Shown piece by piece: positions 1 to 64,000 of a stretch of 64,000 nucleotides of DNA. The DNA lies in contig OZ024741.1 of the NCBI GenBank assembly GCA_964016885.1, positions 67,828,001-67,892,000 on the forward strand, given 5' to 3'. Below the pieces are notes generated by a model, which was given only the letters and a program-made list of their open reading frames with translations, was not told the origin of the DNA and did not search any database. Position 1 is the first letter of the stretch. The number at the start of each line of letters is the position of its first letter. The translations under genes and the position numbers were made by a program. This DNA is from Eledone cirrhosa. Its lineage: Eukaryota.

Positions 1-667
1 TGTATGTATATATGTATGTATGTAAGTATGTATGAATGTATGTATGTATATATATATATATTTACTCATTGTTCGTAGAATGTCGCTAGAGAAGTGAATG
101 CGCTGTTGATATTCATTGAAGTTCTGTAACTGACAACGTTGTGCCTGACCAGTGAGTAAATAAACGGGCAGATAACTCGCGCTAGTCTGTCGTTATATAA
201 ACAATACAAAACCACTTGAAAATGCCTGATTCCCTACCGACTGTGTTTTTGATACAACCATATAATATTTAGGCATTTACACAACCAGTTTTACATAACA
301 ACCAAATCTCCTTCAAATAATCACACACACCCTTCAGTCTAAGGAGACAAGAATGTATATTTTGAATAATGTTGTTTTCATAGGATAACGTTTCCATCAT
401 ACACACTGAGCTAGAACATTTTCAAAAGATTCAAAAGGATTTTAACACCTGATCGTTTGCTCCCAGTCTATAACAGTAACTTTCGAGGTCGATAAATAAA
501 CGGCCTGTAAAATATTCGGTTCAATTCTTCTTTTATATCTCTTTCTCACTCTCCTTCCCGGGAAGATAGGATGTGCTCCGCTAGTCTTAAAATGTCCAAC
601 AAACGCCGTATATTATGACGGCGCCACTGTGACTCCATCAGGAGTTACGGGTCCATACGTGTATAAA

Positions 668-1065
668 TAATTGTTTCTACTATTGGCACAAGGCCAACAA
701 TTACCTCAGTACATTACTGGTACTTTATTTTATCCACCCCGTAAGGATGAAAGGCAAAGTGGACCTCGGCGGGATTTGAACTCACACCATAAAGGGGCGT
801 AACTCTATGCTGCAAAGCATGGCGTCCGACCTTCTACTGATACTGCTAATCCCCCTGTATAAATAATGGTTTCGAATTTAGGCTGAAGGCCAGCAATTTG
901 TGGGAGGGAAAGTTAAGTCGATTAACTCGACTCCAGTGCATGAGTGATTCTTTATTTTATCCACCCCGTAAGTATGAAAGGCAATGCTAACCTCGGCGGG
1001 ATTTGAACTCAGATGCTACAGATTCATGGTGTCCGATGCTCTACCGATACTGCCAATCTACCGCT
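668..1065 (-). mobile_element. Two tandem copies of a tRNA-derived SINE with Nin/Deu-like central domain
   Basis: The reverse strand shows box A TGGCAGTATCGG-like and box B GAGTTCAAATCC motifs, a central TTGCCTTTCATCCTTACGGGG..GATAAAATAAAGTACCAG and an (ATT)n tail; the same element recurs about 20 times in the window. Confidence 0.85.
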
Positions 1066-1399
1066 CTTATACATGTATTAATAATGAGTGTAGCATTAGT
1101 ATCAGGACCATGGCTGTTTGTTTGTGTGTGTTGTATGTGGCTGTTATAGGAATTGCCTGTGGTACACGTGGGGTCCTTCATAGTCAGCTACATCTCGTCC
1201 ATGATACAACATTGCGAAATTGGAATTATGCATAGTGAATGAAAATCAATACAATTGTTAGCTACATATAAAATTACTATTTCACGTGTCCTTGTAATAG
1301 AAATTCTAGTGCGCTACTTGTGGGCTTGTCCGTATTGGTGTGGTAGTGGTAGTGGTGGAGTTGTAATATAAGAGTGATAGTAGTGATGTTGATGTGAAT

Positions 1400-2345
1400 A
1401 GACACAATTATCATAGCCATCATCACTATAATAACCACCACCACCACCACCACCACCACCACCACCACTACTACCACCACCGCCACCACCACCATCATCG
1501 TTATCATCATTATTATTATTATCGTTATATCAAAGGAACAATATTATTATTATTATTAGTAGTAGTATTATTATTATTAGTATTATTATTATTAGTATTA
1601 TTATTATTAGTATTATTATTATTATCATTATCATCATCATTATCATCACCATCATCATCATCTATAACAACACAAGTAACTGCAACACCAATGATATATC
1701 GACACAAGAACTGCAGGCAGTAACAACGACAAGCTCATCTGCAGCAGCCACAACAGCTGTAGCTTCCGCAGAAGGGGCACCAACAGCAGTAGTAGCAAGC
1801 TAGAACGACATCAGCAAGGACAATTTCCACGTTTCAAAACAGCAAGTGTGATAGTAGTTGTAGCATTACATATATAAATATTAACATCATCATCATGACC
1901 AGCAATAACAGTACCATTGATTAGTCCCCCCCCCCCTTCTTCTTTCTCCTGCTCTGCCTTCTCCCTGCTTTATCTACTTCCGCATCATAAATATTATGGC
2001 CAACACTATCATCATCATGATTAATATCATCATGTCCAGCACCAAGCACATCATTATCCTCGTTATCATCATCAACATCATCATCATCACCAGCAGCAGC
2101 AGCATCATAATAATAATAATAATAACCATCATCATCATCATCATCAACATCAAGCACGTAATCAACATCATCATCAACATAATCATCATCATCAACATAA
2201 TCATCATCATCGCCTTCGTCCTCGTCGTCATCACCAGCGCAAATATCCACGGTCATCGACATCAACACCACCATCATCATCACCATCACCATCATCATCA
2301 TCATCGTCGTCGTCATCATCATCATCTTAATCATCAATAATAGCA
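1400..2345. repeat. Compound trinucleotide microsatellites (CAC/CAT/TAT)n
   Basis: Directly visible; these explain the poly-H/M/I/D ORFs. Confidence 0.9.
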
Positions 2346-2384
2346 TAGGTATCCACATTATTATCAACAAGGCGGGATTTGAAC

Positions 2385-2537
2385 CCTTTACGATCTGAGT
2401 TCAAATCCCGCCGAGGTTAACTTTGCCTTTCATCTTTACGGGGTCGTTAAAATAAAGTACCAGTAATGTACTGGGGTCGAGTTAACCGACTTTCTCTCAA
2501 ATTGTTGGCTTTGTGCCTCAATCAGAAACCATTATTA
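2385..2537 (+). mobile_element. SINE copy (5' truncated, long variant)
   Basis: GAGTTCAAATCCCGCCGAGGTTAACTTTGCCTTTCATC...GGCTTTGTGCCTCAATCAGAAACCATTATT. Confidence 0.85.
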
Positions 2538-2619
2538 TCAACAAGACAATCAGCATAACTCTCTATGTGAGAAGGTAGGGTAAGGAAGGTAGGTTAACAT
2601 ATCGTTAAATTGATTAAAG

Positions 2620-3320
2620 TGAGATGTGGTGGACTGAGCTAAGGTGAGGTAGACTGAGGTAAGATGTGGTGGACTGAGGTAAGGTGAGGTGGACTGAGGT
2701 AAGGTGAGGTGGACTGAGGTAAGGTGAGGTGGACTGAGATAAGGTGAGGTGGACTGAGCTAAGGTGAGGTGGACTGAGGTAAGGTGAAGTGGACTGAGGT
2801 AAGGTGTGGTGGACTGAGCTAAGGTGAGGTGGACTGAGGTAAGATGTGGTGGACTGAGATAAGGTGAGGTGGACCGAGGTAAGGTGAAGTGGACTGAGGT
2901 AAGGTGAGGTGGCCTGAGGTATGGTGAGGTGGACTGAGGTTAGGTGAGGTGGGTTGAGGTAGGATGAGGTGGACTGAGGTAAGGTGAGGTGGACTGACGT
3001 AAGGTGAGGTGGGTGAGGTAAGGTGATGTGGACTGAGGTAAGGTGAGGTGGACTGACGTAAGGTGGGTGAGATAAGGTGAAGTGGACTGACGTAAGGTGA
3101 GGTGAACTGAGGTAAGGTGAGGTGGACTGAGTTAAGTTGAGGTGGACTGAGGTAAAGTGAGGTGGACTGAGGTAAGGTGAGGTGGACTGAGGTAAGGTGA
3201 GTGGGGTTGAGGTAGGGTGAGGTGGACTGAGGTAAAGTTAGGTGGACTGAGGTAGGGTGAGGTGGACTGATGTAAGGTGAGGTGGGTTGAGGTAGGGTGA
3301 GGTGGACTGAGGTAAAGTAA
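2620..3320. repeat. 20-bp minisatellite GAGGTAAGGTGAGGTGGACT, about 35 units
   Basis: Tandem units directly visible, built from related 5-mers. Confidence 0.95.
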
Positions 3321-4397
3321 GAGGAGGTGGATAGAATACTTTGCAGTATTCATTTCGGCTCTCTTCCCTCTAAGTTCAAATCTCGTCTTGGTGAATTAGG
3401 CCTTTCACCCTTTCGCGGTCGATAACAGAAGTACCAGTCTATTACTGGGATCTATTCTTCCTCTATGTCTCTTTCTCACTTCTTATCTGTCACTCTCCCT
3501 CTCTTTCTCTCTCTCTCTCTATCTATCTATCTACCTCCGCCCCTCTCCCTCTCTCTCCCACTCAGAGAGAAATCGATTGTTCAGTCTTAGGAAGAAGATA
3601 GGCTGCGCCAGATTTTAAAAATGCCCAAGAAACATCGTATGTCCCTCGGCGCTCCTACAGCTCCATAAGGAGTTATAGGTAAAAGATGATGAATATAAAG
3701 GAAGTGAAGCTGCGTCTAGCGGTCATACGTCCTCTTATAATTAGCCGTGATATCTCCTCTAAACTTTACTTTGCACTGTATAATGTGTTTCGTTATAGCG
3801 CGTAAGGTAGTGCTGAATATAATTGGTTCTTATATTGGCACAAAGCCAGCAATTTTGATGGAATGGACAAATCGTGTATATCGACCCCAGTATTTGAGTA
3901 TATCGGCCTCGAAAGGATGAAAAACTAAGTTAACCCTGGCCTTGGCGTAATCTGAACTCAGAACGTATAAGAACCGTCGCGAAATGCCTAACTGATTTCT
4001 AATTTTGGCAGAAGACTAGCAATTTAGGGTAACGGAAAAATCAAATATATCGACCCAGGCACTTCAAGTTTTCGACATAGGGATTTGAAGTCAACGTTAA
4101 AAGCCGGAACAAATACCACAAAATATTTGTTCGACCCTCTACTGAATCTGCCAAACCACCGCACTTTGTAATACTGAACGTAATATGGTATAAAAAAGAT
4201 AAAACACTCACTCCTTACATGCTAGTTAAATTGTGGTGGTTAGTTGCAGAGACATATTTCTTTTATTACCACTGTCATCACACTACCACTACATCTACCA
4301 CAACGATCATCATTACTTTTATTGAATGTTTCTAGTAACATCCTTAAAAACAACAGCAACAGGATCTTTAATCGTGTATGTGTGTGAATGTATGTGA

Positions 4398-4510
<113 letters not shown>

Positions 4511-5254
4511 TGTGTTTGTTGGTGGGGTACGCATGCATGCTTGTTTATCTGAAGTATTAAACGCGACAGTAAACGGAGAAAAAAATAAGCAAAATTATCA
4601 ACAATGGCATCAACAAAGGAAAATAGATAAACAATGTGTCGGCGTGTATATGTGTGCGCCTGTATGAGCGTGTGTGTGTGTATGTGTGCGTGCGCGCGTG
4701 CGCGTGCGTGTGGGGGGGGGGGGTAAAATTCTAACAGTAAAGAGATGAAGAACATATAATAAAATCAATAAAAATAACAATGGCACTAATAGCAGCAGCG
4801 GCTGCACGAAGAGACGATAGAACGATAATGCTGGAAGGAAATATGGCAAAAAAATTATACTAGAAAAGTCTGTGTATATAGATGTAGGTAGATTCCCAGA
4901 TAAAACGATTATTTTGATTCTTTTGCGTAGGTAACATAGTTCACAAACATCTTTTAAAAAAAGCCACAATTCCTGATTTTACACACACACATACACACAT
5001 ACACACACACATATATATATATATAAATGAAATGTAGAGTTAATAACTCATACTGAAACCCTGTAATTAACAAGCTCAAAGTGTTATTACTGAGCATTAT
5101 AACAATATATGTAGTAATAAACACAGTAAATCGTGTGTTTAAAATTACGAGGGTTGAAAACCACATTTGTTTGAAATATTTAACCATGAAACAGACAGAA
5201 AATATATAAGATAAATATATATACAGACCGCCTCAATAACTATTACATCTCCCG

Positions 5255-5281
5255 GACAGATTAGGGATTAATCTGTTTCGC
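5255..5281 (-). ncRNA. 3' half of a hammerhead ribozyme (GAAA-stem III-GUC), truncated at a (TA)n tract
   Basis: Minus strand CGAAACAGATTA-ATCCC-TAATCTGTC gives 8-bp stem III ACAGATTA/TAATCTGT followed by C17; the CUGANGA half is missing. Confidence 0.5.
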
Positions 5282-6859
5282 CACATATATATATATATTT
5301 ATTAAATCAAAATGTATGGCTAAACCAAATTAATTAGTGACTAATTATTTTGAATTTGCTATCTAATATACCCTGTATTAAGTATGTTCACATAAACTAA
5401 GCTATTATTTTCTATGCAACGTTGTTTCTGGGTAATTTCTTCCAGTAATTTATATATTTTCTAAAATATGCCTATTTTCTATGCCAACTAGTATACACTC
5501 GTGTGCAGTTATTTCCTCATCATTACTTCGGCAATTTTAGTGTAGTCTGTTTCGTTGTGGAGGACTAATGTAACGAAAACATGCCAATAGCTGTCTCCCT
5601 TACTTACTAGAATGAATTAAAATAATTATAATCATTGACTAATATTGTCTTCCCACATAATTATTTCAAATTAGTTTGTTGATGATCACTGCATTAAAAA
5701 TATTGACACTTTACTAAAGACTGAAACACATTTAATTCAGCAGGCTTTTAGTCTTCCACTACTCTGGCTCTAAATTTAGCTGTGTGTAATATCGAACTTT
5801 ACTTAATATTTCCTTTTGACTGGGCACAATGCCAATTTCAAAAGATGTTCATGATGATGATATATATAGTCGATTGAATCAACTCCAGTTACTTAATTGA
5901 TCAGGGCAGACATGGCAGAACTGGCAGATTTGATTACTTGCCAATCTACCGACGGGCCACTTATTTTTACAACCTACTCTAGGCGAGCCAATATGGAAAG
6001 GAGTTTCTATATCACTACTAGGCATGCTAGAAATAGCAACCCAATCTTTCCAACCATCATGTGAAAAAAAGGTCTTGGGTATATTTAATCTTTTTTTTTT
6101 TTAGACGTCAGTAAATAAATTGCCAGATTTCTATACCTCCGTATATCACATAGAGGTTATTCTGGTGGGTGAGGTGCGTGAGTATCAAGGGGCTCTCTGC
6201 ATCTTCTGGCGACTAAATGGTCACCTAAAAGCATATTCCTATTATGTATATATATACGAGTGGTTTTGGCTTGTGTGTTCAGCAACTCTTTTCGAAGGGT
6301 CTAGTAATTTGCGGTCTTATCGGTTTCAGCACCGCACACACTCTCTCTCTCTCACTCACTCTCTCTCTCCCTCTATATAAATATACGCATATATACACAT
6401 ATGCACATATACATGTATACATATGTATATATGTATATATATATATACATGTGTGTGTGTGGGTGTGTGTGTGTGTGTGCGTATGTGTGCGTGTGTGTAC
6501 GTATATATGGATGTACCCTTGTATAGATACATAAGTACTCACATACCTATACATGTGTTTTGTTTCAAAAACTATTTGCTTTATATAACAGAGCCAAATA
6601 GGTGGGAAATATAATATTTTCGCGTATAAATATAACCACCACGTGACATCTCAGACCAGCCGCTGTGTTTAAATCGATCTCTCTGTTCAGTTTTTGATAT
6701 GACTATCTCCCTCGTTACACCCGTATGTCTCGCTGTCTATTCCTCTCTTCTCATCTATTTATACATATATCCTACTCTATCTCGTCCTCACTCACCCTCT
6801 CACTCTTTCACACTCTTTCTCTCTCTATCTCTATCTCTCTCTCTCCATATATATATATA

Positions 6860-6905
<46 letters not shown>

Positions 6906-6958
6906 TGTACGTGTGTGTGTGTGTGTGTGTGAGAGTGTGTGTGTGTGCATGAATGTGT

Positions 6959-7432
6959 GGACACCTGAAAAATAGATTAAGAGAAACTTAATAATAAGGA
7001 GTGGCCCCCAAAAAATTTGACCCTGTTTATAGATTTCTTTCTGCCTTTGTCACTCTAAATACAATTTTAAAGAATTAGCTTTTAAAGAATTCCCCTTTCT
7101 TTAAACCCATCAAGCATGGACCTCCACCCATCCTGTAGACACCTGAAATATAGGCATTGTTAGCTTAAGAGAAACTTAAAAATAAGGAGTGGTCCTCCAA
7201 TCTGGACTTGTTTATAGTATTCCTTCTGTCTTTGTTACTTTAAAGAATTAGCTTTTATAGAATTCCCTTTTCTTTAAACACATCAACCAATGACCTCCAC
7301 CCATCCCAATCCCCACTCTCTCCTACCACCAGAAAATATATAAATACCACCATATTTACTTGGACAGTCAGCTTCCTGATGATTTCGCATGAATGAAATA
7401 GTTCTAGTCCTGTAGAAGCTTTTCTATATTAA
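6959..7432 (+). mobile_element. Penelope-like 3' end/pLTR remnant with internal ~180-bp tandem duplication, ending in (TA)n
   Basis: 6959-7135 and 7138-7305 are diverged direct repeats, followed by the hammerhead at 7370-7420. Confidence 0.55.
7370..7420 (+). ncRNA. Type I hammerhead ribozyme (family A)
   Basis: AGCTTC-CTGATGA-T TTC GCAT GAA T-GAAA-TAG TTCTAGTC CTG-TA|GAAGCT; stem I is a perfect 6 bp, cleavage triplet GUA. Confidence 0.8.
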
Positions 7433-8482
7433 ATATATATATATATCTGTCTGGAGTTTCACGTGTGTACTTATAGGATCATCAGACAGACAGTGTCCTC
7501 TGAATTTACTGGTGAAACTGCAGGTTAACAAGGTTAACTCTATTTCAGTATTTAGTACTCATTTGCTCAGCCATGAAAATAACACATATATATATGGTAC
7601 GGTTCCGTAACTCCTGATAGAGTTGTAGGGGTGCCGTATTGACATATGGCGTTTCTTGGCCATTTTAGGTCTGAGTACAGCAGATTTCTTCCAGAGAAAG
7701 ATAGAAACATTTATGAAAGATTGACATTTGATGCCTATGAAATGTACACAGCTGGTATAATATGATAAAATAAACTGATGTTGAATATGTGGTACCGTCT
7801 CTTCCTTTTCTTAATATTGACACTCACCTGATACAATATACGTAATAAGTTATGGCACTCATAACATGGAGTGCTTCTGCCTGATACACCACGATTGGCC
7901 TGAATTGCCCAACACTGTTTATCGTAGTCAATATATATAAATATTATAGGTGATTCATTGATTTACTGGTGATGGTATTATTATGAGCATTCTATGTAAA
8001 GACAGAATGTATGTATTCAGGAAAAGTGTTGAAGTTTCGTTTACATGTTTTTATTGTTTATTGAACTGTTCCATGTATCACAGATATTTGGCTCAAATTT
8101 ACCTATGGATACTATAGACCCGAGTCCAGCATCGATCAGCTTGTGAGACTTAATGATTCAACTCTGTTTTTGTTGAATCACCAAAAATCGATGCAGGAGT
8201 TCAGTCCCTAGCATGTATAGGGGACCATGAGCCAAACATCTAAGAAACGTATGAAATAGATCGATAATTAATAAAAACATATACACGAAACCTCAACGTA
8301 CGTGTCTGTATATATCATTCTCTCTCTGTCTCTCTCTCTCTCTCCCTCTCTTTCCCTCTCTCTATCTCTCTCTCTATCTCTCTCTCTCTCTCTTGCTCTC
8401 TCGCTCGCTCTCTCTCTTTATATATATATATATATATTAATTCAAAATATTAACAAAAATAGACATTCGTGTGATCAAGTAT

Positions 8483-8547
8483 ATTTTATTATACATATTT
8501 CAGAGGTACTGAGCTATCTTCAACAGTACGTCCTCATCAGATAAAAT
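8483..8547 (-). ncRNA. Type I hammerhead ribozyme (family B, inverted copy)
   Basis: Reverse complement of 8618-8682 with G at position 10.1. Confidence 0.75.
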
Positions 8548-8617
8548 AAGATGATGCATGACTACCATGACTGGATCTTATCCATCTACTAAGTCAGGGT
8601 ATGTCATGCATCATCTT

Positions 8618-8682
8618 ATTTTATCTGATGAAGACGTACTGTTGAAGATAGCTCAGTACCTCTGAAATATGTATAATAAAAT
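8618..8682 (+). ncRNA. Type I hammerhead ribozyme (family B)
   Basis: ATTTTAT-CTGATGA-AGACGTACTG..CAGTACCTCT-GAAA-TATGTA-TA|ATAAAAT; stem I 7 bp, near-palindromic minimal stem III. Confidence 0.75.
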
Positions 8683-8821
8683 ATACTTGATCACATGAAT
8701 GTCTATTTTTGTTAATATTTTGAATTAATATTAATAACTCCGGAAAACCATTTCAGTTGAGTGCTTCCAATCTATTGTAAAACTCATTCTTTGATTTATT
8801 CATTGAACCTTGTTTAACCTT

Positions 8822-8889
<68 letters not shown>

Positions 8890-8975
8890 GAAAAATTGAA
8901 CGGGAACAAAACAGAGAGGCAGTACAACAAATGTTTATTAATTTCACGCTCTTGAGAGTGGGGTGGTGGTGGGGA

Positions 8976-9007
8976 ACGACGTTTCGGGCATAAGCCCTTC
9001 TTCAGGT
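8976..9007 (-). ncRNA. Minimal Penelope-type hammerhead ribozyme
   Basis: Minus strand CTGAAGA-AGGGC TTAT GCCC-GAAA-CG-TC; palindromic ACGT stem III; stem I weak. Confidence 0.75.
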
Positions 9008-10498
9008 GAAAAGTGTGTGGGAAGAGAGTTCAAAGGGTGTGTAGGGGAGTGGTGGAGAGACATATAGCAAAAAGGGGGTGAGAGGAAACGGTGCAAATGA
9101 AATTAAAAATAAAGGCATGATCAAAATAAAATTAAAATGGGGTAAAACAGGTGGTGGAGGGATGTGAGGCGTGTAGGGGTGGTGACGGGTGGAGTGGGGA
9201 GAGGGAGACGGGGTGTCCGAGCGGGGAGGGCTGAAGGTGGTGTGTGTGTGTAGGTGTACGTGTGTGTGTGTGTGTGTATGTGAAAGCAAGGGTTGGGGGA
9301 AGAACGGGGTTGCATGTTCAGCAAGAGGTGTGCGTGGGGTGTATGTAGGAGTGTGTGTGCGTGTGTGGATATAGGGGTGGGGGTAGAGGAATCCGGAGGC
9401 TGAATGTGTAAATATGTGGTGGTACGCACGTGTGTGTGTGGTGTTTAAGCGTGGTGTGGGTGTAGGTGGCGTGTGGGGAAAAAAATAATTGTTGGGTGTG
9501 TGTGTGGGTGAGTCATAGAGGTGATTCCGTAAGAAGATGTGGTGGAATGCTTAGTAAAATCCTTGGATGTGGTTGATTCCGGGATCAAGGTTCACATACG
9601 TGTAATCCGTGAAGAGATTGGTCGGAAGAGGGGAGATGTGGGGTGCGCGCGGAACAGGAAGTGGTCAAGGCAGGAGGAGTGTTGTGTGTCTGTGTGTGCT
9701 GGGAGGTGGTCAGAGGGCATAGCAGCAGTAGGGTAAAATGGTGAGTGAAGGTGTGTTGTGTGTCTCTGTGTGCGGGGAGGTGGTCAGAGGGCATAGCAGC
9801 AGTAGGGTAGAATGGTAAAGGGGAGAGGATGGGTAGGTGTGAAAGTTGGAGTGGGGAGGGGGGTGTATTTGTAGAGGTGTTAGTGGGATGAGTGAGTGTT
9901 TGAGAAAGGGTGTGGGTGGAGCGGGGAGAGAAGGGTGTGGGGGTCGATGGAGGGAGTGTGGTGTACTGGTGTGTGTGTTTGGTGAAGGGGGTGTTAGTGG
10001 ATGTTAGTATACAGGAGGTGGAGAAAGGGTTGAATGCGGGTGTGAGTGGGGGTCAGTGGTGGTAGGGTGTGTAGAGTGGGTGGTGTAAGAGGGTGTGTGT
10101 GTACGTGTGCGAGGGTTGGGGGTGTTAGTGATGTTAGTTGCGTGTAGGGTGGGTGGTGTAAGTGGGTGTGTGTGTTCGTGGGCTTGCAGTCAGGGGGTGT
10201 TAGTGATGTTAGTTGCGGGGTGGTGGGGTGGATGTGTGGGGGGTGAGGCTTAGTGGTGGTAGTAGGGGGTGTGTTTAGTGTGAGCGCGTGTATATATGTG
10301 CCGGTGGGTGTGTGCGTGTGATAAGGAGGGGGGAAGAGAAGAAGGGAGGGATGTTAGTATGTTAGTTCGGGAAGGGTGGTCGGATGTGGGGTGGAGTGGA
10401 GGTGTTAGTATTGTTAGTTGTGGGGTGGGCGGTGAAAAGGAGGGGTGTGTTAGGGGTGTTAGTGGGGAATATGTGTGGGGCAGGGGGGCGGTCGAAGG

Positions 10499-11163
10499 CT
10501 AAAGGAATAAAGGTGGGGAGTTCAGGCCGGGGAGAGTGTGGGTCTGTAAGATGAAGATGGTTCGTTGTTCAACTCTTAGGAGATTGGCGGGTGTTCCGTG
10601 GCATTGGAGTAGGCCACAGACTGTGAGATGGCGTGCTGAATGTCCAGGGGCACCAAAGTGGCGGGCAATGGGGGAACTACCACCGAGACGAATATCCCGG
10701 AGGTGCTCAGTAAATCTGTCCGCCAGGCGACGTCCAGTCTGTCCGACGGTGTGTGAGTGTGCGGTGGCGTGGGGTGAGGGTAGTGGAGCGGTGGACAGCA
10801 CGGGCGCGGGTGAGAGCGGTGTGGACGAGAGGGGGGGGTAACCTCTGCGGATGAAATGGCTGACTAGGGAAAGGGCCTGGGACTCAAAGTCGGCATCTCG
10901 GCTACAGAGGCGGCGGATCCTGAGAAGTTGGGAGTAGGGAATAGAGTGTTTAGTGTGTGGGGGTGGGAAGAGGTGAAGTCGAGGTAAGAGTGGGAGTCGG
11001 TGGGTTTGAAGAAGGCGGAGGTGACGAGGGAGTGGTGGGAGGGGTCGAAGGCGACGGAGATGTCTAAGAAGTGGATGTGGGTGGTGGAGATAGAGGTGGT
11101 GAAGTGGAGGGAGGGGTGGAAGGAGCAGAAGAAGGAGAGAAAGGAGTCAACATCATACTTCAA
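10499..11163 (-). pseudogene. Penelope-like RT C-terminus + GIY-YIG endonuclease, frameshifted
   Basis: FLDISV...FFKPTDSHSYLDFTSSHP (PLE RT thumb) and VGQTGRRLADRFTEHLRDI...PIARHF...H...EQRTIF.L.T..PGLN (PLE GIY-YIG C-half). Confidence 0.85.
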
Positions 11164-11249
11164 TACATTTTTACATATTGTTTAGATTTTGAGCACGCAC
11201 GCACACACGTAAACATACATATACACATAGATGTATGTAAGTAAGTATG

Positions 11250-11304
<55 letters not shown>

Positions 11305-12020
11305 TAATGGCTGCATTAGTACTTACATTCATAATAGAATGTAAATTCGATTTTGTAGCTTGTAACTAAAATAAAGAACTGATAATATAATTCACTCTGA
11401 CGTGTAATACATAGTATATGAAATTTATACAAAGATTGGCGCCCATTTACTAATATGGTGTTTGACTCTTTCAAAATCAAATTATCGTTTGCCGTATTAC
11501 TCCGTATCGATTCTGAAACTACGTTTAAAAGGTATGGCTCGGATTTATATAAGTATAACTGGATTATATTCGTAATTTATTCGGCTGCACATTGGCAGAG
11601 TCATTAAAACATCAGGTAGAATGTTTTGCGGTACGATAAAAACATACCATTCCTGTCCTCTTTCCACTTTCTCTGTGCTTTTCTGGAGAGTGTTTGGCGC
11701 TGGAGGGGGCAAAGAACTCCACCTGTTTTAAAAATTCCCAAGGCACGTCATTTGTTACTACGGCGCACCTCCTACCCGACCAGGATTTACCAGTTGATAC
11801 TTAAACATATGTAATTTAATGATAGCTTATTGTTGCTGATCTGCATCAATACATCGTACATTCCTACGTTCTTCTAATGCAACAATTAAGACCCTAATTA
11901 TATGTGAAAATCGATGAAAACATAGTTATATAGATCGATAAATAGGAACCCATGTAGCATTTCAAATTTTCCCCTTAATTCCTATGACAACCACTCTCTC
12001 TATCTAACTATATATCTATT

Positions 12021-12134
<114 letters not shown>

Positions 12135-12206
12135 AATAAAGATTCAGCGAGAATCGCATTTCGGCGGGCAGGAAAGGCGAAGTGAAACGCAAAAATCGGA
12201 AATCCT

Positions 12207-12284
<78 letters not shown>

Positions 12285-12379
12285 AGCACTTCAATGAAGT
12301 CTGAAAGTATGACATCCGTCGATTGATCAGTTTTTGTGATGCGCATTTGTATTTATGTGCATGTATACATTTACCCCCC

Positions 12380-12445
<66 letters not shown>

Positions 12446-12756
12446 CATACATTTATTTATAGATACACACACCTATATATATATGTCTGTGTGTATGTGT
12501 GTGTTTGTGTGTGTATCTATACATATATCTACAGGATATATGTATAGATACATATATGTATACATACGTATCCGTAAGAAAGTGAGCAGACCTGAGGTAT
12601 ATGCTAAGATGATACCTAAGATATATATCGATTTTTTTAGTCTTTGAAAAAGAATTTTCCACATATTAAAAGATATATAATTACACAAAACCAATCGAAA
12701 AATAAAATATGTAATGAAATTTAATCTTTTCTCTTTATTCTAATATATATATATAT

Positions 12757-12945
12757 AATTTTTTCTACTTTTGGCACAAGGCCAGCAATTATCCAGTGTA
12801 TTACTGGTACTTTATTTGATCCACCCCGTAAGGATGAAAGGCAAAGTTAACCGGCGGGATTTGAACTCAGAATGGCAAGGGCCGTAACTCTATGCGTCAA
12901 AGTATAGCGTCCGAGCCTCTACCGATACTGCCAATCCATCGCCCT
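12757..12945 (-). mobile_element. Full-length SINE (short variant)
   Basis: Matches the 30464-30654 copy along its length. Confidence 0.9.
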
Positions 12946-13440
12946 AATATATATAAATCATAATCACTAACATATATAACAAGAATTTATTTTATTGTCT
13001 CCCGATAACCAGTATGAGCGTACATCCATCGTAAAAAGGGTTAACTATCTGCTAGAAATACTAGCCACAATCTGTATCATGAGAATGGTGTTTGTGATTG
13101 TGGTGGACGGTGCCGAGATTCTGCTGTTAGTGATTTTAGGGGTGGCAAATTTTGTAGTAGATATAATGACTGTGGTTAAAGTAGTTTTATGTGTCTTTTG
13201 TCTTTCATGGTGTTATCGTAATAAGGGTGTTAACTCTGGTAATACTGATGTTGTTGGTGTTAACAACGAAAATATAATTGTGAGATTGTAAGATAACATT
13301 TATTATTCTATATACTGAAACATCACATATATTGTGTGATATTGCAGAATATATTCAATTTAATTATTGTAATAAAATTATCAATTGCTTGAAATAATTT
13401 AATCAACTTAACATTATTTATTTTACAATGATTTTGAAAT

Positions 13441-13499
13441 ATTTTCTATTTTCTTATATTTGCAGGTAAGTTTATTTCTTATTGGTGAAATTGGTAAGA
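13441..13499 (+). promoter_or_regulatory. Candidate recursive splice site (CAG|GTAAGT at 13465/13466) with 28-nt cryptic exon and downstream donor TTG|GTAAGA
   Basis: Pyrimidine tract ATTTTCTATTTTCTTATATTTGCAG, no AG between 13348 and 13463, CTTAAC at 13407-13412. Confidence 0.6.
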
Positions 13500-14183
13500 G
13501 TGATTTTACTTTTTTATATTACGTATGTGTCTGCGGTGATATGTTTTGACGTACGTGAGAAAATGTGATGCTTCTGAATGCTTGTGTGTGTGTGTGTGTG
13601 TGTGTGCACGTGTGAGTGTGTGCACGTGTGAGTGTATGTGTTTGTTTGTGCGCAAGCATGCGTTAGAGACAGATAGAAAGAGAGAGAAAATAGCAATATT
13701 AGTTTTTCTCGCTTTATATATCAAAATGTGTTTTTACAATAGAAAACAAAAAACGAAGATAAATTATATATTATAAATGTCTTCCAAGATAACAAAATAA
13801 AGTAAAGATGTCTATCAGATTTCTTAATGTTTGGTGGTTGATATATAAATCTCCCTCAGCGACCACTGGATAGTATGTGGGCGTATCTCATGTATTATTG
13901 CTTGTTGTTCTAGCTGAATCTAAGCCAAAAAAGCAACGAAGCATCATTAGTTTATTAGAACTCACGACACATAAACATGTCATTCATGTGGGCATGATTG
14001 AGGAAGCTAGTATAAACGTAACTTTTCTTACAATAGAATTCTCCTTCTGAATAATAAAAGCCTATGAATCATAAAGTGCTTTGGAAATCGTATGAATATT
14101 TACCATGTATTAATGCATATATTGCCTTAATATTTACATAAAATTCTTTCGTAACATGAATTCTCACCCGTGTGTGAGTTTCT

Positions 14184-14285
<102 letters not shown>

Positions 14286-14345
14286 TAAAAGCACACACAG
14301 ATATGTATGTATGCATATATATTCATGGCTATATGTATATAAATG

Positions 14346-14401
<56 letters not shown>

Positions 14402-14737
14402 GATGAGCTGCACGAGAAAACATCTAGAGCAATATTTGATGTGATCAATATTCTTGATTGATCGTGGAAATTGGTAGCAATTTATTAGAGGTGTGATATT
14501 AGCAGTGCAGCTTCGAACTAATTGTTGGTATGATTAAGTAAAATATCAATATAGTTTTATGGAGGCAAGAATACGCTATAGATTCATGAATCTAAATTAA
14601 ATAATCACATCTATAGATCAGCAACAACTGCTTGCTTATCATCACCATCGTCCTTATCACCACTACTGCCATTATCATCATGTCACCGTCGTCACGAAAA
14701 TCCTTAAAAATATCAGCATCATTATTATAATCAACAA

Positions 14738-14872
14738 TGAGTTCAAATCCCGCCCAGGTTAGCTTTGCCTAAATAAAGTAAAATAAAGTACCAGTAATGC
14801 ACTGGGTTGATTTAATCGACTTTCCCCTCCCGCCCACCAATTGCTAGCCGTGTGCCTATGCTAGAAATCATC
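14738..14872 (+). mobile_element. Partial SINE
   Basis: Box B GAGTTCAAATCCCGCC and 3' tail GTGTGCCTATGCTAGAAATCAT. Confidence 0.75.
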
Positions 14873-14874
14873 AT

Positions 14875-15640
<766 letters not shown>

Positions 15641-16361
15641 CATCTACTTTATGAAACAATAAAAAACAATAATCAACAACATCATGACTATTAGTAGAGA
15701 TCGAATGTACATAATAATAATGGTTTCTAATTTAAGCACGACGCTAAGATGGCGGGAGTATATCGATTAAATCGACACCATTACTTGACTGGTTTTATGT
15801 TACCAACACTGGAAGTACGGAAAGTAAAGATGACCTCTGCATGGTTTGAACGTACCGAATGTTCATAATGTGGGAGATTGGTTCTTTTGTGTTCAGGCCT
15901 GGTGTATATAAGAGAGAATGAGTCTAAAAGCTGTTTCTTGTACAATAACACCAGTACCAACACAGATAGCTAGTTATATCACTAAATCCCGTAATCTAAC
16001 TCAGACAAAATTTCAGAAAATTCGGTTGATATGACTATCGATCAAATTGACCCCTGTTATCTGAATAGATTTATGCTATTGACGAGAGAAGAGTAAAAGA
16101 TAAATTTGACCTTGATGGGATTGTAACTCCAAAAGTAAAGAGCAGGAAAAAATATGACAAAGCATTTTGTTTGAGGCGTTAATGATTCTGCCAATCCCAT
16201 TTTACTTGCCAAATAATTATAGACAAAAACGAATCAACAACAATATTAATAATTCGTACTAACATTGGTAGAAGGCATACAATTTGGGTGTGGTAGGGCA
16301 GGACATCGATGGTACGGAGGACTGAATACAACTAATAAGGGGCTTACGTAACATATGTACA

Positions 16362-16471
16362 TAGAGAATATTCGAGAGAATATAAGAGAGAATTTTCGAG
16401 AGAATATAAGAGAGAATATTCGAGAGAATATAAGAGAGAATATTTGAGAGAATATAAGAGAGAATATTCGA
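16362..16471. repeat. 24-bp minisatellite (GAGAGAATATTC-GAGAGAATATAA), about 4.5 units
   Basis: Alternating 12-mers directly visible. Confidence 0.9.
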
Positions 16472-17481
16472 AACAAGCTCATCTCTAATAGGGACAACCG
16501 ACGTACCCAGACATTCTGGGTTTTGCTGAATACCAAGGGCAAATCTCCTTCTTCGATTGTCATTTCCATGCTTAGAAACACATGGGTAGACTAAGCTCAA
16601 TCAGTCAGGCCACAATTGCTATTCTGGACCACCTTGTGTCTTGGTTTCCCCTTGACTGTGGAGTGTAACTCATCAAATAGAAATATAGCAGAAAGACGTT
16701 CCTGACACAGCTGACTACACCTTCTCGTCGTTCACGAATCAGTGTAGATGCCTTTAAGTGTTCCTGCATATTATCTGCCAGAGAATTTCACGCTAAGCAT
16801 TTCACGCCGATGGTGTGGACGTCAAATGCATCGTCTGACCTTTGAAATGCAGCTCTTCATCAAGACATGGAAAACCATACACTCTAATCACCTTGAACGA
16901 AAACTACGTCGCGTTACGGAGGTCAGGCGATAGATTATAACAGGATCGATAGAGACAAGCGCGAGATTCTAGGTAATTTACCTTCAGCAGGGATAATTTA
17001 CTTTCGTCCCATTTCGTTAGCGACTGAAGATGGGAACTGAACCATACTTAAGTAATATAACTGTACTATTTGTGCAGCGCCCCAATGAAGCAATCTGATA
17101 TGTGAACTTGTTTTACAAGGTGCTGAGCCGCATGATCACCAAATTAACAGGGTTTATCTTTGCACCTATCACCACTTCGTAGTCCCTTGGTATGGTGCCT
17201 ACTATCTAGTATTCGTTCGTGTCATCATCATCACCATCATCATCATCACCATCATCATCATATTCATCATCACCATCATCATCATCATATTCATCATCAT
17301 CACCATCCTTATTATCATCATCGTCATCATCATCATCAACATTAATTATTTTCTCATTATCAATTGAAATTCAGAAACTTTGATATTTATTAAATGAATC
17401 AATATACACATATGCATATATCAATATTATACATCAATGAATCTCTTACTCTTTCGCTCAGTCTCTTTACACACACACACA

Positions 17482-17544
<63 letters not shown>

Positions 17545-17555
17545 CTGTGTGTGTA

Positions 17556-17592
<37 letters not shown>

Positions 17593-18552
17593 GAGTATGT
17601 ATCTGTCTTTCGTTGGGTGTGAAAGATGGCGATTGATTAATACTAAGTAAATTTAATATCAGGATATTCGCGATTTAATATATCCTTATAGCATTTCAAC
17701 GAATTCTCTCACGCAAATATTGGTTTCCTACACTCTAAGTCCAGCATCATTTTTCATATATTCAGCCTTATTTATAGATTAATTTCGGAATGGCAACTTC
17801 CATGCATATGGAAATCTTATGAGTATTAACGCTGAATAACTCGAAGAGCAAAAGCTACATATAGATATACAAACGCACTCACACACTCACACGTATATAT
17901 ATATATATATATATATAGGTATGTATGTATAATGTATATAAAGCACCTAAAGTTCGATTTACAATTATTATATATATATATATGTACGTGTGTGCATGAT
18001 TATGTGTGCGCGTGTGTATGTGTATGTGTATGTGTGTGATAGAGAGACAGAGAGAAAATGAGTCCATGTGTATATATATATATATGTATTATATAAATAT
18101 GTGTGTGTGTGTGTGTGTGCCTAAATGAATATATGTGAAGTGAGATATTCTACGAATATGATCAATAATTTGTGCATAAATGTATGTGTCTATGTGTGTG
18201 TATATGCATGTGTGTATGTATGTATGTATGTATGTATGTATGTATGTATGTATGTATGTATGTATGTATGTATTTATGTAGGTAGGGAGTATTTAGGAAG
18301 GTAGGTGTATGAACACAGACCAATATAAAATAGTGGATTCGTATTAGAATAAGAAATGAAAAAAACATTGGGATAGATATAAAATAGATATTTAGGAAAA
18401 ACTATACGGATAAATAGCTGAATGGAAATTTCCATTCAATAGTTCAATTTTGACGATAGGGGTCTTACATCGAACAAATATCTACGTTTTGCTTCTCGTA
18501 AAGCATCCTGTGCTAATTTGAATAACGTTTTACTAGGCATTTAAGTAGCAGC

Positions 18553-18641
<89 letters not shown>

Positions 18642-18714
18642 GGAAGAGATAAAGATAGAAAGAGCGGGAGATACACATACACATCTATGTATATATACAA
18701 ATATATATATATAT

Positions 18715-18893
18715 AATTGTTTCTACTTTTGGCACAAGGCCACCAATTACTCAGTGCATTACTAGTACTTTATTTTATCGACCCTGTAAGGATGAAAGGC
18801 AAAGTTTAACCTCGGCGGGATTTGAACTCAGAATGGCAAGGGCCGTAACTCTATGCGTCAAAGCATGGCGTCCGACGCTCTACCGATACTGCC
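18715..18893 (-). mobile_element. SINE copy
   Basis: Matches the family consensus. Confidence 0.9.
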
Positions 18894-18936
18894 ATATATA
18901 ATATATAGTTGGCAGGACTAGCATATGATTTCCCGG

Positions 18937-18992
<56 letters not shown>

Positions 18993-19002
18993 TGCTATTA
19001 AG

Positions 19003-19052
19003 TTTGATATGATCTGGGCCAACACTGGCCGAAACCTATCAGAATCATCAAA
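19003..19052 (+). ncRNA. Degenerate hammerhead relic between two (TA)n tracts
   Basis: TTTGAT/ATCAAA stem I, GGCC-AACACT-GGCC stem II, GAAA, UC before stem I; the CUGANGA box is corrupted (ATGATCTG). Confidence 0.4.
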
Positions 19053-19066
19053 GTTATATATATATT

Positions 19067-19161
<95 letters not shown>

Positions 19162-19477
19162 GGGAAGATGTAATCATGGAAAGTTATTACGATAAAAACC
19201 ATATCTAAGTTACACGAAACACCGATAAAACAAATGCCTTGATTTATTGAAAGGTGACTCTTGACTGACTAGTTCTGTTTCTTTCAGTTAAGAAAATGAT
19301 AGAGTTGCTTTAGCTAACCTTTTCTTGACTTATATGAGTGATTGATCAGATTAGATCGTGTGGTTGTAGTGTTATTGACATTTGTGGAGTGGTCAAAAGA
19401 CGTTTTACAGTTGCATATTTAAATGAGGAGCTAAGAGATGTTAATACAGACTTATGAAAATGTTGATGGAGCTACTG

Positions 19478-19810
19478 AGTTCATCCTTACACGGTCGATA
19501 AAATAAAATACCAGTAATGAATTGCGGTCGGATTCATCGACTTCCCCTTCCCCCAAAATTGTTGGCCTTGTGCCTAAATCAGAAACTATTCTTTGTTTCG
19601 TGCGGTGGATTGGCAGCATCGATAGAGGGTCGGACGCCATGCTTTGCTGTATAGAGTCACGTCCCTTTACGGCCTGAGTTTAAATCATGCCGAGGTTAAC
19701 TTTGCCTTTCATCCTTACGGCGTCAGTAAAACAAAGTAACAGTCACGCACTGGGGTGGGTTTAATCAACCTCCCCAATTGCTGGCCTTGTGTCTATATAA
19801 GAAGCTATTA
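19478..19810 (+). mobile_element. Partial + full SINE copies in tandem
   Basis: Tail GGCCTTGTGCCTAAATCAGAAACTATT, then head GCGGTGGATTGGCAGCATCG. Confidence 0.85.
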
Positions 19811-20163
19811 TATGTGTGTGTGTGTGTTTGTATTTATGTGTGTATACATACGTATAAATGTATATGTCTATATGTTTAGTTGCAATTATGAATCAATATG
19901 TACAGACAGTAAAATGCTTTAGTTTATAGACTAAACCCACATACACACACTGACGACCATAAACATATAAATACACATACTGTGTGTGAATTTATTAATG
20001 AAATTCCTACTATGAAAGAAACTACTTTCGTAGCAGTACATTAACAATTGTACAATCACATACTTGCGTGCGCCCGAAAAGTCAATGTTTATGTGTTTAG
20101 TCTTTGTATGCGATCACTGTGTTTCTACATGTAACTCTCTGCATCTGTGTGTGCGCGCGAACG

Positions 20164-20213
<50 letters not shown>

Positions 20214-20614
20214 TTCGTTGTAACCTCCTCCCCCTATACACACACACACACACACACATATATATATGTGTGTGTGTATGGGGGGGAGTACGAGGTTACA
20301 ATGAAAGCTTCATTGAACGAAATATATTTAGTGTCTATACATATGATTGTCCTTTGTTCAATCAGCTGTATCCCTGAATAAACTTGTTATTTCTATTGAC
20401 TTCTTTTAATGGAGGATATATGATGAATTATATCTCTCAGACCACTCCCAAAGATATCAATTATGTGAATCCTTTCCTTTGACGCACAACATTTTCTACT
20501 AATTCACTTTCGTTGTAGTTGTTGTTGTTCGATTTGTATAGCTGCAGTTTTGCCTTGATCAAACAGAATCATTTTTATTTCTGGGGCGACCATCCTCACG
20601 ATTTATGAGTATCA

Positions 20615-21102
20615 TCTTGGTAGAGCGTCACACACCATGCTCTGCAGCACAGAGTTATGGCCCTTTAAGTTCCGAGTTCAGATCCCTCCGAGGTTAACTT
20701 TGCCTTACATCCTTACTGGATCGATAAAATAAAGCACCCGTAATATACTGAGGTAATTGCTGACCTTGTGCCAAAAATAGAAACAATTATTACATTCCCT
20801 TGTGTGTCTCTACATATGTTATTGTGGTAGAGATTTGACTACTATTTATTTAAGGTTTCTGGACTACTTATAAATGACTTCCTTGGTTCCATTATTATTT
20901 ATTACGAGGTGAGAGGATTGGCAGTATCGGTAGAGGGTCGGATGCCATGCTTTGAAGCATAGTTACCTCCCTTTATGATCTGAGTTCAAATCCCGCCGAG
21001 GTTAACTTTACCTTTCATCCTTACGGGGTCAATAAAATAAAGTACCAGTAATGCACTGGGTATTTGCTGGCCTTGTGCAAAAAGTAGAAACAATTATTAT
21101 TT
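20615..21102 (+). mobile_element. Two SINE copies (20615-20790 and 20905-21102)
   Basis: Box A/B, central domain and (ATT)n tail. Confidence 0.85.
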
Positions 21103-21856
21103 ATTACGACGTTCACTTGTAACTCACGTTCTTAGTAACGTTGCATGCAACAGAAGCAAATTCACTGGATTGTTCATGTTGTCCGCATGAACAATATGCG
21201 TAAAGCAAATAAATCCTCTATGACAAGCTTGTCATCCAGAAGAAATACTAAATAGATAGACTGAATTATCATTGTAAACCATGCTTGAAATTCTGCGAAC
21301 ATCTAGCTCGGAACTGGCCTCCGTCGCGCATCCCCATAAGAAATGGTGCAACATCCTTGCAAGATACTCGAATTCGTAATGTAGAAACCAAACGTGAGCT
21401 CAGTAAATCCTGCTCAAAGATACCACAAGCGAAACAATTTCCAACTTGTGCCCTACATGTGACCGCTATTTCTTATCCGCCATCTGCGGTGCGGACATTT
21501 GAAGCACAAGCAGATAAGTAACGAAAGCCATTGTCTTAATTGATCACAGATAAATTAATAAGCCAGCCTAACCACTCTCGCTGGTTGATTAAATATATAA
21601 CATTGAACAGACTGAGGCTAGATTAAAAAGAAACAATAGCAGAATAATTACAGAGCTGGCGAAAATTCATTATGGTGTTTCTTCCAGTGCCTTACATTCT
21701 AGGCTCACACACCTCCGTTCAGTTTCAATAAAATATACTGCAATTCCAGAATTTACGGAACAATTCCACATTTTATGGACAAAATCCTTTGCGGCGATGT
21801 GAATAGACCTGTCTCCTCTATCTTTCTATTTCTTCTTTAATTTCTCATTATATTTT

Positions 21857-21885
21857 CTGATGAAGGACTAGCCTCCAAAACGTTA
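21857..21885 (+). ncRNA. Degenerate minimal Penelope-type hammerhead (G12 mutated)
   Basis: CTGATGA-AGGACTAGCCTCC-AAAA-CGTTA, same layout as 8976-9007. Confidence 0.45.
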
Positions 21886-23439
21886 AGACTGTGTTCCTAC
21901 TATATAAAGCGTGAAACTAATAATATATTTCTTCATTGCATTGTGTCGTTTGCTTTGTTATTGCTGTTTGCCTTTTCTATATATGAGCGCGTGTGTGTGT
22001 GTATATATATATATATATATTCATATATATATATATATATATATAACACTGTATTGATTATTTTTATTTATCGTTTGTACAATACAATATATAAATGTAA
22101 GTGTAAGTGTGTGTATGTGTGTTATATATTATGTCAACAACAATTAAGTGTCACCTAACATTTTATAGTTAATTATATTCGTGACCCTTGTGTTTAGCGA
22201 TGTAAATGTCAAGTGTCAACTATAATAGGCGCTTCACTGAAACCAAAGAAAAACGTCTTTAAATTAGGTGCAACAGCAGATAGCGAAATGACTAGGGTGT
22301 GAAGCATCTAACAGCAAAGTATAAAGCACTTTCACTAACAGGGATATTTCCAATTGAGGAAATATATTTTAATTTTTATTCATCTTTGTTTTTTTTTTAA
22401 CTTGTAAACGCTTTATATGGTGAAGTCAATACAAATCAAATTAGATCTATAACAAATATTTTTCACAGAAAATAAAATCATTCTATCTTATATACAATTA
22501 TATACAGCAGGTCCAAACACAAAAGAACTAAACTTCCACTGTCACTGCCTCTGTCTCACTCACTCTCCCATCTCTCACTATTGTGAGCAAATGGAGGCCC
22601 GCGCGCTGGCCGCCCCGTGGTCCCGGTGGAGAGAATAGAGAAGGCATTTCCACGGAGGATGATGAGGGAGACGCGCTGGTAGAGCCATTCCAGCTCGATC
22701 TGAGAAAAACTCAGTCATGACACTCAAACTCGTATGTTTTTTATGACATTATTGTTATTTTTATGACATTATTGTCCAAATTGGAATCTTTATATGGTCC
22801 CTCGAACAGCAAAGTCTGTTTGTCTAAGTATTGGCTGCGCCCATTACATTCGGAGGTAGACAAAAACCTGTGAGATCAGTGGTGTCCACGAATATTTAAG
22901 ACAAGAAAATACGATTTGATGAACTTTTCGTTGATATTTATATCAGAAGGAACAAGCACGTGGAGACTATGCCGTATCAAAAAAGTGCATAGTTTCATCC
23001 CCTATATTGTGTCTTCCAATTATGCCTTCCAGCATAGGCTCGCATCAAACAAGGTCTTGTGAGTGAACTTGTGTAGACAAAAAATATCAATGCGTTTTGA
23101 CTTTTTAATTTCCAGAATCGTTTGTGTTTCTACACTGTTTTTACGGCAGCATTAAATCGTTTCATAATAGGCATTGGTCTGGGTAATCAAGGTTGACCAG
23201 TGGCTAAACAAAAGCAACAAGAATGACACACTTTATGTGCTTTTGCACAATCCTTGAAAAGTCTGATCCCTGGTCCTATCTTCTTGCAATATTTTAATAC
23301 AATGTTTGAATTTCCTGCAGCATAACGGAGCCGAATCCGAAACTACAGCTTTCTACAATGAAACAGTACCCCTGATATTCATTGGAGAATATTTTCTGTA
23401 AAATTCTAAAATACCTGTCATCTCCATAATACTTTATTA

Positions 23440-23627
23440 TTATCGGTAGAGCATCGAAAAATATGCTTTGTGGTATAGCGTTATGGCCCTTTACGTTCCG
23501 AGGTGAGCTTTGCCTTTCATCCTTATGGAGCCGATAAACTAAAGCACCAGTAATGTACTGGGATCGATTTATCCACTCCCCCGCTTCAAATTGCTGACCT
23601 TGTACATAAAGTAGAAACAATTATTAT
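23440..23627 (+). mobile_element. SINE copy (diverged)
   Basis: TTTGCCTTTCATCCTT...TTGCTGACCTTGT...GTAGAAACAATTATT. Confidence 0.8.
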
Positions 23628-24079
23628 AATTGTCCACATCGTACATAATGTTACATGTATAACAAGAGAGAGTCTCTATGGGACTGATTCCACTGTTATC
23701 AATATTAGCTAAATATTCATCAAATCGTGTCCTACTCGCATAGATGGACAACACCATCTATATCACCGGCCTCAGAGAACCTGCGAAGGTCTAACCACCC
23801 CTCTAAACAAAACCAATTTTTAAAAATTGTAGTCCCATATGCTCTATATCTAACGAAAAGTGGTGTGGTAAAGTCTGGGACGAATTTTATAAAATGTTTT
23901 CTCAATCAAGGCTGATTTGGCTCGAAATAAAAACACTATCAGTCGTTCAACTAGATCCCAGACCTCATTTGCCTTACAAGTGGGGCTGAGCTCTTCAAAT
24001 CGGACCAAGGAAACAATGTTTCCATTGATCTTTCTAATTGCTAATACTATCACCTGGTTGCTAATCCAGGCAGAAGGAC

Positions 24080-24160
24080 CAACGTGAAATAAAATGTCTT
24101 GCTCAAGAACATAATGGATCACCCGGTCCGAGAATCGAACTTACCATGTGATGGTGGTTC
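24080..24160 (-). mobile_element. CORE-like tRNA SINE fragment
   Basis: TGTCTTGCTCAAGAACA...CCCGGTCCGAGAATCGAAC is the reverse of box B plus a CORE-like segment. Confidence 0.5.
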
Positions 24161-27100
24161 AAGTCAATACTATAATCTAAAAAGACGCGATAATATCGAT
24201 GGTGCTGACGTTGTTTTCGTTTAGTACCACGTCTGTTAGACGTGATTGAGCAGACATATTATCAAACGTGTTCCAACTGTGACCGTCTCATCGTCTCAAA
24301 CATAGATCATTCAGTAGATTATTCATTATAGTTTTCCATGAGTGATTTGGGAGAGATTTTACTGGTATTTCTAGCATATCAAATGACCGCCCAGACACTC
24401 TGCCACTGGTTTGCGATGTAATGAAACCTATAATCATCGATTACCTAATACCAATTCCTCGTTTGATTGATTGATACTCTAGTGGCTCTCTCATCTGTCT
24501 TCGACCAGAACATAATTTAATATCGACGATGATTTCAGAATCAATAATATTTAATCACCATAGCTCTTTATTTATTGTTTAATATAGTTATATTATTAAC
24601 CACAAGCGTTATCATAACCATCATATTATTTAATTAAAACTAGTGAGATAAATATTAAAATCAATTCGAAATTCAAAAAGCTCTGTGGTGTTCTGTTGCT
24701 TCCGTTTAACATTTGACCTTAGCTTCCACTGGAGTTGACTCCTCCTTTCATTAGACCGGAATCAATGACTTCTTCTTTTTATAAATTAGCCAAAAAGAAT
24801 GATGGACAAAATATAAGATCTTTTTCAGTTTCTTGCCGACAGATAATAACGATGTGGCTTGTACATTCTAAATATATTCAGATTAATATTTGCAGAAAAA
24901 ACGTGACCAGTCAGATAATAGGAGTGACTGGGTCGAATGCTTGCAAAAGAATGATCTATATATAATCATATATACCATAATAATCTACATATAATCACCT
25001 AACGTGATTGGGTTAAACCGAGTGGCATATTACACGTAATACGTCTATATACCTAAAGTACCGCGATTTATTGATTCGATGAAACATTACCGCCACTATA
25101 GACCTTCATATAAGGAGGCAACGAATTGGCAGAATCATTAAAACATCGGATAGAATGCATTGTGGTATTCGTTCCGGCGCTCTGCACTCTAACACCGAGG
25201 TAATATTTGCCATTCATCATTTTGGGGTCGATAACAAAAGTACCAGTCTGCTACTGTAGTCGGTTCTACCTCTATATCTCTCTCTCACTTCGTGTATCAT
25301 TCTATCTAAAAGAAATCAGCTGTTTTCAGATATTAAGAAGGGACGGGCCCCACCGGGTATAAAGTGCCTTATAATTTAATGAAGCGCCTTATAATTCAAT
25401 CAAGCAATAGGGGACCATACATACACTCCAATAATAGAAATCTTCATTTAAATGAACGTATTATAAGGATTACAGTATTTAGGTTGTGTTAACAAACTAA
25501 AGCACTTCACTTTTAAAAAAGAATAACTGATGTTGTCTCAGCTTTTATTTCGCTATGACCACAGATTTGGATTGTATAATCAGCTACACACTTCTAAAAT
25601 AATGCTAACAAATATATCGACAGATTTTATCTCGGATATTGTTTATAATCAAAAAACCGTTATCAACGGCTCATTATGCGTTAAGCAAGTGACTCAAGCC
25701 ACTGAACTTGCTACGATATCGCTGGAAACAATTAAGGATTTAATGGAAATGCTTTATGTTTTATGCAATCGATCCAAGCTATATATTCACACGAAAGAAA
25801 CTATATCATGCTGTTTACTCATCTATTACCTAGCAATATACAAACATCGTCCCGAGAGATATTATGTAAAGGTAATTGGTGAAAAGAAAACAAAAGGGGA
25901 AAAGATTTATATTTCGAAATGTTTCGTTTCAATTCCGGTTAATTTATGTATATTTTTAATTTTCCTTTTTTTTTTCTTTTTCGTTTAACTAAGGTTGTTA
26001 GATTAGACTGACGGTTAGATGCGTTCTTCCGTGTAAATATTTATTAGATAGTATTTGTGGCGGCACCGTATACATTATTGCTACTGACATTTTGATGGGT
26101 TGTTTATCATATAAATTGTTGCTATACATTGTTAGCTGAACATTGTTAGCCCATCTTATTGCCATTCAAAATTGTGTAAGCAGGATAACAAGGAATGGAA
26201 TGGAATATAGTTATTTTAATGATCGCGTCTCTCGGCGGATAAATAATTCCCAAGGATATCTAAGTATTATATTATCTGCCAGCACATCAGTGTAGCATCT
26301 ACACATAGTAATAGTAATCTCGTTGTTTCTGATTAGAAGCGTATTCATTCATTGTTAAAAAATTAGCTGTGTGGCATAAAATATTAATTAGAGAAAACAG
26401 CTGTTTACTTTCAAAAAGAAACCGAGAGAAAACTAGCATAATTGGTTTGTCCGGATTCTAACTACAGTAAAGATACAAGCAAACAGATCTTATGCTATGG
26501 TTTTCATTAAATGCTTGTTTGGTATGATAAGCATGAAGACCAATAATGCATTACACTAACTCATTTATATATTAGTACATATGCGTTATTGGCTGCTTTT
26601 ACATGAAAATAGATTCTTTTCTTTCTGGGTGGAGGAACCGAATGTTGTTGTCAAATATACAAGAATATATTGGGTTGAGAGAAAAGATACAACCTGACTA
26701 AATATTTTGAAATCAGACATGTCAACTCTCCTCATCCGACAGGGAGATCGCCAACCCACTTTGGGGTAGGTGAGAGATGTCTTTTCTTGTGAAAATGGGT
26801 ATAGATTTCATTACGTAAAATCTCCACATTTTCCCTCATTTCGCCCCGTTTTGGGGCACTTTTTTTCATGGTACTTCCAGTTTGGATGTTAAGAGGTTAG
26901 CAGGGCTGTGATACCTCTTTCTTTTTTTCCCCTATATTTTGTGTTCAATTCACACTAAGGTCTGTATTATCTTTCAATATATCAGAGATCGATAAACTAG
27001 GAAGAGGTTATGTACTAGTCTAATACTACTCAGTAAAATCACTACTTATGAATAAATAAGTCATATTGTTAATGTTGTAAATCGTTTTAAATAACCGATC

Positions 27101-27724
27101 TTCATTCGAGCTTTTGTTAGCCTAATAAAGAAATCAATTTCATGGTGTGGTTTATCAATATACATAATATGACTTTTTCACAGATTCACGATATCAAATA
27201 CTTAATGTGTAGTGAGACACTAGGTTGTATGCCTCAGGAAAAAATTGATGGTTTATATTATTGGCACCAAATATTAGTCCTCACCAAAACCCTACATATT
27301 TCACTAAGTGCGTGTAAGAAAATTTACAATATACTAGAAATAGATACCAAATATCAAATCCCAATTTGAAAGGGTTGACAATATTGCTTGGCTAACTAGA
27401 AATAACAGCCAATTCTCAAATCCTAAATTCTCAATTTGAAAGAAATACAGAGTTGACAATAGTTTAAGTAAAAAGTAAAAGTGTAATTATTTTTTCAGAT
27501 ATATCAAGACCTTTTGTGAAAAAGTATTGACAGTTAAATCTTTTCAGTGTATTGCTTTATCTTCTCAATTTCGAACTTAGTTAAATGCAGAGCAAATTAA
27601 ATTTAATGGGATTTCACCTGAATCCATAACATAAATGTATTCAGGGTCAACAAAATGTTTACTCACATAGATATAGAATAGTTTCATTTTTTTCGTACGA
27701 CTAAAGAAATTAGAGTAAAAGATG

Positions 27725-27777
<53 letters not shown>

Positions 27778-27842
27778 TCACAGCTCATCTGAGTTGGTAT
27801 TGCATCATAAATGACTGAATCCCACTGATTTTGCAGCGCGTG

Positions 27843-28610
<768 letters not shown>

Positions 28611-28629
28611 TCTTTATATATATATATAT

Positions 28630-28692
<63 letters not shown>

Positions 28693-29078
28693 TAGATATA
28701 GATATATAATAAAATTAAGGAAGATCGCTAGTATAAATTAGACGTCCTCCGGCCAGCGTCTAGCTCACTCAATGAATCTGGTGAATTGCAGTAATGTAGC
28801 TGCAATCAACTGTTCAGAGTGCATATATTTAGTTAAGACTACATACGTTGGCTGTGTTTAGGTAGAGATAGATGTAAATATCTCCTATCATGGACGATCG
28901 TTTCTGAGCAATATTACTTTACAAATGCAAATATTACGTTCACAATGTTTAGAAAATCACGCAAAATCACCGGATATTTACGTATTGGGAGCTAACACGT
29001 CTTCAGCAGGCTGCCCATATCATACGATAGGTCTGTGTAGTGTGAGCTAGCCATCACTACTGGATAAGCTATCCAGCA

Positions 29079-29137
<59 letters not shown>

Positions 29138-29379
29138 TAAATAAATATATATATATATATATATATACATATATAAATAAATATACATATATATATATTT
29201 ACACACACACACACGCACACGCACACACACACACACACACACGTGTGCGTGTGCATGTGTGTGTGTGTGTGTAAGTATATATATATGTATATTTATTTAT
29301 ATATGTATATATATATGATGGACTTTTCCGTCGTATATTGACGTATGAGGGTTCACCATTCTTCTAGTCCAGTTGGTGA

Positions 29380-29753
29380 TTTACACCAGCCGCAGATGGC
29401 AGAATGTTCAGCGGAGCAGGAGAGAATATTTGATCAGATCTTGGTGTTAGTTAATAGATCACAAAGAGTGACTAAACGAGATTTTTCAAAGATCTGTATA
29501 CCTTCATGACAAGCAGTTCTCCATTTTCCCCGATCAAGAGCTAGGGCTTCAAAAGAAGTAAGATGTATGTTCACAGATTTAAGATTGTACTTCAGTTTAT
29601 CTTTATATCTGAGTTAAAGTCTGCCTACATTAGTGCACCTGTATGAAGTTGATTATATAACAGTACCTTGGGTGTGTTGTTTTCAGTCATACGTAGGATG
29701 TGACCAGCCCATCTGAGTTGGTATTGCATCATAAATGACTGAATCCCACTGAT
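29380..29753 (-). pseudogene. RTE-clade LINE ORF C-terminal fragment
   Basis: Minus strand translates as SGIQSFMMQYQLRWAGHILRMTENNTPKVLLY, the RTE-type LRWAGH..RM...PK..LY motif. Confidence 0.8.
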
Positions 29754-29926
29754 ATATAACATGCATTTTAGTAAAATAAATTATGCATATACAGTATAGA
29801 TACATACACACGAATGTACGCTAGCAAACACACACATGCATACACGAACACATGCACATACACAGACAACTTCATTCACAAGACTCGAGCCCACCAGTGG
29901 CTATAGTAAGTGACAGGTTTCGATGA

Positions 29927-29993
29927 TGTCCCCGTCTGGAATCGACCCCAGAAACTTATGAGTGCGACACGGATATCTTAGCCACTCTGCATC
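29927..29993 (-). mobile_element. tRNA-derived SINE head (not a functional tRNA)
   Basis: Minus strand GCAGAGTGGCTAAG...GGGTCGATTCC box A/B spacing; no intact cloverleaf. Confidence 0.5.
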
Positions 29994-30463
29994 CATACCA
30001 TACATCTATTCCATAAGAAACGCAAAATCTCTTATAAACAAACTTCATACAACTGTCTGCACTTCATTCAACCCTCACCCCACACCATTCTACTTCACTC
30101 CAATCCTAAAATCCGGCAAGACAACATTGGTCGATGTAAACCTACAGTCGACACATAATCTAGTTTATTTAGCACGATTTATTAAGTTCTTATATTAACG
30201 CTTCAGCGATTAGAAAAAGGATTATAATACTGGGTGGATTAAGCTCGGATTAGAAAACGTAAGGATCGTTCTATTACTCATTGGGGAGGTAAAAGTAATG
30301 CTACTATGACTGCTGGAACAGTTCATGTTGTTACTGTTGCTACTGATGATGATGATAGCGATAATAGTAATAATACTTATAATAATGGTGATGATGATGT
30401 TCATGGGCATGATATTAACAACAGTAAGAACGATGATAATAAAGACGACGATGATGATGATGA

Positions 30464-30654
30464 TAATTGTTTCTACTTTTGGCACAAGGCCAGCAATTAC
30501 CCAGTGTATTACTCGTACTTTATTTTATCGACCCCGTAAGGATGAAAGGCAAAGTTAACCTCGGCGGGATTTGAACTCAGAATGGAAAGGGCCGTAACTC
30601 TTTGCGTCAAAGCATTGTGTCCGACCCTCTACCGATACTGCCAATCCACCGCCT
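30464..30654 (-). mobile_element. Full-length SINE (reference copy, short variant)
   Basis: Minus strand AGGCGGTGGATTGGCAGTATCGG...GAGTTCAAATCCCGCC...GGCCTTGTGCCAAAAGTAGAAACAATTAT. Confidence 0.92.
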
Positions 30655-30727
30655 TTTGATGATGATGATGATGATAATGTTCATGAAATGATGTCGATAT
30701 TATTATTATATTATCATTATTATAGTT

Positions 30728-31105
30728 GATTGGCAGTATCCGTAGAGCACCGGACATGTTTCGCGGCATAGAGTTACGTCCTTTTACGATCTGAGTTCAA
30801 ATCCTGCCGAGGTTAATTTTGCCCTTTTATCCTTACAGGGTCGATAAAATAAAGTACCAGTCATACACTGGGTAATTGCTGGCCTTGTGCCAAAAGTAGA
30901 AACATTATTAAGAGCGGTGGATTGTGGATTGGCAGTATTGGTAAGGTGTTAGACATCTATATGTTCTGAGGTCAAATCCCACCGAGGTTAGCTTCGCATT
31001 TCATCTTTACAGGGTCGATAAAATAAAGTAACAGTAACGCACTGGGGTCGATTTGGTCGACTTTCCCCTTCCCCCAAATTGTTGGTCTTGTGCCTAAATT
31101 ATTAT
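30728..31105 (+). mobile_element. Two SINE copies in tandem
   Basis: Heads GATTGGCAGTAT at about 30728 and 30927. Confidence 0.85.
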
Positions 31106-31689
31106 TATTGTTGTTGTTGCTGCTGTTTTTGTTGTTGTCGATAAAATGAAACATCAATAATTCACTGTTCTTTATGCCACCCTCTCCAAATGTACTTAGA
31201 TCAGAAACCATTATTTAAAACGAACAACAGCAATAACAATAATTAATTCTAATTGAGGCACAAAGCCGAAAATTTGTACGGAGGAAACATTCGATCATAT
31301 CGACCTCAGTAGGTAACAGGTACTTTATTTTATCGACCTCAGAGGGATGAAAGGCAAATGTGACCTTGGTGAAATTTGAACATAACTAAAAAAAAGAAAA
31401 CAATAAAAAATGTCAACAACAGTAATCCCAGAGATAAACTCCACACAAAACCCCGGATTAAAAGTGCCCTCCGTCGCGGTTTCCTGCCTTTTACTTAAAA
31501 TAGCTTAGTCAGATTAAGCCCGTTCAGTCGTCTCAATCTCGCTGCTTTTACCCATCTTTCATAAGACACACTAAACTATTATTACTAACATTACAAATAT
31601 AGGTTCCGAAAATATTACGAAAATGTTGAATGTTGAATGTTGAAGAATTGTTTTTATTATCTCATATAATGCATGTGTAACAAATGTTC

Positions 31690-32200
31690 ATAAAGCTCGT
31701 TAATCTGATACCAGGAGTAAATGAACTATTAACGAAGATGCTAAACAAGACTGGACTTGGATACAAATGCTATGGAAAGAAAATCAACCATTTTTGTATA
31801 TGAACGATCTTAAGCTGTACGGCAATGACAACAATCAAAGGAAACATTAACGCAGAAGTACATGGATTTACAAAAGTAATAGATCTGAAAAGTGAATTAG
31901 AAAAGTGCGTCAAAACTGAAGAGAGAGAAACTATATAAAACACTAATATCATGTTAGATCAAGAAACTATCATAAGGAAATTATATCAATCATAGATAAG
32001 AAATACTTAGGAGGCTACGACATACCCAAATGAAAGAAAAGATTAGAAAAAAATATTATTGACTAATTACTTTGGTAAGGCAGAACTAAATGCAAAGGAT
32101 AATGTAATAGGTATCAATATTTTAGCTGACACAGTTGTCAGCCACGCTTTTTCTGTCATTTATTAGAGACTAAAGAAACTATCAAGACATAATAAGCAGA
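31690..32200 (+). pseudogene. Decayed R4/Dong-clade non-LTR RT fragment
   Basis: Translates in pieces as INH-LYMNDLKLYG (cf. HLLYMDDLKLY), LEKC, KYLG, LNAKDNVIGINILA. Confidence 0.65.
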
Positions 32201-32314
32201 ACAGAGTCAGTAACTGCAGAATATGTGGATTCCTCCACAGACATGGAAGTGTTGGTATTTACAGCAACAGTAATACATAGAGCTGCACCTGTTGTTGTTG
32301 TTATTGTTGTTGGT

Positions 32315-32366
<52 letters not shown>

Positions 32367-33063
32367 GGGGAGGAGGGGGGAGAAGAGGAGGGGGGGGGAG
32401 AAGAAGAAGAAGAAGAAGAAGAAGAAGAAGAAGAAGAAGAAGAAGAAGAAGAATGAAAATAGTACAACGATGCGATTGGAAAGAGTGGCGATAAGAAGAG
32501 AGTTAAGAGCGTGAAACAAATATATATGGGAGTTGCAAACCAGGAGTAATGAGAAAATAAGTGCTACTAGGAAAACTAAAATACATGTGACGTCAAAAAG
32601 TAACCTCGTTTTTATAATGTAATCTCAGCCGCCATATTGTGTAATCGTGTGTGGCTGTGTCTGGATGAGTGAATGTGCATATGTGTGGTTTATAATGGCT
32701 GATTGTGGGCATGTGTATGATGGCACGTAATTAATATGCATGAAAGGAAATGGTGACGTCATAGTTAATCATTTAGTCTTCATTGGCGTGGCTGGCAGAG
32801 CATGAAAAACCGGATTATAGTAGTGTAGTTACTGTTTCTCCATATTCGCATCCTATCAGTCACAGACTACACAACAAACAACCCACAATCACATTTTATT
32901 CATTTAATTGAAAATTTCTTGATTGATTCACAGCCTCAATTATTCTATTTTTATCGAACGTTGATCTAAACTATGTCGGGGTTTTCAAAGCGGTATTACA
33001 CACACACACACATACACAAACACACACACACACAAACACACAGAAACACACAGAAACACACAG

Positions 33064-33144
<81 letters not shown>

Positions 33145-33145
33145 T

Positions 33146-33178
<33 letters not shown>

Positions 33179-33313
33179 AGCAGAAGGGATATTCAATTTG
33201 TTGGTAATTCAACAAATATAAATGTTTATAACTGATTCAGAGCACTCAAGGATAACTTGAACCGTTAAGGTATATTCTCCTTGGTTATGTCAACATTTAT
33301 AAAACGCACTTCG

Positions 33314-33370
33314 TATTATATCTGATGAAAGCGTACCAAAATGTTTGGTATCCTTGAAATATATATAATA
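33314..33370 (+). ncRNA. Minimal hammerhead ribozyme candidate (family D)
   Basis: TATTATA(T)-CTGATGA-AAGCGTACCAAA ATG TTTGGTATCCTT-GAAA-TA-TA|TATAATA, AATAAA just downstream; stem I register off by one nucleotide. Confidence 0.55.
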
Positions 33371-33414
33371 GAATAAATATGGTTTTATAAATATATTTTC
33401 CATTTATTTAATAT

Positions 33415-33502
<88 letters not shown>

Positions 33503-33902
33503 CGGCGATGAACAGTGAGTGTGTTCTGTTATTAAAAAGACAAAATAAAATAAGATAAACAAACAAGCAAATAAATAAATAAATATATAGACGGACTGAA
33601 CAAAAAAAATGGCGTAGACATACAACACAACAGGAGGAACAATGAATATAACACCACTGACGATGTTGCAGATGTGCAACGAAAGATTTATGTAAACTAT
33701 ATATATATGTGTTTGTCTATATTGTATCTGTATTATTTTATTTTTGACCGCCGGTCAGTCAATGGCAACATTGAGGACCGAGTAAGTTAGATCGCAGATA
33801 TATATATATAAAAGACAGCGAGAAGCGAAAACCAACCAAACAGTGAGTGTGTTCTGTTATTAATTCTGGCAATATTACGCAAATATGACCCTCCCCAAAT
33901 AT

Positions 33903-33957
<55 letters not shown>

Positions 33958-34044
33958 AAAAAGTGTGGACGTTAGAAAACGTTCTATGCAGATCACGTTA
34001 TATAAGGAAAATGATAAAGAAAAAAGGAGTTTGGAAAGCACACT

Positions 34045-34118
<74 letters not shown>

Positions 34119-35266
34119 CGGATCCTTATAACATGTACAAAAATTGAGGTTAAAAATTGATGTTAGCAATGCCCACTTTCTCCGTTTGAGATTATCAAAA
34201 CATTTGTTTGTAGGTTAAATTACATTTTCGTTAAAACTTCTGCATGCTGATTTTCAACCATATTTTATGTGCATATGTGTATGTGTGTAAGTATATATGT
34301 ATACATATATGTATATGTGTGTGTGTATATATATATTATATATATATATAATAGCCGGTAGCACTAAAACAGCTTTTAAGTATAATACAGGTGTATAGGA
34401 AAACATATAAACATATATAATACAGTTATATACGCTTAACAAATAGGTAGCCAGTGTTTAAATGAAAGGTACAATCCATTTGATGAACTTCTGAGCACTT
34501 ATCATCTACCGTTTACCAATGTTCGCGCTCAAACTTGGTATCGATTCAAGGTTATAGTAAAGTCATAGCAGTTACACGATGTACAACGTGATTAGGCCAC
34601 TTAATTCCGTAACGAATTTCTTAACAACTATTCGACCATATCTTTCAATGCCATTCTAGCAATACATTATAAATTTATGACTTACAAAATTCTGTATTAC
34701 ATACACAACAATGATTTATGCTTGTATTGCATTGATACATGAAAGTTTTAGTAATATTACAACATCTTAAGTTGTCCTGCTTTCAATGAAAGAGTTCCCA
34801 ACAATAACCAATAACATCAATACCAGCATCTGCTGTAGAATTGTAATAGAAACGATAACAATACTAGCCGTTAAAAAGAGAATACACCGGATCGACCTAA
34901 TTTGAATACATTGTTTTGGTGCTCTGGAAGGAAACTGGTTTTTTACATTATATAAATGTCAAGTTTAGCCAAGTGAGTGAGTAGAGTCTATTAAAGCACG
35001 ATTCGTAATGTCTAGCTTTAAACGGAATACATCAAACCTATGTTTGTACTGAAATACAATTACGCTATCTCATACAATCAATGGTCTTTTGCTTTCATGT
35101 CGTTATGAACGTGTTATGTCTTACTTACTTATCTATCTCTCTATGTCTGTTTGTACACAGACACCCGCACATACATTCACATTTACATGTGTAAATATAT
35201 ATGTGCATACACGCATACACACATACATACATTCTTATACACACACACACACACACACACGCACGA

Positions 35267-35301
<35 letters not shown>

Positions 35302-35340
35302 GATATATTTCTTTATTTACCATAAAGGCATGATATATAT

Positions 35341-35397
<57 letters not shown>

Positions 35398-35414
35398 ATA
35401 TATATATTAGAAAC

Positions 35415-35454
<40 letters not shown>

Positions 35455-35466
35455 ATGTATATATGT

Positions 35467-36001
35467 TACCGATGATGTTGATCTTTTCTTCTTTTAGGGT
35501 TATAGCTACTGTCACTCAGAGAGTGGGATTGGCTCAGTGCACAGTCTTTCCTCCCTTTAAAAAAATCTTCAAGCACAGGCATTGCACGATAGAATTAATT
35601 AATAATTATTAATAATGTTATATCGTGCAATGACCATACTCGATGACGAGGGGGCAGCCATCATCATATATATATCGTCGGGCAGGATATCCGATCGCGC
35701 GGTTAAACCACTGGGAGTGAAGGACCCCTAGCCTTTGTCAGGGCATTCTTCTAGGAGAAGGCAACTCAGGAAACTGGGATAACTCCAATATAAAACCTGC
35801 GGCTCAGTAGCTACCGATGATGTTGAACTTTTCTTCTTTTCGGGTTATAGCTACTGTCGCTCAGAGAGTGGGATTGGCTCAGTGCACAGTCTTTCCTCAC
35901 TTTAAAAATATCTTCACGCACAGGTATTGCGCGATAGAATTAATTAATAATTATTAACAATGTTATATTGTGCAATGGCCATACTTGATAACGAGGGGGA
36001 A

Positions 36002-36010
<9 letters not shown>
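35467..36010 (+). mobile_element. Short non-autonomous element in (TA)n with a ~200-bp partial tandem duplication; head resembles RTE-type 5' UTRs
   Basis: 35467-35670 repeats 35811-36010; CTAGGAGAAGGCAACTC...AAACC motif at about 35750-35797. Confidence 0.55.
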
Positions 36011-36051
<41 letters not shown>

Positions 36052-36193
36052 CACAAATATGGTAAAGGTATCCAAGCGTAAGAGCTCTCAGTCCATAGGA
36101 CGAGTTGAGTATCTATATATATAAACGAGTAAATCAGACAAAGTTGGAATTCCTTTTATTAATATAATCTGCTATACAAAATCATACACACCC

Positions 36194-36231
<38 letters not shown>

Positions 36232-36232
36232 T

Positions 36233-36490
36233 CTTTTACTCTTTTACCTGTTCCAGCCATCCGTCTGAGGCCATGCTGGGGCACTGCCGTTGTTGCAGCC
36301 ACTTTTGATGTAAGAGGGAGTTCGTTGCTGCTGCCCTTAGGTTACCTTCGTACTGTGCTGTGGACTCATCTGGGATCCTGGATGTGTGAAGATGTTTCTT
36401 GAAAACATCCATGTCCACACCATGCAGATGTCTCAAATTTCTTGCCAGCTTGTTGAAGAGCTGAGGGCCTTTGAACCCCAGGCTGTTGCA
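36233..36490 (-). pseudogene. CR1-like LINE 3' end fragment
   Basis: Minus strand GPQLFNKLARNLRHLHGVDMDVFKKHL..SRIPDE...RAAATNSL, then a short 3' tail ending in (GTAAAAGA) repeats. Confidence 0.65.
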
Positions 36491-36505
36491 ATATCAGCTC
36501 TTTAT

Positions 36506-36537
<32 letters not shown>

Positions 36538-36594
36538 CCCATATAGTTTCACCACAAAGCACACTTGCACACAAAAATCTACATCACAAACGAA

Positions 36595-36691
<97 letters not shown>

Positions 36692-36852
36692 ATCAAATAA
36701 AGCGATAGGAGGCCGGAAAGAAAGTTGAAATTCCTGTAAAGATTTTATTCTGCGGGCAATATATATAGATGTGACCAGTAAGATTCCTGCGATATCATCA
36801 GGTACATTGCATAACAGTTATAAAGAAAACATGGTGAACACATGTCGTGTAC

Positions 36853-36920
<68 letters not shown>

Positions 36921-36928
<8 letters not shown>

Positions 36929-37090
36929 ATACTTTGGGAGGGTCATGTTGCCAATAAGAAACACACGCACCAGTTGTTTCACTTGAATTTATTATAATAA
37001 ATTTATAAATTTATTATAATAAATTGAAGTGAAACAACTGGTGCGTGTGTTTCTTATTGGCAACATGACCCTCCCAAAGTATAACAATAT
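36921..37090. repeat. 170-bp near-perfect palindrome between (TA)n tracts
   Basis: ATATTGTTATACTTTGGGAGG...CCTCCCAAAGTATAACAATAT; related single-arm sequence at about 33830-33910. Confidence 0.9.
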
Positions 37091-37144
37091 CGGTTTCAAC
37101 ACACGATTTCAGATAAAGAATCTTGCCAAACAAATTCAAAAACG

Positions 37145-37224
<80 letters not shown>

Positions 37225-37392
37225 GTAATAATAATAAATTTGAAGACTAAAATCCAAAGAGGGCTCGATAAGGATAAATATATATCAAATACATAAGAAC
37301 CGTAGAGCAAATAATTATTAAAATAACAGATTAAAGTTTAAGCAAAGAATCGGGGTCTTTAACATTTTTCTCTCTCTCTCTATATATATATA

Positions 37393-37615
37393 TAGGAACG
37401 AGTAGGACCCCGACGGCTGAGCTCAAGCCGTTTCGACGGCTAATTCTGGACGCTTAGTGTAGTAGAGTGGGTAATAGGAACGAGTAGGACCCCGACGACT
37501 GAGCCCAAGCCGTTACGACGGCTAATTCTGGACGCCCTAATTCTCTACTACCCTAAGTATTGAGTACTTTAGTGCGTTATGGTCCACCTGGTTCCTTACC
37601 ACATTTCCTTCGTTA
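37393..37615. mobile_element. Scrambled copy of the family-F hammerhead element (two minus-strand half ribozymes + plus-strand tail)
   Basis: Shares GGACCCCGACGGCTGAGCTCAAGCCGTTTCGACGGCTA and the AAGTATTGAGTACTTT...CCTTCGTTAT tail with 52305-52537 and 55705-56067. Confidence 0.8.
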
Positions 37616-37713
37616 TATATATATATATATATAAGTATACATAGACATGAATATACATTTGTTTATATGTTTATGCATGTGTATAGATATACATATATGT
37701 CTATGTGTGTGTG

Positions 37714-37782
<69 letters not shown>

Positions 37783-37896
37783 TAATAAAAGGAATTCCAA
37801 CTTTGTCTGATTTACTCGTTTTATTTACAATCCTTTAAAATTATAATGATATTATAATGAAATAGTATGGTAGAATATTAAATGTTAAGTGTTAAT

Positions 37897-37935
37897 TGAA
37901 CAAGTACTTTCATGCTTTCGCAATCTTCAGGTTCA
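37897..37935 (-). ncRNA. Minimal hammerhead ribozyme (family E) within element 37778-37975
   Basis: Reverse complement of 56782-56820. Confidence 0.8.
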
Positions 37936-38339
37936 TATTCTGTGGTGACAGTCAAGTTTGCAATTTTCAAATTGCATATGTGTGTGTGTGCGAGTGACGT
38001 CACAATAGATATTGTTTAATCCATAATAGTACATATGGTGCCAGTCATTCTGTACAAACTCTCGAAGCTTCTGTTATCCAACTGATTAATAATTAATTCA
38101 GTGAGAGTATTTCGTTTTTCATATAATTTTATATCCATTTATTTACTCGGTTTTCGAGGCTTGATTGTTGCTTCTATAAGTGCGAAGAATCGTTATGGAG
38201 TGGAGGTGTCTGAAGTGGAGGTCGATGATGGTGATGGTGGTGGTGGTGGTGGTGGTGATGGTGGTGGTGATGATGGTGATGATGATTACGACGAAAATAT
38301 TAATGTTCATCAAGATAATAACAGTGAATATCGAGTCTT

Positions 38340-38923
38340 AATGGTGGTGGTGATGATGATGATGATGATGGTAGTGGTTGTGGTGTTGGAGGTATTGGCT
38401 GAGATGGTATTGTTGTTGATGGTGGTGGTGGTGGTGGTGGTGATGGTGGTGGTGATGATGATGATGATGATGATGATGATGGTAGTTGTGGTGGTGGTGT
38501 TGGGGGTATTGGCTGAGATGGTATTGTTGTTGATGGTGGTGGTGATGGTGGTGGTGATGATGATGATGATGATGATGATGGTAGTGGTGGTGGTGGTGTT
38601 GGGGGTATTGGCTGAGATGGTATTGTTGTTGATGGTGGTGGTGGTGGTGGTGGTGATGATGATGATGATGGTAGTGGTGGTGGTGGTGGTAATGATGATG
38701 ATAATGATGATGGTAGTGGTGGTGGTGGTGATGATGATGATGATGATGGTAGTGGTGGTGGTGGTGTTGGGGGTATTGGCTGAGATGGTATTGTTGATGA
38801 TGATGATGATGATGATGGTAGTGGTGGTGGTGGTGATGATGATGATGATGATGGTAGTGGTGGTGGTGGTGTTGGTGGTGGTATTGGCTGAGATGGTATT
38901 GTTGTTGATGGTGGTGGTGGTGG

Positions 38924-38972
<49 letters not shown>

Positions 38973-39260
38973 TGGTGGTGGTGGTGGTATTGTCTGAGAT
39001 GGTGTTGTTGTTGATGGTGGGGATGTTGATGGTGGTGATGTGGGGGTGGGGGCAGGGGTGGCATTGGCTGAGATGGTTTTATTGTTGTTGTTGTTGTTGG
39101 TGCTGGTGGTGGTATTGACTGAGATGGTGTGGTTGTTGTTGTTGTTTGTGGTGGTGGTGCTATTGGCTGAGATGTTGTTGTTGCTGTTGGTGGCGGTGGT
39201 GGTGGTGGAGGCGGTGGTAGTGGGTGAGATGGTTTTGCTGGTGGTGGAGGAGGTGGTGTT
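38340..39260. repeat. Compound minisatellite: GGTATTGGCTGAGATGGTATTGTTG anchors separated by variable (GGT)n(GAT)n
   Basis: The anchor recurs about 10 times. Confidence 0.9.
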
Positions 39261-39623
39261 TGTCGTCGTCGTCGTCGTGGAGGTTATAATGGGTGTGGGG
39301 ATAGTGATGCTACTGATGATGATGATGAAGGTGATGTACACAATTATAATATGGATTATAGTGATCATGTTGTTGGTGATTATGAATGTGCGTGTGTGTG
39401 TGCGTGAGTGATTCTATCTCTCTCTCTATATATATATATATATATGTGTGTGTATGTGTCTGTATATATATATGCATATGTATGTGTATATATGTATATA
39501 TATATATATATACTCACATACATGCACATTCACACACACGTGCACACGCACACACACACACATACACACGCACGAACACATGCACACGCACGCACACACA
39601 CATAATCATATATATATATATAT

Positions 39624-39822
39624 AGTTTTAATATAGATGAGATTCTACAGGACTAGAACTGTTTCATTCATTAGAAATCATCAGGAATCAGATTCCTGAT
39701 GATTTCTAATGAATGAAACAGTTCTAGTCCTGTAGAATCTCATCTATATTAAAACTGTTATACTCTGCTATGTATTGAGTACCTTACTTACTGTGGTTAC
39801 CTCCGATTCAACCCGGAATAAC
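39624..39822 (+). mobile_element. Family-A hammerhead element as a perfect fold-back (39624-39756) in (TA)n
   Basis: Palindrome centred at 39690; unique tail to 39822; (TA)n on both sides. Confidence 0.85.
39690..39740 (+). ncRNA. Type I hammerhead ribozyme (family A); mirror copy at 39640-39690 on the minus strand
   Basis: AGATTC-CTGATGA-T TTC TAAT GAA T-GAAA-CAG TTCTAGTC CTG-TA|GAATCT. Confidence 0.85.
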
Positions 39823-39857
<35 letters not shown>

Positions 39858-40451
39858 TATAGTTGTTACGCTCCAACTCTTTATTTATCTAAGCAGGATA
39901 TCATAACATTTTATTATCACCTTCAAAGAGTGGTTTTCACTGTTGCATTCATGCCTAAGCACATCATAATGGGAGATTTCAATGCTAGAGATGGAAATAT
40001 ATATATATTAGCTATAGCGAAACTGAAATAATTTAACAAAGAGAATATGAATAACTTGACATATTATTAATGGAAAAAATGCCAGATATATTCTTTAAGT
40101 GCAGACGACATTTAAATTAAGCAGCAGATAGAAATGCAATCACAGAGAAACATGTTGCAGAACAAATACAAATACGTTAAGATCTCACATATGTAACATG
40201 ACAGATGCACACTAATGAGAATTGAATAGTCTATATCATCGAATTGTCTATTCATCATATTGTAATTAGCTCCCTTTATTTTTTTTTTCCTTACACCAGA
40301 GAGGGAATTTTCCTCTAGTAATTGCATTTTTAATCGACGTCAATCAAATATTTTAAATCATTGTATTACATATGCAGCAAACAATTGCCAGGGGTTCACT
40401 TGCTAGAATATATCGTTTCTTTTAAACTGTATGAAAAAGTTGAAATTCAAA

Positions 40452-41372
40452 TATTGGTTTCTGATTTAGGCACATGGCCAACAATTATAGGGAAGTGGAA
40501 AGTTGATGAAATCGACCCCAGTGCATTGCTGGTACTTTATCGACCCGTAAAATGTGATTTGAACTCAAAACGTAAAGATGCGTAACTGGATGAATAGTGG
40601 GGGGAAATATTGTTTCCTGACTTAGGCACAAAGACAAAACTTTTTGGGGAGATTAAATCGAATCCATTGCATTACTGGTACTTTCTGAAGCTAACCTCAG
40701 TGCGATTTGAACTCAGAACATAAAGGGAAGTAACTGGGTGAATAGTGGGAATAATATTGGTTTCTGATTTAGGCACAATGCCAAACATTTTGCGGTAGGG
40801 AAATGTCTATTAAATCAACCTCAGTGCATTACTGGTACTTTATTTTATCGAAGGTGAAAGGCAAAGCTAACCTTGGCAGGATTTGAACTCAGAACGTAAA
40901 GGGATGTAACTTGATGAATAGTAGGAATAAATGCTGCAGTGCATTTCTCCAAAGCTTTAACACTTTTGATAAATCACGGCCCTTCTAATTCTTTCTAAAA
41001 TTAGCATAAGGCCATCAATTTTGGGGGAGGAGAAAGTAGATTATATTGACCCTAGTACTTTACTGGTACTTTATTTGATGAGCCTCTAAAGGATGAAAGA
41101 CAACTTACCTTCAGCAGGATTTGAACTCATAACGTAAATTGTGGGAATAACGATTGCGAATCCTTTGTCCTACGCTCTGTGTATTCTGCCAATTCATAAT
41201 AATAATAATTGTTTCTACTTTACGCGCAAGACCAGCAATTACCCAGTGCATTACTGGTAATAATAATAATAATTGTTTCTACTTTTGGCACAAAGCCAGC
41301 AATTATCCTAGTGCATTACTGGTACTTTATTTTATCGACCCCGTACGAATGAAAGGCAAAGTTAACCTTGGC
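40452..41372 (-). mobile_element. Cluster of about 6 tandem SINE copies and fragments
   Basis: Repeated GGTTTCTGATTTAGGCAC...TTACTGGTACTTT...GATTTGAACTCA units. Confidence 0.85.
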
Positions 41373-41387
41373 GTGAGTTATAATAAG

Positions 41388-41657
41388 GATTTCATTTATT
41401 GGCCACAAGGGCCTGCATGTAGAGGACTATACAAAGACACTGAGCAGATGCCGCTGTGCATTGCAGCGATCCAGCTTCTGAAGACGGGGCCGAAGCCAGC
41501 TGCCTACAGTTCGACCCTATCGAATGCTTTCGATTGATCTAAATTGATCAGAGCCCCACCGAAGCCAGGTTTACACCCACCCTCTCTATGATGTATCGCA
41601 TGAGGTGGGGGTTGTCGTGTATGGATTTGGTCGGGATTGCGCAAGCTTGCGCCTCCC
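41388..41657 (-). mobile_element. Internally deleted Tx1/L1 fragment (RT piece joined to the 3' terminus)
   Basis: 41388-41440 matches the 3' end at 47974-48030; 41440-41657 matches RT sequence at about 49740-49980; AAT repeats on both sides. Confidence 0.85.
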
Positions 41658-41685
41658 AATAATAATAATAATAATAGTAATAATA

Positions 41686-41935
41686 ATTTGGAACTGCCAT
41701 GAGGTCAAAGTGGTCCCGATTGTCATAGGCGCACTAGGTACTATCTCAAAGAGTTTCCTAGAATGGTTAAAGAAAATTGGCCCCGCCCCGCTTTTTGCAA
41801 CACTTCAAAAGGCATGCTTGCTGGGAACAGCAAGAACCCTCCGATACGTCCTGAATATCTGAGGCTGCAGGTAGTGGCTTGATATTCATTTCAACAAACT
41901 TTCCAGTTAACTAACATCAATGACTGAGACTCAAA

Positions 41936-41936
<1 letters not shown>
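41686..41936 (+). pseudogene. R4/Dong-clade retrotransposon 3' end (restriction-like endonuclease C-terminus + 3' UTR) inside (AAT)n
   Basis: WNCHEVKVVPIVIGALGTISKSFLEWLKKIG...LQKACLLGTARTLRYVL*, flanked on both sides by (AAT)n. Confidence 0.8.
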
Positions 41937-41981
<45 letters not shown>

Positions 41982-42275
41982 GATTTCTTTATTAACCACA
42001 AGGGTTTACATAAAGTAGACATTAAGGACAGTGCAGGACAATGCAGGACGGTACAAATGGGCATTTCTGCGTGTAAAAAACAAAAACAGAGGATGTAACA
42101 AAAATAACAATGAAAATAACAATGAAAAATTCCCCAATAGGGGGGAGACTTCGGAGGGACATTTGTGGAGAAAGCCCAGTAAAAAGCCACAATGACCCTG
42201 ACCACCAAGGCAAGTGCACTCTCCCAGTTTTCCACCTTTAATTTACAGATATATACTCAGAGTAGGCCCATTCAC

Positions 42276-43090
42276 TCAGGCCATTCTTGCTTCTCTCACC
42301 CATCTTTCAACAAAATGCTGGGAAGAGAGCACTTCCCTCTCTACTCTGATTTTCCTTTTCAAATGAAATTTGAAAAAGTCAATCAGAGCATCACCAAAGA
42401 GGTAAGTGCTCGTCTTCAGCCCTTTCAAACGTGTCCACCATACTATCTCTTTCGCCATGGCCACCAGACAGATAAAAACTGCCTGCCCTTCCCGGCTAAA
42501 GGAGGAGGGCGGGGCAATCCTCACGATGGACTCAGATGATAGCCGGATCCGTCCTAAACGCGACAGCAGGTGTTCGACATAAACCCACAAGTCAGCAATT
42601 TTCGGACACTGGACGAGTGCGTGCAGGACGGTTTCGTCGCCCTGCGCGCATCTCGGACATGCCCGGCTGACGGCACCTCCATGCCTGTAGAGTTTATCCC
42701 GAACTGGCAAGGCTCCTCGGTAGCACTGCCAGGCCAGAGATTTCTGGAAGTTGTCCATAGGCCCCGGCCCGAAAGTTCTTCCGAAGAGATTGGCTAGTTG
42801 ATTTTCGTCGACGCCTAGAGTTTCGCCAAGTACGTCGTCGCTCTTACCCTCCACTAATCCTCTATAGAACGCCGAGGTGGAGTTTCCACCGATCACATTG
42901 CCCGATTGGTCGAGGGCTGTGAGCGCCTGAAGACATTCCAGTCTCCAGGCGCTCCCTCTCGGTCTTCGCTTGACCCAGGACTGCAGCTCCGTCAAGGAAA
43001 CGAGCTGGGGAAATACGCGCCTAGCAAACGGCGACCACACCTGATCACCGTCGAGGAAGAGGTGGAGATGTCGTAGCCTGAGCGCGTTTC
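42276..43090 (-). pseudogene. ORF2 C-terminal part with zinc finger, separated by a single frameshift near 43089
   Basis: CPRCAQGDETVLHALVQCP; the paralogue reads LMMRRHALRLRHL continuously across this point. Confidence 0.88.
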
Positions 43091-45663
43091 CTGCGCATCA
43101 TCAGCCACGGCATGCCCAGCCCTCCACGTAGCGGGTGTTGACAACAGATGGACCGCCTGACCATCGGAGCACGTCCCTTCCACAAAAAGCGAAAGAACAA
43201 ACGCTCCAGTGCAGTCAGGCGAGGCTTAGGACAAGGTACGACGGTCAGGCGGTAGCAGATGACAGACGCGATGTACGCGTTAGCCACCTCCGCTCGACCT
43301 TTCAGGGATAGCTTCGTCTCCGCCCATTTCTGGGTGAGAGAAGCCACCCTGCTCGTCACCTCGTCCCAGTTTTTGTCCGTCTGGAGGTCCGGACCGAACC
43401 AGACCCCTAGCAATTTAACCGGTCCGTCCGTCCAGCGTCCGACGACGCTGTTGGACGGCATGGACCTGCCTCTCCAGGTGCCGAGCTGCAGGCCCACTGA
43501 CTTTTCCTGGTTGATCATTGCTCCTGTCACCGCTTCGTATTCTCTTAGTGTAGTGCCGATCGCCTCGATGTGTTTGGCGTTCGACACCACTACGGTGATA
43601 TCGTCCGCATATGCTGACACGGATCTTCCGCATCCTAGTTCGCGCGGGACTCCCCTCAACGTCTCCAGTTTGTGCAGTAATGGCTCGAGAGTCAATACGT
43701 ACAAGAGGGACGAGAGGGGACATCCTTGGCGGACCGAGCGCATGATGTTGAACGGTTCCGACAGGTGACCGTTCACTCTCACCACAGAGCAAATGTCGCT
43801 GTGCATGGCAGCGATCCAGCCTCTGAAGACGGGCCCAAAGCCAGCCGCCCTCAGGACTGCCGCTAGGTAACGATGGTCGACCCTATCGAAAGCTTTCGAC
43901 TGATCTAAATTGATCAAGGACCCACCCGTGCCAGGTTCCTTAGCTACCCTCTCTATGATGTATCGCATGAGGTGGAGGTTGTCGTGGATGGATCTGTCGG
44001 GAATGGCGCATGTCTGCGCCTCTCCCACCAGACCACCAACGACAAGCGCCAACCTCTTTGCTAGCACCTTGGCCAAAATCTTGAACTCTGTGTTTAGCAG
44101 AGCTATGGGCCGGAAATTTTCTATGTTATCCCCCTTGTTCGGATCCTTTCTCAGCAGTGCCACCGCTCCTCGGCTCACAGAACTGGGAATTCTCCCGTTC
44201 TGTTGCCAGTTGCAGTAGACGTCCGCCAAGAGGCCTCCGAACAAGTCTGGCATCTGTACGTAAAGTTCATAGGGCAGACCATCCAAACCAGGCGATTTAC
44301 CCCTTGTGCAGCCAGTCATTGCCTCCCTTACTTCAGCGGCTGTTATCGGCTTTTCGCAACACTTCGCCTCAGTGGCCGAGAGCCGCGGCAGTCCGTCGAG
44401 GTAGACACTAAAGTCCATCCCTCTACCCGGCCCACCGCTGCCCCCGAACAGCTGAGCGAAGTGTCGCTGAAAAGCTTCACACATTTGCCCGGGATCGAGT
44501 AGCATGCACTCGTCGTGGTCCACCAAAGACCGGATCGTGGCTTTGTTGCCACGACGCGCCTCCGCCACTCGGGCCCATTGAACGGATTTCGTCCCCTCGT
44601 GTCTGAGAGCACGCACCCTTGCTCTGACAACGCAGCCTTCGTCCTTTGCATTGAAGAATTGGTCAAGGGCCAATTTCGCCGCAAGCACGTCGGTCGCAAT
44701 GCCTTTGCTAAGCGCCTCGTCTAATTTTCTAACTAGTTCTCCCTCTGCTCTATTTTTCTCTATTGCTAAAGCCTTACTAAACCTAATCGATTCTATTCTA
44801 ATCGCTCTTTTCAGAGCAAACCAGCACTTGTTGTTGACGATGGCCCCCGTCAACGCCCGCTTAACTAGTTCGCTAATCCGGTCGCTGTAGGCCTTGCGCG
44901 CTGGTAAGGACGCGTTTAGCTTCCAGTAGCCGGGTCCTCGTCTATGAAGCCTATCTAAGTCAAGCACACAGATCACGAATTTGTGGTCCGTGTAGCTGAC
45001 TATCTTGAATTGTGGACAGCCTATGCTAGACCTATCTATTTCCCTACAAAATACTCTATCTAGATATGATCTGGATGACCCTATGCGATTTGTCCAAGTC
45101 CACATTGGCACATTCGGGAAACCCAATCGGTACCTGTCAGACAGTTCAAAACGCCTGAGCAGGTTGGTGAGGCTCTTGCACCCTCCACCCCTATCCGCTA
45201 ATCCCACACAGTCCCAGCGTGCATCTAAGATCCCGTTCCAGTCGCCCACTAACACTAAAGAGCGGGACGTTCCAAGAAAGGTCTCCAGACGCCGGAAGAA
45301 ATCAGGCCGCCCTGCTCCTGTCGGGGCATAGACGGCCACTAGCCTGAAAGCTTGCCCGTCTCCACTGGTCACGTCCAGCACCACCAGCTTACCCTCTGGG
45401 TCCAGGAAGATGGCCCGTATGGCGAGATCCAAACCTCTCCGAAAAAGCACAGCAACTCCTCCACCCGATCCAGGACGGCTGGGAGATGCGTACACATCGT
45501 AGCCGCCGAAGATCGGTGCGAAGGCCCGTGCTTCGGAGATTCTGGTCTCGCTGATGGCCACTACATCTATGTTTAGTGACCTGAGGTCGTTGAGCAGGTG
45601 ACCCTGCTTCCATGACGACCCCAAGCCACGCGCATTTATGCTGCCTATTCTGAGTGAGGTCAT
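43045..45663 (-). CDS. LINE ORF2: APE endonuclease + reverse transcriptase (Tx1/L1 clade)
   Basis: SINARGL, SETR, VYAP, GDWN, YLDRV, TDHK (APE); GPGYWKLN, KSPGLDGLP, FRPIALLN, DQSKAFDRV, VRQGCPLS, YADD (RT). Confidence 0.95.
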   Translation of the reverse strand: MTSLRIGSINARGLGSSWKQGHLLNDLRSLNIDVVAISETRISEARAFAPIFGGYDVYASPSRPGSGGGVAVLFRRGLDLAIRAIFLDPEGKLVVLDVTSGDGQAFRLVAVYAPTGAGRPDFFRRLETFLGTSRSLVLVGDWNGILDARWDCVGLADRGGGCKSLTNLLRRFELSDRYRLGFPNVPMWTWTNRIGSSRSYLDRVFCREIDRSSIGCPQFKIVSYTDHKFVICVLDLDRLHRRGPGYWKLNASLPARKAYSDRISELVKRALTGAIVNNKCWFALKRAIRIESIRFSKALAIEKNRAEGELVRKLDEALSKGIATDVLAAKLALDQFFNAKDEGCVVRARVRALRHEGTKSVQWARVAEARRGNKATIRSLVDHDECMLLDPGQMCEAFQRHFAQLFGGSGGPGRGMDFSVYLDGLPRLSATEAKCCEKPITAAEVREAMTGCTRGKSPGLDGLPYELYVQMPDLFGGLLADVYCNWQQNGRIPSSVSRGAVALLRKDPNKGDNIENFRPIALLNTEFKILAKVLAKRLALVVGGLVGEAQTCAIPDRSIHDNLHLMRYIIERVAKEPGTGGSLINLDQSKAFDRVDHRYLAAVLRAAGFGPVFRGWIAAMHSDICSVVRVNGHLSEPFNIMRSVRQGCPLSSLLYVLTLEPLLHKLETLRGVPRELGCGRSVSAYADDITVVVSNAKHIEAIGTTLREYEAVTGAMINQEKSVGLQLGTWRGRSMPSNSVVGRWTDGPVKLLGVWFGPDLQTDKNWDEVTSRVASLTQKWAETKLSLKGRAEVANAYIASVICYRLTVVPCPKPRLTALERLFFRFLWKGRAPMVRRSICCQHPLRGGLGMPWLMMRRKRAQATTSPPLPRR

Positions 45664-46026
45664 GTTTAAAATAGAGTGGAAAAGATGGGAAAGACCACTT
45701 ACGTACTTTTCGTAGAGGAGGGATGGTTTTTACATCCCTTTTCACTTGATCGTCTGGTGAAGAGACCGTTGAAGCGTCCCTTCCGCTGGTCGTCGGCTCT
45801 TCTAAGAGAATGTCTGAATATACTCTTCGATTGATGGTTCCTCCTAGGTCCCTGAAATCACCAACTGCGTTGGGGAATTTCGTTTTAATATTTGTGTATT
45901 GTTTCTGTGCTATTTTTAGCAGTCTTATGTTAGTTGGCGTTTTGATTGGTGCTGGTATTATGTAGTCCTGTTGTGAAATGTCTGTGTGTTCAATTATGTA
46001 AGTCATTAGTTTCTTGTTGTGTGTAT

Positions 46027-47772
46027 TTATTGCCGTGCATTTGTTTTTCTGGGGGTGGGGTGTGGTTCTGCTATTTTCTTGTGTGTTTGCGATGTTGGTG
46101 CTTGTGGTGGTGGTGTTGAAGGTGTTGTTGGCGGTGGGGTTGTCGCCGGTGGTGATGGTGGTGCTAGTGTGGGTGGTGATGGTGTTGGTGGTGTTGCTGC
46201 TGTGGGTCTCTTTGCAGTAGACTTTACCCTTTTCTTATTTCTTTCCTCCCTTTTCAAAGGCGACGATGCGCTGCTTCTGCGTTTGTGCCTTCTTACGACC
46301 TTTTGCCATCCCTCTCCCACCTCACACTCCATGTCTGATTCTGTGAGGTCGGGGAGGGGTACCAGCTCCACTCTTTCACTTGTTGTTGTTGGTGATGTTT
46401 GCACTGGAGTCTCTGTTGCAGCTGCATTTGGTATTGCTGTTGTTGTTGTTAATATTTCCACTGCTGCTGCTGTTTTTGATTTCCGTGGAGTGGGTATGGG
46501 TGCCACGGACCTATCGTTCCTGGTTGCCGCTTGTCCTGTTGCTGGTAGCCGTGGAGCCGGATTCGGAAGGAGGGGGGTTTTCTCCTTCCTCAGGGTCTTC
46601 TCGTTGCAGAAGGCCCTGAGGTGAGTCTTCGATCCACAGCGAAAGCATTTCGGGCGTTTGCCCTCAACACTTATGGGCAGTTGAGTGCCGTTATCGAAGT
46701 CTATCACATCCGGGATAGCTTCGATGCACTCCTGGTTGGTTTGGATTAGCATCTCAATGGAGGTGCCTACCCAATCTTCTCTTACTTTTTTCTGTACTTG
46801 CAGTACAGTTGTTTTGTCCTCGATTCCGACGAGGACAGACGCGGCCAGCCAAGAAGGGGCCATTCCGGGGGGGACGTGGGTCAGTTTGACCCTCACAATT
46901 TTTTGCCCGCAGTAGGAGGGCACCAACACCATTTCCTCGCTCCTTAGGGTCACTACTGATTGGGCCTTTGCCTCCTGGGGTGTGGCAAAAAGTACGTCTA
47001 CGGTGGCATATTTTTTGCCTCGGGTGATGTGCGTTTTCCGCTGCCACACAGACCCCAAGGCTTTTTGTATTTGGGCCTCTGTGGCTCTTTCCACCCTACG
47101 TGATTTTGTACTTACTGTACGGTACGTGACCGTACAGTGCTCTTGGGTTTCGAAAAATTTTTCCGCTGCCTTGCAGATTGCTCGGTGTCCATTCTTTGTC
47201 ACCATCTTCTTCGCTTCCTCTAATTCCTCATTTGTTATGAGGATTGTTTCCAAGTTTTTCGCAATACCTGCAAATGAGATTGGTTTTTCTCTGCTGCTGC
47301 TGTTGTTGTTGTCGTCAGAGCTGCTGGTACTTTTGTTGTTGCTGCAGGTACTACGACTACTGCCTCCGCCGCTGTTGCTGTGGTTGTTGTTGGTGTTGCT
47401 GCTGCTAATGCTGTTGTTGTTTATGCTGCTGGTGATGCTGTTGCGGCTGCTACTGTTGTTTTCATTGTCACTGTTGCTGTTGTTATTACGGCTGCTACTG
47501 CTATTATTCCTGACGTCAGACGAATGAACTGGGTTTTCGTATTTCCCGCACACCTGTTTCGTCGCTGTCGTCGTCGTCGTGGAGAAACCTTGCACGCTTT
47601 GCACGAGACTTTTCTTTTCTTTCGTCACTTGCGAAAGAGAAGGGAGGGAGAGAGATACATCTCTGCTGTAGTGATGATTGAGGAAGAAGAAGACGGAATG
47701 AGTGGGAGTGACGTATGAAATTTCTTTTTCGTAGCCATGTTGTTTTTTGTTTAAAATGAATATTGGGTACAA
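46027..47772 (-). CDS. LINE ORF1 gag-like protein with zinc knuckle (start uncertain)
   Basis: CFRCGSKTHLRAFC knuckle preceded by an RRM-like region (VKLTHVPPG); the track start is TTG and the first in-frame ATG is at about 47203. Confidence 0.8.
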   Translation of the reverse strand: MYPIFILNKKQHGYEKEISYVTPTHSVFFFLNHHYSRDVSLSLPSLSQVTKEKKSLVQSVQGFSTTTTTATKQVCGKYENPVHSSDVRNNSSSSRNNNSNSDNENNSSSRNSITSSINNNSISSSNTNNNHSNSGGGSSRSTCSNNKSTSSSDDNNNSSSREKPISFAGIAKNLETILITNEELEEAKKMVTKNGHRAICKAAEKFFETQEHCTVTYRTVSTKSRRVERATEAQIQKALGSVWQRKTHITRGKKYATVDVLFATPQEAKAQSVVTLRSEEMVLVPSYCGQKIVRVKLTHVPPGMAPSWLAASVLVGIEDKTTVLQVQKKVREDWVGTSIEMLIQTNQECIEAIPDVIDFDNGTQLPISVEGKRPKCFRCGSKTHLRAFCNEKTLRKEKTPLLPNPAPRLPATGQAATRNDRSVAPIPTPRKSKTAAAVEILTTTTAIPNAAATETPVQTSPTTTSERVELVPLPDLTESDMECEVGEGWQKVVRRHKRRSSASSPLKREERNKKRVKSTAKRPTAATPPTPSPPTLAPPSPPATTPPPTTPSTPPPQAPTSQTHKKIAEPHPTPRKTNARQ

Positions 47773-47973
47773 AACCCCAATAACTGGTTATTTCACCCCG
47801 AAGTGCCAAATAACGGACAGAAAGACCCCTCTCACGAGGAGGAGGGTGTCTTTATCAACAATTTGGTTCAAGTTTTAAACAATTTACAATTGTTTTAACG
47901 GTTAAAAATTACTATACCTTACAGAGCCGAGCCTCCGTCAACCATGGCATTCAATAATAATAATAATAATAAT

Positions 47974-50900
47974 GATTTCATTTATTAGCCACAAGGGCCG
48001 ACATGTAGGGGACAATACAAAGACAGGGACAGTGGGGGTTTACAATAAGGTCGAGTAAAAGTGCACAATGGCAAGACTAATTTAACAATGAAAATATAAA
48101 AATATAAAATAAACTATGCATAAATATGACAAAATAAATTCCCCGATAGGGGGTGGACGACCCTGGGGTGATTCGGGTACGCCACCAATCATGAACCACC
48201 CTGCGCTTCTAGGGCAGCCAGGGAGAGCATCCCTCTCCTCAAGTTAGCCAACCTATAGGCGCATGGTCAGAGTAGGCCCATTCACACGAGCCATTCTCGC
48301 CACATTCACGCACCTTTTAGCAAATGTACTGGGGGGCAGCACTTCTCTCTCCACCCTCACCTTCCTTTCCAGGTGAAACTTGAAGAAGTTGATGAAGGAT
48401 TGGCCGAAGAGAAAAGTGTCTGTCTTTAGTCCTTTCAGCCTGGTCCACCATATAATCTCTTTCGCAACTGCCATCAGACAGAGGAATATTTCCTGCTCTT
48501 CCTAACCTAAGGAAGGCGGTGGATCGATCTTCACTATGGACTCGGTCGATAGCCGGATTCGTTCCACACGCGACAGTAGCTGTTCGACATAACACCACAA
48601 GTCAGTAATGCACGGACATTGGACAAGTGCGTGCAGAACGGTTTCGTCGTTCTGTGCGCATCTTGGGCAGGTCCGTCTGACAGCACTTCCGTGCCTGTAG
48701 AGTTCATCCCGAACCCGCAGTGCCCCCCGGTAGCACTGCCAAGCGAGGGATTTCTGGAAATTGTCCATCGTCCCCGGCTCAAAATTCCTCCGGTACAGAC
48801 TGGTCAGTTCGACTTCGTCGAGGCCCAAATCTTCTCCAAGTGCGTCATCGCACTTGCCCACCACTAATCCTCTATAGAACTCGAGAGTGGAAGTTCCACT
48901 GATCGCATTGCCCGCTTGGTAGAGGGCAGTGGGTGCCTGGCAACATTCCAGGTCCCAGTCACCCAGTCTCGGTCTCTTCTTGACCCAGGACAGCAGCTCA
49001 GTCAAAGAAATGAGCTGCGGAAAGGCCCATCTGATAAACAGCGACCACACCTGTTCACCGTTGAGGCAGAATATCTGGAGATGTCGCAGCCTCAACGCAT
49101 GTCTGCGCATCATTAGCCACGGCATGCCTAGCCCTCCACGAGAATTTGAAGAGGAGCCGTTCCAACTTGACGAGGCGCGGACGGGAACAAGGCACGACGG
49201 TCAGGCGGTAGTAGATGACGGACGCGATGAACGCATTCGCCACCTCCGCGCGACCTTTCAGTGATAGCTTCCTCCCAGCCCATTTTTGGGTGAGACTGGC
49301 TACTCTGCTCGTTACCTCGTCCCAATTCTTTTCCACCTGGAGGTCTGGTCCGAACCAAACCCCGAGCAACTTTACCGGTCCGTCCGTCCAGCGCCCCACG
49401 ACGCTGTTGGACGGCATGGGCTTGCCTCTCCAGGTTCCGAGTGCAAGCCCACCGACTTTTCCGGGTTAAGTTTGGCTCCTGTCAACCTTTCATATTCCTT
49501 CAATAAGGTGCCGACCACCTCGATTTCTGAGGTGTTCGACACCATCACGGTGATGTCGTCCGCATTAGCCGACACCGCCTTTCTACGTCCCGGTTCGAGC
49601 GGGATGCCCTGCAACAGCTCCATCTTTCGCAATAAAGGCTCGAGAGTCAATACGTACAGAAGGGAAGAGAGAGGGCACCCTTGACGGACCGATCGGGAGA
49701 GCCGAAATGGTTCCGACAGGTGGCCATTAACCTTGACCACTGAGCGTGTGCCGCTGTGCATTGCAACAATCCAGCTTCTAAAGACAGGGCCGAAGCCAGC
49801 TGCTTTGAGGACAAACTCCAAATACCGATGGTCGACCCTATCGAATGCTTTGGATTGATCTAAATTGATCAGTGCCCCACCGAAGCCAGGTTTACACCCT
49901 ACCCTCTCTATGATGTATCGCATGAGGTGGAGATTGTCGTGTATGCACTTGGCTGGGATTGCGCAAGTTTGCGCCTCCCCAACCAAATCCTCGACGACAA
50001 GCGCCAATCTCTTTGCTAACACCTTGGCCAAAATCTTAAACTCTGTGTTGAGCAGAGTTATGGGCCTGAAGTTGTCTAATGTATCCCTCTTGTTCTCGTC
50101 TTTCCTTATCAGCGTCACCACTCCCCTGCTCACAGAACTGGGAATACTCCCATTCTGCTGCCAGTTGCAGTAGAGTGCTTCGAGGAGTTCAGAGAACAAG
50201 TCTGGCATATTTACGTAAAGCTCGTAGGGCAGGCCATCCAAACCGGGTGACTTGCGCCTCATGCAGCCGACAAGGGCGTCCTGCATTTTGGCTGAAGTAA
50301 TCGGCCTTTCGCGGCGCTCAGCGTCGACCGTCAAGATGCGCGGCAAGCCGTCAAGGTAGGGACGACTGAAATCCGCTATTCTCTCTGACTCACCACTTTC
50401 CCTGAACAACCGAGCAAAGTGCTGGCGAAAGGCCTCACACATCCGCTTGGAATCGCTTATCTCGTGTCCGTCTCGGTCCGCCAAAGACCGAATTGTGGTT
50501 TTATTACCACGCTGCGCCTCCGCCACGCGGGCCCATCAAACAGCTTTAGTTCCCTCGTTTCTCAGCGCACGCGCCTTAGCTCTGACAATGCAACCTTCGT
50601 GTTTGGCATTGAAGAAATGGTCTAATGCCATTCTCGCCGCTAGCACGTCAGTTGCGATGCCACTACAAATAGCCTCGTCTAACTTATCTACCAGCTCCCC
50701 CTCCTTTCTATTTTTCTCTAACGGTAGTTCTTTGCTGAACTCTATCGAAGTTACTTTAATCTCTCTTTTGAGAGCCACCCACCATCTATTGTTGATGATC
50801 CCCCTGTCAACTTTTGCTTAACTAAATTGTTGACTCGGTCCCTGTAAGCCTTACGTGCCGGAAATGACATGTTCAGCTTCCAGTAACCCGGTCCTAACCT

Positions 50901-51422
50901 ACGCGTTTTATTTAGGTCCACCGTACAGATCACAAATTTGTGATCTGAATAGACGACCGTTTTAAAAAGTGCACAGCCCACACTATTTCTATATATTTTC
51001 CTAATGAATATTCTGTCTATATACGATCTAGATAACCCCATTCGGTTAGCCCAGGTCCACACTGGCACATTGGGGAAATCTAGTCGATACCTGTCAGACA
51101 GTTGGAACTGGCTTTGTAGGTGCTTGAGGCTTTTGCACCCCCCGCTCCTATCGGCTACTCCCACACAATCCCAGCGTGCGTCTAAGATGCCATTCCAGTC
51201 CCCCTCTAACAGTAAAGGGCGAGACGTACCCATATAGGTCTCCAGGCGCCTAAAGAAGTCCGGTCGTCCGGCCCCTGTAGGGGCGTAGACGGCCAACAGT
51301 CTAAAAGCACCACCTTCGCTACTGCTCACATCCAAGACCACCAACTTACCGTCCGGGTCCCGGAAGATCGACCTTACCTCGAGATCCAGTCCTTTCCTAA
51401 ACAGCACTGCCACCCCACCCCC
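47974..51422 (-). mobile_element. 5'-truncated, disrupted Tx1/L1 element (second subfamily), ORF2 only, in (AAT)n
   Basis: ORF pieces 50751-51420, 50536-50778, 49372-50526, 49055-49417, 48502-49125 and 48253-48474 are colinear with 42276-45663; several stops/frameshifts; YADD reads NADD; (AAT)n at both ends. Confidence 0.93.
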
Positions 51423-51430
51423 TAATAATA

Positions 51431-51507
<77 letters not shown>

Positions 51508-51566
51508 AAGAAGAAGAAGAAGAAGAAGAAGAAGAAGAAGAAGAAGAAGAAGAAGAAGAAGAAGAA
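51423..51566. repeat. (AAT)n followed by (AAG)n
   Basis: Directly visible. Confidence 0.95.
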
Positions 51567-51939
51567 TACCAACAACAAACAACAATAACAACAATAACAA
51601 CATGTACAAGTATAAAAGCCAGAACAAAAACAACTACAACTGAGCTAGAATTGAAGTTTCCAAACTTTCAGAAGTAGCAACAAGAAATGGAAAACTTCCA
51701 AAGCATCATTTCCATTAATCAAAACAATTGGTTTGATTTTTAAAAAATAGAATCGGATAATACACGCGAATAATTAAATTAGTTAATTAGCGCCTAATTA
51801 TTACCTCTCTTTTGACGATATTTCAAATCCTGCTTTCAATTTTCTTCAACTATTCCATTGATTAAACACAATTTCAATATCACAGTTTGCGTCGAAGAAT
51901 ATAATTAGATCGCTTTCAATAGTATAAATATATATATGT

Positions 51940-52032
<93 letters not shown>

Positions 52033-52255
52033 TATGTATGTAAAAGGTAAACAGAAATAACAAATAACAAAGCAAACGGCAAACTACATGGAAGAACTAT
52101 ATTATATCTATATATATATATGTATAGATAGATAGATAGATAATGAATAGATAGCTAGATAAAGAGATAATAGATAGATATAGATACACACACATATATA
52201 TATGCACCCAGACTTATACACATACACACACACATTACACACACACACACACATG

Positions 52256-52304
<49 letters not shown>

Positions 52305-52306
<2 letters not shown>

Positions 52307-52537
52307 CGAAGGAGATGTGGTAAGGAACCAGATGGACCATAATGCACCAAAGTACTCAATACTTAGGGTAGTAGAGTGGGTAATAGGAATAAGTAGGACC
52401 CCGACGGCTGAGCTCAAGCCGTTCCGACGGCTAATTCTGGACTAAATGAAAATGTTTAGCCTGGTAAATGAATGGCCGAACTTCTCAGGGGGTAATTCCA
52501 TATATGGTAAAAGTGATTGTCACAAGGATTTGTCATG
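52305..52537 (-). mobile_element. Family-F hammerhead element monomer in (TA)n; ribozyme at 52398-52493 mutated (C3-A8 mismatch, GGAA)
   Basis: Colinear with 55850-56067 in reverse; (TA)n on both sides. Confidence 0.85.
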
Positions 52538-52568
<31 letters not shown>

Positions 52569-52660
52569 CTAAAGTCTAAAGCCCGTCTTGAGCCAGAAGG
52601 CTCATTTGGCCGGTGGTTATCTCGGTTTCATGGCGTGATGCAGCTGGGGATGAAACCCCT
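52569..52660 (-). mobile_element. Fragment of another SINE family (Meta/MESC-like 3' domain)
   Basis: GAGCC...GGCTCAT..GGCCGGTGGTTATCTCGGTTTC motif recalled from molluscan SINEs; recognition from memory only. Confidence 0.35.
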
Positions 52661-53791
52661 TACACTGGACGGACATAATAGTAACTTTCGGCAGGAAACA
52701 AATAATAGGATAAACCCCTATTTTCCTGCACCAAATCGCACTTGAACAGAGGCCCCCTCAATTCAATCTATACATGACAGATGGACAATCATATGGATCA
52801 TATATGTACTCTGTGTTTTTGCATTTATTCACTGTTGGTTCTGTTCTTTTCTTTTGTGTACTTTATGTCTGTTTTTCTTTGATTTTGTTCCATGTGATGG
52901 AAATTAGGACTGTGTACCATATTCACTAATGCCTGGAGCCCTGTAGTTATAATGTACGACACTGTCGTTCAATGTGTGGATAGAGTAACTGTGACACTAG
53001 AATCCCTCTCAGAACATATTACTTAAACACCTCTCTCCATATTATTTACTCACTTCAGTCTATATTTTTACTCACCTCAATCCAAATTATCACCTGAAAA
53101 GAATTTTTTTTAATTCTTTTTTTAATTCTTTAATTTCTAATTGTTAATTTCTTAATTGTTTAATTTATAATTTCTGATATTTGATTTAGGATTTTAATTT
53201 TTATTTCCAACTCTCACTCTTAACTTCCAACGTAAAACCATGATACCTAGAATAAGTTTATTTTCCCTAATAAGGTGATGGTCAGTAGGACCGTCAACGC
53301 TTAGTGAGGGGACTCTCCCATCCCCTCTGGCTCTCGGCTGACTGCCACAGCCGTGATGGGTAGCAGTAAAATATGGTACAGGCATTGGTGGGCCATTGTT
53401 TTGGATGACAGGGTGAACTGACTAAGCAAATTTCGTTGAAGTCTGCGGTGGAGTATGGTCAACTTCCTTCGGACATGCGCTTGCGCAGGCCGGTGGGGGT
53501 GAATTGGTACTCACAAGGGAGCGGATGAAAAACCCAAGAACACGCAATTCATCCGTTCCCTTGTCGATCCAATTTGGATTGCCTCGGAAACATAACCTTA
53601 TTATGTAACAAGCTGTCAGGTGATGACACGACACTCGCACACAGAACAGTGTGGCCAGTGTCGTCACTGAAATATATATCACAGCATTATTATTAAAATG
53701 CACTGGGTAATTGCTGGCCGTGTGCCTAAAGTAGAAACAATTTTTATTAAAGGACTTGAACATCTGAAACTACTTCGCTTTTCCTTATTCG

Positions 53792-53831
<40 letters not shown>

Positions 53832-53837
<6 letters not shown>

Positions 53838-53892
53838 TTAATATAGATGAGATTCTACAGGACTAGAACTGTTTTATTCTTTAGAAATCATC

Positions 53893-53893
<1 letters not shown>
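53832..53893 (-). ncRNA. Truncated/degenerate family-A hammerhead between (TA)n tracts
   Basis: Near-identical to 39622-39683; GAAA mutated to AAAA and the 5' stem I is lost. Confidence 0.7.
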
Positions 53894-53941
<48 letters not shown>

Positions 53942-54153
53942 ACAGGGAGAAAAAGACGATTATTAGGAAGAAAAATATATTTTTTGCCTTTTTTATTTTT
54001 TTCTCTCTTTTTTCTATATATATATATATATGGACGTAGATGGAATGTAGATCAAACGTTAATGTACTTACTCGGTGTAGTAAACCAGGAGCATTCATTT
54101 AATAATATATATACATGCTTCAATCCTGTTGAAGCTGACTTTTCCTTTCATCA

Positions 54154-54516
54154 TTAACTCTTTAGCATTTAAAACGGCTGTATCCGGCCAGAATTCTCTC
54201 ACTTATTTTTGTTCAAACAGGCTGTAACCGGCTCTCGTACTTCTTCTTTTCGTATCTTCGAAGCATGTGGTTATATGACAGTTTCCCATTTCTTTATACA
54301 GCTCTTGGCATTATTATTAAATTCTGCGAGATCTTTTAAGCTGCACTGGTTGGGTAGTAGAGGGGAAACGAGGCACTGATGTTAAGGTACTGTTCTCAAA
54401 ATAAATAATATCAAAATCTCATGTATTCTATATTATGTGAGATAATTACGTGAGGTAAAGCCTTTACCACAAAAAATAATAGTATATATAGAGTAATGTA
54501 AATACTAAAGGGTCAA
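54154..54516. mobile_element. TTAA-flanked MITE (piggyBac-like termini) interrupting an old SINE
   Basis: TTAACTCTTTAGCATTT ... AAATACTAAAGGGTCAA (14/17 inverted match); SINE central domain on both sides. Confidence 0.55.
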
Positions 54517-54728
54517 GGAATTGGTAAAATAAATATCATTCACATACTGGGGTTGCTTATATCGACTCTATGATAGAATAACGCTATATGATATTAATTG
54601 AGGAATTTATTACTTTGGTTTTTAATTAACGTTATTGATAATTAAGTTAATATATTGCTGTCTTTCGAAAATTATATTGTATTTATTAGATAATTGATAA
54701 TTGATTTGTTGCTAAAATAATTTATTAT

Positions 54729-54799
54729 CATTTCTTTTTTCTCATTTCTTCTAGGTAAGTATTAATCGACGTTTTAAAGCCAGCCACCTGTTGGTAAGA
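54729..54799 (+). promoter_or_regulatory. Candidate recursive splice site (TAG|GTAAGT at 54754/54755) with 39-nt cryptic exon and downstream donor TTG|GTAAGA
   Basis: Pyrimidine tract TTTCTTTTTTCTCATTTCTTCTAG, no AG between 54690 and 54752, GCTAA at 54711-54715. Confidence 0.65.
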
Positions 54800-54916
54800 C
54801 GCGTTTTATTTACACCTCACTATAAATACTGTTATATTTTAGACTGCATTAAGTAATGATTTTATTCATAGATTTTTGTGTTGTTGCTGCGTAGTTGGTC
54901 TTGCAGATGTTGTTGT

Positions 54917-54960
<44 letters not shown>

Positions 54961-55625
54961 CCAAGAATATATATATATAATAATTCAATGTATCCATTTG
55001 TTCGTTTAAAAGTCGACAAGAGGTAATTTGAATGGTATTTGATTGTTATTTCCAACATGTCTTGCAACGGCGTGATGTCTTCCTTGTTGGCTGTTGATTG
55101 TGAAACTGGTGTAGTTTGGTGGAGTGATGGAGGATTTACGCGAAACTCACTCTATTAATTGTCATAGTAAAACAGCATTGATGCTTGTGTTTGTTGTTGT
55201 TGTTATTGTTATTGTTTACCACCTAGGTCATCTGTCAATTAACAAACTTATATAATCAAATCCGGTTAAGCGGTGACAAGCCCATTTTGATGTTTTCATT
55301 ATGTATTCGCCAGCAATAATTTATTATTATTCCCAAGCAACCACCAGGGAATATGTTTTCAATCCTTATATATTTGTTAGTTATCTTTATTTGGATAAGT
55401 TTTCCGTTTCTTTTAAAGATATATTGTAGTTGATAATATCTGATATAATAATTTCCATTAATCCCCTCCTTTGTCTGAATATGAAATATCCCAGATTATG
55501 CTTAATGTTATGTTTTCCTTTGAGAATTAGAAACGTTTTGTGGTGTACGTTTCTACCACTTCAAATCTGTCAGTATAGCGGTATGTCGTAGTACTGACAA
55601 AAAGGTATGGGTAATATATATATAC

Positions 55626-55704
<79 letters not shown>

Positions 55705-55708
<4 letters not shown>

Positions 55709-56063
55709 AACCAGTAAGACCCCGACAGCTGAGCTCAAGCCGTTTCGACGGCTAATTCTGGACTAAATGAAAATTTATCCTGGTATTTAAATAGCCGATC
55801 TTCTCAAGGGGTAATTCCATATATGGTCAAAGTGATTGTCAAAAATTTTTCACAATCACTTTGACCATATATGGAATTACCCCTTGAGAAGATCGGCTAT
55901 TTAAATACCAGGATAAATTTTCATTTAGTCCAGAATTAGCCGTCGAAACGGCTTGAGCTCAGCTGTCGGGGTCTTACTGGTTCCTATTACCCACTCTACT
56001 ACCTCAAGTATTGAGTACTTTGGTGCGTTATGGTCCACCTGGTTCCTTACCACATTTCCTTCG

Positions 56064-56067
<4 letters not shown>
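55705..56067 (+). mobile_element. Family-F hammerhead element as a 282-bp fold-back (55705-55986) plus unique tail, in (TA)n
   Basis: Palindrome centred at 55845/55846 (AAAAA|TTTTT). Confidence 0.9.
55879..55972 (+). ncRNA. Type I hammerhead ribozyme, U3-A8 core variant (family F); mirror copy at 55719-55812 on the minus strand
   Basis: ACCCC-TTGAGAA-GA(T)CGGCTA...TAGCCGTC-GAAA-CGGC TTGAGCTCA GCTG-TC|GGGGT. Confidence 0.8.
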
Positions 56068-56157
<90 letters not shown>

Positions 56158-56223
56158 ATGAATGTATGTATGCATGTATGTGTAAGAGAGAGAGAGAGAT
56201 TTAAAAGAGTCTAATTGTTGTTT

Positions 56224-56254
<31 letters not shown>

Positions 56255-56339
56255 ATATATATATATATATATATATGTCCCAAGGCTCTGATACCATCAA
56301 CACTATAAACACAGAGCTGACATATCTAAGAACTGACTA

Positions 56340-56395
56340 ACTGCCTGATGAGGTCATAGCCATTCAATGGCTATCGGCGAAATATAAATAGCAGT
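56340..56395 (+). ncRNA. Type I hammerhead ribozyme (family G) in short element 56277-56441 between (TA)n tracts
   Basis: ACTGC-CTGATGA-GGTC ATAGCCAT TCA ATGGCTAT CGGC-GAAA-TATAAA-TA|GCAGT, then AATAAA. Confidence 0.75.
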
Positions 56396-56436
56396 AAATA
56401 AAGGATTATGAATTCATGCAATTGACTTATGTTTCG

Positions 56437-56496
<60 letters not shown>

Positions 56497-56530
56497 TACA
56501 CGGGTGTGTATGATTGTGTATAGAAGATTA

Positions 56531-56938
56531 TATTAATAAAAGGAATTCCAACTTTGTCTGATTTACTCGTTTTATTTACAATCCTTTACAATTTATAATG
56601 GTATTAGAATGAAATAGTATGGTAGAATATTAATTATTAAGTGTTAATTGAACAAGTACTTTCATGCTTTCGCAATCTTCAGGTTCACATTCTGTGGTGA
56701 CAGTCAAGTTTGCAATTTTCAACAAAATTTACCCATCTCATTACAGTTGAAAATTGCAAACTTGACTGTCACCACAGAATATGAACCTGAAGATTGCGAA
56801 AGCATGAAAGTACTTGTTCAATTAACACTTAACATTTAATATTCTACCATACTATTTCATTCTAATACCATTATAAATTGTAAAGGATTGTAAATAAAAC
56901 GAGTAAATCAGACAAAGTTTGAATCCCTTTTATTAATA
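56531..56938. repeat. 193-bp inverted repeat with 22-nt spacer (family-E fold-back dimer) between (TA)n tracts
   Basis: 56531-56723 versus 56746-56938, a few mismatches. Confidence 0.92.
56782..56820 (+). ncRNA. Minimal hammerhead ribozyme (family E); mirror copy at 56649-56687 on the minus strand
   Basis: TGAAC-CTGAAGA-T TGC GAAA GCA T-GAAA-GTAC-TT|GTTCA; GNRA loop II; palindromic AGTACT stem III. Confidence 0.85.
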
Positions 56939-57020
56939 TATATATATATATATATACATATATATAGGGGGGATGTTTATGTATATGTATATGTATGGAT
57001 ATATATATCATATACATACA

Positions 57021-57081
<61 letters not shown>

Positions 57082-59365
57082 TTATACATATATATATATA
57101 TAGAGAGAGAGACAGAGATAAAATAGAGAGAGAGAGATAGAGAAAGAGAGATGTGCATGCATGTGTGTGTGGGAGGGAATGTATTCCGTTTTGTCATGCA
57201 AACAGAAACAATGCAGTTTATCCTTTTCCTCCCGACCTTCACATATTCATGTTTTAACTTATGTTCCTTGATAGTTTCTAGTGAGACGGTTTAGTTTTTA
57301 ACTCTTAATCAAATATCAACATGCTTATTAGTCGTGCTAGTTAAAGCAGCATTTTTAACCACGTTATAATTCAAGGTGTCGATAATTTGTGTACTCAACT
57401 GATATTCAGTATCATGAATATACAAAACTATTTACATTTATAAACAATGAAAGATTTAGAGAATAAGAATGGGTACACATTATTTTACGATCGTTTCGAG
57501 TTTGTGGAAATTTCACGCTATGGAGCTTACAAAAGGGTTTTCTCTCTGGCCTCTTCAGGAACAAAAGACTCCTTGAGAACCTTTTTTTCAAAAAGCCAAA
57601 GGGATTGCTAAACAATGGATTAATATTCATCCATTCTTTTATATATATATTTGTGTGTGTGTGTGTGTGTGTATGTGTGTGTGTGTCTGCGTGTGTGTGA
57701 GAGAGAAAGACAGAGAGAGAGAGTGTATGTGTGTGCACGCACTCATGTGTATGTGTATGAATCCCAATCATTAACTTCTCTTCATTCATAAAAATCTATT
57801 TACATATACCGCTTGATGACGAGTAACAAACAGTGGAGTCTTATATATCAACGTGAGTTCAAATTTATATGAAGGACATTTATAGAGAAGACATGAACAT
57901 TATATATTCATACCTTTTAGTCTCTGTATGTCAATATATTGATAAGTGCACTTTTCGGCTGCAGATATAAGATCGAGATCGACCGAACCAACGAAACGTT
58001 TTTGGATTCAACATTAAATCCAACTTCTGTTTTCTTACACTGATAGTATCCTTGAAATATACATTACCGTCATACTGTTTCCTTCGTTTCATGAATCTAT
58101 GAAATTCGTTACTCGCTGTCACAACTAAGAAATCAATATATTTGATAAAAGCTATAAAAATAAGAAACAAGCATGCTGTAAACTAAACATTATGCATTTC
58201 CATTGCAAGTTTCAGAAACCTGTACAATAAAGGAACCGATTGAACCCACTCATTCGAAAGAAATATACACCAATATTATTGATAGCTTTACAATAATCTG
58301 AGGACAAAATCAGTAATAGCTTTCATAACGAGATCTTCTGTGGGTAACCATTAATAATGAAATCAAAGGCAATGTATCCCATTTATCGTTCAACAAAATG
58401 TACAGGTATACCATTAACAATTATATTAGTATAGGCTTCAATTAACATGTAGTCAGAAGCCGAACAACTGGGAAAGCCTATCCAAGACGATAACATATTA
58501 AACATGCTATATTTCACGAACGGGAAGGCTCGTAGTCTAACCGGTAGGATATTAGATCATAAAATCGTGGGTTTCAATCCTAGACCGGGAGGTGCGTTGA
58601 GTTCTGACATGGGTTGCAACGTCAGATAGTATCACAAGTGGAAGCGAATGTATTGATTTATGTCTGTATAGATTTATGTAAGTCTATATGCTTTTTAATA
58701 TAATATATGTGTATTTGTGTTTCAAATTCGTATATTTCAGCAATAGATTATGCAAATGTATATGGTCTATTGCCTGTGATTATATATGTACATGCATATG
58801 TATATGTGTAATATGGGATGTTTTACCTGGCTGTCAGCGTTTGTGTGCATGTGTCTCTGTGTGTGTGTGTGTAAATTTTCCCAATAGGTATAAGGTGTAC
58901 AGTGTCATTTTCAAGATGTCGTTAATTCGTTCACTAAATCAATATTTGAAAATGAGAATTATATGTTACCCAGCATAGCATATCATTGCATAAGAATGAC
59001 ATAAATCTTTCATTGGTTCATGGGCTAGTAGTTTGGTTTGTAAACACCTAGTTCTTTGTTCAATCTTCCGGAATCACATATCCAGTACGTGACTTCTACT
59101 ATAACAAGAAAACCTGAAGTAGTTCAAAGCATTTTGAGTGGAATTTCTGAGTAGTTATTGCTGATTATGTCGGGGTCATATCTGACTCACCAGTACCGTA
59201 AACGACATCCTTTCAGACATGACTAATTCTTCCTTTGTTTCAGCGGGAGTTTGCTAGACGGCGCTAGCCGTCACCTTTTCAATATCCATACCCGGAAGGC
59301 TTTCCAAATGTTTATTTACTAAACATACCGTACGAAATTCGCACGCACGCACGCACACGCACAAC

Positions 59366-59479
<114 letters not shown>

Positions 59480-59505
59480 TGGGGGAGAGGGAGAGAGAGA
59501 TAGAA

Positions 59506-59693
59506 TAATAATTGTTTCTACTTTTGGCACAAGGCCATCAATTACCCAGTGCATTACTGGTACTTTATTTTATCGACCCCGTAAGGATGAAAGGCAAAGT
59601 GAACCTCGGCGGGATTTGAACTCAGACCGTAAAGGGACGTAACTATGCTGGAAAGCATAGCGTCCGACTCTCTACCGATACTGCCAATCCACC
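59506..59693 (-). mobile_element. Full-length SINE
   Basis: Matches the 30464-30654 copy. Confidence 0.92.
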
Positions 59694-61279
59694 AGAGATA
59701 GAATAATAATATTTGAAAATGCACCTCTTTTTTATATACACATGTAATATTAATTAACAAAAAAGACAAAAATTCACACCAAAAGAGGAAGATATAAACA
59801 AATTCCCTGAGGGTAGGGTTATGTTATAAGGAGTTTGCAGAAATAGTCATTACTCTTTATATAGTTTTTGTACTTAACCGGTTTAACCGCTTTTGAAAAC
59901 CTACTTATATCTTTGAAAACTGTAATTCATTTACATTATATTTTTATGGTAGGAATAAATTTTCTTTCACACATGTGCCATAAATTTTACATCTATATAT
60001 AAAAAATCATTAGATGCATCTTGAAACTTCTTTTTACTATTTTCCCTATATAACACGCTTTGTACAGCAACCCTTAATCTTATAACCCTATGTGCGTGTG
60101 GTGGGGACACATATTATTGCCTCGCGATAATAATATCGTTAACGGAACTATTTTTCTCTTTTCTTTGTAAATACATTTCTGCACACTTGATGAAGGTTTG
60201 AAATGGGGAAGAAGAGGGTTTGTTATTTAGTACATCACTAAAGCGACTGGAAGTTCTCGAGGTGGGACAGTGGTAGTTGTTTTTGTGTAACACTATTTAA
60301 ACAGATCTGTACCATTGTATTTCCACATATGACCATCATGTTATTAATGCGTATATGGTGCTACATTACTTTAATGCGTCCTCACATCATTAACAACCTT
60401 ATGTTCTATTTCTAGCAGATCGAGTGACTGGACACAGGCTCTCCCTAAATGATTGTATTAATAATTGCAATATTAATCTTTTTTTTTTAATTTCCATAAA
60501 ATTGACTTCTGGTGCAGTCGTTACATATATATAAATTGTGTTTTTTTTAATTTAGACCATAGTTTACATTGATTCCATGGAAACTTATGATCAGTTAGGA
60601 CTTTCAATAGCTGTGTGGTGATGAAAATACACAAAGCAGAATCGTTAAATCACCGTCAAAATTGTTTGCGGTATTTTCTTTTTACACTCTACATTCCGAA
60701 TTCAAATCCTGCCGAGATGAAATTTGCCTTGTATTTGTGGGGCAGTTTCGTCAGTGTATGGTACTTAATGAATGGTAGTTTGAAAGTCCACATTGACCTA
60801 AGTGAAATTTGAACTCAGAAGGTAAAGGTCGTGTCATTTTGTCCAACACTATAGTGATCCTATCAATCCTTCTCCCGGTAAGTTTAGTCTCGCTTCGTGA
60901 TAATATATTGTTGGCAAAAGCTCAAAAGATCATTTGCCTTGTATTCTACTGAGGTCAATAAAATAAAGTACTAACCAAGTACTAATATGATTTAATCCTC
61001 CAAAATTGCTGGCCATGTGCCTAAATTAGAAACCATTGTTAAAAGAATACACACAGTTATGACGTACCGGTTTCAATCTTATTTCGTGCCATATTTAGAA
61101 CGTATCTTTTACCATATCATGTGAGTGAAATTTGGTAGGAACAAACTGTTGAAGCACATGGGATGGCCTGTACATGTAAATTAAAGTACCGGCCTTGATA
61201 GACTCTGTATAAAGCTGATAAGGGAAGAGAATTATGTTAAAGTACAACTTTATGAAATACTCCACTGAGGATTCACCGA

Positions 61280-61775
61280 TATGTATATATGTATGTATGT
61301 GTGTGTGTTTGTGAATGCATCTACAAGTGTGTTCAATTATGTATGAATGTGTGTGTGAATGCATGGAAGTTTGTATTCATGTATGTATGTATTCAAGTAC
61401 GTATGTATTCAAGTATATGTACATGTATGTATGTATTTATGTATGTATATATGTATTTATGTATATGCATATGTATGTATATGTGTGTATGCATGTGTGT
61501 ATGCATGTAGGTATACATATATGTATGTATATATGTATTTATGTATATGCATATGTTTGTATATGTGTGTATGCATGTGTGTATGTATGTAGGTATACAT
61601 ATATGTATGTATGTTTGCATGTACGTATGTATTCAAGTATGTGTGTGTATGTACGTATGTATTCAAGTATATATAGATGTATCTACGCATGAGTGTGTAT
61701 GTATATATATGTATGTGTATATGTATGTATATATATGTATGTGTATATGTATGTATGGATGTATGGATGGATGCA
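61280..61775. repeat. Degenerate (TATG/TG)n low-complexity tract
   Basis: Directly visible. Confidence 0.9.
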
Positions 61776-61911
61776 ATAAGTTGTGATCCTATTATTAGGA
61801 GAAACGTGACTGGAAAGCGCTCTATATAATCCACTTAACAGATTTGTTTTGTGGCAGCAAAAAAAAAAAAGATAGAAAACAAACGTGTACTGGCAAAAAT
61901 ATTTTCTTCGG

Positions 61912-61948
<37 letters not shown>

Positions 61949-62753
61949 GTTACTTAAACATATGTTGATGTGGACGGTCACAATAGCAAGGAACAATAAC
62001 AGGAAATAATAATCATTATTATGAAAACAATAATAACAATAGTAGTAACTCGGCCAATGACAAAGAAACGATGACATCACAATATAAGTCTATATCTGAT
62101 AATGAATCTAGTTTTTATGCTTTTCTTTGTGTTAGTCTTCTTATGAGATTTTTGGGTAGTTTATAGTAGTGGTTACTGTGGATGTGATAGTGGTTGTTGT
62201 AGGGGTAATTGTGATGATAATTTTGGTTGTAGCGGTGGTCTTATGTTGTTGTCGGGGTGCGGTTGCCTCCTTTATTCATAACAATACAATATATATATAT
62301 ATCTGATGGTGGTAGAAATAATTCTAGTGTTTATTGTGCCCGCCTCATTATTCCCAATCATATATAAAATTGGTAAAACTTTTACCACATAGAGTTTCTA
62401 AATTTATTTAATTAGCATCTATGAGAAACCAGAATTATTCTTGACTACTAAACCGATGACTGATCAATCAATTTAAAAAGGGTCAGACCACTATGAGCGT
62501 GACCCCAAGCTTATAGATTAACCTAGTAGAATGATAGTCTATACGTCGTCAGTTCGAATTTGTTGCAGTTGTTTCTTTTCAAATTTCGTCCATGATCTGT
62601 AGATTAGGCTATCCTGGGAGATTTCTGTATCATATCAGTTGTTATTTCAGAAGTGGTTGCTGGCTCTTGTCTCAACTTTTCACCATTTCTGGGGAAATAA
62701 ACACATTGAGTGGGATTCCTCAATCCTTGTGACAGCACAACGTCACCTATTTT

Positions 62754-62917
<164 letters not shown>

Positions 62918-64000
62918 AATCAAGCTCTCGTACTTCCCAGGTAATTCTGGTTTGATCACTTTATAATGTATTACTTCAGTTGAACCAGCGGTCTAGAAAA
63001 TGAGCCTCGTATTCTGAGAATATAACCTTCGACAGGCTGGCGTCTTATATCGAGGAAATATTTATCTCGGCCTCAGCTAACACCATACATACATTTAAGC
63101 TCAGAACTGCCTTCTCAAAGCCATTTACTACATCGTGTATTATTTAGTAGTACTTTCGACCTTATCACATAAGTCTATTATTACGCTGTTCCAGAAGGCA
63201 TTCTATAAAACGGCGGCTAAACTCAAACGTGTTTGGCGACGAGAAAAACAAATATAAATGCACAAAACACTATTTTATTGATTTTGAAACTGTTAACACA
63301 AATTATACGTTAAATATTTTATAATATTGAGTTTTTTCTGTGTATTTTCTGAATTCAGAAAATAGAAAGTATAGCATTGTTGACGATAATAATTATGGTA
63401 GTGTTGTTGGTATTGGTATTGGTGAGAGCGCTGATGATGACGACGACAACAACACTAAATATGGTGATAATGATCTCAAATATTGACACAAGGTCACAAT
63501 TTTTGGTGGATAATACAGCTGATTAACACCATGGAGTAAGTATATTTCAGGTGTTCTCATTTATTCGTCTATAAGAGATGAAAAGCAGTCAACTTTGAGA
63601 TTATTTGAAATCGGGGCGTTAGGCTATGTAACTAAATACCACAATGCATTTTGTCCTGCCTTGATATAACTTCATCATTTGCTGTAAGCGGCCCTAATTA
63701 TGATAATATGTTTCTGGTTTTGGTATAAGGCCAGAGATTTATAGCGCATGTTAGTCAGTGTATGGTATTTAACGAATGGTAGTTTGAAAGTCCATATTGA
63801 CCTAAGGAAGATTTGAACTCAGAATGTAAGGGTCTTGTCATTTTGTCCAACACTATAGTGATCCTGTCAATCCTTCTCCTTGTAGTTTAGTTTTGCTTCG
63901 TGGTAATATATTATGTTGGCAAAAGTTCAAAAGATCATAACTGGGGGTGGGAGAGAAGCGTAAATAACATCGAGTTAGTACTTGGTTGAGAGAGATATTA

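Follow-up and report, generated by a model that had tools for sequence, protein, structure and literature searches.

Few SINEs that share a 3′ tail with a LINE have been paired with the L1 group. Among the 58 SINEs with partner tails in Table 1 of Ohshima (2013, PMC3747384), three have an L1-clade partner, all of them in plants or algae; the table contains no Tx1 partner, no octopus SINE and no L1-clade case in animals, which bears out the remark in an initial annotation of the sequence studied here that an L1/Tx1 partner is uncommon. The maize ZmSINE2/ZmSINE3–LINE1-1_ZM and the Chlamydomonas SINEX-3_CR–L1-1_CR pairs resemble the candidate pair from Eledone cirrhosa described below in having an L1-clade LINE and a common 3′ stem-loop, in which the loop is conserved and the stem is variable and compensatory. 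They differ in that they come from plants or algae, share ∼45–80 nt, carry another loop and end in poly(A) or poly(T), whereas the Eledone case is animal, probably involves Tx1, extends over ∼25 nt and has an ATT target (PMC3747384). UnaSINE/UnaL2, Sauria SINE/Bov-B and HE1/HER1 likewise combine a tRNA-head SINE, a 3′ stem-loop and a short terminal repeat, but their partners are L2, RTE and CR1 elements, not members of the L1 group (PMC3747384, Table 1).

Tx1-Mar has been inferred as the driver of the crocodilian SINEU from their targets alone, in a paper that also lists microsatellite-targeting Tx1 families (Kojima 2015, PMC4494074). The Eledone locus resembles that system in its inferred target-specific Tx1 driver, its common target and its tandem insertions that sandwich a duplication. 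SINEU, however, has snRNA heads, poly(A) tails, a Mariner target and, as far as that paper records, no LINE with its 3′ end, whereas the Eledone SINE combines a tRNA-like head with an (ATT)n target and shares a structured 3′ motif with the LINE. Kibi, Koshi and the crocodilian microsatellite Tx1 families also insert and stack in simple repeats, but they do so at (TC)n, (TTC)n, (TTCC)n or (TTTC)n, in contrast to the (ATT)n that adjoins all three copies of the Eledone LINE (PMC4494074). In Octopus vulgaris, SINEs account for ∼11.6% of the genome, and of the 900 SINE families that were recently active 893 are unclassified; the same study reports 80 L1-Tx1 families, 13 of which show recent activity, as well as an expansion of SINEs and LINEs together at distance 0.065, and its accessible text names no driver LINE for these SINEs (PMC13282606). 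The open full-text literature yielded neither a tail-sharing SINE/Tx1 pair nor a partner for an octopus SINE, and subscription papers, supplements, Repbase, Dfam and SINEBase may record one. A tail-sharing pairing with an L1/Tx1-type LINE, as proposed here from sequence, has likely been reported only rarely before.

We analyzed a 64-kb stretch of microsatellite-rich E. cirrhosa DNA (hereafter referred to as the window), in which a profile made from ten SINE copies gave 38 matches at E≤1 and 34 at E<1e-5, on both strands; the 3′ end is present in 29 of the copies matched. This SINE is the commonest short mobile repeat of the window, 8.2% of which it occupies, and its copies are interspersed, non-coding, 190–215 nt long and often 5′-truncated. 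Among the 16 copies with a 5′ end, 13 have the A box and 12 the B box, one mismatch being allowed. The head shows an acceptor-like GGCGG/CCGCC pairing, and the T4 terminator is absent from seven of the eight best copies. ARAGORN and Rfam scans returned no match that would assign the head to a tRNA species. The internal Pol III boxes, the short dispersed copies and the target-site duplications identify the element as a SINE of the tRNA-derived (SINE2) type. It occurs in a short and a long type, which differ just 5′ of the tail, and eight short-type copies diverge from their majority sequence by 3.8–12.6%. Ohshima and Okada reportedly described three octopus tRNA-derived SINEs, OK, OR1 and OR2, in 1994 (a work cited in PMC4824008 and PMC4758252), and the Eledone SINE may be one of them. 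A MetaSINE/MESC identity received no support: the SINE showed no likeness, by eye, to the published alignments of BivaMeta-SINE1 and BivaMD-SINE1 that were accessible, and five motifs, each sought in the accessible parts of two published supplements for the 66-bp Meta domain that lies 3′ of the head, gave no match. In bacterial and archaeal genomes, the SINE end had one match, in an archaeal contig and without the SINE body, which we dismissed as chance.

Three LINE 3′ ends, designated A, B and C, are found in the window, all on the minus strand (Table 1). The initial annotation had listed only two and missed that of the full-length copy A at 41,982, which combines an AACC/GGTT stem with the same loop and spacing. 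The identity between A and B indicates that the window contains at least two LINE families. As to signs of activity, A is almost intact, B is more broken and a fourth LINE fragment is heavily decayed, each family being represented by one copy. A tblastn search of the window with 111 homologs detected a sole extra L1-group piece, decayed, at 17,205, and a Pfam search of the 148 longest of 223 candidate frames for other coding LINE remnants gave no reverse transcriptase or endonuclease match.

Table 1. Positions of the LINE, SINE and (ATT)n features within the window
Feature	Position	Strand	Details
LINE copy A, full length (∼6 kb)	41982..47952	−	5′ UTR, ORF1, ORF2, 3′ UTR
LINE A ORF1, main frame	46027..47787	−	CX2CX4HX4C knuckle at 46,647–46,606
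LINE A ORF2	42276..45663	−	apurinic endonuclease, reverse transcriptase, zf-RVT; one frameshift near 43,070 and a late stop
LINE A 3′ motif	41982..42012	−	stem AACC/GGTT, loop CTTGT (42,002–41,998), 10 nt, GAAA, TC
LINE copy B, directly in front of A	47974..51421	−	5′-truncated within the endonuclease; several frameshifts and stops; 76–77% identity to A
LINE B 3′ motif	47974..48005	−	stem GGCC/GGCT, loop CTTGT (47,995–47,991), 11 nt, GAAA, TC; hairpin in MFE structure
LINE fragment C	41388..41657	−	reverse transcriptase piece joined to last ∼50 nt; stem GGCC/GGCC; loop 41,409–41,405
Three SINE copies/pieces in a head-to-tail stack immediately after LINE C	40985..41380	−	ATT runs between
Exemplar SINE, short type	59513..59694	−	A box 59,686–59,675; B box 59,621–59,612; central region; hairpin 59,537–59,525; GAAACA; 17-bp duplication starting ATT
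Exemplar SINE, short type	30468..30652	−	18-bp duplication begins right after GAAACA
SINE copy	20912..21092	+	17-bp duplication starting ATT
Long-type SINE, 5′-truncated, quoted in the initial annotation	19480..19587	+	profile match and loop-anchored alignment
Long-type SINE, 5′-truncated, quoted in the initial annotation	60933..61034	+	profile match and loop-anchored alignment
(ATT)7 between LINE B and A	47953..47973	−	tail of B, 5′ flank of A; with next G, near copy of 11-bp ATTATTATTAG
(ATT)n at 5′ junction of B	51422..51479	−	ends in ATTATTATTAG (51,432–51,422); (TTC)n precedes
(ATT)n 3′ of A	41937..41981	−	begins with ATTATTATTAG (41,981–41,971)
(ATT)n at 5′ junction of LINE C	41658..41686	−	

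ORF2 of the LINE has the Pfam domains Exo_endo_phos, RVT_1 and zf-RVT. Against PDB it matched human L1 ORF2p (residues 4–858) with E 4e-52, compared with E 1e-20 for R2, and its closest named relative, from Argonauta hians, is 58% identical. By homology, the element is an L1-group non-LTR retrotransposon. The look-alikes of ORF1 in the Atlas (0.90–0.93, at the level of a lead) are zf-CCHC, a ZCCHC3-type RNA-binding domain and RRM_1, and Pfam gave no Transposase_22 match. In animals other than mammals, a type I ORF1 has been tied to the Tx1 clade (PMC5203782). The type I ORF1 and the target bias suggest that the LINE probably belongs to the Tx1 clade, a label that rests on these two features because the homolog searches returned no named Tx1 protein among their matches.

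The 3′ ends of the SINE and the LINEs have in common a stem of 3–4 bp, the loop CUUGU, 10–11 nt, GAAA, 2 nt and ATT, where the 10–11 nt between loop and GAAA include the 3′ stem arm. In the SINE the arrangement is TGGC-CTTGT-GCCA or -GCCT, 10 nt to GAAA, 2 nt and ATT, and in LINE C it is GGCC-CTTGT-GGCC followed by 11 nt. The strings quoted in the initial annotation are all in place, with GAAATC of LINE B ending at 47,974 and followed by (ATT)7 at 47,973–47,953, the end of LINE C at 41,388, and SINE ends at 19,564, at 61,008 and, for the third, for example at 59,537–59,513. The gapped pattern GGCC(C)TTGTG.CYAA by which it had joined them is in the wrong register, because LINE A keeps the loop and the spacing with a different stem, revealing a loop-anchored alignment. 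This register is free of gaps in 28 of the 29 SINE 3′ ends and in all three LINE ends, and it aligns the SINE with LINE A without gaps.

The likeness is short, ∼25 nt. Upstream of the hairpin we detected no homology between SINE and LINE, 57–287 of 300 shuffles scoring as high, and the SINE body has no similarity to the LINE UTRs (219–763 of 1000 shuffles as high). The suggestion that the SINE tail resembles a Tx1 LINE end and that the two elements are a candidate pair is upheld in part: the short motif, the ATT signature (see below) and the L1-group LINE with its type I ORF1 stand, and a borrowing of the tail by descent is unsupported, the similarity stopping at the hairpin. The SINE tail may have arisen by template switch or by convergence.

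Chance tests of the motif were carried out with the ATT run left out. A SINE-tail matrix, built from 28 of the 29 SINE ends after one 3′-truncated copy had been dropped, ranked the 24-nt cores of LINE B, A and C 3rd, 9th and 24th among 114,768 unmasked positions; the ranks were 3, 33 and 45 of 114,752 when more 5′ flank was included, and, with the hairpin by itself, 46, 1161 and 331 of 114,794. A descriptor consisting of a stem of at least 3 pairs, CTTGT, 10–11 nt and GAAA, which was composed after the LINE ends had been seen, had three matches outside the SINEs, all of them LINE ends, against an expectation of 0.07 per shuffled window; any match at all occurred in 19 of the 300 local shuffles. 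When scored against the 11 best SINEs with the ends anchored, the LINE ends reached 15.8 (LINE A), 18.7 and 22.5. In none of the three cases did any of 400 shuffles attain the score of the LINE end. Of the 107 sites that precede an ATTATT run, LINE B comes first and LINE A third, with a decayed SINE-like end between them. By sequence alone, a site within the ORF2 of LINE A scores 17.5, above the 15.8 of the end of that LINE, and eight other regions of the window, with 3,716 rival positions between them, reach 15.3 at best, close to LINE A. Some of these regions may be CR1-like, RTE-like or Penelope-like. A covariance model trained on 24 SINE ends retrieved none of the three LINE ends among its 40 matches at E≤10. 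With a model made from the three LINE ends, SINE tails, which occupy 0.7% of positions, accounted for five of the 13 non-training matches at E≤10; these five had E values of 3.9–6.4, none of them significant singly, and the copies are not independent. Taken together, the likeness of the tails exceeds chance in most of these sequence comparisons, and they point to a signal that is genuine yet thin.

Structural features of the motif were also compared. The stem occurs in the compensatory variants TGGC/GCCA, GGCC/GGCC and AACC/GGTT. In a hand-chosen set of 3 LINE and 10 SINE ends, both sides change in three of the four stem pairs, and 88.5% of cells are paired, as against 29–56% in slid controls. 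RNAalifold predicted the CUUGU-loop helix as the only helix, and the hairpin is within the MFE structure of all eight tails folded. In the alignment of the 3′ UTRs of A and B, the final 25 columns have 22 identities, compared with 158 in the other 301; one further block, at 21 of 25, is just as conserved and has no clear SINE counterpart. Covariation was absent within 24 SINE tails, 125 of 500 shuffles being as high, so that it lies between families and rests on three sequence types. The folding energy of the tails was no better than that of shuffles (z −1.34 to +0.85), and the pair probability exceeded 0.5 in just 12 of the 29 SINE tails. We rejected a long stable hairpin, since shuffles fold equally well.

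The weakness of the folding and sequence signals would suit a relaxed mode of recognition, in which the Tx1-like LINE mobilizes the SINE via the terminal AUU repeats or the target alone and the hairpin is incidental or dispensable, and SINEU/Tx1-Mar offers a precedent in which the tail is not shared (PMC4494074, in the part accessible). We nevertheless consider this mode distinctly unlikely, given that the loop, the spacing and GAAA are kept, with compensatory stems, between LINE families only 76–77% identical, and that in the SINE the loop and GAAA lie as far from the end as they do in the LINEs.

We then compared the insertion sites, as the initial annotation had proposed, and found both the SINE and the LINE at ATT sites. 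In the clearest SINE copies the duplication begins right after GAAA-NN. The (ATT)n 'tail', which had been counted as part of the shared tail, is largely target DNA, namely the 3′ copy of the target-site duplication, and for that reason is not countable as shared. Own-flank pairs reached a duplication score of at least 12 in 9 of 28 cases, compared with 11 of 756 mismatched pairs, and three of these nine are tandem-repeat artefacts. The six true high-scorers and three lower-scoring duplications added by hand make up a set of nine, 12–18 bp in length, all of which start with ATT; seven are preceded by C and one has an upstream T run. ATTAT lies within 30 nt 5′ of the junction in 16 of 28 SINE copies, or 12 of 20 without eight tandem neighbours, against 6.6% of 17,390 random 30-mers and 2 of 28 SINE copies on the opposite strand. 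All three LINE 5′ junctions adjoin (ATT)n, which occupies 309 of the 64,000 minus-strand positions (0.5%), although the LINE sample amounts to about two independent cases because B and C are close relatives and the 5′ run of A doubles as the tail of B. ATTATTATTAG is found on both flanks of the B–A tandem, with a near copy in between, an arrangement that fits two insertions at one site. The ATT insertion signature common to SINE and LINE is a second, largely independent link between them.

These observations bear on whether two short AT-rich ends beside microsatellites might be alike by chance, their clustering reflecting the local abundance of ATT. Such a coincidence is very improbable in our estimation: the likeness covers only ∼25 nt, the descriptor was picked after the data had been seen and the SINE-trained covariance model was negative, but the shuffle and rank tests hold with ATT excluded, and the ATTAT bias is strand-specific.

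They also bear on the identity of the driver, which could be another LINE family (RTE-BovB, CR1, L2 or Dong-R4) outside the window, likewise ending in ATT repeats, in which case shared tail ancestry or coincidence would account for the Tx1-like match. The comparison spans 64 kb only; RTE, CR1 and Dong-R4 are abundant and were recently active in O. vulgaris (PMC13282606), CR1, L2 and RTE make up most of the known partners (PMC3747384, Table 1), and the insertion sites of RTE elements track the 3′ microsatellite of the element, so that an ATT bias alone is unspecific (PMC6007223). Within the window, however, the motif is on no other repeat, and SINE pieces are stacked directly on the tail of LINE C. 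In the accessible part of PMC6007223, duplications are 7–18 bp for the L1 clade, a range into which the 12–18 bp of the SINE falls, and for RTE retroposons they are mostly ≤13 bp and have a T stretch upstream; six of the nine SINE duplications are 14–18 bp, above the ≤13 bp of animal RTE retroposons, and the T run that is the RTE signature is found upstream of one of the nine. An unseen driver of this kind appears unlikely to us.

We consider it probable that the SINE and the LINE form a stringent pair, in which an ATT-targeting L1-group, probably Tx1-like, LINE lineage mobilizes the SINE. This partnership is supported, at the level of sequence, by the terminal hairpin motif with its compensatory stems and by the ATT signature with duplications of 12–18 bp. 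The SINE, in which the internal A and B boxes are observed, would be transcribed from them by Pol III. In both RNAs, the LINE ORF2 protein would recognize the terminal CUUGU-loop hairpin, the folding of which is predicted, together with GAAA-NN; we infer such binding from the model of stringent recognition developed for other SINE/LINE pairs. The nick made by its endonuclease would fall in ATT-rich DNA, in most cases at C|ATTAT as read on the sense strand of the element, a specificity suggested by the target-specific Tx1 families and by the bias observed here. Base pairing between the terminal AUU of the RNA and the nicked strand may then serve to prime reverse transcription, at a distance from the hairpin that does not vary. 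The products expected from such a process would be uniform 3′ ends, ATT-starting duplications of 12–18 bp, frequent 5′ truncation and head-to-tail LINE/SINE stacks, all of which are observed.

A Tx1-like partner, if true, would explain the landing sites of the SINE and its clustering with ATT microsatellites. The 25-nt motif, with its natural compensatory variants, is testable by a few point mutants. The pairing also bears on an open question raised in the literature (PMC3747384, in the part accessible), whether the ancestor of the L1 group recognized RNA strictly and the poly(A) recognition of mammalian L1 is a later relaxation. More tentatively, and at odds a little short of even, we suggest that the main octopod SINE may be driven by an (ATT)n-targeting Tx1 lineage via a minimal CUUGU hairpin. 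Such a pair would be the first of the SINE/Tx1 type to share a tail and would give animals their first stringent L1-group partner; strict 3′ recognition would survive in animal L1/Tx1 elements, and one microsatellite-seeking endonuclease would have placed much of the repeat DNA of octopuses.

Besides the terminal hairpin motif common to the SINE and LINE 3′ ends (a short stem with the loop CUUGU, followed by GAAA), the 3′ UTRs of two minus-strand L1-group LINEs, the full-length copy A and the 5′-truncated copy B, share a second conserved block, in which 21 of 25 columns are identical. This block combines a C-run with a G-run, and pairing between the two, as predicted from the sequence, could form a hairpin; the SINE has no clear counterpart of the block. 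At both of its ends, ORF1 of copy A seems to be affected by frameshifts or sequencing errors, as the frame in which it appears to begin gives way to others further on.

The window also contains a fourth L1-group ORF2 fragment, heavily decayed, with six stops and 35–39% identity to its closest homolog; a decayed SINE-like end lies near it. In LINE fragment C, an internal deletion has fused a reverse transcriptase (RT) piece directly to the final ~50 nt of the element, and a short stretch of a few bases is shared at the joint. The hairpin motif is absent from two other sequences: a remnant provisionally likened to the end of a CR1-type LINE, and a direct repeat of 209 bp provisionally likened to RTE-type sequence.

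Coordinates of the features within the window
Feature	Position	Strand
Second 3′ UTR block, LINE copy A	about 42,150-42,125	-
Second 3′ UTR block, LINE copy B	about 48,155-48,130	-
Frame irregularities in ORF1, LINE copy A	47,738; 46,234-45,389	-
Fourth ORF2 fragment	17,205-16,825	-
Decayed SINE-like end	16,286-16,253	
LINE fragment C	41,657-41,388	-
CR1-like remnant (label unconfirmed)	36,230-36,500	-
209-bp direct repeat, RTE-like (label unconfirmed)	35,467-36,019	
Broken frame	10,499-11,146	-
153-aa frame	25,527-25,988	+
Repeats set in (TA)n runs	55,700-55,990; 56,490-56,940	
Related pieces	36,123-36,229; 37,381-37,970; 52,147-52,535	
Truncated SINE units	40,448-40,915	-
SINE-like locus with LINE A-like end	26,933-27,135	+

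A broken frame, provisionally likened to the endonuclease region at the C-terminus of Penelope-like elements, gave no match in a Pfam search. The 153-aa frame has a below-threshold Pfam match to HEAT_ULK4 (E 0.002), which may reflect chance or an exon. Further repeat families are set in (TA)n runs, some of them as long inverted pairs, and related pieces occur elsewhere in the window.

Three 5′-truncated SINE units, arranged head to tail with a common start point, look like a tandem duplication at the DNA level rather than separate insertions. Elsewhere, a very decayed head and central region resembles the SINE (E 0.18, profile from ten SINE copies) and is followed ~90 nt downstream by an end like that of LINE copy A (E 0.76, covariance model trained on three LINE ends). 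These weak matches hint that the locus may represent an older, longer SINE type, with a tail nearer to that of the LINE than other SINE tails are.

Follow-up and report, generated by a model that had tools for sequence, protein, structure and literature searches.

The locus at 55705, in the 64-kb stretch of DNA analysed here (the window), raises the question of whether a hammerhead-like sequence with an unusual core, embedded in a long palindrome, is a true ribozyme motif, and of which kind of element it would be part. A sequence-only reading had described it as a natural hammerhead in which U3-A8 takes the place of the C3-G8 pair, built as a 282-bp palindrome. The reading favoured by the analysis, with a probability of roughly 0.8, is that of the inactive end of an endonuclease-bearing Penelope-like element (PLE) in an animal genome, truncated on its 5' side and comprising a pseudo-LTR and a tail, the motif being the U3-A8 type I hammerhead of that element.

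Features of the 55705 locus and of its relatives in the window (coordinates are those of the window)
Feature	Position	Strand	Remarks
Left (TA)n microsatellite, presumed target site	55614..55704	.	sequence
Left arm: inverted, 5'-truncated copy, no tail	55705..55845	-	3' end at the family's short end (55986/55987 in sense coordinates)
Hammerhead mirror copy	55719..55812	-	U3 at 55807, C17 at 55724
A5T5 centre of the head-to-head junction, self-complementary	55841..55850	.	flanked by mismatched pair 55840/55851
Sense arm: 5'-truncated pLTR-like element end, hammerhead and tail	55846..56064	+	family alignment, reads
Outer helix I, 55873-55878 with 55979-55984	55873..55984	+	predicted; closes a 6-nt bulge on the 3' strand
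Type I hammerhead motif	55879..55972	+	94 nt; descriptor match, predicted fold
Helix I	55879-55883/55968-55972	+	5 bp
Core U3-U4-G5-A6-G7-A8-A9	55884-55890	+	U3 = 55884, A8 = 55889
Helix II	55891-55899/55937-55944	+	2 bp, bulged U, 6 bp; C11.1 = 55944
Loop II, 37 nt, imperfect inner hairpin at 55911-55931	55900..55936	+	5' side and apex variable between copies
G12-A13-A14-A15.1	55945-55948	+	A15.1 = 55948
Helix III	55948-55953/55961-55966	+	5-6 bp, GC-rich
GUC	55965-55967	+	U16.1 = 55966, C17 = 55967; predicted cut after 55967
One-sided tail, about 77 nt, non-mirrored	55988..56064	+	ATG at 56030
Right (TA)n microsatellite	56065..56093	.	sequence
Second family copy with tail	52303..52538	-	91% identical; C3 (52488)-A8, G13 (52424); (TA)n on both sides
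Third locus	37392..37616	.	(TA)n on both sides
Third locus, two inverted 3' halves	37392-37451, 37459-37533	-	one has U13
Third locus, sense tail	37543-37616	+	no 5' core strand at this locus

It was confirmed that the sequence at 55705 is a genuine type I hammerhead-shaped motif with a U3-A8 core. The type I core is complete in both arms (U4 G5 A6, A9, G12 A13 A14 A15.1, U16.1 H17). The 3-8 pair is of the Watson-Crick type, with U3-A8 replacing C3-G8 at 55884/55889 in the sense arm and mirrored in the other, as had been proposed from the letters. G10.1-C11.1 and a long helix II are present, and G10.1 directly follows A9, with no extra nucleotide between A9 and 10.1. When the sense strand alone was folded in three context lengths, helices I, II and III, with helix I open, formed the minimum-free-energy structure, in which the three stems and the GUC of the sequence-only reading were all recovered. 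Pair probabilities in the sense strand were 0.70-0.98 for helix I, 0.61-0.76 for helix II and 0.47-0.76 for helix III. The additional hairpin that had been suspected in loop II was also predicted; it has a bulged G, and its pair probabilities are 0.92-0.95 for the three pairs that close it and 0.36-0.71 for the five above them. In loop III the self-complementary octamer was found as described, preceded on its 5' side by one extra U; for a 19-nt piece a loop III dimer is predicted (-26.3 vs 2 x -4.9 kcal/mol). Two features had gone unnoticed, the continuation of helix I and the one-sided tail. The first four pairs of this outer helix I are predicted at 0.87-1.00, and only its outer 4 pairs are conserved across the three window copies having both strands. 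The predicted 5-6-bp helix III suggests that a monomer fold should be possible, and cleavage of the isolated motif in vitro is judged somewhat more likely than not.

A descriptor set post hoc to the motif's own helix lengths gave two matches in the window, corresponding to both 55705 arms, and none in 60 block-wise dinucleotide shuffles. The folding energy is ordinary (z = -0.15), since 77 of 200 shuffles fold equally well. The stretch 55705-55986 is its own reverse complement except for one pair (55840/55851, both C), and could be extended by one further pair. The palindrome of 282 bp thus stands as it had been described, but the ribozyme motif is a 94-nt sequence plus its mirror copy and not the palindrome. 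The palindrome corresponds to the arrangement of a copy next to its inverse that is known from Penelope-like insertions, and it forms no part of the ribozyme. For the whole locus the predicted folding energy is -271 or -277 kcal/mol, depending on the direction, and in a plus-strand RNA of the full palindrome all hammerhead pairs had a probability of 0.00. In RNA that runs through the palindrome in either direction, the antisense arm is made first and a hairpin of about 140 bp then follows. Because such read-through RNA would zip into the long hairpin, the 55705 genomic copy is probably inert unless transcription starts within the locus, and its activity in vivo is, on these folding models, very unlikely.

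The fold at -271 kcal/mol could also be taken as a sign that the palindrome is the primary object, as a fold-back DNA transposon or a small-RNA or editing hairpin, or that it was produced by the assembly, the hammerhead shape being incidental in either case. Sub-threshold matches of Rfam microRNA models on the palindrome centre would fit this explanation, as would the absence of the exact junction 55845/55846 among the joints listed from the four sequencing runs analysed. However, the shuffles gave no descriptor match, the other copies of the family are non-palindromic or inverted at other points, and the two arms differ at one pair and carry a tail on one arm only. An origin of this kind is therefore exceedingly improbable, and an assembly artefact in particular is unlikely.

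The sequence-only reading had placed the family at three loci (37393, 52305 and 55705). All three were found, but the intact hammerhead motif is present at one of them only, 55705. The core of the 52305 copy is broken at two places, with C3-A8 and with G13 replacing A13, and its predicted fold lacks helix II. The conserved type I core is retained neither in this copy nor in the 37459 piece. No two-sided change was observed at any of the 28 helix pairs among six closely related window rows, of which at most three cover helices I and II.

In order to evaluate whether U3-A8 is a property of the family, sequencing reads were considered. The runs listed numbered 22, of which 16 contained all or part of the stretch, from 12 studies; no RNA run containing it was listed among the 22. 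Four were analysed (X1, X2, X6 and X20). X20 is a RAD-seq run with many molecule ends inside the element and was included by species label only, while X1 may be the source sample of the window itself and was not counted as independent. Contig depth is not equal to copy number. Changes were reported from a level of 3%, and the variant rows described below are the 40 of 64 that were listed; rows of small share were not used.

U3-A8 is the majority family state in the four runs analysed, and not the C3-A8 that the sequence-only reading had named as the outcome speaking against it. It is thus not a mutation of one copy. No A>G change appeared in the change-type tallies of any of the four runs, which places G8 under the 3% reporting level or outside the contigs. 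In X20, 60 of 354 reads have C at position 3, and these begin at 19 places. In X2, one contig (depth 22 of 56) combines C3 with several linked changes, including one at 55863 common to the 52305 copy. C3 was not seen in runs X1 and X6. C3·A8 is accordingly a real minority sublineage, observed both in the window (52488) and in reads and contigs that come from two coded organisms. As the C3·A8 form has been amplified too, amplification does not strictly depend on the core pair. A C7-A8 combination occurs in one loose-end consensus of X2 and X6, and CpG decay, acting on a C7-G8 step, is a possible source of G8A. Reading the core in another register, as C3-U4-G5-A6 without N7 and then G8-A9 with one A added, accommodates the C3 copies only and was not adopted.

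Among the 40 of 64 variant rows listed, no substitution was found at positions 4-6, 8, 9, 12-15.1, 16.1 and 17 or in helix I; the variable places are positions 7 and 10.2, loop II and the bulge of helix I. In X20, position 7 shows G>T in 39 of 362 reads, and the pair at position 10.2 is broken in about half of the reads (A>C, 163/366). Helix III at 55705 contains a minority G-U, as 82% of the X20 reads have C at 55964, and read variants also occur at 55979 and 55980 in outer helix I. These X20 shares are biased because the RAD-seq cuts fall inside the element. No compensatory helix change was apparent among the same 40 of 64 rows.

These data bear on the possibility that the element has the same PLE origin and that its hammerhead is a dead relic: G8A would have killed it, cleavage would have been dispensable, and C3U would be a later neutral change that only looks compensatory. 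The multi-copy C3·A8 sublineage (reads and the 52305 copy), the lack of covariation in the helices and the ordinary folding energy are in line with such a history. So are published results on the anole Poseidon element PAc (PMC11167929), where hammerhead mutants left insertion in vitro unaffected and no RNA-seq reads ending at the PLE cut site were reported. That the anole hammerhead was dispensable for insertion in vitro is also in keeping with the spread seen here for C3·A8 copies. On the other hand, the variant rows listed contain no substitution at the core positions named above or in helix I, though they do contain changes at positions 7 and 10.2, in the bulge and in loop II. Moreover, PMC3088659 states, citing another paper, that ribozymes with U3-A8 show activity in vitro. 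A relic is considered rather unlikely.

The assignment to a PLE is based on the way in which the copies end and join. All six family ends in the window adjoin (TA)n, a repeat covering 4.5% of the sequence. Two preferred 3' ends were found. The short one, at 55987 and followed by (TA)n, is supported by 3,444 X20 reads and 3 X2 contigs, and the long one, at about 56054-56064 and also followed by (TA)n, by 1,251 + 1,430 X20 reads. Opposite-strand joints occur in nine rows of X20, and one fold-back contig was found in X1. Coverage of the 3' half far exceeds that of the 5' core (in X2, about 50 on the core vs 550-1,400). The two 3' ends, the opposite-strand joints and the low depth of the 5' core fit 5' truncation, and the family shows 5' truncation together with an adjacent inverted head-to-head copy. 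The tail stands at one end only.

The ATG of the tail opens a 12-codon frame that runs to the element end, and the same peptide is encoded in all three window copies. After this ATG, both differences of the 52305 copy (2/2) and three of the five listed read variants are synonymous, compared with 22 of 90 possible changes. This is suggestive, and the frame is possibly the start of a parent ORF. A crude six-frame motif scan of the window, where all copies are truncated, gave no PLE RT or GIY-YIG ORF, and the only RT found was of the LINE type. Exact-pattern scans of metagenome contigs and viral contigs yielded 0 loci of the family, and its DNA motifs and tail peptide are absent from the supplement of PMC8557442. 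As no PLE ORF was found, we infer PLE membership from the architecture, according to which the element is very probably Penelope-like.

Similar architectures have been published. For Naiad, for Hydra and for other clades, PMC8557442 describes (TA)n targets, a one-ended tail and a 5'-truncated copy in inverted orientation. Head-to-head inversions, junction palindromes and tails with the first ORF codons are described for Adineta Penelope in PMC3846280. In anole PAc the tail is connected with the existence of two sites, both downstream of the hammerhead, at which the RT starts (PMC11167929). The 55705 family shares with the PLE pLTRs of these three sources a truncated plus inverted copy, a junction palindrome, a one-sided tail, an AT-rich or (TA)n target and a hammerhead upstream of the two ends. 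It differs in that its tail is about 77 nt long, above the published 30-40, and from Naiads in that these are described as lacking canonical hammerheads.

A second origin to be weighed is a non-autonomous non-LTR retrozyme or SINE-like element, whose motif would be a canonical-style type I hammerhead with an extended helix I contacting loop II, and which would produce small circular RNAs. Animal non-LTR retrozymes also carry a type I hammerhead in a non-coding repeat related to PLE pLTRs (PMC7229834; bioRxiv 10.64898/2026.07.22.740005), and this 2026 preprint argues that retrozymes derive from PLE pLTRs. In addition, no ORF was seen in the family, and the bulged extended helix I and the stable helix III resemble canonical type I. 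Retrozymes, however, consist of units of about 300 bp repeated head to tail (PMC7229834), whereas the 55705 family is dispersed, truncated and head-to-head within the window: none of its three loci is a head-to-tail tandem of complete hammerhead motifs, and the copies are 5'-truncated and tailed. A retrozyme is thus a highly improbable source of the motif.

With respect to the core, the sequence-only reading implied novelty, which does not hold. Natural C3-G8 to U3-A8 covariation was first reported in 2011 for several hammerheads, from other hosts and contexts than the present one (Perreault et al., PMC3088659), and a U3-A8 hammerhead descriptor has been in print since 2014. In the Cercyon PLEs of Schistosoma mansoni, about 1,300 U3-A8 matches were described (Cervera and De la Pena 2014, PMC4209133). 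The supplementary alignment of that paper includes two U3-A8 rows, and the paper also reports motifs paired on opposite strands at distances of 100-700 bp. As judged from PMC4209133, the motif at 55705 is like that of Cercyon in being type I with U3-A8, G10.1-C11.1, a long helix II, a short inner helix I and a self-complementary loop III, and in occurring mostly as truncated solo copies and opposite-strand pairs. It differs in its helix III (5-6 bp and GC-rich vs 1 bp), in its loop II (37 nt with an inner hairpin vs 4-9 nt), in having no extra nucleotide after A9, in the continuation of helix I past the bulge, and in being known here without a linked ORF. No helix III or loop II as large as these was found among the metazoan rows of the PMC4209133 alignment that were compared, a statement limited to those rows.

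The motif is not a metazoan minimal hammerhead (min-HHR) in the strict sense. It lacks the very short, dimer-only palindromic helix III of that class, its helix III being long. It also lacks the extra nucleotide after A9 that is typical of min-HHR and that is equally missing from two rows of the PMC4209133 alignment. A stable helix III which permits a monomer fold is a likeness to the fungal and protist PLE hammerheads of the same paper, of which the Serpula example was cleaved as a monomer. In contrast, those belong to endonuclease-lacking telomeric PLEs, whereas the element here is of the animal type, (TA)n-targeted and with U3-A8. The locus thus represents one more host family for known U3-A8 PLE hammerheads, both the core variant and the inverted layout having been published before. 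If the monomer cleavage held true, it would be a convenient natural test case, most animal PLE hammerheads being weak dimers. The presence of U3-A8 and C3·A8 sublineages side by side bears on whether cleavage matters for PLE retrotransposition.

The mechanism proposed for the element draws, in its first steps, on other PLEs. The RT and GIY-YIG protein of the element would nick AT-rich DNA, and reverse transcription would start from two preferred internal sites, at about 56064 and 55987. After an early stop of synthesis, the strands would be joined head-to-head at the short A5T5 palindrome. The RNA of the parent element would be cut after C17 (55967), by which tandem transcripts would be processed, the role proposed for PLE hammerheads in PMC4209133. 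Cleavage might proceed as a monomer via the 5-6-bp helix III and also as a dimer via the self-complementary loop III. The protein of the element may assist, and the anole PLE hammerhead was reported to need the protein of its element (PMC11167929). A more specific proposal would be that of an active, monomer-competent U3-A8 hammerhead in which a new contact between loop II and the helix I bulge offsets the weaker U-A pair, with C3·A8 as the intermediate of a C3-G8 to U3-A8 switch within one transposon family shared across related hosts. Taken as a whole, this is decidedly unlikely. If true, the C3·A8 sublineage would make it possible to test directly whether the spread of PLEs is affected by cleavage, and the peripheral design would be one that is not among the published animal PLE motifs compared.

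It had been stated that standard searches would miss this motif. Rfam gave no gathering match to a hammerhead in the window, and among 92 matches with E values up to 10 over 55600-57100 none was to a hammerhead family, in agreement with the statement. However, motifs with canonical cores at 8540, 8625 and 56345 were missed as well, so that U3-A8 by itself does not explain the miss; motifs of this type escape the Rfam models. The identity of the palindrome as a microRNA hairpin was rejected, as all matches to microRNA models were under their gathering scores. In the giant squid genome, 235 Rfam hammerheads were counted (PMC6962438), and a literature search on cephalopod hammerheads gave no paper on the subject among those listed.

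The window itself is AT-rich, with a GC content of 0.30-0.47 outside one LINE region, and full of microsatellites, dinucleotide runs accounting for 6% of it. The DNA is eukaryotic and most likely from an animal, possibly a cephalopod to judge by the style of the genome. Two other families in the window share the head-to-head layout of the 55705 family, one of them with canonical cores. The latter, a second PLE-like family, is represented by a palindrome of 291 bp at 8434-8724, with 91% arm identity, which lies between (TA)n runs and has a one-sided tail of about 100 nt, to about 8825. Its arms contain canonical CUGAUGA type I hammerhead-like motifs, at 8625 on the plus strand and at 8540 on the minus strand. 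A single-copy CUGAUGA hammerhead-like motif (C3 at 56345), with a long helix II and a weak helix III, was found between (TA)n runs at 56276-56445. The other head-to-head family comprises 56529-56940, 37758-37970 and 36123-36194. Its first member is a palindrome of 412 bp with 94% arm identity and a 22-nt spacer. A minimal-hammerhead-like core, which the descriptor did not score, is located at 56787; its helix II has a basal U·U, a feature also of the Hydra row in the PMC4209133 alignment.

Two tandem LINE copies, about 76% identical, occupy 42276-51578 on the minus strand and contain endonuclease, RT and zf-RVT domains. The first copy has an 872-aa ORF followed by a break before the zf-RVT part. 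The upstream 581-aa ORF gave no Pfam match, and its Atlas look-alikes include CCHC zinc-knuckle proteins. Atlas look-alikes of a window LINE protein were commonest in Mollusca, which is taken as a lead only. Finally, a minisatellite with a 20-nt period and about 28 listed copies in two blocks extends over 2515-3401.
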